A DNA stretch of 64,000 nt, taken from the NCBI GenBank assembly GCA_036785375.1, contig JAWMAR010000531.1:930001-994000 (forward strand), given 5' to 3'. Below are positions 1 through 64,000 of this stretch, in pieces. The notes beneath the pieces are model-generated. The model made no database searches and was not told where the DNA came from. It was given only the letters and a program-made list of their open reading frames with translations. The stretch comes from Leucoraja ocellata. Lineage: Eukaryota. A program made the position numbers and the translations under genes. Numbering within the stretch: position 1 is the stretch's first letter; each line of letters opens with the position of its first letter.

Positions 1-190
1 GGAGGCAGGTTCTCTGGATGCTTTCAAGTGAGAACTAGATAGGGCTCTTAAAAATAGCGGAGTCAGGGGATATGGGGAGAGGGTGGGAATGGGGTACTGA
101 TTGGGGATGATCAGCCATTGAATGGCGGTGCTGGCGCGAAGGGCCGAATGGCCTCATCCTGCACCAATTGTCTGTAGTCTATTGTCTACT
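1..190 (+). mobile_element. CR1-like LINE 3' end fragment
   Basis: Matches the CR1 3' ends elsewhere in the window (ggatatggggaga...gaagggccgaatggcct) and ends in a short ttgtct-type tail. Confidence 0.75.
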
Positions 191-1059
191 CTCGCGATAT
201 ATCTTTCTACCTTGGCAGATGTGTGCTCATGAACACCAAGTCCCTCGGTTCCTGCGAACTTTGAACCCACATTGCCTCCCCCTCTCCCCCTCCCCTCCAC
301 ACACGAGGCAAACTATACAAGCTCATACTTCTCTGTGATAGGTTTCATCCATCATTTACCTACTCATTCTCCTGTCATATTGAAGTTTGAAGTGCTCGCT
401 GAATACTCTCTCTCCCTCTCCTGCGTGTAAGCCGCTATTCCATCATGATTGTTGATGTGAATATATTGCTATTGGTACAGAACATAACTAGTTATGGGGA
501 TAGTGGAGAATTAAATCATTGGCCAGAATGCTCGTGCATACTGAATGTGAATAATGGGAATGTTACCTCCGGGAGAGACTTTAATATTTTTTTTGGACAA
601 ACATGAAGACAGTTGCAAACAGGATTTTGTACATTTGAGTGGGTTTTGGTCCCAGGATTTTAGCCCCAGGTTTTCCATCTATCCAATTTGCCAAGGTGTT
701 GAGTGTCAATGAAAGTCATAATGATTTAAACAACGACGCATGACATAAATAACTGAACATTGTTCTCTTAAAAGAAACAAACAGAAAATCCAATTACAAC
801 TCATTTTAAACCGAGAACTCTTGTTTGCAGAAACATCGCATACACGTGGACTGTGACAGAAAATACACAGGAATAAATGATATATACATTATACATGTAC
901 ATCAGAAAGAAAGAAACAAGATTGCGACCAAAAACATAATAAAGAAAAAACAGTGTCGATAGTGTACAAGTTTTGGGGCATAGTGTCCCGTTAGCGAGGC
1001 AGGATTAGGGGTATGTTGGTCCTTCCAAAATCTGGATAGTTGTAGGAATGTAGCTTTTC

Positions 1060-1620
1060 TTGAACCGGGTGATGTACATTCTGTAGTAGATCTGTAAAAG
1101 TTTGTTGGAATATTTGGAGACAAAAAGTATTTCTTTAAAGTTCTTTGAAAGTAGAGGCATTGACGCTCCTTCGCGGATGCAGTTGTTTGCTGGGCCCGGG
1201 CCACGTCATCCACGATGTTAATGCCTAGAATTTAAAGCAGATAACTCTCTCCACCACTGCTCCATCAATTACTAACTGGCCTGAGGTCCCTGGACTTCCT
1301 CTTTCTGAAGTCAGCGACCAGTTCCGTCTTGTTGCTTTGGAGCGAAAGGTTGTTGTTCTGACACCACTCAACCAAGTGTTCCGTCTCTCTTCTCTATGTT
1401 GACGCAGCACCATCAGTCATTCATCCAAACAGAATGGTGTTGGGGGTGGATCAATAGATTACTTTGGAGCTGTGGGTGTAAAGGAAGTAGAACAGGGTGT
1501 AAATCGCGCAGCCTTGAGATGCGCTGTGTTGCTGGTCAATGGGGAGGAGATGATGTTCCCCATCCGCACTCGCTCACTTGAAGCTAATTCACCAAACAGT
1601 AAAATGGTGACTAATCTGAT
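1060..1620 (-). mobile_element. Degenerate Rex1/Babar-like LINE reverse transcriptase fragment
   Basis: Minus ORFs give QLVIDGAVVERVICFKF and RQCLYFQRTLKK...TNFYRST, typical of the C-terminal RT region of this LINE clade; frameshifted. Confidence 0.6.
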
Positions 1621-2174
1621 TGTAACCACTGAGCTGTAGTCCCATGCACCTCTGGTAACATATCACTACCCCACCTTGTTAATTATGAATATTTCTACCT
1701 TTGGAAAAAAATAAATACTGCTTCTACCACATTTTCAGAAACGTAATTGATGAGGCTTTCTCCATTCTGAGAGATGTGTTTTGTTTCTTCACTTTTTGAA
1801 GTAGGCATTTATTTTTGTGTAACCGGTGACGTTTAGTTTTAGATTACCCCAGCCGAATTGTCCTCACCCTTCACATGCTGTTAAGACCCCGCATAATCAC
1901 CTGTGCTTCAATTAAAGCAACTCTCATGCTTCAAATTGTCGAGCACTCGCTCGTTGCAGATATGGGTCTAATAGTAATAATTTTCTGAATTGCTTCAAAG
2001 GCATTTACATTTCAATACTCTGCTCGATACTGCGATGAAGTACAACTGAAACACTAAGACCCTTTCTCTTTTGTATTCGGTTTTTCTGGCGTTAGATGCT
2101 AACACTGTTACCTTTTCTATGTTTCAAACTAATCGCCCAATGTTCTTTTCTTAACCATAAATGCCAAGGTTCGT

Positions 2175-3260
2175 AGAAAATACGTGCAGGAGTAGGCTAT
2201 TCGGCCCTTCGAGCAGCACCGCCATTCAACATGATCATGGCTGATCATCCGAAATCGGTATCCCGTTCCTGCTTTCTCCCCATATCCCTTGGTTCCATCA
2301 GCCCTAAAAGCTGTATCTAACTCTCTGTTGAATACAACCAGTGATTTGGCCTCCACTGCCTTCTGTGGCAGATAATTCCACAGATTCACAACTCTCTGCG
2401 TAAAAAAAGTGTTTCCGCATCTCTGCCCTAAATGGCCTACCATTTTTTAAAACTAGGACGCCTGGTTCTGGATTCCCCATCATCGGGAACATTTTACATG
2501 CATCTAGTGTATCCAATCCCTTAAGAATGTTATATGTTTCTATAAGAACCCCTCTCATCCAAAATGCCAGTGCATATAAGCCCACTCGATCATATGTCAG
2601 TTCCACCATCCCGGGAATTAATCTGGTGAACCGACGTTGCACTCCCTCAATAGCAAGAATGTCCTTCCTCAAATTTAGAGAACAAAACTGCACATAATAC
2701 TCCAGGTGTGGTCTCACTAGGGCCCTGTACCACTGCCGTCGGACCACCTTGTTCCTATACTCAAATCCTCTCGCAATGAAGGCCAATGTGCCATTCGATT
2801 TTCTTCACTGCCGACTGCAACTGCAAGCTTTCTTTCCGTGACTGGTGTTCAAGGACACCCAGTTCTCGTTTCACCCCCCCTTTCCCAAATTTGACACCAT
2901 TCAGATAATAATCTGCCTTCCTGTTTTTGCCACCAAAGTGGATAACCTCACATTTATCCACGTTATACTGCATCTGCCATGCATCTGCCCACTTACACAC
3001 CCTATCCAAGTCACCCTGCAGCCTCATAGCATCCTCCATGCAGCTCACACTGTCACGCAGCTTTGTGTGATCAGCAAACTTGGAGATGTTGCATTTAATT
3101 CCTTCATCTTAATCCTTCATATATATTGTTAATAACGGAGGTCCCAACACTGAGCCTTGTGGCACTAGTCACTGCCTGCCATTCTGAAAAGGACCCGTTA
3201 ATTCTACTCTTTGCTTCCTGTCTGCCATATAGTTCACCATCCATGTCAATACCCTACCCC
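2175..3260 (-). mobile_element. CR1-like LINE ORF2 (RT C-terminus) plus 3' end, decayed
   Basis: LQGDLDRV..WA..WQMQYNVDKC, YRALVRPHLEY, FFTQRVVNLWN motifs spread over several frames. Confidence 0.9.
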
Positions 3261-3399
3261 CAATATTACCACGTTATTTACCAGATCAACCTTAGATTCC
3301 TCACCTTATCAAATGCCTGCTCGAAATTATATCTGCCTGGCATGGTACTTCTTCAAAGCCTTTCGGTAAATTGGTGAAACGTCCTTCATAAATTCATAA

Positions 3400-4200
3400 A
3401 TTGTAGGACCAGAATTAGGCCTTTCAGCTCTAATTCTACCCGGCCATTCTATCACGCTTGATTTATCTCCACCTCTCAGCCCCTCTCAGCCCCATTCTCC
3501 TGACTTATCCCCATAACCCTTAACACTCTTACTAATCACCAACCAATCAATCTGCACCTTAAAAATATCCATTGAGTTGGCTTCCACAGCGTTCTGAAGC
3601 AATGGATTCCACAGATTCACCACCCTCTGACTAAAGGAATTCCTCCTCATCACCTTTTGTAAATGTACGTCCTTTTATTCTGAGGCTATAACCTTTGGTC
3701 CTTGACTCCCCCGCTCGTCGAAACATCCACTCCACATCCACTCTATCCAGGAGGGGAGGGGGCGCTCTCCCAAAGTCTACTATCAATTCCACCGTCTTAA
3801 GAACATTGAGCTCCAGATTGTTACGAAGGCACCAGGACGCCAGCTGTGTTACTTCCTGTCTGTAGGCAGATTCCTCCCCAACCTGGATCAGTCCAATCAG
3901 GGTTGTGTCGCCCCTGGGATCCCTGGGATCATCCTCGTAAACCTCCTCTGGACCCTCTCCAACGCCAGCTCACCCTTCCTCAGATTGGAGCCCAAAGCTG
4001 TTCACAACACTCCAAATGCGGTCTGACCAGTGCCTGATAAAGGCCCAGCAATACATCCCTGGTTTTGTATTTTGTTTTTGTGTTCTGGCCCTCTCGAAAG
4101 AAATGCTAGCATTGCATTCGCCTTCCCGACTACAGACTTGTAAATTAACTTTTGGGGAATCCTGCACCAGCACTCCCAAACCCCTTTGCACCTCTCGTTT
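3400..4200 (-). mobile_element. CR1-like LINE fragments
   Basis: CR1 3' end at about 3400-3750 and RT piece (GKANAMLAF..RG, VRPHLE-like) at about 3930-4200. Confidence 0.7.
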
Positions 4201-5649
4201 CTGAATGTTCTCTTTCTCAACAACATTTTGACTTTTGCGGGATGAACTTATTGATCATTTTGTCAATACCCTTTATATATTTTAGTAACAGCTTGTAATA
4301 TTTCTGTCTCTCTTCCTTTCTGAATGAAAATGATCACCAATGAACGTCCATGGTAGTTTTGAAATAAAAACTCAAAGCAATGAATTTAGCGCTGCAATGG
4401 GATGAATTAAGATTCTAGAATAAAATACAATACATCTTAACACCCTGTCAGCCCGTGGCTCTATCAACTTCCTAATGATTGCAACGTTTGTGAGTTTGTT
4501 CCTTGCTTCCACTTCCATGTCTGCAGCCGTTTCTGGGATGTTGTCGTGTTCTGTAGTAGTGCAGACCGAGGACATTTTTCAGTTTACATTTTCTGTCATC
4601 TGCATATTCCCCTTTACTTTTACCCCAGATCCCCTACTTCACTGTCCAGTCTGTAGGTTGTAATACAAATGACAGCAATTCTTACTATCATGCATTAACA
4701 CTTCTAGCTGACGTCCAACAATACTTTAATATACTCATTGAACGCTTCGTCATATTTTTTTACAATTCGCTGTTCAATTTTCTGATTTCCATTCAACATT
4801 GCTCATAGAATTGTTTTGTGCTCTTAGTTTAATGCTGCCTTTAACATATTTAGATAATCGTGGATGTTTTATTTCTTGTGGCACGTGTGTAGTTTCTGTC
4901 TTTTGAATGATTACATTGAAAGCTTCCGTGTACATCTGGAATTTCCGATATTTTAATTGAATTTGCTGGTGGATTTCAAGTTCAAGTTCACATTTAGTGT
5001 CACATACACGCACCAATTATGGTACAGTGATATTTGAGTTACCGTGCAGCCCATTCAAGTAAAAATAACACAATACATTCAGCTGGCTCCGTTCCGTGGC
5101 ATGCATTTACCCCGATACAGCATTCCCTCACCCTCACATTTCTACTTTAATTAATGATGTATTGTTCTTCCCATGAACTTCAATTCGACCGTCTGAAGGG
5201 TCGTTCTCTCGCATTGCGATGAAGACATATTAACAGATTCTCCTGTGCCGTTTAATTTCACCATTAAAGTGGACACTTTAAATCCAATGAAGGGGCTAGT
5301 GGTGGAATGGTGCCTTGCGATATTACACGACTGCGAATTATTTGTAGGAAAAGGACAAATGTGTTATTTTATAATTATTTGGGAGCTTAAGGTGATTAGT
5401 GCAAAGTCTGTACAGTGCCACCATTCAACACAGCTGACACCGTTTACTCAGTAAATAAGAGCCTTCTCTCACACAACAGTTCCCGTGTGAGTCTCAGAGC
5501 TTCTCTCCCCCTCCCCCCGCCGCCGTTGAGTTCACCGTTGTCTGCTATTCTCCTCCCACTTAAAACAACATGAATATTGCTTTCTCCCAAAGGGCTGGAG
5601 CTGCAGAAATAAATTTTTACCCCGAGCCAATAATTCAGTGAATCGGTGT

Positions 5650-5670
5650 CACGTGGATAAAGATTTGCAT
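5650..5670 (+). promoter_or_regulatory. IgL cluster 1 promoter: E-box CACGTG plus octamer ATTTGCAT
   Basis: CACGTG 5650-5655, ATTTGCAT 5663-5670, about 100 bp before the ATG; light-chain orientation of the Ig octamer. Confidence 0.9.
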
Positions 5671-5769
5671 GAATAATTAATAAATAGTGACTGAAGACTT
5701 TAAAAGAGAAACTTGGAAAGGGCTCAAAACCGCGCTTGTGCAGCAAGACATTCCCTTATAACCTTCAAC

Positions 5770-5815
5770 ATGGCTGTATGTGTTTGGGTTCTCGCCTTGG
5801 TGACCTGTTTCCACT
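5770..5815 (+). CDS. IGL: Ig light chain cluster 1, leader exon (MAVCVWVLALVTCFH)
   Basis: ATG 5770, hydrophobic signal peptide, phase-1 donor GTGAGT at 5816. Confidence 0.9.
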
Positions 5816-5912
5816 GTGAGTAGAGCGCAGAATGATTAATGCTGTATCGTTTTACATTCTGCTGTGTTTTTTTTTCTAATGGTTCTGTATATTTATCTGT
5901 TATTTCTATCAG

Positions 5913-6260
5913 CTATAAACGCGGAGACTACCTTGACTCAGAGCCCGGCTATATCACAATCGCCGGGAACAACCGTGAAAATTACCTGTACACTGTCAGG
6001 GGGCAGCATCGGTAGCTTGTACACGAGCTGGTACTGGCAGAAGCCGAGCAGCAGCCCTGTCTTCGTGTGGTATGAAGGCTCCATCAGAGGCACCGGAATT
6101 CCAGACAGATTCACGGGATCCGTGGAATCATCCACGAACCAAATGCATTTAACCATCACCAACGTGCAATCGGAGGACGCGGCCGATTATTACTGTGCTG
6201 TGTGGGACAACAGTAAAAAAGAATTCACATTCGGGAGAGGAACCAAACTGAATCTAAGCA
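5913..6260 (+). CDS. IGLV: Ig light chain cluster 1, germline-joined VJ exon (type II/lambda), intact
   Basis: AG 5911-12; ETTLTQSP...C...WYWQKP...DYYC AVWDNSKKEFT FGRGTKL; donor GTAAGT 6261; 348 nt in frame; no RSS. Confidence 0.95.
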
Positions 6261-8508
6261 GTAAGTAAAGTATTCACGGTGTGAAACAACGAATCGTTGA
6301 ACTTATGTTTTGCTTTCCATCACAAATCCTCGGTAGAAAGATTCTATTAGACCTAAGTAGAACACAACGGGCCAGCCAGCATCTCCGGTAGACGTATAGA
6401 TGTTTCGTGTCGGAATCTTTGCGAGACTTTCCCGAAAGGAAATATCATCTTTCTTTGTCCTCCAGAGATGCTGTCTGATCCGCTGGATTACTTCAGCACT
6501 TTGTGTTGTACTCAAGATGCCAACATTCGCGGTTCCTTGTTTCTCCTACGTGAACTTGTGTTTTTTTAAATATAATCCTTTACCTCCATCCCTACAACAC
6601 TCCGGGAAATCTGCGCTCATCTATCCGTGGCTCCTTGATCATCGTGGAATTTAACGCCTTCACAGACTGGCAGCTGTGCTTCAAAGTTGTTAAATTCTGG
6701 AATGATCTGAAGGTCTATTTCCCACTTTCTTCCCTGATGTTCACGAAACCTGCTCCTATAACAGGAATACTGATTCTCTGATTTGAAGTATCCTCAAGTG
6801 GCGGGTTCCATATGAGACTGCTGCTATTGATCACTTTGCTTCAATATAAGCGGAATGCAAACCAAAACTGTTGCTGTTTCTTGAACAAATGTTCGGGAAA
6901 TTATGAGATTTCATTAACTTACAGTATATTGTGGACACGGAGAATACCAACTCTGACAGTGGGCCAAATAGAATCATTGGAAACATCCAAAGGAAAGTTA
7001 ATAAACATTTGGCAAGGGATGTCGGTGAATTTAAATGGGATATTTTTGGAATTGCAAATACCCATTAGGGCAAATTGCGCGAAGTTGATTTCTGATCGTT
7101 TTAATGATACCATGATGGTGAAGTGGCGTTTAGACAGGTTTACACGCGCTCCCTACAACAGCGCTAAAACTAATTGTCAGGGAAAAGGTTAAAACCAAAA
7201 TGTAAACGCTTCGCACGGCAGCATTTCAATTCCCTTTGCGCGAAAGCGTGGAGGATTGTTGCAAGTCTGATTCAGCTCCGAAATTAGAAACAAGAGCAGA
7301 ACCGGATTCTGGTTCATTCCTCGTTCAGCGAGCCATTGCCACCTTAGCTGATCACATTTGTGTGGATATGCCGTCAGACTCTTTGTACCCTTGACTCTTG
7401 TAGAACCTGCAAGGGATTTTGATGCTAGTTCTCCGATTGCCATCGAGTGTATGATATAGCAGAAAACGCAGACTGTTCATTATGCTGTTAAACATGATCC
7501 CTCTGAGTGTTGATTTTTTTTACGGGCAGGCAGTTGGTAGACCGACATGTCAAAAAAGCTTCAAAGAGCGAGACATCATTTTGCCATTTTCGGATAAATT
7601 AATGCAGAAATGGGCACACGTGTATACGAGGTTATTGCTGAATTGCCTTGAATCGTACGATTGGAAGGAAATAGTACAGCGTCTTTAAATTCAGCATTAG
7701 TTTGAAATGTTTTTTAAAGTCCGAATATGTTGGATGTTAAACCCAGAGCTGTCTGGAACAGTGTCAGAAGGAATTTGAATCGGACCAAAACATATCTTTA
7801 GTTTTACATTTCATTTTTCTGACCGCCACCATCATTGAATCATGAACTACCTGGGATAGAATTGGGATTACTATTTAAACAAGCATTAATTTGGAAATGC
7901 TGCTCATTCTGCCAGGATGAGTTGTAATTCAATTTTTTCTGCCCGTTTCCATGATCTGTAGAGAATCGTATGTTATATGTTTTACCAAACCTCGGATATA
8001 CCCCCATAAAAATTAACTTATCATGATTCTGCTGTATAAAATGAGGTTTATAAATGAACGGGAATTGTAAAGCCAGTGCAGTACACGGCCATAGAGCCAC
8101 GGAGTTATGCAGCGGTGGAACAGTCCTTCAGTCCACCTATTTCATGCCGACCGAGGTGCCCTACTTGAGCTGGTCCCATTTGCGCGTCAGGCCCATATCT
8201 CTTTGAACCTTTCTTATCCAAGTATTAATTCAAATGTTTATTTAAATGGTGTTTTATTGTACCTGCCTCGTCAACTTCTCTGGGGAACTCATTCCATGGA
8301 GTCAACGCGTTATGTGAACAAATGTTGCCCTGAAGCAAAGCCCTTTAATTCTTCATTCTCCTACTACGGGGAAAAGATTCCATGCGCCAACCCTATGTAT
8401 TCCCCTCGCGATTTTGTAACCGCCATGCGATCACCCTAAGGTCTTCTACACTCCAAGGACTAACTGATAAATAATTCACATGTATTTATTTCAATTCTTT
8501 ATTTCCAG

Positions 8509-8831
8509 GTCCGCGCTCCCCCACCGTTTCCATTCTGGCGCCATCAATGGGTGAAGTCACCGCAAAAAGTACCGCCACCCTGGTGTGTTTGGTGAGCGGG
8601 TTCAACCCGGGCGCTGTGGACATTAAGTGGACCGTGGACGGCAGTGCGAGAAGTGACGGCGCTGCGACCAGCCGGGTCCAGCAAGAGAAAGACAACTCGT
8701 TCAGTGCGAGCAGTTACCTGACTCTGCCAGCCGCCTACTGGAACTCACACGATCTTTACTCCTGTGTGGTTAAACACGAAACCCAGGCAACCCCGATTAA
8801 GGCCAACATCGCCAGATCCAGTTGCCTCTAA
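8509..8831 (+). CDS. IGLC: Ig light chain cluster 1, constant exon (lambda-like)
   Basis: ttccAG acceptor; PRSPTVSILAPS..TATLVCLVSGFNP..W..YSCVVKH..ARSSCL*; C1-set domain with penultimate Cys. Confidence 0.95.
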
Positions 8832-9010
8832 TTCAAAGGATCAATTTCCCGATTTGCTCCATTTCGTTGTAAATTAATCCAATATCCAGATATCGAATGT
8901 TCGCTTTAACAGGGTATTTGTTCAAACACAGCACGTGTGCATTTTGTTGCCGTGAATGCGCTGTTGGTATTTTACGGTGAATTGACAAACAATAATGTAA
9001 CATTTAATGC

Positions 9011-9016
9011 AATAAA
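9011..9016 (+). promoter_or_regulatory. Putative polyadenylation signal, cluster 1
   Basis: AATAAA 180 nt after the stop; second one at 9081. Confidence 0.6.
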
Positions 9017-9221
9017 ACAGATTATTCTACTTACGATGCATCGTTGTAATTTTCTGTGCAAATGTCCTTGCCTTCAATAGAATAAAAACAATAATGTCCG
9101 ATGATGCCAGTGTGTAGAAACTGGTATTTTGTGAAACTTCGTTATATTTCAAATAAACTGCATTTTCATGATTGATGGTGATCCATGTGTTAGGACAGCT
9201 GAAGGGACCGCTTGCACATAC

Positions 9222-9257
9222 CCCCCCCCCCCCCCCCCCCCCCCCCCTCCCCTCCCC
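9222..9257. repeat. Poly-C tract
   Basis: Long C run. Confidence 0.9.
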
Positions 9258-11514
9258 AGATTGAAGAAATTAGGTGCCAATCCGTGTCCCTATTTTGGAT
9301 ATCCCAGAAATACGGAAGTACAGTCTTGGCATTACGCGAATATGCTTGAAGTACCCAATAGTCTCCAATAAATCCGCACAAAATATCACAATATATCAGT
9401 GTTTATACAATGAAAAACGCGATGAAAAGTGTGGGTTGACGAATTAGTTAACCGCGGCATTACCGCGGTCTTTAATCAGCTCACCATTAATCACCAGAAG
9501 TGGTCATATATTTAAATAATATAACGAGAGAAATAAAGTTTAGGCTCGTAGGGGTGAGCGCTAGACTCATCTTGAAGGGGGGCTGCGCAACAACAATTAA
9601 CCGAAATATAAATTGTGATTCCCAGAATTGGGATAAACAACTTTCGGGATATGGAAACTGCTTGGATGCTCTTCTCAGGGAATAACAACACATTTTTAAC
9701 ATAAATTATGAAAAATTATGAAAATTATAAATTATGAAAAAATAAATTATCCGATCTGGGTAAATCCTATCTAAAGAGACCCTGTAGTACGATGTCAATA
9801 TCCAGTCGTAAAATAAATTTATAATTAAAAAATATACCACCTATTTGACAAAATTGTTAGTAACAGGTTGGGGACGTCACCTATCTCTTTTCACCCCCTT
9901 CCTCCAGGGTTATCATTCACTCCATTCCCCGCTTGGTGCTGATTCCCTTTTCACCCCTAGCCTTTGCCAATTAACCCCCTACCCCCATCTGCTATTCAAC
10001 CCCCTCTCACATGTATCCACTTATAACTTGGCAGGCTTTATCACACCTCATATATATTTTCCAGCTTTCTGCCCTCTGTCCCAATTAGTGCAGAAGGGTC
10101 TAGACCTGAAACGATACCTGTCCATTCCCCAATCAGATATTGCCCGCCCCGGCGAGTCATATAGAATCCAATGGCGGAGTCTTGTTTTGCTGGATCTCTA
10201 ACCGTGACGGCATTCATGAGAACGTTTCTTGGGATCTGTAATCTCAATGCATCAGTAGCACCTGATGGTTTCAGTCTGAACTTTGGCGTTCACCTGCTCT
10301 ATCTGATGTATATATTAGTTCCGGTCATAACTGGCTGCTTATTGCTATTCTCTTCTTATTGATGTATATTTCACAGGATTTCTTAATTGATGATGTCTTT
10401 TGCGCTGGTAATCAGGTGATTGAACCGTTTCCTCAACTAATCCTCCTATTGTATGGTGCTCAGTTACAGATCGAAACACATCACTTAAATACCGAAATCG
10501 AACTTCCAACATTTGTCATATTAATTTCATACCATATTTGCAATCATGCGAACATCGCAATGTTCGGCGATGACATGGTCCATTCAGTGAGTGCTAACGG
10601 CCACATTTTCCAGTCCGAAACACCAATTCATGGATTATTTTCAAGCCCATTGATGTTAATGCTTGAGATTAATAATTGAAGCAATGATTTGGAGCTTTGC
10701 ATTCAAATAGGATGAAAACAGTTACAAATGGCGAGGGATAGTTACTGCTGACATACCAAAAGCACATGCACACACACAAATGGAGGGTAGCTGTCAGGGA
10801 AATGGGGGCGGGAGTGGGTGATGTGTAGGCGAACGGGACCAGTCACCCCGGCTCCTAAAATAATGGCTATTGAGCCGCTCAGAACGACCTCATTGTGTAG
10901 CACCGTTGTTGCAACAGTGGGCACCTAATACAAATTTCATTACTTCGCCATAAGAGCTGCCTCTGTCATTGGACCTATCTTCTGTGAACTTGTGCTTAAG
11001 TGTTGAACTAATCTTAAGTAGTGAAGACCTCCGCAATACTTGAGAGACATTACTGCCTGTCAAAGCTGCTGATGGCATTCAATGTTTTCGAAAGCATTCA
11101 TGCAACCATATAAATTAATTCACATTTCGAAACACAATCAAAATGAATGAAAATAAAGCTATGTGCAAATAGTAAATATAGCTACATACAACAGCGAATC
11201 TTATAGATGACAATTGAAAACATTGAAACAATCTCACTTGAGTGTAATACTGCTAGTCATGTTTCCATCATTGACATTTCTCTCAATTCAAATGAATGGA
11301 CTTGCTTTTCCGCTCCAGTTTAATGGACAGGTTCCTCAAAATAATTGTTGTTAAGTTCAGCAAATTCCTGCTCCATTGCCAAACTCCATCAAGAGTATAC
11401 ATTTGATCGAAGGTAGATATAATCGGTGAACCCAAATCAGCAAAGGTGATCTCTGTCCGCCGTTTGAACATTCACCGGTAGATGGCATTATTGTCTTACA
11501 TATGTCTGAACAAA

Positions 11515-11640
11515 ATTCTCGACCCGAAACGTCACCCATTCCTGCTCTCCAGAGATACAGCCTGTCCCGCTGAGTTAGTTACTCACGCTTTTTTGTGTCT
11601 ATCTTCGGTTTAAACCAGCATCTCTAGTTCCTTCCTACAC
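11515..11640 (+). mobile_element. Half copy of the abundant fold-back short repeat
   Basis: ctcgacccgaaacgtcacccattcc...cctgtcccgctgagtt, shared with 27184-27340 and others. Confidence 0.75.
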
Positions 11641-12637
11641 ATATGCCCATACTTGTGAGCATTACAATTTATTGCAGAGATGATATACATTTACAGTCAA
11701 TTGTATACAATATCACGACAATTATATTTTTTGCAAAATCCATATAAAATCTATAAACGTGAACGCATCTCTATTGCATCCAATGGTGTCCATGCTCGTG
11801 ACCTCATTACACCGATTTAATAGGCGAGTGGTGTTGCATTAGGAAGGCGAATATCTTTTAATCCTTCGAATTTCTATACTAAAGATTAAGAAATTATGCA
11901 TGCAATTATGTAAGTCAGATGATTTGACACAGGCACATAGAATATATAGATAATCTTAATGGTAAATCAGAGTTTCATATTCTTCAATTTCATATCATGA
12001 TAAATAGAAGTTATGCAGTGCATACTTTGTCCTACGCGAGTCAAATAAATGGAGGGTAGACATTATTGGTATAAACTCATACCCTGATAGGTAGATGTAG
12101 CGTTGTGCTTTCATGTTGTGTTTTGGAGCAAGAGCCTGCAACACTAAACACAATGCTGTCCTAACCATTAGTATTTTATTTATCAAATAAACACCATTTT
12201 ATTGATTTTATGCAGAGTGGGCTAAAACAACTGGAAACATTTCAGTCTTGTGTAGGAAGGAACTGCAGATGGTCGTTTAAACCGAAGATAGACGCAAAAA
12301 ACTGGTGTAAGTCGGCGGGTCAGACATCTCTGGAGCATCCCTGGAGAAAAGGAATAGATGACGTTTCCGGTCGAATCCCATCTTCAATAATTTCCAAAAA
12401 CGGGCACCCAAATTTTACCATTCAAGTTTCTGACAATGTGTGGGGTATTGGTGAAATCATAATTAGTATTCGAGGAAAACGTTTTAAATTGTGTACATAT
12501 GCCAATGCATTTGTTATAACGTCATTGCAGATACGCTCCTCTCCTCCCTGCACTCCAGCTTATTGGATGTGTTTTTATCTTGTTTTAACTTATTTTGGTT
12601 GCACTGATCAGGAGTAGCTCTCAATGACAATAAAGGC

Positions 12638-12711
<74 letters not shown>
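12638..12711. repeat. (TTA)n microsatellite
   Basis: About 24 perfect TTA units. Confidence 0.97.
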
Positions 12712-13628
12712 GACCAAATGCATGTCTTCTCCCCCAACGCACCCGTTCCAGACCCCGAAAAGTTCAGAGTGTTTCAATGTAGCTGATCACTGCGAGCTGA
12801 GCCATTGTGACGTCATCAGTTGAAGCTGGTCTTTTAAAATTGTTTTAAACTTTAATCAGTAATGTTGAGAAATAAAGCATAAAATGTTCAGAGAAGGTGC
12901 TCTCTGCCTAGAGGGGAAAAATATGAATCGGAATATGTAAAAATCTTGTGAAAGTTGGCATTTTTTTAAGCTTTAATCACGAATAACGTGAAATATAGGA
13001 TGAAATATTCAGTGAAGTTGATCACTGCCAACCGAGCTACTGTGACGCCATCAGCGAAAGCTGGTCATTTAAAATTCAAAGTCTTTTGATGTTTTTAAAC
13101 TTTTACTTTTAATCAGTAATAAGGAGAAATAAAGCATAAAATGTTCAGTTAAGGTGATCGAGGGAAAAAATGTCAATCAGAATATGTAAAAATGTAAAAA
13201 AGAAATGGTTCCAAGACCTGGTGAGGGTGGAGGAAATATACGAAGTTGGTATATCCCTTTTAGCTCTTTTAAAAAAAACTTTTAACATATTTTCTGTTTT
13301 CTTTGTCTCTTTTTCCTTTTCTATGGCTTACTTCTTAACTTTTTTTACCCAATTCTTCGTGTCTAAGGGTCTTTTTTTGATCACTCTTTCACACACTCAC
13401 TATCCTATCTCATTTTCTTTACTTTTCTGCTTTATAAAGTTTAAAATATGAAGTGGTACAAGAAATGTATTATGTTATTTTTGGCTTATATTATTGTAAT
13501 GTACACAACTTCTAATAAATAAAATTATATTAAAAAAAAAGAATATGTAAAAATGTTATCGTTACGCGTAGTGTTTTCGAGAAGATCTAAAGACACCCAC
13601 ATATACAAACACACATACACACTAACAA
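12712..13628. mobile_element. Unclassified non-autonomous repeat with internal ~240-bp duplication, ending in CA-rich run at the gap
   Basis: tgatcactgc...tgtgacg(t/c)catcag...gagaaataaagcataaaatgttcag occurs twice (about 12785 and 13020). Confidence 0.45.
13196..13539 (+). mobile_element. 5'-truncated L1-type retro-insertion with 17-bp TSD
   Basis: AGAATATGTAAAAATGT at 13179-13195 and 13540-13556; T-rich body, AATAAA 13514, A-tail. Confidence 0.75.
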
Positions 13629-13958
13629 NNNNNNNNNNNNNNNNNNNNNNNNNNNNNNNNNNNNNNNNNNNNNNNNNNNNNNNNNNNNNNNNNNNNNNNN
13701 NNNNNNNNNNNNNNNNNNNNNNNNNNNNNNNNNNNNNNNNNNNNNNNNNNNNNNNNNNNNNNNNNNNNNNNNNNNNNNNNNNNNNNNNNNNNNNNNNNNN
13801 NNNNNNNNNNNNNNNNNNNNNNNNNNNNNNNNNNNNNNNNNNNNNNNNNNNNNNNNNNNNNNNNNNNNNNNNNNNNNNNNNNNNNNNNNNNNNNNNNNNN
13901 NNNNNNNNNNNNNNNNNNNNNNNNNNNNNNNNNNNNNNNNNNNNNNNNNNNNNNNNNN
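13629..13958. other. Assembly gap (330 N)
   Basis: N run. Confidence 1.
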
Positions 13959-15855
13959 AATGGGCTTCTTCTCTTGCTCATTTAAACGACCTATAAATAA
14001 TATCGAAGTTGCTGCTTAGAATGTGCAATATTTTGAAATAACTGACATCTGAGAATGTTTCTTCTTTAGGTTCGCGATATATGGTTTATTGGCCACAGTC
14101 ACTGCCTCTCTGAGGAGTGGGGAACTCCCGAAAGCCATCTGTTCATAGTTAAGCTGGTGATGATTTATTGACAACCTACCGATAAATAACTAAAGTGAAA
14201 ATAGTATGCAAACACTGTTGTTATATTTAGCAAAAAGATATCCGGTTTCAGTTTTTTCATTGGTGTCAAATATACCACAGACGTAATGGGCACTATTCAG
14301 CACGGGTAAACAAATTCGGAGCTATAAGAAGACAAATACATAAATGTACCCTACATATTTTATTTTGTGACTAAGCTAGTGTAGTCCTGACATTTTGTCT
14401 TTAATATTGCAGTAGTTTATATATTTCACTCCCAGTACAAGAGCAAAGCTGTGTTATTCCCACCGAATCATCCTCTTATTTTCCATCCCCAATCATATCA
14501 GTAACAGCGAACAGTAAGCAATGTATGTAACGTAAAACATATATTTGCTGTTGTGAATGGTATTTAAGCTGCTGCTGAGTATCCCTTTCATTTTGCTGAC
14601 TTTTTTTTCCAGATTTCCTGCATCAGCACTGGATTGTGACAAAGATTTTCACAAACATCCCAAAGTACACACAAATTGTGCTTTTGTTTATAAATTGTAG
14701 CCCAGTGCAAATTCAATTACTGGATTTATGGTGAATGGAGTGGCTGTTGGAGGATGATGCCCAGAGGAGATTTAACTGTTATGAAGCAGAAACAGTGCGG
14801 AAAAATTTTCAACCCTATTTTGAATTAGATATCCACATTTGGAGCAATGTAATGCAAACAATCATGGTTACATTTGTCTATTGAGCTATAGCAGTTTATT
14901 TGTTACACGCTTTCGCTCTTCATATGTGATTTCTGCATTGGCATTCCTCCTTCATTTTGTGTTTTCGTACTGAATGTTAGACATCGCGAAATCATGATTC
15001 GCCACAGTGTGCAGAGTTTAATAACTTGGGCTCACAGCCCAACAATTAGTGTGCTAAGATTCTATTTAGTATTGATTAGAATTATGTGTCTGAAGTTCCT
15101 GGGAAAGCTGAACATAGACAAATGATTTGAAGCATCCAAGGGGGGCATTGAGACAGAGACATTGACAATCCTGTTCTTTTTGATACATTGCAGGAAAGCA
15201 TCAGACTGTGCAACAAACCTACTAACCCAGCATCTTTAGGAGCACACATTGTGTATTACAGGAGCGCTAATATTTTCGACATGTCGAAGTACAGTGCCAT
15301 TTGCGGAGGTTAATTTCAAACCAATTGTATTTTCAAGAAGGAAAGCACAGCAATATTGGAATGTTGGTAAAGCATGTTAATCCTTATCCTTCCCGGATTT
15401 TGGTTGATTAATGTGGCAATGTGAAACACCGTATCAATCAAATCATGATCAGCAGTATGGGTAGTTTTTGGAAGTCTTGCAATCATTTGAGAATAAACTT
15501 GAGAATCTGTTCTATTGTTGCAAAATCTCACAGAAAATATAGAAACACTTTTTAGCCACATGTAGCATCTACCTATGTAATCGAACATGGTGGATATCAG
15601 TTTTTACCAAGCCATATATTCATCAGATATCATCTACTATCCTTATAAGACGATTTTTGTACAGTTGGCTTAGTTGTTCAATTCTTTATTGCTATCTTCA
15701 TCATATTTTTCATTTGATTTGATCCCCAGTATTGTGTTTAATGCAATGTTTTGCTTGTTGCTTTCCTTTCTTTATCTCCCCCATCCTTCATAATGTATTT
15801 CCTTGTTTGCTTGCATTCATCAGATGCTTCGGTGGTTTTCAGCGATCATCTAGAC

Positions 15856-16226
15856 CAGGGGTGGGGAATCTGTGGCCTTAAGGCCGCATGCGGCCTTCTA
15901 AGCCATTAAGCGCGGCCTTTAGAATGAATTCAAATTTTGTAAAACAAATCTTTTTATTATTATTAATATGTTTTTGTTCCTCTTATATTATTTTAATTTA
16001 AATCTTAAAATGAACATATTTAAAATACCAAAGAGTAAAAGAAGTTTCAACGAAATAATCCTCCCCGACTGATGGCCACAATTAAAACATCAGTAAGTCA
16101 TGAGGGCTATTTTAACAAAAAATGTACATTTTGAAGCATATCTAATTGAAGTTTCTTGGATGCGGCCTTATTAGATTACAGCTAACTTAATGCGGCATTC
16201 CACCATGAAAAGGTTCCCCACCCCTG
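15856..16226. mobile_element. hAT (Charlie-like) MITE
   Basis: TIR CAGGGGTGGGGAA...TTCCCCACCCCTG, perfect 8-bp TSD ATCTAGAC (15848-15855, 16227-16234), repeated subterminal GCGGCC. Confidence 0.92.
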
Positions 16227-18224
16227 ATCTAGACCTTCTGCTGAATTATGCTCAATGGTATTTACAAATGTCCACAATTTCATTGTTCCTGACATTGCAG
16301 TGCCATGTAAACTGTTATTGACATACTTTGACAGGAATTAGTTTCAGCGACTTATTGCTGTAAGTGTGGAAGGGTGTCGTCTGATTTGAATCAGAAATAG
16401 TCTTGCTGTAATTTGAACATTCTGCATATATCCAGATTTCTTACATGTACTTGGCTTCTTTCCATCTTTCCAATGGATTCATAATAAAAACATTGGTTAG
16501 ATTCATTCCTTGTACTTTTCGCTGTCATTCAACAAATATACATTATGTGCCTTGCAAGGCTAATGCTGTTTATCTTTCTTGAGCCCCATTGTCCAAACCT
16601 GACAGCGGTTATCCATTTGCAGCATCAGACACTGTGTACATAGGAGAATTAGTTCTTCATTGTTACGTCATCCTCTTGTCGCAAAGCTCAAAATTGTACT
16701 CAAGGTTTGAATCAGCTTTCATTCATGCATGAACTTCTATATAGCGTTTGCTGCCTCTCGCACAATCTGCAGGGCCCATATATGTTCTTCACTATTCCAA
16801 TCTTTCGGTAATCAAGTTCTGAACAATAATGTGTCAACTTTCACAAACACTTGGGGGTTTAGAATAGCTAGGATTTTGAAATGCATTTCAGGGATTTATC
16901 ACCAAGATATTTACATCGATGAGATGAGACGAATCAAGGAAGATGGAAAACATGCCCTGGAAAATATTAGCATATTATTCTAATGTGATAATCTTTGGAG
17001 CGAGAAGCTTCATCAGATCCTGTACATGAACTTTATTTTTCTCTCCATGGAAGTTGCTTGATAGCAGAGTTTCTGAATAGTCCTAATCCATTTTTGTATC
17101 ACCTTATGCCCTTACTTGCCAGATACGTGCCTATTCTCCACCTATCTGCATTCGCATGTAGCCTCCCTTTGTCGTCTTCAGAGCTTTGGCTGATTAGACA
17201 GCAAGCTTAAAAACATAATGTAGGTGCCTTATCCGAATCACCTATGTAAACTAATTGACTGCACACCATTATAACTGAAGAAAATGGACAATCGTCTACA
17301 TTATAATACAATTGGGAGAATTAACTAACTGGACAAGTTCACAGATTTGATTTTAGCAGGAAAAGAAGAAATTCATGTCCGCGGGTTGACATTTGACATT
17401 TGAAAGGGCTGTGGCACGAAATTTAATATTTACAATCACAGTTCACGTGGTCACATTTAGTCATATCTGGTCAATAACGCGATGAGCTAAATGAGCCTAC
17501 AATAATACCCACTATATGCCCACTAAGAATGGAAAAACTTACATGTTTCCTTTTCCAATTTAAAACAATCCTTTACTCAATTATCTCTGGATCCTTCATC
17601 CTCATCTGCAATAAGTGCCAGGACGCTTGCCATTCTGATCGGACAATACTGGTGGTCTCTGCTGCTTTCCTTCATCCCATTAAACCAAACTTCCTCTCCT
17701 TTTCATCTCTAGCCTTTGCTAAATTTGGACCCCGTCCACCTAAGCCTCCTGGATCTCCCAGTTGCTAAAACATTATGCTCCATCTCCAGGTCCTTTACTG
17801 ATGTTTCTGTCCTAGGCCTCCTGTATTTCCAGAGTGAACAGGCAAAATAGAACTGCGCCTCATATTCCACTGGGGTTGCTTGCAACCTAACGGAAGATAG
17901 ACACAAAAAGCTAGAGTAACTCAGCAGGTCAGACATCATCTCTGAGGAAAAGGGGTGTCGGGCCAAGACCTTTCTTCAGACTGAGAGTCAGGGGAAAGGG
18001 AAACTAGAAAGATAGACGATGATAGTGGAGGTTTTTGTCAGTCTCCCTACCTGCTTCCATGACCTGCAACGTCCGGCAACCACCTGCAAAGTCTCCAGAG
18101 GTTTCCGTTCAGGTTTCCTAAGTGGGACAGGGGCATTACAGACAGTGAAACTCACCAGGAAGACAGTGAAACTAGTACAACAACTGGGTTGGGGGTATGA
18201 ATTGTCCAATTTTGAGTTATCCCT

Positions 18225-18490
18225 TACTTTTTTCACCCAGAGAGTTGTGAATTTGTGGAATTCCCTCCCACAGAGGACAGTGAAGGCCAAGGCACTGGAT
18301 GGATTTAAGAGAGAGTTGTGTAGAGCTCTAGCGGCTAGTGTAGTCAAGGGATATGGGGAGAAGGCAGGCGCGGGTTATTGATAGGGGACGATCAGCCATG
18401 ATCACAATGAATGGTGGTGCTGGCTCGAAGGGCCGAATGGCCTCATCCTGCACCAATTTTCCATGTTTCAGTGTTTCTATGCTTCTATAA
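18225..18490 (+). mobile_element. CR1-like LINE 3' end
   Basis: FFTQRVVNLWNSLP..GYGEKAG then tttctatg-type tail. Confidence 0.85.
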
Positions 18491-20235
18491 CTTTGCTCTC
18501 GTGTCTGGCGGTTTCGCTCAAATGTTCTGAAATGTAGCTGATGTAATATGCCTTTGTGCCATTGGATGGAAATGTTATACCATTTACACATGTTGTTGTA
18601 TCGTGAGCGACCAGAGGGAAATTTGCATTAGTACTTGACATTAGTTGCATGATAAAGTCATTGTGTGGCTCTGCCAAAAAAACTGTTTCGTTCAAATAAT
18701 TGCCCTGGATTTTCCTGAATGCGGTTTGACTCTGATCTTTAATGCTTGTCATCTCCATCGATAGAGTGAGTGCACCTTCTGAAAAGAAGACGAGTGCGGT
18801 GCCTGATTGCAAAGAAAGTCTGCTGATGTAATACATCTGAAATAGTAATGGCACATATCGACTAAGGCAGAATCTATGGAGAAAGCGACAGGGTTAATGG
18901 TTTACGCTGATGATCTTTCGCCAAAACTTAAAAAAAAGAAAACACACATATTTTGAATTGCAGCAAAGTGGGTTGAGGGGGGATATCAGTAAAATATGTG
19001 GAACGGGGAGGGGACCAGGAGATATGGATGAGGCTGATATGTGTCGATGAAAATAAAGTGAAGAAGCCTTGCGAGGGGCGACAGACCTACTGGAGGAAGT
19101 TTAAATAGTCATAGAAAGTTACAAGGCAGAAGCACCACCGAATCTGCCTTAGTCCACATCCACCTATTTAGACTAATGTACATGAATCCGATTTCTGTTC
19201 GCTCCACATTCTCAACTGTACATATGAGTACATAGGAGGAGAATGAACTTCAAAATTGTGTAAAATCATGATTATACAGAGGCCGGAATCTATCTACTTC
19301 CGCCTTCCAAAATATATGGAAGAAATTGAGAGGGAAACCAATGCCTCATCCCTGACAGGAATGGATGCCACCTCCCCCCCCCCCCCCCCCCCCCCCCCAA
19401 TCTCCCATCCCCCCATCCCCCACCCCACCCTCCGTTAATATTAAGCAGTATCCTGACCTCTAGATACAGTATTTCTAATTTTAAAGGAGATGTGCGGAGC
19501 AATGTTTATACGCAGAGGGTGGTAAGTGCTTGGAACGCGCAGTCGTGGGTGGAGCAGTCGTGAAGTAGATACATTAGTGACGTTTAAAATGACTTTTGGG
19601 TAGGCGTATTGACAGTTTCTTGCACAATTCAACTGGAATAAATGGAATCATAATAATTTCCATTCATAAACTTCACTGAAATAAATTGCAAAACCCGCCT
19701 CCAGATGTGTCATCTATTACAACTGTAAAAAAAACTCACTACATCTGAAAGTCTCCAATATTTTTTAATAATCATATGATATTAAAGGAAACACGCGATG
19801 AAACGTTTTACTCAAATGGCTCAGTTGGCGTTCCTGTGCCGCGTTTTCTCAGAGCGGATTACTCTCTGAATGTAAATGCAGCCAAATGTCCAGCTAACAT
19901 GGTTGGTGGAACTTGGTGGTGTAGTTTGTGACTTCCGCATACAATGTAATGTCCAAAAACGTCACGGAACTGATCAGCAGCGATATCAACCATTTAGCCA
20001 GTACCAATTCAAGGACAAGATGCGTTGAACTGAAAGAGTACCATTCCAAGTCACGCGTGCCTTCTGTTTTCATTCAATCGCCCAGCAAAGAAAAATAGCA
20101 TTGTGTTAACTTTTTAATTACTTGGTACCTGCATTATATTCTTTGGTGTATCATGGACATCCCTAATCGTTTTCACACAATAATTATTTATTGAATAGAG
20201 TCTGAGGAGACAAAATGGTGCAGTATTGTTTTGTC

Positions 20236-21100
20236 AAGAAAGCGAATGGTATGTTAACATTCATAGCCAAAGGATTTGAGTATAGGATGAGGGAGGTTCT
20301 ACTGCAGTTGTACAGGGTCTTGGTGAGACCACACCTGGAGTATTGCGTACAGTTTTGGTCTCGTAATCTGAGGAAATACATTCTTGCCATGAGGGAGTAC
20401 AGAGAATGTTCACCAGACTGATTCCTGGGATGGCAGGACTTTCATATAAAGAAAGACTGGATAGACTCGGCTTGTACTCGCTAGAATTTAGAAGATTGAG
20501 GGGGATCTTATAGGAACTTACAAAATTCTTAAGGGGTTAGACAGGCTAGATGCAGGAAGATTATTCCCGATGTTGGGGAAGTCCAGAACAAGGGGGTCAC
20601 AGTTTAAGGATAAGGGGAAGTCTTTTAGGACCGAAATGAGAACATCATTTTTACACAGAGAGTGGTGGAATCTGTGGAATTCCTCTTGCCACAGAAGGTA
20701 GTTGAGGCCAGTTCATTGGCTATATTTAAGAGGGAGTTAGATGTGGCCCTTGTGGCTAAAGGGATCAGGGGGTATGGAGAGAAGCAGGTACAGGATACTG
20801 AGTTGGATGATCAGCCATGATCATATTGAATAGCGGTGCAGGCTCGAAGGCCGAATGGCCTACTCCTGCACCTATTTTTCTATGTTTTCTATGTGCCTAT
20901 CCACTCCTCAGAATGACCTCACGGGCCAGACTGGTTTAAGAAATTGTTAGACATGTACATTGATCGGACAGGTTTGGAGGGATATGGACCAAGCGCAGGC
21001 AAGCGGGACTAGTGTAGCTGAGGCCTTGTTAGCTGGTGTGGGCAAGTTGGGCCGAAGGGCCTGTTCCACACTGTAGCCTTCTATGACTCTATGACTCAGT
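20236..21100 (+). mobile_element. CR1-like LINE 3' portion plus a second CR1 tail
   Basis: KKANGML.FIAKGFEYR..VLLQLYRVLVRPHLEYCVQFWS; ctatgttt and ctatgact tails. Confidence 0.88.
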
Positions 21101-22151
21101 TTTCTAAACTCTGTAATTTCTCGACAATTATCTCAGCCTACCCAATTGCGCCAATTTAACTCCAAAGTTTCCAAGTGTCCTTATTTCCTGATTTGTTGTT
21201 TTACCCACTCAGAAATATGTTTCACTATATTATCGCCCACAATGATAAATCCTTCAATGGGCCTTTTGTTTTCTCAAATGCGTTTCATGGATTTATCGTG
21301 TTTTCATGTAATTGTGCAAAACGCAATTGTCTTTCACATATCTTCATTGCAATGATACTCCGCGTCTTCTTTTCCCTCTCCATCAATCTGTCCCGAACAT
21401 TTCGAGTTGACAATTGAAGTATTAATGCTTTCGGTCCTATGGCGATGAATACGGAAATGGCGAGAGCGTCCTCTGAATTGTGTTAGCTCGTCACACAGTA
21501 TTATAACCTACAAATATACATATACACATTGAGAACTGTTTTGAAGCTTAAACTCTCCAAGCACAAAGTATATGATGGTTTGCCGCAAAGCTTATGCGGC
21601 GCCATCGAAAACCTGCACGATTCATAGCATGTTATCTGTATGGGTAACAACTGCAAAGAAAATAATGGTTTATAAAGTTTCCACAAATTAAGGCTAAAAT
21701 TAATTTCAAAAATCTTCGTAAAATCTTCAACGTTTTTTTTTTCACTCCTTCCAGCTCGGAATCAAAAATACGAAGTTGAAAATTGGAAATCTGAAACAAA
21801 AACAGTATTTGGAGGTGACACTCGGTAGCATCTGTGAAGAGCTGGTTTCTTTGGTTCTGGTGAAGCTTTATTGACTTAACAAAAGGTCACGTCCTTTTTC
21901 CCTTCACGTGTATTCTCTGAGGTGTTGAGCATCCCTAGTATTTTCTGTTCTGCACAAAATATATCCGCCTGCCTAACCACTGACTACATAGCAGTTCCTA
22001 CATCTGGCCATGCAGTTTGCTATGCTTCTGTTCTCCTCTATGATTCTAGCGACCCCCCCCCCCCCCCTCCGCCCTCTACCCTACGCCCAAGCACAGAAAA
22101 AAGCCCGATGATTTGTCAATATCGCTCCACAATGATCCAGTAATTCGATGT

Positions 22152-22172
22152 CACGTGGATAGTGATTTGCAT
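22152..22172 (+). promoter_or_regulatory. IgL cluster 2 promoter: E-box plus octamer
   Basis: CACGTG 22152-22157, ATTTGCAT 22165-22172; same 7-nt spacing as cluster 1. Confidence 0.9.
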
Positions 22173-22294
22173 GAATAATTAAAACTCGGTGACGTTGTGA
22201 TGTCGAGGAGTTCTTAAGGGGAGATTTCTCAAGAACCAGAAACGGACCTCTGTCGGAAAACGTTTAGATTCTGACCCTCGCCACCTCCTTCACC

Positions 22295-22343
22295 ATGTCT
22301 GAATGGATTCGCGTTCTGGCCGCGTTCGTGTTCTGCTTCCATA
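22295..22343 (+). CDS. IGL: Ig light chain cluster 2, leader exon (MSEWIRVLAAFVFCFH)
   Basis: caccATG Kozak context; donor GTAAGT at 22344. Confidence 0.9.
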
Positions 22344-22431
22344 GTAAGTAGAAAACCTAATCACCAGGCAGCTGCTCTTGCATTCTACTGATAGATTGTA
22401 TGTTACGAATATTAATTTGTTATTTCACCAG

Positions 22432-22764
22432 CTTCAATCGCAGAGAGTTTGGTGACGCAGGACCCTATGTCCATCTCGACTTCTCCGGGGGAAACGGTCA
22501 AGATGACTTGTACCCTCTCAGGAGACCAGATGAGCAGCTACGTCACTAGCTGGTATTGGCAAAAGACCGGCAGCGCCCCGGTCCTTGTGTGGTATGAGAC
22601 CACCAGAGCTTCTGGAATTCCAGATCGATTCACCGGTACCGTGGATGATCCGAACAATATAATGCACCTGACCATCACCAACCTGCGAGCTGAAGATGTC
22701 GCCGATTATTACTGTTTAGTTGGAACTATTGCCTTCGGGAAAGGAACCAAATTGAATCTAAGCA
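22432..22764 (+). CDS. IGLV: Ig light chain cluster 2, germline-joined VJ exon (type II/lambda), intact, very short CDR3
   Basis: ESLVTQDP...C...WYWQKTG...DYYC LVGTIA FGKGTKL; 333 nt in frame; GTAAGT at 22765. Confidence 0.93.
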
Positions 22765-24123
22765 GTAAGTACAATAATGACTACCTGAAAATTAGCACAA
22801 GGCAACATCCGCTTTCACTTTGATCCGATTTTTAAAGCGCTCTACAAGTTGTCCTCCAATTCTTGCGATATTACGGGCGAATTAAGTCGGTGGCTTTAAA
22901 TTGAAATTTCTGCCAGTTTAATGTATTCACGCAGGATATGTGAGTAGCCGCGAGTGAGAGATAGAGAAAGTCAAACGCGAAGGTCACCTCCTGTTAGTTC
23001 AAGTTGGGGGAAATAAACGAGCAGGTGGGAGCGTCAGCGACAAGGCAGCATCTATGGAGACACAGAGCTGTTCCACATTTCAGGTTGAGTCTCTGCATTG
23101 GGACAAGGTATAACGAGGCCTCTGCAGATGGTTCTGAGTTCCTCCACCAGTTTATTTTTGTTTTGCAGCATTTGCAGCATCTGCCATCGCTCATGCCTCC
23201 GTGTTTAAAATCTTGGAGCGGGCGGACGAATCACTTATTAAGCTGATCTTCTCATCAAGCGTTTCAGCCTTGAGAAGAGAAGGGAATGGTTAAGCGTGGA
23301 TGTAACAAAAGCATGCGTGATAGATTAAAAAGTCACTTAGCTGAGTGAGTGTGGAAAGCATCACTGACGCGGAGACGAAAATAGAGAATTGTTGGTTCCG
23401 CCAGTGCAATATCGGCCTATTTCGCGTTTGTTATTCCCGAATCTTTCTCTTTCTATATTCTACATACTCGATAGTATGGAAATCTCCGTTATCGCGTCAT
23501 GCTGATGTACACTTGTTCATGTCTAAGTAACTACTCGATTAAAAAAATCTCATTTTGTTATCACAGTTGTGGGATGGTTCTCTAATCTCAGGAAAATCTG
23601 AGGCGTTGGCTTTCTCTAAAATTGGTCTCTTAATAGTCAACATTATTGTCACCATGAAGATCAAAACTCAGGATTACCCCTCAAGCATCTCATGCTTCCT
23701 ATCTCCCTTTTCATCCTTAACATGCTCATGAAATCTATCTCTTTGCCTAATAGCTTTCCCCTCCCCGTTTGTTATTCTACGTGAATGGTCTGACTGTGTT
23801 TAACAATGCCTTATGAGGCATTTTGCTGTGACTTTCGACGAGAAAATAAATTTCGAATTAACTTCCGAGCCGAAACTCATTTCCAGTAAATACAAAAAAC
23901 ACAATTATAAAATCTGCAAACGCCGCTATTTTATTCACACTAAACACCTTCGTGAGCATTTTCTGATTGACACTGCAGGGGCTGGTATATCACTCACTTT
24001 CGTTAACTTTTATGCGAATATCTTTGTATTTGGCAAGTTGTTCAGTCCAATATAACTGAACATGTTGATACTGTCGCGATAGAAATAATGTTTGGCTGCA
24101 TTAGTTTGGAATATGGTACGTCG

Positions 24124-24161
<38 letters not shown>

Positions 24162-24172
24162 TATATAAATAT
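24124..24172. repeat. (TA)n microsatellite in the J-C intron of cluster 2
   Basis: Direct observation. Confidence 0.95.
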
Positions 24173-25229
24173 ATCGAAGTAAGTATTTTGTGCAATATTT
24201 ACATTTTTAAAATATTTATATCTTCAAATCTACCATTGGTAAGGAGTCAATGAAGTATTGTATTAGACTTTTGAAGGGCTGACGAAAAGCTGACATTGCG
24301 AACTGTTCATTATTTCAATCGCGCTGGATATTTCAATCAAAAATCTTCCTTTATTCTGGACCATGCGGGCAAAATGGAATTAGTGACTTGAGTTTGAGGT
24401 TGACACGGATTGTGCTTTCAACCTTCCATACGATAAAATTAAAGATCCGTGCTTATTCAGGAGCTTTTCAAAATGAATCAGCTGCGACTGTAGCGGTTGC
24501 AGCGGTTAGTAATATTTACACGTGCACTGTGTGAACTGTTCGAAGTGTGTTTTAAGACAGCAATAGAAGGGCAATACCGAAAACTAGATGTTGAAATCCT
24601 GAATGAAACGCAAAGTGCTCAGCACTTTGGTAAGCGGGTCAGCGGGTCAGCGGGTCAGCGGGTCAGGCAGCATCTGAGAAGGGTTCATTAAATTGTTGCG
24701 GAAAGCAATCGGCATTGATCACAGAGAAATATTTTGAGTTTGGCGGCTAATCTCCAAATCTCGCCGCATTTAATTTCAAGGGTGGAATGAAATGGACCGA
24801 AGCATTTCTTTGTAAGACTCCCGCTTTAATTAATGTTGATTCCTCTGACCGACCCCATCTTCCCCCACCCCTACTCAGTCGCCCAGTTTACATCAAGATT
24901 GTCCGAATTACATTTTCAACCACGAGGATGTAAATAGGATAAGCATTTAATGGAACACAACGTATTTACGGGAGTGTCTCTTTCCAAAATATCTACCAAA
25001 AATCATTGATTTATTCTTACATTTGTGAATTGTTTCCAGACCTTTGGACAAACTGTAGTAATGATCTTCTGTTGCACAGACATTTTCACGTGTTTGCAAA
25101 ATTAGATTAATTGTAAAGTAGTGGAAATAAAAACATAATACACGGTGTCAGGAGTAGACTACCCAATACTTCCAGTTGGATCCGAAGATACTCCATTCAT
25201 ATTAATCCTAAACGGCCTGAAAGATATTC

Positions 25230-25465
25230 TGTTTAAGAAAGAACTACAGATGCTGGAAATATCGAAGGTAGACAAAAATGCTGGAGAAACGCAGCGGGTG
25301 AGGCAGCATCTATGGAGCGAAGGAATAGGTGACGTTTCGGATCGAGACCCTTCTTCAGACCTTCTTCAGTCTAAAGAAGGGTTTCGACCCGAAACGTCGC
25401 ATATTTCTTTCGCTCCTTAGATGCTGCTTCACCCGCTAAGTTTCTCCAGCATTTTTGTCTACCTT
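25230..25465. mobile_element. Fold-back short repeat carrying hammerhead-like cores (Penelope-type, inferred)
   Basis: Inverted arms aggtagacaaaaatgctggagaaac.../...gtttctccagcatttttgtctacct with ctgaagaagggtctcgatccgaaacgtc on the minus strand. Confidence 0.75.
25327..25362 (-). ncRNA. Putative minimal type I hammerhead ribozyme motif
   Basis: Minus strand AGGU-CUGAAGA-A-GGGU(CUCG)AUCC-GAAA-CG-UC-ACCU: conserved core boxes, stem I and stem II pair. Confidence 0.55.
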
Positions 25466-25714
25466 TGAAAGATGTTCTGAATCTGTTCTCTCTGGTGCTG
25501 GGGGAAATGTTCTCGCTGCATGCAATCTTTCAAGACATCAAAGGAGTTTGCCTGTTTCGATGCTCTGAAATCCAGAGATTGCATCCCCATCTACTCAATT
25601 CTCCCTCACACGGCAAACAATCTATCTCTGGAACCCGGGTAAGCAAAAAAAAACACTTGATTCGGAAGGTCAGCTTTAATAATCCACTATGCTATACTTC
25701 TTTCCATTTTCCAG

Positions 25715-26037
25715 ATCCCCAGCCTCCCGCGGTGTCAGTCCTTGGGCCATCAGAGGAAGAAATCGCGGGAAAGGGCACCGCCACTCTGGTGTGTTTGGTG
25801 AACGGGTTCAACCCGGGCGTTGTGGACATTGAGTGGACGGTGGACGGCAGTGCGAGAAGTGATGGCGTCGACACAGGCCGAGCCCAGCAGGATCAGGACA
25901 ACACGTTCAGTACCAGCAGTTACCTGACTCTGCCAGCCGCCTACTGGAACTCACACGAGCTTTACTCCTGTGTGGTTAAACACGAGACTCAGACAAACCC
26001 ACTGGAGACAAACATCGCCAGATCTGGTTGTGCTTGA
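25715..26037 (+). CDS. IGLC: Ig light chain cluster 2, constant exon
   Basis: PQPPAVSVLGPSEEE..TATLVCLVNGFNP..YSCVVKH..ARSGCA*; AATAAA at 26074. Confidence 0.95.
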
Positions 26038-27183
26038 TTCAAAAATATGATGTCTTGAATTGATACATTTGGAAATAAAATTCACGCACAGAGATTACAT
26101 GTCTGTTTTCTTTTATAGATTTTTTTCAGTCACAGAAAATGCACAATGTAATTTAATATGGAGAGGAGAGCAATAATGTCTCATTTATCGCCCTGCATTG
26201 CTCGACTATTTTGTACCAAAACAATGATATCCTAAATATGCATTAATACATTAGTAAATATGCTGAGCAAAAGTTTTAACTTCAGCAAATTAACTTTACA
26301 ATAGTTAGGACGGAAACGATGCAGTACACGAAGACTTTATTCGCCATGGTTTTGTTTCCAGGTCATGGCGCCTAATTAAACGAATCCAAGTTTGTCTTTT
26401 TAAGTAAGTTTATGGAAGCGTTAATTCGCAACCACCCAATTATGTGCAGAGTCACCTTCTCAGATTATATTTTCACGACAGTGACAATGTTGCCACTGCC
26501 GTAGTCCAGTACTCCAGTAGGGTACTCCAGTACCGTAGACTTCATTCAGACTGATTATGGAGTACACAACTCGCCGGGAAATTAAAACCGATCAAGTAAG
26601 ATGGGAAAGTTTGCACTGGTTTGTAGAGGGCCAGTGCAACAACAACCGGAGAGGGCTAGGTAAATAAAGCAGAAGAAAATTACTGGAGGAACTCGGGTGG
26701 TCGGAGGATCTGGTGTCAAATGAACTGGCAATGTTTGGGGTCGAGTGCGTGCGTCCGGATTGTTTGTGGAGGGGAGGGGGCCAATATAAAGAGCTAAGAG
26801 TGTGGGGTGAAACAGGGGCTGGCTGGTGAAAAGTGGGATTAGTTAAGAAAGGGCAGAAGGTGCCATGTTAAAGAGGGGGAGTGATAGAGACGGGAGAAAG
26901 CAGCTGGTGGGTGGGTGATAGAGACTAATGTGGGGAGAGAAGCAACAATGAGAAAATAGGCCGGGGGTGGGGGGGGGGGGGTGGATTTAGACACAGAAGG
27001 TGGAAGATAATGAGCAGAGACACGGGAGGCTGCATTTACGGAAACTGATAGTGGAGAAATTGAGGGTTGGTGGGCACATGGAACCAGTTGAACAAGGTGT
27101 AGGAGAAGGAAAGTTGTGTAGATCTGTTTAAAAGTTCATAATTTAATCAATTATGGAAATACACAGCCGTGTATCAAACTGGG

Positions 27184-27340
27184 ATAGACACAAAGAGCTG
27201 TAGTAACTCAGCGGGACAGGCAGCATCTCTGGAGAGAAGGAATGGGTGACCAAGAAGGGTCTCGACCCGAAACGTCAATCATTCCTTCTCTCCAGAGATG
27301 CTGCCTGTCCCGCTGAGTTACTCCAGCTTTTTGTGTCTAT
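27184..27340. mobile_element. Fold-back short repeat (near-perfect hairpin); paralog 43254-43410
   Basis: Two ~65-bp inverted arms atagacaca...gggtgac / gtca...tgtgtctat. Confidence 0.85.
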
Positions 27341-28969
27341 CTTCGGTTTAAACAAGCATCTGCAGTTCTTCCCCACACATATTATCTCACTGGGATAGTT
27401 TACATTCGAAAGGAAGGGATAAATGAGATGGTTTTCACTGGAAATGAGATTGATAACAGGATTCAGCATTCAGATGTCACCATGATGATAAGATATGTCA
27501 CTATGACGATAATAGTCACTATTAAAACGATTCCCCAATGGGTGAGATGGTGCCCGTCAAATCAAATTGAATGAACTATGGGCTAGCAGTTAGATCGGAA
27601 GCAGGGGGCGGGATGCAATAATCCAGGGTTTGCTCATTGGCTGGTTAAGCGGAGTTCCATTCCAGTCAGGAGAGGCGCAGATCGTAAAACGTTACGATGG
27701 GGAATAAACTGGGTGAAAACAAGAAACAAACGGATTAAGTCAGTCAGCAAAATAATAGCATGTGGATTTGACCGTGGAGAATTAATAAATCGTCTGCGGT
27801 CCAGGATTTCTGAGTGGGGTCCCTGTGTGCTTAATGGACTTGGAAGGGCATTTTGAACGGCCAAAACTGTCCCCGAAACGAGCTTGATAGAAGCTGATCC
27901 TTGAAAATTATGATGCGTGCGATGTGATGGTCCCCCCTCCCCCGCCCCCCTCCCCCCCCCCAACCCCCAGTGAGCTCCAATTTCTCAACAAACCCCAGGG
28001 TCGTGCTAATTGGCCACTGTAACTTTCAGTTAATTGGAGGAGCATTAATTGACATTGTGGGCGAATAGATCACGAGGAAATAAGAAGGAGAGCGGGATGG
28101 ATTGGGGTTGTTCTCTGACCTGCGAACACTTCCCATCCATGTCGTTGTCAAATCTGGAATCGAAGCATGAAAATATCCAAGCTGTCACCCGGATGTCCAT
28201 ATATGGGACCTCCCATTAATGTGGAATTATTGACATTTATTTTCAATCATTCTGCTGAGAGCTTTTGTTATTTAAGTTATTGAAGTGGAAAATTTACTTA
28301 CTCCTGGCCTACTCCTGCACCTATTGTCTATTGTCTATTGTGGGTGACACCAAAGAAAGAGGAACTCATTATTATCGGTAGACATAAATGCTCGATTAAC
28401 TCAGCGGGACAGGCAGCGTTTCTGGAGAGAGGGAATGGGTGACGTTTTGGGTTAAGACCCTTCATCAGACCCTTCGTCAGCTTCATGTAAAATAACTCCA
28501 AAGTGATAAATTGACCACGAATGACAGCACACGCACGTTGATTGAATGTAATGAATCCAAACCTTACGAAATTAATCTACTTTAATTATTTAAGAGAAGG
28601 GAATTCTGTAGGTTAGGTAGTGAAAAACCTAGAAATTAATGCGTAGAGGTGTTAGAATGTGAAAATGAATCCCATCAAGATATTTCGAATTTGGTCATTT
28701 AATAAGGAATAGGAGTCCAATTGGCCATTCGGCCATCAAGTCTACTTGACCATTCAATCGTGGCTAATCCATCACTCTCCCCTTACCCCATTCTACTACC
28801 TTCTCCCCATAACCTCTGACACCTATGAATTTGTGCATTTATTTGGTATCAAAACATATATCAATGCATGGTTATCAAATTAATCAACATGCGCCAACGT
28901 GGATCGCATTCCACCTAATTCTAAATTTTCGGTAGCCACAGAGAGGAAACATAGTCGTCAACTACCACA

Positions 28970-31300
28970 ATGAACTCCCTCAATAGCAAGAATGTCCTTC
29001 CTCAAATTTGGACACCAAAACTGCACAGGGCCCTGAACAACTGCAGAAGAACCTCTTTGTTGCTATACTCAACTCCTCTTGTGATGAAGGCCAACATGTA
29101 ATTCGCTTTTCTCGCTGCCCCAGATCCCATTATACATCCCCTTTTCCCAACTTGACACCATTTAGACAATAATCTGCCTTCCTGTCATGCCACCTCACAT
29201 CTATCCACATTAAACTGCATCTACCATGCATCTGCCCACTCACCCAACCTGTCCCAGTCACTCTGCATCCTCATAGCATCGTCCTCACAGTTCACACTGC
29301 CAACCAGCTTTGTGTCATCTGCAAATGTTCTAATGTTACTTTCAATCCCTTCATCTAAATCATTAATATATTTTGTAAATAGCTGCGGTCCCAGCACCTT
29401 GCCTTGCGGTACCCCCACTAGTCACTGCCTACCATTCTGAAAGGGACCCGTTAATCCCTACTCTTTGTTTCCTGCCTGCCAACCAATTTCTATCCATGTC
29501 AGCACCCTTCCCCAATACCATGTGCTCTAATTTTGCCCACTAATCTCCTATGTGGGACCTTATCAAATGTTTTCTGAAAGTCCAGGTACACTACATCCAC
29601 TGAATCCCCTTGTCCATTTCCCAGTTACATCCGCAAATAATTCCAGAAGATTAGTCAGGCATGATTTCCCCTTCGTAAATCCATGCTGACTCGGACCGAT
29701 CCTGCTACTGCGATCCAAATGTGCTGCTATTTCATCTTTTATAATTGAATCCAGCGTCTTCCCCACACGGATGTCAGGCTAACTGGACTATAATTCCCTG
29801 TTTTCTCTCTCCCGCCTTTCTTAAAAAGTGGGATAACATTAGCTACCCTCCAATCCACATGAACTGATCCTTTCTATAGAACATTGGAAAATGATCACCA
29901 TTGCATCCACGATTCCTAGAGCCACTTAAGTACCCTGGGATGCAGACCATCTGGCCCTGGGGATTTATCAGCCTTCAGTCCCACCAACACCATTTCCTGC
30001 CTAATGTGAATTCCCTTCAGTTCCTCCGTGAGCCTGGTTCCTCTGGCCACTACGATATCAGGAAGATTGTTTGTGCCCTCCGTAGTTGTTTGTGAATGAT
30101 CCACTACATGGATTAATAAGGGTTAATCTACATTAGTGAAGGATCCAAAGTACCTGTTCAACTCGTCTGCCATCTCCTTGTTCCCTATAATAAATTCGCC
30201 CTGTTCAGTCTTCAAGGGTCCAACGTTGGTCTTAACTAAATTTTCCTCTTCACATACCTAAAGAAGCTTTTACTATCCTCCTTTATATTCCTGGCTAGCT
30301 TACCTTCGTACCTCATATTTTCTCTATGTATTGCCTTTTTAGTTATCTTCTGTTGCTCTTTAAAAGTTACCCAATCCTCTGGCTTCCCACTTATCTTTGC
30401 TATGTTGTACTTTTCTTTTCTTTTATACATTCCCTAACTTCCCTTGTCCACCACGGTCGCCTCTTACTCCCCTTGGAATCTTTCTTCCTCCTTGGAATGA
30501 ACTGATCCTGCACCTTCTGTATTATTTCCAGAAATACCTACCATTGTTGTTCCACTGTCATCCCTGCTAGGGTATCTTTCCAGTCAACTTGGCCAACTCC
30601 TCCTTCATGGCTCCATATTCCCCTTTGTTCAACTGTAACACTGACACCTCCGATTTACCCTTCTCCCTCTCAAATTGTAGATTAAAACGTATCATATTAT
30701 GGTCACTACCTCCTAATGTCTCCTTTGCCTCGTGTTCCTTTATCAAATCCGGTTCATTACACAACATTAAATCCAAAATTGCCTTTTCTTGATAGGCTCC
30801 AGTACAAGCTGCTCTAAAAATCCATCAGGGAGGCACTCCACTAACTCACTTTCTTGGGGTTCAGAACCAAACCTGATTTCCCCAGTCCACCTGCATGCTG
30901 AAATCTCCCATAACAACCTTTACAACATGCCAATTTTAACTCTTGATTCAAACCTGCACCCTATATCCAGGCTATTGTTTGGGGGGCCTGTAGATAACAC
31001 TCATTAAGGTCTTTTACCCTTACTATTTCTCAGTTCCATCCATACTGACTCTACATTTACTGATTCTATGTCACCCTCGCAAGGGAACTGAATTTAATTC
31101 CCCACCAACAGAGCTACCCCACTCCCTCTGCCCACCTGTCTGTTTTTCGTTAGGACGTATATAATTGAATATTCAGTTCCCAGCCCTGGTCCTCTTGCAT
31201 GCATGTCTCTGTAATTCCCACAACATCATACTTGCCAATTTCTGGCTCAAGCTCATCCACTTTATTTCTTAAACTTCCGCGCAATACAACACCTTGACTT
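28970..31300 (-). mobile_element. CR1-like LINE ORF2 (APE endonuclease plus RT), internally deleted
   Basis: DLMLCNEPDLI..GGSDHNMIRF, SQHGFTKGKSCLTNL, GVPQG.VLGPQLF..YINDLD, FADDTKL. Confidence 0.92.
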
Positions 31301-33581
31301 CGTTATCTACCTCCCCTCTCACTCCGGTCCCTATTGGCCCTGACCTTACTCTCTTTCCTTCTCGAACATTCCTTCACATTAATTCGGGAGTCTTATGTAA
31401 CTTTTACTGTACTCACTTCCGCATTAACTCTATCTTTATACTAATTTGTCAATCCCTCCCCTCCCCTCCCCCCCCCCCCCCCCATTCCGCTGACTAGTTA
31501 GAACGCAACAAAAGTTTTTCACTGTACCTCGGTACACGTGACAATATACTAAACTCGAACTCCTAGTAGAGGATGCAATTGAATCAGCCGGTGCTTTTGA
31601 ATGACGGAGAATTTTCAGGTGCTAAGCATCCCAAATTAGTTACAAATTGTATTTTCTGAAGCATATCAGCGATTCATGGGGTTTGTGATCATCTGATAGC
31701 TCATGGTACCGTCGCCCCAAGCAAAGATGATCTTTTTCCCAATTAGCTTTTAATTTCAGATTTCTTGCAAGTCATTACTAATTCAAACCCGCAAACAGTG
31801 GAACATAATGTCTGAAGTAACACACATTTTCTTATGCTATTACTTCGCGTGCGCCAGATGTGCTTACACCGGTAGTGGTGATGTTGAGACCTTAAACCTC
31901 CGTCTAGAAGATTATCGATAGAAAGATAACTAAGAAATTAATATTGAATTCCTAAACTTGCTATTGTGTTGTACTACTTACAGCGCAAGAACGTGTAGCA
32001 ATCAATAAAGGGCTATAGGCCGATTGCGAGTTTATGTACAGGGACATATCTATCCATGCACTGTATACTTGTATTTATACTTATGCATCTTAAATATGCA
32101 TGTCATGTTTTATACTTTGGCAATATAACAATGTATTTTTTTATCATGCCAATAAAGTTTTTAAATTGAAATTAAAATTGAAATTGATAAATGTCTTCGG
32201 AAGCCGCGCCCGTAATATATCCGAGGAAAGATCTGGACTCAAAAACATCACCTATTCCCTTTCTCCAGAGATGCTGCCAACCCCGCTGAGGTACTCCAGC
32301 TTTTTATGTCTTTCTTCCCTGAATACACAAGGTCGAATAGTCTTTGCACTGCAATCTTTTATAGGCTTTGTCGAATTCATGCGCTTCGATTTTTCAAAAT
32401 GTTTCTACCCCTCTGTACTCGGCGCGGGTGTTTGCCAGTCGACTAAAGTTCCCAGATCCGACTGGCTCAGATTGGAACAACAGCAGCAGGAGCGCCAACA
32501 ACACGTGGCGTGCATGAGTCAAAGAGAGCATCACGTTAAAACCTTCGCCCTCTGTCCGAACTCACGAGAGATTGTCTATATTTTTCGAGGGCCTTTGACT
32601 ATCAGAAATATTTATCAACTGGTAAATCAGGGCCATTCAATTAAATAAGGAAAAAAAGTGAAAGGCAAGAATTTATTATTACCGACGTAAAACAATGGTA
32701 ATAATTTAAAACATTTAAAAAAATAATAAAAGCAATTTCAGATGTTGCACACCGGGACAAAAAAAACAAATTGCTGGAGGATCTCAGAAGGTTTGGCAGC
32801 ATCAAATAAAACAAACTACCATATTTTAACCTAACTTCCGCTCGCTTTATACGCCAGAGAATGAGCTGGCTAATCCTATACCGCCTGATCGCCGACAAGA
32901 TTTCAGCGTGTGTGTGTGTGTAAATGCTGTGGAATCTCGAGATCAATAGTGGTCGAGGCCCCGGACAAAATGGCTGATAGAGGTATCAAACGTTTTTTAT
33001 GGTTGGATTTTCACTAAAGTTCTTCAAAAAGTCCTTTAACCTAAAGCCAGAGAAGACATGGGATCAATGCTGTGTCGGAGATTAGTTTAGTTTAGTGTAG
33101 ATACAGCGTGGAAACAGGCCCTTAACCCCATCGAGTCCACACCAACGATCGATTTACCTATCACAGGATATTTTCCAATGATAGATAGATAGCCTTTTAT
33201 TATCATTCAGAAATCTGAACGAAATTGCAGCAGTCAACATATAATACAAACAATAAAACAACAATAAACACACATTAACATCCACCACAGTGAGTCCACC
33301 CAGCATCTCCTCACTGTGATGGAGGCAAAAATCTTAGGCGCAGTCTCTTCCCTCCCCTTCTCCCTCTGCGCTGGGGTGATGCCCCCCCCCCCCCCCCCCG
33401 GGCGATGTTAAGAACAGTCCCGCGGCTCAAACACCGCGGCCCGGGGTGGTTGAAGCTGCCGCCCACCAGTTCTGCAGAAGCAGCTGCTGGCCCGCGGCCG
33501 AACCCGGACTCAGGCCACCGCCGCCAGAACACCGTCCCAGCCACCCTCACGTGAGTACTGTGCCGTCTTCAGCCTCGGGCT

Positions 33582-33700
33582 GGGCCGCCCCGACTTGGGC
33601 GCCGAACCTCCCCCCGGACCGGGCCGCCCCGACTTGGGCGCCGAACCTCCCCCGGACCGGGCCGCCCCGACTTGGGCGTCGCTTCTCCCCCCGGACCGGG
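33582..33700. repeat. GC-rich minisatellite, 3 x ~38 bp
   Basis: gggccgccccgacttgggcg...cccggacc repeated three times. Confidence 0.9.
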
Positions 33701-33779
33701 TACCGAGGGTTGCTTTCTATACACCATCTACCCCTCCACCTATTATCTATCATCTGCACACTTTCCCACAAAGCCTTCC

Positions 33780-34240
33780 ATCCCCATGTCCAAATCATTA
33801 ATATACAATGTGAAGAGTAGCGGCTCCAACACCAACCCTTGCGGAACTCCAAGAGTCACTGGCAGCCAACGAGAAAAAGCTGCATTTAATCCCACTCTTC
33901 GTCTTCAGCCATCAGGCAACCTGCTATCCGTGCTAGTATCTGCCTATTGATACCCTGGACTCTCATCTTCCTAAGCAGCCTAACATGTGGCACCTTATCA
34001 AAGGCTTTCTGAAAATCTATATAAGCAACATCTACTGGATCTCCTTTGTCTGTCCTGTTATTTACTTCTTCAAATAATTCCAGCAAACTTGTCAAGCAAG
34101 ATCTCCTCTTCAGAAAGCCATGCTGACTTTAGCCTATTTTATCGTGAACTTCTAAATACTCTGTAACCTCATCCTTCATAATGGACTCTAAAACCTTACC
34201 AACCAAAGCCAGTTTAACCGGCCTCTAGTTCCACCTATTC
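33780..34240 (-). mobile_element. CR1-like LINE RT fragment
   Basis: LTSLLELFEEV..DKGDPVDVAYIDFQKAFDKVPH. Confidence 0.9.
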
Positions 34241-35659
34241 TGCATTGCTCCCGTGTAAAATATTTTCCCCTAGACTGCACTCAAGGCATTAATAACATTA
34301 CTTAAAAAATGAGACTTATACTAAGTGGTATACTAAAGGTATGATTGCGGCAATTGTCAACTTCTCAAAAGCACATCCTTCTATTTTCATTCAATCGCCC
34401 AGCAAAGAAAAATAGCATTGTGTTATTTTTTTTATTACTTGGTACCCGCATTATATGCTTTGATGTATCGTGGACATCCCTAATGTTTACACAACATAAT
34501 TATATATTGAATAGAGAGGAGACAAGATGGTGCAGTATTGTTTGGTAATCCCGGTGTGGGTCGGGAGTGCAAAGAGATTGAACAGCGCACATCGAAACAG
34601 GAAAGTGTTCACTTTATAGAGACTGAAGAGAGTGCTTTTGGTGGAATCTTAATGGGAACTCAAAGTGCTGGAGGAACTCAGTGGGGCAGGCTACTTCTGG
34701 GGAATTAAATTGACAGATAACAGTTCGGATTAGGACCACTGTTCAAATGGATGTTAATGTTATGGATAGCATCAGAAGTGAAAGAAGAATAAATGGGAGA
34801 TTAAAAATGGAGTCAAAGGAGGAAATTGATCGAACGCCAGCTAACATAACACCCCTACTTAATTGAGGCTGTGAAATAATGATTTCCCGAATCAACCAAG
34901 CGCCATGGATCTGAAACGTCACCTCTACTTCTGTGGTCATAGGTGCCATCTGACCTACTAACTGTTTCCAGCCTTTGCTGTTTATTTCCGATATACAGCC
35001 TTTTCATTCATAATTACGTGTTTCTTGCACAATTCAACTGGAATAAATGAAGGAATCATAATAATTTCCATTCATAAACTTCACTGAATAAATTGCAAAA
35101 CCCGCCTCCAGATGTGTCATCTATTACAACTGTAAAAAAAACTCACTACATCGGAAAGTCTCCAATATTTTTTAATAATCATATGATATTAAAGGAAACA
35201 CGCGATGAAACTTTTACTCAAATGGATCAGTTGGCGTTCCTGTGCCGCGTTTTCTCAGAGCGGATTACTCTCTGAATGTAAATGCAGCCAAATGTCCAGC
35301 GACGGAGCGCAAAGCTAACATGGTTGGTGGAACTTGGTGGTGTAGTTTGTGACTTCCGCATACAATCTAACGTCCGAAAACGTCACGGAACTGATCAGCA
35401 TCGATATCAACCATTTAGCCAGTACCAATTCAAGGACAAGATGCGTTGAACTGAAAGAGTACCATTCCAAGTCACGCGTGCCTTCTGTTTTCATTCAATC
35501 GCCCAGCAAAGAAAAAATAGCATTGTGTTAGCGTTTTTAATTACTTGGTACCTGCATTATATTCTTTGGTGTATCATGGACATCCTCTAACCGTTTACAA
35601 ACAATAGTTATTTATTGAATAGAGTCTGAGGAGACAAGATGGTGCAGTATTGTTTGGTC

Positions 35660-36525
35660 AAGAAAGCGAATGGTATGTTAGCATTCATGGCAAAAGGATT
35701 TGAGTATAGGATGAGGGAGGTTCTACTGCAGTTGTACAGGGTCTTGGTGAGACCACACCTGGAGTATAGCGTACAGTTTTGTTCTCGTAATCTGAGGAAA
35801 ATACATTCTTGCCATAGAGGGAGTACAGAGAAGGTTCACCAGACTGATTCCTGGGATGGCAGGACTTTCATATGAAGAAAGACTGGATAGACTCGGCTTG
35901 TACTAGCTAGAATTTAGAAGATTGAGGGGGATCTTATAGAAACTTACAAAATTCTTAAGGGGTTAGACATGCTAGATGCAGGAAGATTATTCCAAATGTT
36001 GGGAAGTCCAGAACAAGGGGGGTCACAGTTTAAGGATAAGGGGGAAGTCTTTTAGGACCGAAATGAGAACATCATTTTTTACACAGAGAGTGGTGAATCT
36101 GTGGAATTCTCTGCCACATAAGGTAGTTGAGGCCAGTTCATTGGCTATATTTAAGAGGGAGTTAGATGTGGCCCTTGTGGCTAAAGGGATCAGGGGGTAT
36201 GGAGAGAAGGCAGGTACAGGATACTGAGTTGGATGATCAGCCATGATCATATTGAATAGCGGTGCAGGCTCGAAGGGCGAAAGGCCTACTCCTGCACCTA
36301 TTTTTCTATGTTTTCTATGTGCCTATCCACTCTTCAGAATGACCTCACGGGCCAGACTGGTTTAAGAAATTGTTAGACATGTACATTGATCGGACAGGTT
36401 TGGAGGGATATGGACCAAGCACAGGCAAGTGGGACTAGTGTAGCTGAGGCCTTGTTAGCTGGTGTGGGCAAGTTGGGCCGAAGGGCCTGTTTCCACACTG
36501 TAGCCTTCTATGACTCTATGACTCA
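35660..36525 (+). mobile_element. CR1-like LINE 3' portion (duplicate of 20236-21100)
   Basis: Same insertion and junctions as in copy A. Confidence 0.88.
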
Positions 36526-37582
36526 GTTTTTCTAAACTCTGTAATTTCTCGACAATGATCTCAGCCAACCCAATTGCGCCAATTTAACTCCAAAGTTTCC
36601 AAGTGTCCTTATTTCTGATTTGTTGTTTTACCCATTCAGAAATATGTTTCACTATATTATCGCCCACAATGATAAATCCTTCAAAGGGCCTTTTGTTTTG
36701 TCAAATGCGTTTCAAGGATTTATCGTGTTTTCATGTAATTGTGCAAAACGCAATTGTCTTTCAAATATCTTCATTGCCATGATACTCCGCGTCTTCTTTT
36801 CCCTTCTCCATCAATCTGCCCCGAACATTTCGAGTTGACAATTGAAGTATTAATGCTTTCAGTCCTATGTCGATGAATACGGAAATTGCGGGAGCGTCCT
36901 CTGAATTGTTAGCTCGTCACACAGTATTATAACCTACAAATATACATATACACATTGAGAACTGTTTTGAAGCTTAAACTCTCCAAGCACAAAGTATATG
37001 ATGTTTGCCGCAAAGCTTATGCGGTGCCATCGAAACCTGCACGATTCATAGCATGTTATCTGTATGGGTAACAACTGCAAAGAAATAATGGTTTATAAAG
37101 TTTCCACAAATTAAGGCTAAAATTAATTTCAAAAATCTTCGTAAAATCTTCAACGTTTTTTTTTCACTCCTTCCAGCTCGGAATCAAAAATACGAAAGTT
37201 GAAAATTGGAAATCTGAAACAAAACAGTATATGGAGGTGACACTCGGTAGCATCTGTGAAGAGCTGGTTTATTTGGTTCTGGTGAAGCTTTATTGACTTA
37301 ACAAAAGGTCACGTCCTTTTTCCCTTCACGTGTATTCTCTGAGGTGTTGAGCATCCCTAGTATTTTCTGTTTCTGCACAAAATATATCTGCCTGCCTAAC
37401 CACTGACTACAAAGCAGTTCCTACATCTGGCCATGCAGTTTGCCACTCTTCTGTTCTCCTCTATGATTCTAACTATACCCCTCCCCCCCCCCCCCCCCCC
37501 CCCGCCCTCTACCCTACGCCCAAGCAGAAAAAAGCCCGATGATTTGTCAATATCGCTCCACAATGATCCAGTAATTCGATGT

Positions 37583-37603
37583 CACGTGGATAGTGATTTG
37601 CAT
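37583..37603 (+). promoter_or_regulatory. IgL cluster 3 promoter: E-box plus octamer
   Basis: CACGTG 37583-37588, ATTTGCAT 37596-37603. Confidence 0.9.
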
Positions 37604-37725
37604 GAATAATTAAAACTCGGTGACGTTGTGATGTCGAGGAGTTCTTAAGGGGAGATTTCTCAAGAACCAGAAACGGACTTCTGTCGGAAAACGTTTAGAT
37701 TCTGACCCTCGCCACCTCCTTCACC

Positions 37726-37774
37726 ATGTCTGAATGGATTCGCGTTCTGGCCGCGTTCGTGTTCTGCTTCCATA
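37726..37774 (+). CDS. IGL: Ig light chain cluster 3, leader exon
   Basis: Identical to the cluster 2 leader; GTAAGT at 37775. Confidence 0.9.
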
Positions 37775-37863
37775 GTAAGTAGAAAACCTAATCACCAGGC
37801 AGCTGCTCTTTGCATTCTGCTGATGATTGTATGTTTACAAATATTAATTTGTTATTTCACCAG

Positions 37864-38205
37864 CTTCATCGCAGAGGTTTTGTTGACTCAGAGCTCTACG
37901 TCCATCTCGACTTCTCTGGGGAAAACGGTCAAGATGACTTGTACCCTCTCAGGAGCCCAGATGAGCGGCTACAACACTGGCTGGTATTGGCAAAAGACCG
38001 GCAGCGCCCCGGTCTTGGTATGGTATGGGAGCACAAGAGCTTCTGGAATTCCAGATCGATTCACCGGTACCGTCGATTATCCGAACAATATAATGCACCT
38101 GACCATCACCAACCTGCGAGCTGAGGATGTCGCTGATTATTACTGTGCAGTAGAACGTTCTGGTGTAATTACATTCGGGAAAGGAAACCAAGCTGAATCT
38201 GAGCA
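37864..38205 (+). pseudogene. IGLV: Ig light chain cluster 3, germline-joined VJ exon with two 1-nt frameshifts (pseudogene or assembly error)
   Basis: EVLLTQS...WYWQKTG...YYC AVERSGVIT FGKG; one A missing near 37868 versus cluster 2 (gives TGA at 37884) and one extra A at 38185-38187 in J. Confidence 0.8.
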
Positions 38206-40920
38206 GTAAGTAAAATAATGGCTATCTGAAAAACGGCTTTTGGACTAATCACCAGCTTTCAATTTTAACCGATTTTCAAAACGTTCAACCTCCAATTCTT
38301 GCAATAATACGGAAGCGAATAAAACAAACCCGCAATTTGCTTTGTGAATATAAACGGAAACTGATGCCATTATAATGTATTAATACAGGGTACGTGAATA
38401 GCCTCCGGTGAGATTTAAAGAAAACGGACTGCACTTCCATTTGCGTAGCGTGACAAAAAACCTTGGGGCAAATAAACAAACTAGCTCAGCGGAGTTAGGC
38501 AGCATCTGTGGAGGCATTTCAGGTTGAGACCCAGTATCGTGACAAAGTCCTAACTCCAACGTGTTCGTACACAGATGGTACCTGGTCCACTCAGCTCGTC
38601 CACCAGTTTGCTTGTGTTTGCTTTAGATTGCAGCATCTGCAGTCTCCCATGTTTGCGTGTTAAAATGTTGGAGCGGATCTCGGAGTCACTTATTAGATGA
38701 TCCTCTTATCGAGCGTTTCAACTTTGAGAGGAGACGGGAATGGTTAAGTCTGGATGTAGCATAAGCATGTGTGATAGATTCAAAAACAAATTAGCTGTGT
38801 CAGTATCTAAGCCAAAACTGACGCACCGATGAATGTATACAATTGTTTGATTGTGGGTTTAGCACTGTCCTGTGAGGATCTTCGCCGTGAAGTTCGACGA
38901 GGAAATACATTTTGAATTTACTCCCGTGCTAAAACTCATTGTCAGCAAATACCAAAACGTAATTATAAAACCTGTACACGTCGCATTTTATTTCACAGCA
39001 AATACTATGGTGAGCATTTTCCGATTGACGTTGCAGGGGTGGTGTATGAAATTGTTGCAAGTCTCAACAAATAGAACATTGAAATAGAACATGCGTTGAA
39101 GCCCATAACGTTACCTCTACGCTACACATAGCCGGCGCATGGGCTCCAACAGCGCTCTTGGGTTGAGATTTCAAATGATTCAGCACCATCTAATAACTAA
39201 ATTTATTGTAACCTCAGTCTTGACACCGTCCCCTCCCTTCTAGAATTCCAAGCCTAGAACCGGCATCCCGGTATCTAAAACTGTCAAAGACAATAGGAAA
39301 TATTTATGATATTGTCCCTGTTTTCAGAGTGCAGTCCCGTTCAGTGTAACTTCTCTTTGTAGTGCAACCTCCGCAACTCAGGAATTAATTTGTGAATGAA
39401 GGTTGCAGTCCCTCCATTGTATCAGCACCCGTACAATTTGCAGCGGATGCATCTGATATCCAACTCGGCAATTACAGAAAACAATTTAAAGATTTTAAAT
39501 TTAAAAATGGGTGCTTTTTCAGGAGCTTGTCAAAAGCAATCCCTTTTGGTGCGCCGGTATTAGCAGCATTTAGTGCTATTGAGACGAGGACCGCGTGAAC
39601 TGTGTTTTAAGATAACAAGGGAAGGGCCGTACAATAACTGCAGATGCTTAAATTCTGAATAAAACACAAAATGCTGGGGGCACACAGTGGGTCAGTCAGC
39701 AACGGTGAAGCGAATGAACCTGTTAATTCCCTTCCAAGATGTTGCCTGATCCTCCGATTTCCTCCAGCATTTTGTGTTTTACTCAATAGAGTTGGGCGAA
39801 CTGGCTTCAGCAGTCTCACTTCATTCCTTGAAAGCCAATGGATTTTATTTAGGAGGGAATTTGCATTGATATATTACGTTTCACAACCACAGTATCCAAA
39901 GGCATTAGGTTTTGGCCTGGATACATCTAGTGACATTTCTTTCGAACTGAAATGTCTTCTTCGGCTTCGTGTAACGATAAACATTGATTCATAATAACAG
40001 TCGTTATTTGTTGGAAAATGCATTTAATGAACTTGCACATTGTGTGACTTTAGCACCCATGACCTTGCCATGTGTATGTATCACGAGGAGGATGAAGTTG
40101 TTTAGCAGACTTTTGAATTTGTTCTTCCTGTGAACCGGCTGGGATCTTGGTCATTGCGAGTAGGTTGGTTGAGGTAGTGTACATCCCGACGCCCCAGCGG
40201 TAGCCTGATATAACTATGGCACATCCATCAGAAATAGTGCAAAACTGTAAACAATTGAAGTGGCGAAGGAGGTGGGGGGTTAAATTGTAGCGGAAATTAT
40301 CTGAATTGGTAACACTGAAATATTTTGAGTTTGTGGCGAAACTGCAAATCTCGCTGCTTATAATTTCAAGGATGGAATGAAACGAGACCAACGCATTTCA
40401 TTGTCAGAGTCCCGCTTTAATCAATGTTGATTCCTCTGACCGACCCCACCTTCTCCCACCCCTCCTGAATCACTCATTTTACATCGAAAACATCAAAATT
40501 GTCCGAATTATTTTTTCAACCCGAAGGACGTAAATAGGATGAACATTGAATGGAACACAGCGTATTTACGGGAGTGTCTCTTTCCAAAATATCTACCGAA
40601 AATCGTTGATTTATTCCTTACATTTGTGAATTGTTTCCAGACCTTTGGACAAACTGTAGTAATGATCTTCTGTTGCACAGACATTTCACGTGTTTAGATT
40701 AATTGTAAAGTAGTAATAGAAATAAAACATAATAACTGGTGGCAGGGGTAGACTACACAATACTTCCAGTTGGCTCCGAAGATACTCAGTTCATATTAAC
40801 CCTAAACGGCCTGAAAGATATTCTGTTTAAGAAAGAACTGCAGATGCTGGAAAAATCGTAGGTAGACAAAAATGCTGGAGAAACGCAGCGGATGAGGCAG
40901 CATCTCTGGAGCGAAGAAAT

Positions 40921-40955
40921 AGGTGACGTTTCGGATCGAGACCCTCTTCAGACCT
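40921..40955 (-). ncRNA. Putative minimal type I hammerhead ribozyme motif (paralog of 25327-25362)
   Basis: Minus strand AGGU-CUGAAGA-GGGU(CUCG)AUCC-GAAA-CG-UC-ACCU. Confidence 0.55.
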
Positions 40956-41214
40956 TCTTCAGTCTAAAGAAGGGTCTGGTGCTGGGGGAAATGTTCTCGC
41001 TGCATGCAATCTTTCAAGACATCAAAGGAGTTTGCCTGTTTCGATGCGAATATCATTCATAGCTCTGAACTCCAGAGATTGCATCCCCGTCTACTGGATT
41101 TCCCCTCAAACGACAAATGATCTATCCCTGGAACCCGGGGAAGCAAGGTTAACACTTGATTCGGAAGGTCAGTTTTAATAATCCACTATGCTGTACTTCT
41201 TTCTATTTTCCCAG

Positions 41215-41537
41215 ATCCCCAGCCTCCCGCGGTGTCAGTCCTTGGGCCATCAGAGGAAGAAATCGCGGGAAAGGGCACCGCCACTCTGGTGTGTTTGGTG
41301 AACGGGTTCAACCCGGGCGTTGTGGACATTGAGTGGACGGTGGACGGCAGTGCGAGAAGTGATGGCGTCGACACAGGACGAGCCCAGCAGGATCAGGACA
41401 ACACGTTCAGTACCAGCAGTTACCTGACTCTGCCAGCCGCCTACTGGAACTCACACGAGCTTTACTCCTGTGTGGTTAAACACGAGACTCGGACAAACCC
41501 ACTGGAGACAAACATCGCCAGATCTGGTTGTGCTTGA
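41215..41537 (+). CDS. IGLC: Ig light chain cluster 3, constant exon (open frame)
   Basis: Nearly identical to cluster 2 C (ETQ versus ETR); AATAAA at 41575. Confidence 0.93.
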
Positions 41538-42173
41538 TTCAAAAATTATGATGTCTTGAATTGATACATTTGGAAATAAAATTCACGCACAGAGATTACA
41601 TGTCTGTTTTCTTTTATAGATGTTTTCAGTCACAGAAAATGCACAATGTAATTTAATAAGGAGAGGAGAGCAATAATGTCTCATTTATCGCCCTGCATTG
41701 TTCGACTATTTTGTACCAAAACAATGATATCCAAAATATGCATTAATACATTAGTAAATATGCTGAGCAAAAGTTTTAACTTCAGCAAATTAACTTGACA
41801 ACAGTTAGGACGGAAACGATGCAGTACACGAAGAGTTTATTCGCCATGGTTTTGTTTCCAGGCCATGGCGCCTAATTAAACGAATCCAAGTTGTCTTTTT
41901 AAGTAAGTTTATGGAAGCGTTAATTCGCAACCACCCAATTATGTGCAGAGTCACCTTCTCAGATTATATTTTCACGACAGTGACAATGTTGCCACTGTCG
42001 TAGTCCAGTACTCCAGTAGGGTACTCCAGTACCGTAGACTTCATTCAGACTGATTATGGAGTACACAACTCGCCGGGAAATTAAAACCGATCAAGTAAGA
42101 TGGGAAAGTTTGCACTGGTTTGTAGAGGGCCAGTGCAACAACAACCGGAGAGGGACTCGGGTGGTCGGAGGAT

Positions 42174-42790
42174 TTGAGTATAGAAGCTGGGATGTAATGT
42201 TAAAATTGTACAAGGCATTGGTGAGACCAAATCTGGAGTATGGTGTACAAATTTGGTCGCCAAATTATAGGAAGGATGTCAACAAAATAGAGAGTACAGA
42301 GGAGATTTACTAGAATGTTGCCTGGGTTTCAACAACTAAGTTACAGAGATAGGTTTGAATAAGTTAGTCTTTATTCTCTGGAGCGCAGAAGGTTAAGGGG
42401 GGACCTGATAGAGGTCTTTAAAATGATGAGAGGGATAGACAGGGTTGATGTGGACAAGCTTTTCCCTTTGAGAATAGGGAAGATTCAAACAAGAGGACAT
42501 GACTTCAGAATTAAGGGACAGGAAGTTTAGGGGTAATATGAGGGGGAACTTCTTTACGCAGAGAGTGGTGGCGGTGTGGAATGAGCTCCCAGTGGAAGTG
42601 GTGGAGGCAGGTTCATTGGTATCATTTAAAAATAAATTGGATAGGCATATGGATGAGAAGGGAATGGAGGGTTATGGTACGAGTGCAGGCAGGTGGGACT
42701 AAGGGGGAAAAATTGTTCGGCATGGACTTGTAGGGCCGAGATGGCCTGTTTCCGTGCTGTAATTGTTATATGGTTATATGGTTATAGGAT
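42174..42790 (+). mobile_element. Copy-B-specific 5'-truncated CR1 insertion
   Basis: Absent at the paralogous site (about 26705-26710); AGGAT at 42169-42173 and 42786-42790; (tggttata)n tail. Confidence 0.9.
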
Positions 42791-45257
42791 CTGGTGTCAA
42801 AGAAACTGGCAATGTTTGGGGTCGAGTGCGTGCATCCGGAATGTTTGTGGAGGGGAGGGGGCCAATATAAAGAGCTAAGAGTGTGGGGGGAAACAGGGCT
42901 GGCTGGTGAAAAGTGGAACTAGTTAAGAAAGGGCAGAAGGTGCCATGTTAAAGAGGGGGAGTGATAGAGTCGGGAGAATGCAGCTGGTGGGTGGGTGATA
43001 GAGACTAATGTGGGGGAGAGAAGCAACAATGAGAAAAATATGCCAGGGGGTGGGGGGAGGGGGGTGGATTTAGACACAGAAGGTGGAAGATAATGAGCAG
43101 GGACACGGGAGGAATCTCATAGTGGAGAAGTGAGGGTTGGTGGGCACATGGAACCAGTTGAACAAGGTGTAGGAGAAAGAAAGTGGTGTAGATCTGTTTA
43201 AAAGTTCATAAATTAATCAATTATGGAAATACACAGCCGTGTATCAAACTGGGATAGACACAAAGAGCTGTAGTAACTCAGCGGGACAGGCAGCATCTCT
43301 GGAGAGAAGGAATGGGTGACCAAGAAGGGTCTCGACCCGAAACGTCAATCATTCCTTCTCTCCAGAGATGCTGCCTGTCCCGCTGAGTTACTCCAGCTTT
43401 TTGTGTCTATCTTCGGTTTAAACAAGCATCTGCAGTTCTTCCCCACACATATTATCTCACTGGGATAGTTTACATTCGAAAGGAAGGGATAAATGAGATG
43501 GTTTTCACTGGAAATGAGATTGATAACAGGGTTCAGCATTGAGATGTCATCATGATGATAAGATATGTCACTATGACGATAATAGTCACTATGACGATAA
43601 AAAAAAACGATTCCCCAATGGGTGAGATGGTGCCCCTCAAATCAAATTGAATGAACTGTGGGCTAGCAGTTAGATCGGAAGCAGGGGGCGGGATGCAATA
43701 ATCCAGGGTTTGCTCATTGGCTGGTTAAGCGGAGTTCCATTCCAGTCAGGAGAGGCGCAGATCGTAAAACGTTACGATGGGGAATAAACTGGGTGAAAAC
43801 AAGAAACAAAACGGATTAAGTCAGTCAGCAAAATAATAGCATGTGGATTTGACCGTGGAGAATTAATAAATCGTCTGCGGTCCCAGGATTTCTGAGTGGG
43901 GTCCCTGTGTGCTTAATGGACTTGGAAGGGCATTTTGAACGGCCAAAACTGTCCCCGAAACGAGCTTGATAGAAGCTGATCCTTGAAAATTATGATGCGT
44001 GCGATGTGATGGTCCCCCCCCCCCCCCCGCCCCCCCTCCACCCCCCCCCCCCCCCCCCCCCCCCCCAATCCCCCCCTGAGCTCCAATTTCTCAACAAACC
44101 CCAGGGTCGTGCTAATTGGCCACTGTAACTTTCAGTTAATGGAGGAGCATGAATTGACATTGTGGGCGAATAGATCACGAGGAAATAAGAAGGAGAGCGG
44201 GATGGATTGGGTTGTTCTCTGACCTGCGAACACTCCCATCCATGTCGTTGTCAAATCTGGAATCGAAGCATGAAAATATCAAGCTGTCACCCGGATGTCC
44301 ATATATGGGACCTCCCATTAATGTGGAATTATTGACATTTATTTTCAATCATTCTGCTGAGAGCTTTTGTTATTTAAGTTATTCAAGTGGAAAATTTACT
44401 TACTCCTGGCCTACTCCTGCACCTATTGTCTATTGTCTATTGTCTATTGTGGGTGACACCAAAGAAAGAGGAAACTCATATTATCGGTAGACATAAATGG
44501 TCGATTAACTCAGCGGGACAGGCAGCGTTTCTGGAGAGAAGGAATGGGTGACGTTTTGGGTAAGACCCTCCATCAGACCCTTCGTCAGCTTCATGTGAAA
44601 TAACTCCAAAGTGATACATTGACCACGAATGATAGCACACGCACGTTGATTGAATGTAATGAATCCAAACCTTACGAAATTAATCTACTTTAAATTATTT
44701 AAGAGAAAGGAATTCTGTAGGTTAGGTAGTGAAAAACCTAGAAATTAATTGTTCAGCAATGTCATGCGTAGAGCTGTTAGAATGTGAAAATGAATCCCAT
44801 CAAGATATTTCGAATTTGGTCATTTAATAAGGAATACGAGTCCAATTAGGCCATTCGGCCCATCAAAGTCTACTCGACCATTCAATCGTGACTAATCTAT
44901 CACTCTCCCCTTACCCCATTCTACTACCTTCTCCCCATAACCTCTGACACCTATGAATTTGTGTATATATTTGGTATCAAAACATATACCAATGCATGGT
45001 TATCAAATAAATTAACATGCGCCAATGTGGATCACATTCCACCTAATTCTAAATTTTGGGTAGCCACCAGAGAGGAAACACAGTCGTCAACTACTACAAT
45101 GAACTCCCTCAATAGCAAGAATGTCCTTCCTCAAATCTGGACACCAAAACTGCACAGGGCCCTGAACAACTGCAGAAGAACCTCTCTGTTGCTATACTCA
45201 ACTCCTCTTGTGATGAAGGCCAACATGTCATTCGCTTTTCTCGCTGCCTGCTGTACC

Positions 45258-45457
45258 NNNNNNNNNNNNNNNNNNNNNNNNNNNNNNNNNNNNNNNNNNN
45301 NNNNNNNNNNNNNNNNNNNNNNNNNNNNNNNNNNNNNNNNNNNNNNNNNNNNNNNNNNNNNNNNNNNNNNNNNNNNNNNNNNNNNNNNNNNNNNNNNNNN
45401 NNNNNNNNNNNNNNNNNNNNNNNNNNNNNNNNNNNNNNNNNNNNNNNNNNNNNNNNN
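45258..45457. other. Assembly gap (200 N)
   Basis: N run. Confidence 1.
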
Positions 45458-45540
45458 GATCAGGTGGATGTATAGTCCCTTGCCCAGAGGAGGACCGGGT
45501 TCATGGTGACGGGCAAAGACTTAATAGGAATCTGAGGGGT

Positions 45541-46515
45541 TCCTATTCAATGTGTGCAAGACACGCTTTGATACAATTCAAGGTGGTTCACAGAGCTCAT
45601 ATGTCAAAAGATAAGTTAACTCGTTTTTATGGTCATATGAATCCTACCTGTGACAGATGTAAATCTGAAGTGGCCTCACTGACCCATATGTTTTGGTCCT
45701 GCCCTTCTTTGGAAAAATATTGGAAATATTTTTTTGTTACTATTTCTGTAGTCTTAGGCATAGGTTTAGAAACTGGAATTACTGCAATTTTTGGGCTGCC
45801 AATGTTAGATTCTAATCATTTGTCCCGCTCCGCCCATCGGTTGATTGCTTTTACCACATTAATCGCCAGAAGATCTATTTTATTCAAATAGAAAGACTCC
45901 TAACCCTCCGACCAGACTCCAGTGGTATTCGGAAACGGTATCATGTTTAAATTTTGAAAAAATCAGCAGTGACACTGTTGAACCCTTGGTTAAATTTGAT
46001 AAGACTTGGGTAAAATGTATTGAACATTTTCATACAACATAAATTGCTCCCTCTTTAACCGTTATAAAAAATATTTTATCTCTATTGGGTGGAACAGACA
46101 TGACGACAAACAGACTTACATTGTTGAAATTCTCAGTTCAGATTCGGGTTTGCTTTGCTTTGTTTTTTTAAACTATTTTATTTTTATGCGTATTTTATTA
46201 TTATTATTATCAATTTTTCTCTTTTTTTTTCTTTCTTTAGTTTAGGGGGGTCTTTTTCTGTTTTTGCTTTTTTTTACATTTATAAGTTTCCTTTTAAAGA
46301 TTTAACTATATTAACATAGCGACCTGGAGTTCTATATTCATTGTGTATTTTGACATTGGTCTCATATTAGGTTATATCTGTTATTAATGTAATCCTGATC
46401 CCTATGTATCAATACCATTGTTATGTTTATCATTATTCTTTTTGTTCTGTTTTTTATGTTTTATTTTTGCTTTTTTTGGGAAAAAAACAACAAAAAGATT
46501 TGTTTTTAAATAGAA
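45541..46515 (+). mobile_element. 5'-truncated L1-clade LINE (ORF2 C-terminal CCHC zinc knuckle plus 3' UTR) nested in a CR1
   Basis: CDRCKSEVASLTHMFWSC; T-rich UTR, A-rich tail; 15-bp TSD AGGAATCTGAGGGGT 45526-45540 / AGGAATATGAGGGGT 46516-46530. Confidence 0.88.
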
Positions 46516-47238
46516 AGGAATATGAGGGGTAACTGTTCATTATTACCTCCGCAAATGCCGATCCGCAGATGCTACATTAATTTGGTCAGGCGACCTTTAC
46601 ACTTTGAGTCGTGAATTACTGCGCATTACAATAGGATAGTATCACATACCACTTTTACAAGCACGACACACGTCGGGTAGTCAAAATAGCCCCCCAAAAC
46701 GGCTACTTTACTGACATTTGTAGTGATGTTCTGTCCCCTCAGGTCTTTTCTAAATGATCTGATACACAAGTAGAAGGGCAGCCTGTGGGGTTTATCATTT
46801 CTAAAATGACAAAGATATCTAAATATAGATTTAATGTGCGTTTTAATAAAACAGTGCTGCTGCTGTGACTGTGATCATGTTATGTTCAGCGATACGGAGG
46901 TAGACAAAAATGCTGGAGAAACTCAGCGGGTGAGGGAGCGAAGGAAATCAGCGATACGGATTCAGTTGGTCCGTTTAGATAAAATATTTCTATTCCGTTT
47001 TCATTGTTGATTAAACAGTTACCGAATATAATATTTAAAACTCGCAATCTGTTTAGTGTATATCTGCGGGGGGTTCATACAGAACATTATAGATTGTTTG
47101 TTTATAAAGAAGGGACAACTGTGACAATCCTTTTCATTCTGCTGGATGTATGAAGCTTTTTAGAAACACAAGTCTCTAAAATAAGACCTGCATGTTTCAC
47201 AGTGGCGAATATTTTGAGGAAGAATCTGGCAATTTCTG

Positions 47239-47317
47239 ATTGGCTTCGACGAGCATACCGGTTTGATTGGTTTGGATAATTAAACACACGGTGACATATC
47301 GTCATTCCATTTATAAA
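47239..47317 (+). promoter_or_regulatory. Cluster 4 promoter: two inverted CCAAT boxes, TAATTAA..GGTGAC, TATA-like TTTATAAA; no octamer
   Basis: ATTGG 47239 and 47266, TAATTAA 47277, TTTATAAA 47310, ATG 47388/47394. Confidence 0.6.
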
Positions 47318-47393
47318 GAGAGCCAGAGAGCAAGATTACACGCCACTTGTCCTGGAAACTGCCGCCCCATCGGACCTCAGTCGGTTAATGAAC

Positions 47394-47442
47394 ATGTCTT
47401 ATTGGATCCGTGTGGTCGGTGCGTTGGTGTTTTGCGCAGTTT
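47394..47442 (+). CDS. IGL: Ig light chain cluster 4, leader exon (MSYWIRVVGALVFCAV)
   Basis: Homologous to the cluster 2/3 leader; GTGAGT at 47443; in-frame upstream ATG at 47388. Confidence 0.88.
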
Positions 47443-47559
47443 GTGAGTATTTTACTTCCCTGGACATTATGCTTATTTCTGTTCACCATTAATTTGGGGT
47501 TATCTCCCACACTCCAACAAACTTAACAATTTTTTTTTCTGATATTTCTCCTTTCTCAG

Positions 47560-47905
47560 ACATAAGCGCGGCTGTTACAGTAACTCGGCCGCCTTCGATG
47601 TCCACCTCTACGGGACAGAACATTCAAATACCCTGCACCATATCGGGCACAAGTTCGGGCGCTAACTATGTCTCGTGGGTACCAACAAATTCCTGGCAAA
47701 ACTCCCAAGTTTTTATTCGTCCATACTACCGGCGGCACCATTTATAAAGGCACGGACATTCCAGACCGTTTTTCCATCTCGGTGTCAGGCAGCTCTGTAA
47801 CATTCGCAATATCTAGTGTTCAATCGGTGGATGCTGTTGACTATTACTGTGCCAAATGGGATAGTGGTTTACATTTTGGTAAAGGAACGAGGCTGGGTAT
47901 TGGCG
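47560..47905 (+). pseudogene. IGLV: Ig light chain cluster 4, germline-joined VJ exon (second V family) with +1 frameshift
   Basis: AAVTVTRPPS..C..; TGGGTAC instead of TGGTAC at 47677-47679 gives TAA at 47745; rest reads YQQIPG...YYC AKWDSGLH FGKGTRL; 346 nt. Confidence 0.82.
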
Positions 47906-48891
47906 GTAAGTAAAATATATTCATCGGCAGTTTTCTTTTTCTTTTAATGCAGATATTGCTTGATTTAATGTCCTGAGTTCACATGATACGTGATTGGGGC
48001 AGTTGTATTTCAGTGCAGATGGTGCGATCTTGCTGTACAGATGTTCCGAGTTCACTTGGCCATAACTCAGTGAAATGACTGGGAAAGCGAGCTAATGCTT
48101 TGTCTTGAGCTTCGTTCAATAAATTGTGGAAATATTTGCAGTGATTGTCCACATATGAAAGGAAATTGCTTGGGTAACGGGGTTCACCAACGTCAATATT
48201 CAACACTGTCAAAAATCCGGTTGACGGGTTGAACAAGGATATCAAAATGCCAAATGCGAAAGGAGAAAGTTTCGCACATTTCCTTCAGAAATTGTGTTTA
48301 ATACGTAGAGCAGCTTTTCGTGGACGCAGCCGTGTATTTCAAATTTAAATGGACATTCGAACTACAATGTAATTCTTGCTTGTGAACTATATCTGCGAAT
48401 CGGTGACCGTGGCCTTCGAAGACTAGTTTCCATATATTTTTGCCGAACATAAATAGCGTCACCCTCCATCTCAATGGTGCCGACAATTAAATAAGTTTAA
48501 ATCTGTTATTATAAATGTCGCGACCGCGAATCGTTTATATCTGCTGATATATTTAAATAAATGTAAATCCGGAAATGTGTAGTAAAATGAACATTATAAA
48601 AGTTATAATAATGTATTCAGTTTTATAAAATACTGCAGCCATGATCTATCACAGATGGTTTCCCGGTGTTTATACAGAGGGTAGACAGGATCTATTTTAG
48701 TTGCTTTCACGCACTTTATTTATTGTTCACCCAATTAAAATAAACACACTATAATGGTTTGAAATAGGTCGAGAATAAAACGACATTTCTATAAATGAAT
48801 AAATGAGTGCTTTAATGAGATGTATTTTCGGTAAATAATGATATCTCAACGACAGCATTTCTCCAATTAAATGTGACTTCTTATTAAACAG

Positions 48892-49214
48892 ATCCTCGGG
48901 CACCGATCGTGACGGTCTTGCCGCCTTCAGCCGATGAAGTTACCTCAAAGGGCACCGCCACCCTGGTGTGTTTGGTGAACGGCTTTAATCCGGGCTCGGT
49001 CGCCGTTGAGTGGACAGTCGACGACAGTGCAAGAAATAGCGACGTTGAGACCAGCCCGATCCAGCAGGATAAGGACAACACGTTCAGTCTCAGCAGTTAC
49101 CTGACTCTGACAGCCTCAGACTGGAACTTACACGATCTTTACTCCTGTGTGGTTACACACCAGGCTCAGGCAAACCCACTTAAGACAAACATCGAGAGAT
49201 CCAGCTGTATCTGA
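48892..49214 (+). CDS. IGLC: Ig light chain cluster 4, constant exon (open frame)
   Basis: DPRAPIVTVLPPS..TATLVCLVNGFNP..YSCVVTH..ERSSCI*; AATAAA at 49480. Confidence 0.93.
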
Positions 49215-50624
49215 TGTTGGAAACGTGAGGCTGACCTGACTAAGTTAGTTTATCATCATTGGGTTCGTCCATGTGACAAAGTTAGTAATGTATTGGACTT
49301 CAGTGTTTTCGTTCAGAAATGCCATTTGTAGTTGAAACTTCGATTTTAATGACTTGTTCACTTTAAATTTAGTTGTTTCGAAAGAATGTCGTTCTTGAAT
49401 GAAGCATCAAGTAGATTCAATTGCGTTATCCAACAGCATGGATGTTGTTATTGTACCCATGGTATCTTTGTAGCCGTTGAATAAAGTTTAAAAAACGCAT
49501 TTCAAATGCATTGTTGATTCCCTCAGTTTTATTTCTGACCCGAACCATGATGGCTTAACACGGGTTGTGTTGTCTCGCAGATTTGAGCTAGCAACACTGA
49601 TTTTCTTTCTCTATTTCGATCACTAATTACAATCGTACAACAGTAGTGGGCCACTCGTCCATTTATACCATTTATACCACGCGTTCTACAGCGCTTTGTC
49701 AGTTCTTGTGCAACATGATTCAGCCAAAGAACCGTATAAACCAAGCAGGGCAAACGTGGTCTTAAACCCCAAATTATCACATAAATAAACAGAAAATACT
49801 GTTCATACTCAGTAAGTCGGGCGGTGTGTGGAAAGTGAGAAATAGATTAGACGTTTCAGGCTGTTTAAAAAAAATCAAAAACGTCCCTACCAGCCTCGTG
49901 CGTTCAGGGTTTGTTAAATATATCTTTGTTCACAAGGTGCACCGCTACATAATTAAATAAAATACGTGTGCATACGTGGAAATCTGGAAATTTGGAAACG
50001 CCATTAATTCCCAACACATCAGCAGGTTTCTGTAAACTGATGGGTTGTTCGCACCTGCACTTTACACCCCTCGCACTAAGCATGGCACCTCCATCCTTCA
50101 TCACAGAAGGCCGTGCCTTTCACACTAATCGGTGACGGGGTTTGTCTTTAAATATTTACAATCATTACACCTTATTTCTTCTTTATTTCTTCTGATTGTC
50201 AGCTTTAAAGAAACGGGGTGATTATTGGCGTTAGCAGAACTGCCATTGAGTTTGTATGTGGCGTGTACGTGTCTCACGGTGGTAATACACTGGAACTGGG
50301 TAACAACACTCTCAATAAAGCAGGATAATATCTACAGAAAGATGCGATGTATGCAAGGCAGCTTCATATAGACACGTGCAGAAAGAGAGCGAGGGGTGGG
50401 AGAGAGAGAGAGCGAGGGGGGAGGGGAAGAGAGAGAGAGAGGGGGTGAGAATAGGACGGGGGCGGGGTTAATAGTGAACAATGAGGGAACTATAGGTCAT
50501 AGTTAGAGGACAATCAGTCCCGGCCAAACCCCTGACCTCTGTCACAAATCGCTTTTCACTTATTCCAAGCCTTATTCCCAATTATTTTCACGTTACATGA
50601 GCAACCTGGGCTTGAGTCTTAATG

Positions 50625-50840
50625 AATGGGAAGGAGCTGCAGATGCTGGTTTAAAGCAAAGATAGACACAAAAATCTGGAGTAACTCAGCGAGTCAGAAA
50701 GCATCTCTGGAGAAAAAGAATCGGTGACGTTTTGGGGCGAGACCCTTCTTCAGACTGTTTGAAGAAAGGTCTCGATCAGAAATGTCACCTATTCATTTTC
50801 TCCAGAGATGCTGGCTGACCCGCTAATTTACTCCAGCTTT
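50625..50840. mobile_element. Fold-back short repeat (degenerate cores); paralog about 61975-62188
   Basis: Inverted arms of the same family. Confidence 0.75.
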
Positions 50841-51230
50841 ATAGAAACATAGAAACATAGAAACTTAGAAAATAGGTGCAGGAGTAGGCCATTCGGCCCT
50901 TCGAGCCTGCACCGCTATTCAATATGATCATGGCTGATCATCGAACTCAGTATCCTGCACCAGCCTTCTCCCCATACCCCCTGATCCCTTTGGCCACAAG
51001 GGCCACATCTAACTCCCTCTTACATATAGCCAATGAACTGGCCTCAACTACCTTCTGTGGCAGAGAATTTCAGAGATTCCAGAGATGTGTGAAACATGTT
51101 TTCCTCATCTCGGTCCCAAAAGATTTCCCCCCCTTTCCTTAAACTGTGACCCCATGTCCTGGACCTTCCCAACGTTGGGAACCATCTTCCTGCATCTAGC
51201 CTGTCCAACCCCCTAAGAATTTTGTAAGTT
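50841..51230 (-). mobile_element. CR1-like LINE 3' end; paralog 62189-62580
   Basis: (atagaaac)n tail; ETYKILRGLDRLDAGR. Confidence 0.88.
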
Positions 51231-52789
51231 TCAGCCATGACCTCATTATGTGTCTTATCTTTTCTAAATGATCCGGATTGTATGCATTTTTGGCTGATTC
51301 GAATAAATGGTCACATATCTGCAATTGCTCACCTGCTGGTTAGTTATTTTGGAAATTCGTCTAAATCTGTAAATACTGAGCCTACTTTCACTCGGAAAAA
51401 ATGGTCAATTAAAACGCCTTGACTATGCCCCTCATTCAAATCACCATTACACCTTCCCTCTTCAAAGGGACCAATTCCGGTTATTCCCAGGCTGCCATTA
51501 TCATGCCCATTTTCTTCCCAATTTCTTCTGCGGCTTGTAATGAAGGAGCCAAAAACAAAGATTTGAGTCTTCCCGGCCTTGCCTTTTCCTTCCGTTCCCG
51601 TAGTGCCCTGGTTATCCATTGTGAGCTCCACCTTTCCCTGGTCATCGATATCGGTTCTCATTTGTTCTGAATCTTTTCATAGAGACATAGAAACATAGAA
51701 AGTAGGTGCAGAAGGAGGCCATTCGGCCGTTCGAGCCAGCACCGCCATTCAATGAGATCATGGCTGATCGTCCCCACTCAATAACCCGTGCCTGCCTTCT
51801 GCCCATATCCCTTGATTCCACTAGCCTCTAGAGCTCTAACTCTCTCTTAAATCCATCCACTGATTTGGCCTCCACCGCCCTCTGTGGCAGGTACTGACCC
51901 AAAAGGCCGCATTTTCTCCTGTCTCGTAATGTCATTACAATATTTTACCGTTGCCTTTCGAAGATGTCTATGTGTGAGCGCCAGGACCGGCGAGAAAATC
52001 ATGCACTTACACTCATGCCATGTATAAATGCTGTCGGCCTCTCTCGCTCATCATCCGCGTGAATGCTGTTAAACACGATGTCAGTGTCATAACTTCAGAT
52101 CTATCCATGATGGCCCACAATGTCTGTGCGAACCTAATGCCAATGTCATCTGCCTGCCATGTATAATGTCTATATCCCTCCATTCCCTATCTGTTCACGT
52201 GTTTGCCTAAATGCCTCTTGAACCTTGCTGGGTATCTACTTACACCGCTTCTTCTAGCAAAGCGTTGCACACTTTCTGTTTAAAAAATACATGCAAAGTG
52301 TGCCCCCTTCAAACGTCCCCTCGCCTACTTTAATAAACTATATTATGTAATACTTCGGCCCTGGACTCCTAAGTAAAGCGACTTATCTTCACTAAGGGTA
52401 TTAGAGCAATAGATAGGGATGGGAAATCGATGCAGTGTCTGGCCAACAATACATTAATCCCCAAAATAAATCAATGGATAGGGATTCAATAAACCGACAA
52501 TGTCAGTTAACGTGTAGGAAGGAACTGCAGATGCGGGTTTAAATCGAAGATCGATACAAAATGCTCGAGTAACGCAGCGGGACAGGAAACGTCCCTAGAT
52601 AGAAGGAATGTGTGACGTTTCGGGTCTGAGGCAGGGTCTCGACCGGAAAGGTCACAAATTCCTTCTGTCCAGAGATGTTGCCTGTCCCGCTGAGTCACTC
52701 CATCATGTTGTATCTAATGTTGGTTAAGGTCTGTTTCGTTTCAGAGAGCTCGAAAAAATGCTGAAAATGCTGAAACCTCCAGGGTGGTT

Positions 52790-53020
52790 ATCTTCGGTTT
52801 GCTTCCAGTTCCTCATGCTGGCGAGAGCAGGAACAGGGAGATACGGGACCTGAATGTATGGCTGAGGAACTGGTGCAGGGGCAGGGATTTAGATTCTTAG
52901 ACCACTGAGATGTGTTTTGGAATAAGGGGGAACTGTACAAAAGGGACGGATTGCACTTTAAAAGACGGGGGACCAGCATTCTGGCAGTCAGGTTTGCCAC
53001 TGCTGAACAGGTGGTTTTAA
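52790..53020 (+). mobile_element. CR1-like LINE ORF1 fragment (SGNH esterase-like)
   Basis: Reads QGFRFLDH*DVFWNKGELYKRDGLHF; DGLH motif of CR1 ORF1. Confidence 0.7.
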
Positions 53021-53048
53021 TTTAAACTAGACCAAGTACAGACCCGTT

Positions 53049-54200
53049 GGGGGGGGGGGGGGGGGGAGTATTTTATTTAAAATGTGTACATGAGAAGAGG
53101 GGAGGGAGGGGAGGGAGGGGAGAGGGGGAGGAGGAAACGGGAGAGATTTGGGAGGGAGAGCAGAGCGCGGTAGGGGGCGAAAGAGGGGGATGGGAAGGGG
53201 GAGGAGAGTGGGGAGTGGGAGGAGAGCGGGGAGGTCAGGACGGGGGGAGGTAGGGGGTGGGAGAGGGATAGCGGGGATTGGTGCAAGAGAGAGGGGGTGG
53301 GGGGAGATGGGGGTGAAGAGAAGTGAGGAAGTGGTGGGAGGGGAGGAGAGAGAGGGTGAGGATAGAGGGGGGAAGGGGAAGAGGAGAGTGGGGTGGGGGA
53401 GGGGATGAGAGAGGGGTGGGGGAGGGGGAGAGAGGGGTGGGGAAGGGGAGAGAGGGAGGAGGAGGGAGGAGGGGAGGAGGGAGGGGAAGGAGGTGGGAGA
53501 GGGGGAAGAGTGTGGAGGGAGGGGGAGAGTGGTAGGGGGCGGGGGAACTGTGGAATGGGAGGGGGAGAGGGGTAGAGGGGAGAGATGGGGAATAGTGGTG
53601 AGGGAGGGGGAGGATAAGAGGGCGGAAAAGAGGCAGAGGGGTAGGGGGAGTGGTGGAAGAGGCAGAGGTGGGTAGGGGGGAGAGGTGGGGGGAGAGAGGG
53701 TGGGGGTTGGCGTTGGAGGGGAGGAGGGAGAGGGGTGAGGAGAGAGGGAGAGGGGAGAAAGGGGGAAAGGGAGGTGGAGAGGGGTGTGGGAGGGGGTGAG
53801 AGAGGGTGGGGAGGAGAGGGGGAAGATGATGGGGAGGCGGAGAGAGGAGAGATGGAGGGGAGGATGGATGGGAGGGAGGAGGGAGAGCGGAAGAGTGTGG
53901 AAGGAGGGGGAGAGAGGTAGGGGGTAGAGAGGGGGGAAAGTGTGGAGGGAGGGGGAGAGCGGAGAGATGGGAAAGAGTGGGGAGGGAGAGAGAAGGGAGG
54001 GGGGAGAAAGAGGGGTGGGGGAGGGAGATGGGGAGGAGTGGGGGATGGGGGTTGGTGGAGATAAGTGTAAGACTGGGGAGGGAGGGGAGGAGGGAGATGG
54101 GGTAGGGGAGGGAGGGGGAGTATGGAGTGAGGGGGAGAGGGTTGGGGGGAGAGAGGGGAAATAGTGGGGACGGAGAGTGGAAGGGGGAGGGGTAGGGAAG
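53049..54200 (+). repeat. 1.1-kb G/A-rich low-complexity tract
   Basis: Almost only G and A on the + strand with dozens of G3-G6 runs. Confidence 0.95.
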
Positions 54201-54559
54201 TCCATCTGTTCCCCATTCCCTATCACCCCCAATCCTCTTTCTCTATTCCCACACACGTGATGACGCGCTTCGACACTAGCTGCGGGGGTGGGGGGAGGGG
54301 CTGGGGCTGGGGCTGCTGCAAAGGCATATGTAACTTGATCCATTCCGATTGGACATCTGTGAGCATTGGGCATTGTGACATCACGTTCAACAACATTCTA
54401 TGGGTGAGAGCCGTTTTTTTTTTAATTTGGTTGGAGGAGAGAAGGATTTTATTAAAAATGTGTACATAAACACGACGAAATTTATGGAGTGGATACTTGG
54501 AATGAAAAGTGAAATCTCTACCGAAATGGAAAAAATCTGGGCGCACTGGTGATCACTTT

Positions 54560-55805
54560 CCAATGTTCAATAGATTAAGGATCAGTTCCTATGGATTAGA
54601 GGATAGCTAATGTTATCCCACTTTTCAAGAAAGGAGTGAGAGAGAAAACGGGGAATTACAGACCAGTTAGCCTGACTTCGGTGGTGGACAGATGCTGGAG
54701 TCAATTATTAAATATGTAATAATGGGGCATTTGGATAGCAGTAAAAGGATTAGTCCAAGTCAACATGGATTTATTAAAGGGAAATCATGCTTGACTAATC
54801 TTCTGGAATTTTTTGAGGATATGACAAGTAAAATGGATGAAAGGGAGCCAGTGGGTTTAGTATATCTAGACATTCACAAAGCCTTTGATAATGCCACAAA
54901 GTTGGGTGGCAGTGTGAACTGTGAAGAGGATGTTAGGTGGTTGCAGGGTGACCTGGACAGGTTGAGTGAGTGGGCAGATGCGTGGCAGATGCAGTATAAT
55001 ATAGATAAATGTGAGGTTAACCACTTTGGCGGCAACAACAAGGGAGAAGATTATTATCTCAGTGGGGTTAGGTTAGGTAACGGGGAGGTGCAGCGAGACC
55101 TGGGCGTCTTTGTACACCAGTCACTGAAAGTTGGCGTGCAGGTGCAGCAGGCAGTGAAGAAAGCTAATGTTGGCCTTCATAACAAGAGGATTTCAGTATA
55201 GGAGTAAAGAGGTTCTACTGCAGTTGTATAGGGTTCTGGTAAGGCCACATCTGGAGTATTGCGTACAGTTTTGATCTCCTAATCTGAGGAAGGACATCCT
55301 TGTGATTGAAGCAATGCAGCATAGGTTCAAGAGATTGATCCCTGGTATGGCGAGACTGTCCTATGACGAAAGATTGAGAAGACTAGGCTTGTATTCGCTG
55401 GAGTTTAGAAGGATGAGGGGTATCTTATAGAAACACTTTAAATTATAAAAGGACTGCACAAGCTAGATGCAGGAAAAATGTTCCCAATGCTGGGCGAGTC
55501 CAGAACCAGGGCCACAGTCTTGGAGGCCATTTAAGACCGAGGTGAGAAAAAAAGTTTTCACCCAGAGAGTTGTGAATTTGTGGAATTCCCTGCCACAGAG
55601 TGCAGTGGAGGCCACATCACTGGATGGATTTAAGAGAGAGTTAGGTAGAGCTCTAGAGGCTAGTGGAATCAAGGGATATGGGGAGAAGGCAGGCACGTGT
55701 TATTGATTGGGGACGATCAGCTATGATCGCAATGAATGGCGGTGCTGACTCGAAGGGCCGAATGGCCTCCTTCTGCACCTATTTTCTATGTTTCTATGTT
55801 TCTAT
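54560..55805 (+). mobile_element. CR1-like LINE ORF2, internally deleted, with 3' tail
   Basis: SQHGFIKGKSCLTNLLEFFE..KAFD joined to TKLGG..LQGDLDRL; ctatgttt tail. Confidence 0.92.
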
Positions 55806-56069
55806 GAAAAGATTCATAACAAATGAGACCCGAAATCGACGATCAGGGAAAGGTGGAGCTCACAATGAACAACCAGGACACGGGGGAATCGGGAGAAAAA
55901 GGCAAGGCGGGAAGATTCAAATGTCTGCTGTTGGCTCCGTCAGAAAAATTACAAGCCGCAGAAGAAATTGCGAAGAAATTTGGCATGATCATGGCAGCTC
56001 GAAAGTAATCGGAATTGGTTCCTTTGAACAGGGAAGGTATAATGGCGATTTGAATGAGGGACATAGTCC

Positions 56070-57260
56070 GCTCACCCAACCTATATCCAAGTCACCCTAC
56101 AACCCCATACCACCTTCCTCACACCTCACACTGTCACCCAGCTTTGTGTCATCCGCAAACTTGGAAATGTTACTTTTAATTCCCTAATCTAGATCGTTAA
56201 TATACATTGTAAATAACTGGAGATCCAGCACTGAGCCTTGCGACACCCCACTAGTCACTGCCCCACTAGTCACTGCCATTCTGAAAAGGACCCATTAATT
56301 CCTTTTCTTTGCTTCCTGCCAGCCAACCAGTTCCTTATCCATGTCAATACCCTACTCCCAATACCATGTGCTCTAATCTTTCACACTCATCTCTTGTGTG
56401 GGACCTTATCGAAGGATTTTTGAAAGTACAGATACAAACGTGGGAGGTTTTGCAGATAGTGGAGATGGTTTTGAAAAAGTGCAGCAGGAACTGGATCAAT
56501 TGGCCAGGTAGGCTGAGGAATGGTTGATGGAATATAATGCACAGAATGTGAAGTGTTTTATTTTGGGAAGCTTAACATGGGTAGGACCTATGCAGTCGAG
56601 GTAGATCGGGTGGTCAAAAAGGCTTTTGGCACATTGGCCTTCATCAGCCCGTGTAATGAATATAGAGATTGGGAGGTCTTGTTGCAGATGTATAAGACGT
56701 TGGTGACATCACATTTAGATTATTGTGTTCAGTTTGGGCACCATCCTATAGGAAAGATTTCGACAAGCTGGAAAGGGTACAGAGAAGATTTTCGAGGATG
56801 TTGCCGTGACTAGAGGGTTTGAGGTATAGGGAGGAGTTGAATAGGCTGGGACTCTATTCCTTGGAGCGCAAGAAGATGAGAGGAAATCTTATAGAGGTGT
56901 ATAGGGTCGTGAGAGGAATAGATCGGGTAGATGCACAGTCCCTTGTCCAGAGTAGGTGAATCGAGGACCAGGTTTATGGTGACAGGGCAAAGATTCTATA
57001 GGAATCTGAGGGGTAACTTTTTCTCAGAGAGGGTGGTGGGTGTATGGAACAAGCAGCCAGAGGAGGTAGTTGTGCCAGGGACTATCCCAACGTTTAACAA
57101 AACAGTTAGACATGTACATGGATATGACAGATTTGGAGGGATATGGACCCAATACGGGCAGGTGGGACTAGTGTAGATGGGACATGTTGGCCGATGTGGG
57201 AAAGGTGGGCCGAAGGGCCTGTTTCCACTCTCTATGATTCTATGACTCTCTTTGACTCTA
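56070..57260. mobile_element. CR1-like fragments (minus 56070-56430, plus 56430-57260)
   Basis: VVKKAFGTLAFI..LVTSHLDYCVQF; FFSERVVGVWN; ctatgact tail. Confidence 0.8.
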
Positions 57261-58723
57261 TGGGGATCGTGCAGCTTCTGCGGATCGGCGTTTGGGGAGG
57301 TAATAATGAGCAGCCATGAGCCAGTGCAATCTTTCGCGTGTTCACGTTGCAAAGTTTAAAACGTGCAGCAGTGAGAGAAGGATGAGAACGGTGAGAGCAG
57401 GGACCAGTGTAAATAAACATTAGGTAAACGTGCTTATCGTAGTGACATGCCGACGTTCAGAGTGGCTTATGCGCGCAACTACATCTCATTCTGTAGATGG
57501 TACACATTGAAGTCACTTTAGTTTAATTTGGAGATACAGCGCCTAAACAGGCCCTTCTACCCACTGATCAACAGTCCCCGTACATTAACATTATCCTACA
57601 CACTTTAGGGACAATATATAATTTTACCAAGCCAATGAACCTAGCAACCTGTCTTTGTAGTGTGGGAGGAAACCGGAGCTACCTGGGAAATCCCAGGCAG
57701 GTCATGGGGAAAACGTAGTGGTGAAAGGATGAACGGTTAAGTTAATGGATCGCTGACCAGTCATGTTCACTGCTAAACTAATCTAGTTTCATGACACTTT
57801 AAGGACAATCATTCATGGTAATTCTTTATCTCACACGCTATTTCCCGAAAACCGCTCTTCGCGTTTCTCCCTTGTCAGTTTTGCCAGATAGCTGGAGTGC
57901 TGGAGTGCCCGTGTTCTATACAACTTTAATTGAATATGGATGTGCTGTGTGTAGAATTCCTGTCGTCCTGTCGTACTACAAAGTCGAAAGAACTCTGGAA
58001 GTGGTCGGTGAGAGCCAATATGACCCCTTTTACTTCACTCATACATGCATTAATTTGGTACAGGCAACCTTTCAACTTTGAGTCGAGGCAAGTTTCGTGA
58101 ATTACTGCGTATTACAATAGGAGAGTATCACAGACCGCTTTTCCAAGCGCGACACACATCGGGTAGTCTAAGTTGCCTCCAAAACTGCAACTTTACTGAC
58201 ATCTGTAGTGATGTTCTTTCTCCCCAGGTCCTTTCTAAATGATCTGATACACAAGTAGAAGGGCAGCCTGTGGGGTTTATCATTTCTAAAATGACAAAGA
58301 TATCTAAATATAGATTCAATGTGCTTTTTAATAAAACAGTGCTGATGCTGTGACTGTGATCATGTTATGTTCAGCGATACGGAGGTAGACAAAAATGCTG
58401 GAGAAACTCAGCGGGTGAGGGAGCGAAGGAAATCAGCGATACGGATTCAGTTGGTCCGTTTAGATAAAATATTTCTATTCCGTTTTCATTGTTGATTAAA
58501 CAGTTACCGAATATAATATTTAAAACTCACAATCTGTTTAGTGTATATCTGCGGAGTGTTCATACAGAACATTATAGATTGTTTGTTTATAAAGAAGGGA
58601 CAACTGTGACAATCCTTTTCATTCTGCTGGATGTATGAAGCTTTTTAGAAACACAAGTCTCTAAAATAAGACCTGCATGTTTCACAGGGGCGAATATTTT
58701 GAGGAAGAATCTGGCAATTTCTG

Positions 58724-58802
58724 ATTGGCTTCGACGAGCATACCGGTTTGATTGGTTTGGGTAATTAAACACACGGTGACATATCGTCATTCCATTTATA
58801 AA
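58724..58802 (+). promoter_or_regulatory. Cluster 5 promoter: two inverted CCAAT boxes, TATA-like; no octamer
   Basis: ATTGG 58724 and 58751, TAATTAA..GGTGAC, TTTATAAA about 58795. Confidence 0.6.
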
Positions 58803-58878
58803 GAGGGCCAGAGAGCAAGATTACACGCCACTTGTCCTGGAAACTGCCGCCCCATCGGAGCTCAGTCGGTTAATGAAC

Positions 58879-58927
58879 ATGTCTTATTGGATCCGTGTGG
58901 TCGGTGCGTTGGTGTTTTGCGCAGTTT
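58879..58927 (+). CDS. IGL: Ig light chain cluster 5, leader exon
   Basis: MSYWIRVVGALVFCAV; GTGAGT at 58928. Confidence 0.88.
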
Positions 58928-59048
58928 GTGAGTATTTTACTTTCCTGGATATTATATGTATTTCTGTTCACCATTAATTTGGGATTATCTCCCACACTTC
59001 AACAAACTTAATATTTTCTCTTTTTTTCTGATATTTCTCCTATCTCAG

Positions 59049-59384
59049 ACATAAGCGCGGCTGTTACAGTAACTCAGCCGCCTTCGATGTCCACCTCTAC
59101 GGGACAGAACATTCAAATACCCTGCACCATATCGGGTTCGGGCGCTAACTATGTCTCGTGGTACCAACAGATTCCTGGCAAAACTCCCAAGTATCTATTC
59201 TACTATGAATCCGGCAGCATTTATAAAGGCACGGACATTCCAGACCGTTATTCCATCTCGGTGTCAGGCAACTCTGTAACATTCGCAATATCTAGCGTTC
59301 AATCGGTGGATGCTGCTGACTATTACTGTGCCAAAGATTATAATGGTTTACATTTCGGTAAAGGAACGAGGCTGCGTATTGGCG
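59049..59384 (+). CDS. IGLV: Ig light chain cluster 5, germline-joined VJ exon (second V family), intact
   Basis: AAVTVTQPPS..C..WYQQIPG..DYYC AKDYNGLH FGKGTRL; 336 nt in frame; GTAAGT at 59385. Confidence 0.94.
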
Positions 59385-60369
59385 GTAAGTAAAATATGTT
59401 CATCGGACAGCGCGCTGTTTTCTTTTCATTTTAATTCAGATATTGCTTGATGTAATGTCCTGAGTTCACATGATAGGTGATTGGGCCAGTTGTATTTCAG
59501 TGCAGATGGTGCGATCTTGCTGTACAGATGTTCCGAGTTCACTTGGACATAACTCAGTGAAATGACTAGGAAAGCGAGCTAATGCTTTGTCTTGAGCTTC
59601 GTTCAATAAATTGCGGAAATATTTGTCCAGATATGAAAGGAAATTGCTTGGGTAACGGGGTTCACCAACGTCAATATTCAACACTGTCAAAAATCCGGTT
59701 GACGGGTTGAACAAGGATATCAAAATGCCAAATGCGAAAGGAGAAAGTTTCGCACATTTCCTTCAGAAATTGTGTTTAATACGTAGAGCAGCTTTTCGTG
59801 GACGCAGCCGTGTATTTCAAATTTAAATGAACATTCGAACTACAATGTAATTCTTGCTTGTGAACTATATCTGCGAATCGGTGACCGTGGCCTTCGAAGA
59901 CTAGTTTCCATATATTTTTGCCGAACATAAATAGCGTCACCCTCCATCTCAATGGTGCCGACAATTAAATAAGTTTAAATCTGTTATTATAAATGTCGCG
60001 ACCGCGAATCGTTTATATCTGCTGATATATTTAAATAAATGTAAATCCGGAAATGTGTAGTAAAATGAACATTATAAAAGTTATAATAATGTATTCAGTT
60101 TTATAAAATACTGCAGCCATGATCTATCACAGATGGTTTCCCGGTGTTTATACAGAGGGTAGACAGGATCTATTTTAGTTGCTTTCACGCACTTTATTTA
60201 TTGTTCACCCAATTACAATAAACACACTATAATGGTTTGAAATAGGTCGAGAATAAAACGACATTTCTATAAATGAATAAATGAGTGCTTTAATGAGATG
60301 TATTTTCGGTAAATAATGATATCTCAACGACAGCATTTCTCCAATTAAATGTGACTTCTTATTAAACAG

Positions 60370-60692
60370 ATCCTCGGGCACCGATCGTGACGGTCCTGCC
60401 GCCTTCAGCCGATGAAGTTACCTCAAAGGGCACCGCCACCCTGGTGTGTTTGGTGAACGGCTTTAATCCGGGCTCGGTCGCCGTTGAGTGGACAGTCGAC
60501 GGCAGTGCAAGAAATAGCGACGTTGAGACCAGCCCGATCCAGCAGGATAAGGACAACACGTTCAGTCTCAGCAGTTACCTGACTCTGACAGCCTCAGACT
60601 GGAACTTACACGACCTTTACTCCTGTGTGGTTAAACACCAGGCTCAGGCAAACCCACTTAAGACAAATATCGAGAGATCCAGCTGTATCTGA
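60370..60692 (+). CDS. IGLC: Ig light chain cluster 5, constant exon
   Basis: DPRAPIVTVLPPS...ERSSCI*; AATAAA at 60961. Confidence 0.95.
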
Positions 60693-63600
60693 TGTTGGAA
60701 ACGTGAGGCTGACCTGACTATGTTAGTTTATCATCATTGGGTTCGTCCATGTGACAAAGTTAGTAATAATGTATTGGACTTTGGTGTTTTCGTTCAAAAA
60801 TACCACTTGTAGTTGAAACTTCGATTTTTATGACTTGTTCACTTTAAATTTAGTTCTTTCGAAAGAATGTCGTTCTGGAATGAAGCATCAAGTAGATTCA
60901 ATTGCGTTATCCAATAGCATGGATGTTGTTATTGTACCCATGGTATCTTTGTAGCCGTTGAATAAAGTTTAAAAAACGCATTTCAAATGCATTGTTGATT
61001 CCCTTTGGTTTATTTCTGACCCGAACCATGATGGCTTAACACGGGTTGCGTTGTCTCGCAGATTTGAGCTAGCAACACTGATTTTCTTTCTCTATTTCGA
61101 TCACTAATTACAATCGTACAACAGTCGTGGGCCACTCGTCCATTTATACCACGCGTTCTACAGCGCTTTGTCAGTTCTTGTGCAACATGATTCAGACAAA
61201 GAACCGTATAAACCAAGCAGGGCAAACGTGGTCTTAAACCCCAAAATATCACAGAAATAAACAGAAAATACTATTAATACTCAGTAAGTCGGGCGGTATG
61301 TGGGAAGTGAGAAATAGATTAGACGTTTCAGGCTGTTTAAAAAAAATCAAAAACGTCCCTACCAGCCACGTGCGTTCAGGGTTTGTTAAATATGTCTTTG
61401 TTCACAAGGTGTACCGCTACATAATTAAATAAAATTCGTGGCCATACGTGGAAATCTGGAAATTTGGAAACGCCATAAACTCCTTCATCACAGAAGGCCG
61501 TGACCTTCACACTAATCGGTGACGGGGTTTGCATTTAAATATTTTCAAACATTACTCCTTATTTCTTCTTTATTTCTTCTGATTGTCAGCTTTAAAGACA
61601 CGGGGTGATTATTGGCGTTAGCGGAACTGCCACTGAGTTTGTATGTGGCGTGCACGTGTCTCACGGTGGTATTACACTGGAACTGGGCAACAACACTCTC
61701 AATAAAGCAAGATAATATCTACAGAAAGATGCGATGAATGCACGGCAGCTTCATATAGACACGTGCAGAAAGAGAGAGGGGGGGGGGGGGGGGGTGAGAA
61801 TAGGACGGGGGCGGGGTTGATAGCGAACAATGAGGGAACTATATGCTATAGTTAGAGGACAATCAGTCACGGACAAACCCCTGACCTCTGTCACAAATCG
61901 CTTTTCACTTATTCCAAGCTTTATTCCCAATTATTTTCACGTTACATGAGCAACCTGGGCTTGAGTCTGAAAGAATGGGAAGGAGTTGCAGATGCTGGTT
62001 TAAAGCAAAGATAGACACAAAGATCTGGAGTAAATCAGCGGGTCAGAAAGCATCTCTGGAGAAAAGGAATCGGTGACGTTTTGGGGCGAGACCCTTCTTC
62101 AGACTGTTTGAAGAAAGGTCTCGATCCGAAATGTCACCTATTCATTTTTTCCAGAGATGCTGTCTGACCCGTTAATTTACTCCAGCTTTATAGAAACATA
62201 GAAACATAGAAACTTAGAAAATAGGTGCAGGGGTAGGCCATTCGGCCCTTCGAGCCTGCACCGCTATTCAATATGATCATGGCTGCTCATCCAACTCAGT
62301 ATCCTGCACCAGCCTTCTCTCCATACCCCCTGATCCCTTTAGCCACAAGGGCCACATCTAACTCCCTCTTACATATAGCCAATGAACTGGCCTCAACTAC
62401 CTTCTGTGGCAGAGAATTTCAGAGATTCCAGAGATGTGTGAAAACATGTTTTCCTCATCTCAGTCCCAAAAGATTTCCCCCCCCTTTCCTTAAACTGTGT
62501 CCCCCTGTGCTGGACCTCCCAAACGTCGGGAACAATCTTCCTGCATCTAGCCTGTCCAACCCCCTAAGAATGTTGTAAGTTTCAGCCATGATCTCATTAT
62601 GTGTCTTATCTTTTCTAAATGATCCGGATTGTATGCATTTTTGGCTGATTCGAATAAATGGTCACATATCTGCAATTGCTCATCTCATGGTTAGTTATTT
62701 TGGAAATTCCTCTAAATCTGTAAATACTGAGCCTACTTTCACTCGAAAAAATGGTCAATTAAAACGCCTTGACTATGCCCCTCATTCAAATCACCATTAT
62801 ACCTTCCCTGTTCAAAGGGACCAATTCCGGTTATTCTCGAGCTGCCATTATCATGCCCATTTTCTTCCCAATTTCTTCTGCGGCTTGTAATGAAGGAGCC
62901 AAAAACAAAGATTTGAGTGTTCCCGGCCTTGCCTTTTCCTTCCGTTCCCGTAGTGTCCTGGTTATCCATTGTGAGCTCCACCTTTCCCTGGTCATCGATA
63001 TCGGGTCTCATTTGTTCTGAATCTTTTCATAGAGACATAGAAACATAGAAAGTAGGCGCAGAAGGAGGCCATTCGGCCCTTCGAGCCAGCACCGCCATTC
63101 AATGAGATCATGGCTGATCGTCCCCAATCAATAACCCGTGCCTGCCTTCTGCCCATATCCCTTGATTCCACTAGCCTCTAGAGCTCTAACTCTCTCTTAA
63201 ATCCATCCAGTGATTTGGCCTCCACTGCCCTCTGTGGCAGGTACTGACCCAAAAGGCCGCATTTTCTCCTGTCTCGTAATGTCATTACAATATTTTACCG
63301 TTGCCTTTCGAAGATGTGTATGTGTGAGCGCCAGGACCGGCGAGAAAATCATGAACTTACACTCATGCCATGTATAAATGCTGTCGGCCCTCTCTCGCTC
63401 ATCATCCGCGTGAATGCTGTTAAACACGATGTCAGTGTCATAACTTCAGATCTATCCACGATGGCCCACAATGTCTGTGCGAACCTAATGCCAATGTCAT
63501 CTGCCTGCCATATATAATGTCTATATCCCTCCATTCCCTATCTGTTCACGTGTTTGCCTAAATGCCTCTTGAACCTTGCTGGGTATCTACTTACACCGCT

Positions 63601-64000
63601 TCTTCTAGCAAAGCGTTGCACACTTTCTGTTTAAAAAAGACATGCAAAGTGTGCCCCCTTCAAACGTCCCCTCGCCTACTTTAATAAACTATATTATATA
63701 ATACTTCGGCCCTGGACTCCTAAGTAAAGCGACTTATCTTCACTAAGGGTATTAGAGCAATAGATAGGGATATGAAATCGATGCAGTTTCTGGCCAACAA
63801 CACATTAATCCCCAAAATAAATCAATGGATAGGGATTCAATAAACCGACAGTGTTAGTTAACGTGTAGAAAGGAACTGCAGATGCTGGTTTAAATCGAAG
63901 ATCGATACAAAATGCTCGAGTAACGCAGCGGGACAGGAAACGTCTCTAGATAGAAGGAAAGGGTGACGTTTCGGGTCTGAAGCAGGGTCTCGACCGGAAA

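Follow-up and report, generated by a model that had tools for sequence, protein, structure and literature searches.

Clusters 4 and 5 of Leucoraja ocellata are two tandem skate lambda-type light-chain clusters, in which V and J appear to be joined in the germline. Both lie in the window, the whole stretch of 64,000 nucleotides that was analysed. The divergence between them is a patchwork, which probably resulted from concerted evolution, with gene conversion or unequal crossover from copy to copy acting together with selection. The C-exon side and the promoter would be homogenised by ectopic conversion or unequal crossover, with selection keeping distinct CDR1 and CDR2 variants. A putative regulatory element in the 3' J-C intron, under purifying selection, would add to the low divergence there.

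Gene organization and isotype

The duplicated units were located at 46609-52649 (cluster 4) and 58095-64000 (cluster 5), and the start codons (ATG 47394 and ATG 58879) were 11.5 kb apart. The following features were identified, with substitutions counted against cluster 5.

46761..47393, + strand, cluster 4 promoter and 5' UTR, low-divergence tract (9/580 substitutions at 46761-47340)
47394..47442, + strand, cluster 4 leader exon (ATG 47394, donor 47443; matches skate leaders)
47443..47559, + strand, cluster 4 leader intron (10/117 substitutions and a 4-nt indel)
47560..47905, + strand, cluster 4 germline-joined V-J exon, frameshifted (tblastn in two frames; no RSS here)
47647..47652, + strand, CDR1 6-nt segment, absent in cluster 5
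47719..47738, + strand, CDR2 divergent block with a 3-nt indel (8/19 substitutions)
47857..47864, + strand, CDR3 block, in the family-typical WDS state in cluster 4
47906..48155, + strand, cluster 4 5' J-C intron (12/241 substitutions and 2 indels)
48156..48891, + strand, cluster 4 3' J-C intron, near-invariant, AT-rich and CpG-retaining (2/736)
48892..49214, + strand, cluster 4 C exon (5/323 substitutions)
49215..52649, + strand, duplicated downstream flank, used as background reference (121/3302 substitutions)
58879..58927, + strand, cluster 5 leader exon
59049..59384, + strand, cluster 5 germline-joined V-J exon, open frame (V-set E=3.7e-17)
59385..60369, + strand, cluster 5 J-C intron, with the near-invariant part at 59634-60369
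60370..60692, + strand, cluster 5 C exon (C1-set E=2.2e-27)

Each cluster was composed of a leader, a fused V-J exon and one C exon, with no RSS between V and J; a scan of the window for RSS gave two weak hits, neither inside clusters 4 and 5. Contigs of runs X3 and X5 (guessed to be DNA, tissue unstated) crossed the V-J junction. A TATA-like TTTATAAA was found by motif scan at 47310 in the cluster 4 promoter. The solved structures matched were generic antibody V domains only.

All lambda (type II, NS3) genes studied in cartilaginous fish are joined according to reviews (PMC4279169, PMC5192425), and clusters 4 and 5 share with them the V-J-C cluster with germline-fused V and J. The cluster 5 C exon was 68% identical to sandbar shark lambda (P0125), and the nearest relatives were skate lambda-like gene models. 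Among the 120 listed hits, most were named lambda-like or were light chains of unnamed isotype, two were named sandbar shark lambda and one skate hit was auto-named kappa-like. Clusters 4 and 5 are unlike other lambda clusters in being so close together and in lacking, upstream, the exact octamer that the motif scan revealed upstream of clusters 1-3. The lambda isotype is assigned from similarity, the trees described below being limited to lambda-type rows. How joined lambda genes diversify is worth asking, since they lack both combinatorial and junctional diversity.

Divergence profile of clusters 4 and 5

The 3' J-C introns (48156-48891 and 59634-60369) differed at 2 of 736 positions (48352 and 48738), in agreement with the initial annotation, which gave about 2 differences in the last ~650 nt. 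The span to which that observation was attached ended at the cluster 5 V-J exon, and the cluster 5 intron that it cited (59385-60369) falls outside it. Divergence over the aligned pair was more uneven than chance in a scan-corrected permutation of 173 substitutions over 5615 sites, with a minimum of 2 per 700 nt (p=0.0002) and a maximum of 30 per 350 nt (p=0.0002).

Divergence had also been described as rising in the leader intron and directly 3' of J. The rise was seen relative to the low tracts (10/117 and 12/241) but not relative to the flank: the pooled V-adjacent introns (22/358) differed from the downstream flank (121/3302) at p=0.03 with boundaries chosen post hoc, flank windows of equal size reached 21-25 substitutions, and the 5' J-C intron by itself gave p=0.29. 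The V-adjacent introns are about at flank background. The outer flanks, said to be homogenised, were diverged, at 3.7% downstream and 18/151 upstream of 46760. The outliers in the profile are the CDRs and two low tracts, one being the promoter and the other the 3' intron plus the C exon.

CDR variants

The in-frame CDR indels reported earlier were present, 6 nt in CDR1 (47647-47652) and 3 nt in CDR2, but a 1-nt frameshift in the cluster 4 V-J exon had been missed. It was caused by an extra G at 47677, which was left out in the contigs of 4/4 runs, and cluster 4 is either a pseudogene or carries an assembly error. The CDR1 segment was left out also in contigs of X2 and X10. In CDR2, 8 substitutions were counted in 19 aligned sites in addition to the indel, and all five changed codons were replacements. 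The block change in CDR3 was confirmed (TGGGATAGT in cluster 4 and GATTATAAT in cluster 5, 5/24 sites). Replacements made up 8/8 changed CDR2 and CDR3 codons and 6/10 in the framework, numbers too small for a dN/dS test.

Cluster 5 combined a short CDR1, a short CDR2 and a private CDR3 block at 59336-59343. All four combinations of CDR1 and CDR2 length were present in the family; the CDR2 of cluster 5 (YYES-G) also occurred in the Amblyraja protein Ar_P0009, and that of cluster 4 (VHTTGGT) in the Leucoraja protein Le_P0014. With the same CDR1 and CDR2 variants present elsewhere among skates, no recent mutator is needed for them, and only the CDR3 block was private to cluster 5. The K-W-D-S/N-G state of CDR3 was found in 20 of the 21 aligned skate rows. 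Mean pairwise difference among 13 subfamily members was 0.31 in CDR1, 0.46 in CDR2, 0.15 in CDR3, 0.06 in the framework and 0.065 in C. CDR-focused germline diversity is supported by these sequence comparisons, and the CDR differences would have been kept by selection.

Within the window, donors for the CDR2 and CDR3 blocks (at most 5 mismatches) were limited to the partner copy and one unrelated upstream match. DY in a parsed CDR3 occurred in 2/123 proteins, neither resembling cluster 5; a metagenome scan with the cluster 5 V matched the pattern 582 times without yielding a relative, and a V-length protein search gave four candidates, none passing. The cluster 5 CDR3 block was left with neither relative nor donor in the window, the skate proteins and the V-length search, an observation that sits uneasily with conversion.

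V and C relationships across skates

Protein trees of V and C were built from 21 skate rows, eight ray proteins being excluded. The V tree was divided into two subfamilies, each with Leucoraja and Amblyraja genes (100/99), and a clade of Leucoraja plus window rows was rejected (p-AU 6.7e-24). In the C tree, five Leucoraja and two window rows (clusters 4 and 5) grouped with moderate support (94/96), and a V-subfamily clade was rejected marginally (p-AU 0.033), with groups named after the trees were viewed. The V trees group by old subfamilies that span species, and the C trees appear to group by species, as concerted evolution predicts. The switch from lineage-wise to species-wise trees along the gene was seen in the protein trees and AU tests, with moderate support on the C side.

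Single genes gave the same picture. The V of Le_P0022 was 4-9% from the Amblyraja genes of subfamily 2 and about 20% from the other genes of its own species, whereas its C was 2% from clusters 4 and 5. The C exon of cluster 4 had two replacements in common with Le_P0011, whose C exon was a mosaic at the protein level, with both cluster 4 replacements followed by an Amblyraja-like end. Among the skate protein rows the cluster 4 V was closest to Le_P0014, and the cluster 5 C protein was identical to that of Le_P0014. As gene models, these database entries may themselves be chimeras produced in assembly. The tree conflict and the mosaic C exon support homogenisation on the C-exon side, for which conversion would be the mechanism.

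The pattern resembles red/green opsins, RHCE/RHD and MHC, where a model of conversion gives a divergence peak at the selected site while the sequence around it is homogenised, the gene trees alternate along the gene between grouping by lineage and grouping by species, and conversion is blocked by large indels (PMC3924837). Clusters 4 and 5 differ from those systems in that the skate family is many-copy, homogenisation does not reach the outer flanks, and different organisms share the low tract almost unchanged.

The near-invariant 3' intron tract

Compared with cluster 4, the tract had 2/751, 0/296 and 2/500 differences in contigs of X5, X10 and X2, and the flanks in the contigs of the same three organisms had 15/842, 14/332 and 11/562 (2-4%). 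The contrast was significant in all three (Fisher p, in ascending order, 0.0001, 0.003 and 0.025). The contigs are majority paths from which rare variants are dropped, and the flank differences may be between paralogues instead of species. A homogenised tract is predicted to diverge between species at the neutral rate, and in these majority contigs the 3' intron was near-invariant across organisms; neutral conversion would not keep it alike between organisms. Added constraint on the 3' intron is suggested, and the tract can be regarded as a conversion tract and/or a candidate intronic enhancer. Mammalian kappa genes have an enhancer in the intron between J and C. An element of this kind, if conserved, may add to the low divergence.

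Could selection alone have formed the profile? After a simple duplication the promoter, a 3' intron enhancer and the C exon would be under purifying selection, introns and flanks would drift to about 4-6%, and CDRs would be positively selected, with no conversion. We consider this unlikely. The invariance across three organisms agrees with it, as do the CpG o/e of the tract (1.36, compared with 0.65 for the window), the V-adjacent introns at background and the kappa precedent. If only clusters 4 and 5 are considered, a neutral background of 3.7-6% with purifying selection at the promoter, the 3' intron and the C exon also fits. On the other side, 736 non-coding bases at 0.27% were lower than the C exon at 1.55%, the tract resembled none of the introns of clusters 1-3 and was poor in recognisable motifs, with one E-box and no kB site, and its contigs have the limits given above. 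The V/C tree conflict and clusters 2 and 3 are also left unexplained by selection alone.

An assembly artefact is quite improbable. In that case alleles would have been laid out as a tandem pair, or collapsed reads used in polishing would have overwritten the intron, and odd V changes could be errors or stem from hypermutated B-cell reads. Single-base indels do occur (52 in about 9.7 kb for clusters 2 and 3; 6 in 6.1 kb for clusters 4 and 5, including the cluster 4 frameshift), the comparison runs were not the raw reads of the source (best run share 0.61), and no contig piece spanned the whole stretch. However, no N gap was present from 45458 to 64000, the cluster 4 letter at 48352 differed from all four runs and so was not overwritten by a majority, the cluster 4 C replacements recurred in Le_P0011, and annotated skates carry several copies of the subfamily (4 models in Leucoraja, 7 in Amblyraja). 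The tract was equally invariant in the independent runs, and its near-identity in three organisms shows more than a collapse confined to this assembly.

Clusters 2 and 3

The second pair was annotated as follows.

22295..26037, + strand, cluster 2, joined V-J and C
37726..41537, + strand, cluster 3, joined V-J and C, with two 1-nt frame breaks in V-J relative to cluster 2

Clusters 4 and 5 were believed to repeat the pattern of this pair, which did not hold for the intron: the J-C introns of clusters 2 and 3 differed at 188/699 sites (27%) in the 5' part and 76/812 (9%) in the 3' part, unalignable stretches excluded. Clusters 2 and 3 did have in common with clusters 4 and 5 a conserved promoter/leader (1/245 between clusters 2 and 3) and C exon (2/325). 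The 27% intron is flanked by sequence at 2.5-2.6% and accompanied by a C exon at 0.6%, a combination that one duplication followed only by selection could not have produced. The CDR3 lengths of clusters 2 and 3, with a short form in P0097/P0125 and a long one in P0102/P0132, do no more than hint at ancient lineages, their V domains still being each other's closest (12/88).

The possibility of germline hypermutation

It is highly improbable that AID-like hypermutation leaked into the germline and acted on the joined gene, between its leader intron and its 5' J-C intron, to leave heritable, CDR-focused, tandem changes. Somatic hypermutation in sharks gives 38-51% tandem changes (38% in framework) and a 4.3-fold hotspot bias (PMC5931798), and RAG is active in shark germ cells (PMC2193156). 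In both pairs the divergence began in the leader intron and faded 3' of J. Adjacent substitutions were 15/42 in the zone of clusters 4 and 5 and 16/110 in the flank (p=0.006), and WRC/GYW motifs were hit at 20/36 isolated C/G sites of the gene domain, with 27% expected (p=0.0003), or at 14/28 without CpG (p=0.013), counted mostly from unpolarised differences. The concerted evolution model does not predict this excess, which is weak.

The likeness to shark hypermutation lies in CDR-focused replacements, adjacent substitutions and some hotspot excess; the shark process is somatic. In clusters 4 and 5 the tandem excess lay in CDR codons; outside selected codons there was no such excess, with 0/10 in the framework and 5/20 in V-near non-coding sequence relative to 16/110 in the flank (p=0.32). 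The hotspot excess extended beyond the V zone into the low tracts (9/15), including the untranscribed promoter, the zone itself (11/21) was not significantly above the flank (24/75, p=0.12), and 4/10 gene-domain C/G changes polarised to the cluster 4 branch fell at hotspots. Clusters 2 and 3 had no hotspot excess (5/19, 15/44, 10/35), and the CDR1 and CDR2 states recur in other skates. The literature searches, made mainly among open papers, listed none in which AID mutates the Ig genes of sharks or skates in the germline.

The initial annotation had proposed a general process that diversifies the binding site in the germline while flanks are homogenised. C-side homogenisation and CDR diversity were retained from it. 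A dedicated germline mutator is not supported, given the shared CDR1/CDR2 states, V-near introns close to the flank, 0/10 tandem framework changes and clusters 2 and 3 free of hotspot excess; selection plus conversion suffices.

Biological meaning

CDR-focused germline differences and conversion plus selection are both familiar in kind. In the skate type I (sigma-2) family, with at least 89 joined clusters, amino-acid differences are concentrated in CDRs, as in the joined clusters here, and replacements exceed silent changes (Anderson et al. 1995, PMC2192082); that family is another isotype, and the abstract is silent on introns, flanks and conversion. The conversion-plus-selection model is also standard. 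A search of the open literature for concerted evolution of elasmobranch constant regions gave no paper, so the V/C conflict may be unreported there. Germline AID activity, if true, would matter much more, and the chance is very slight that it makes a hypermutation-like footprint heritable, including the cluster 5 CDR3 block, while conversion resets the C side. The 736-nt intron tract is a candidate light-chain enhancer in skate, and the locus is a concrete case in which homogenisation of the C side goes together with retention of old V and CDR variants. With V already fused to J, the binding site would start out as the germline encodes it, and the primary repertoire would consist of the differences from copy to copy.

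Organization of clusters 4 and 5

Five Ig light-chain clusters were identified in the window, each with V and J fused in one exon and a single C exon. Clusters 4 and 5 belong to the two copies of a duplicate; their start codons lie 11.5 kb from each other, and the intervening sequence has no N gap.

46609-52649: copy carrying cluster 4
58095-64000: copy carrying cluster 5

Between the two clusters, outside the duplicate, is a low-complexity stretch of about 1.1 kb that is rich in G/A (53050-54200). The window has two assembly gaps, 13629-13958 (330 N) and 45258-45457 (200 N), and the latter separates cluster 3 from cluster 4.

The frame of cluster 5 was open, with V-set and C1-set domains; its nearest relatives were lambda-like gene models of skates, and the sandbar shark lambda chain shared 68% identity with its C exon. 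Two reviews state that every cartilaginous-fish lambda gene studied is joined in the germline (PMC4279169, PMC5192425). Judged from sequence, clusters 4 and 5 are most likely joined lambda clusters, a known type.

The exact octamer ATTTGCAT occurred upstream of clusters 1-3 (5663, 22165 and 37596) and was absent from the promoters of clusters 4 and 5 (47100-47393, 58585-58878), where ATTTCTGAT and TGATTGG motifs were found in its place. A high-copy repeat fragment (46895-46940) sits within the conserved promoter tract, almost unaltered between the copies.

Divergence between the copies

Substitutions between paired clusters (substitutions/positions)
Clusters 4 and 5
Far upstream: 18/151
Promoter: 9/580
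5' UTR and leader: 1/103
Leader intron: 10/117
V-J exon: 23/335 (CDR2 8/19, CDR3 5/24)
J-C intron, first 250 nt: 12/241
J-C intron, remainder: 2/736
C exon: 5/323
Downstream flank: 121/3302
Clusters 2 and 3
Promoter and leader: 1/245
V-J: 36/314
5' intron, unalignable stretches left out: 188/699
3' intron, unalignable stretches left out: 76/812
C: 2/325
Flanks: 58/2217 and 70/2822

The divergence of clusters 4 and 5 was not flat, its unevenness being significant in a scan-corrected permutation. The in-frame indels in CDR1 (6 nt) and CDR2 (3 nt), the block change in CDR3 and the near-identical end of the J-C intron were all as the initial annotation described, and its pattern is real, with three corrections. 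First, the V exons do not differ in frame throughout, since an extra G at 47677 shifts the frame of cluster 4. Second, the rise in the V-adjacent introns (22/358) holds against the low tracts (promoter, 3' J-C intron and C exon) only, as windows of that size in the flank contain up to 21-25 substitutions. Third, clusters 4 and 5 do not repeat the pattern of clusters 2 and 3, whose introns are diverged in both the 5' and the 3' part.

The contigs of all four runs compared left out base 47677, so the extra G is either a lesion private to cluster 4 or an error of the assembly. Cluster 4 also carries replacements where the other skate rows are constant, Q to R (47587), Y to F (47711) and A to V (47837); with the frameshift, these may make it a pseudogene.

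The alignment of clusters 2 and 3 (19615-29119 and 35020-45248), about 9.7 kb long, contained 52 single-base indels, of which two break the cluster 3 V exon; this suggests badly polished sequence. CDR3 was short in cluster 2 and long in cluster 3 (22700-22765 and 38130-38205), and comparable forms exist in sawfish and shark lambda proteins (short, P0097 and P0125; long, P0102 and P0083).

The near-identical intron tract

A collapsed-read artefact could produce such a tract (48156-48891 in cluster 4, 59634-60369 in cluster 5), so contigs of 4 of the 23 runs listed were aligned to cluster 4. Among 32 pieces and 40 of 369 substitution rows, all from contigs that lose rare variants, the tract differed at 2/751, 0/296 and 2/500 positions in runs X5, X10 and X2, from three organisms; downstream, in the flank, the counts were 15/842, 14/332 and 11/562. 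At 48352 the cluster 4 letter differs from the reading of all four runs, and was therefore not erased by majority polishing. For both reasons the tract is probably real. It is AT-rich (35% GC) with 30 CpG (o/e 1.36 vs 0.65 for the window), which suggests sparing from germline methylation decay; together with the conservation across organisms, the CpG ratio hints at a constrained element. Few motifs were found in it, and no match in clusters 1-3.

CDR variants in the skate family

The family alignment held 21 rows, 19 skate database proteins and the two window genes, with 8 ray proteins left out. Among 13 subfamily members, variation was 0.31 in CDR1, 0.46 in CDR2, 0.15 in CDR3, 0.06 in framework and 0.065 in C. 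The short CDR2 form was present in 11 of the 19 database rows; YYES-G recurred in the Amblyraja protein Ar_P0009 and VHTTGGT in the Leucoraja protein Le_P0014, while the short CDR1 form was seen in Ar_P0007 and Rl_P0003. Contigs of X2 and X10 also had the 6-nt CDR1 loss, and X2 the cluster 5 CDR2 letters. All four CDR1/CDR2 length combinations exist in the family, so by sequence these blocks would be shuffled or the indels recurrent. The CDR3 K-W-D-S/N-G was shared by 20 of 21 rows, the sole exception being cluster 5, for whose block no donor was found in the window or the database proteins.

The V tree gave two subfamilies with two species in each (100/99), and the C tree placed Leucoraja and window rows together (94/96). 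With groups named once the trees were seen, and with gene models that may be chimeric, a species clade was rejected for V (p-AU 6.7e-24) and a V-subfamily clade for C (p-AU 0.033). The clearest cases were Le_P0022, whose V is foreign and whose C is local, and Le_P0011, whose C is a mosaic.

Origin of the pattern

Concerted evolution together with selection on CDR variants is the best reading of the divergence of clusters 4 and 5. The C side and promoter would be homogenised by conversion or unequal crossover, and old CDR variants retained by selection; 8/8 changed codons in CDR2/3 were replacements vs 6/10 in framework. For clusters 4 and 5 we infer conversion. Taken alone, this pair is also compatible with purifying selection acting on its low tracts, which the conservation across organisms favours in part. 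Selection without recombination fails for clusters 2 and 3, which require recombination because a 27% diverged intron lies between 2.5% diverged flanks.

Germline AID hypermutation of the joined genes is very improbable. RAG is active in shark germ cells, according to one report (PMC2193156), and in both pairs divergence starting from the leader intron and fading past J resembles hypermutation. In sharks, 38-51% of the changes made by hypermutation are tandem, and hotspots are favoured 4.3-fold (PMC5931798). Tandem changes were enriched in the zone from leader intron through V-J exon into the 5' J-C intron (15/42 vs 16/110 in the flank, p=0.006), but they stem from the CDRs, with 0/10 in framework and 5/20 in non-coding sequence near V (p=0.32). 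Of 36 isolated C/G differences in the gene domain of clusters 4 and 5, 20 fell at the AID hotspots WRC/GYW (p=0.0003), and in 14/28 without CpG sites (p=0.013); this excess is the sole result against concerted evolution left without explanation. It extends beyond the V zone, with 9/15 in the low tracts, and the share in the zone does not significantly exceed that in the flank (p=0.12). The sites are mostly unpolarised, and clusters 2 and 3 have no excess.

Divergence peaks under gene conversion are treated in a review (PMC3924837), and another paper describes conversion between Ig-like C domains in sharks, for UrIg2 (PMC12227049). No report on concerted evolution of elasmobranch constant regions was found in the literature searched, mostly outside subscription journals. 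The joined skate sigma-2 light-chain family likewise has CDR-focused, replacement-rich differences among genes, as its description states (PMC2192082), and the pattern of clusters 4 and 5 is most likely a fresh example of known gene-family dynamics.
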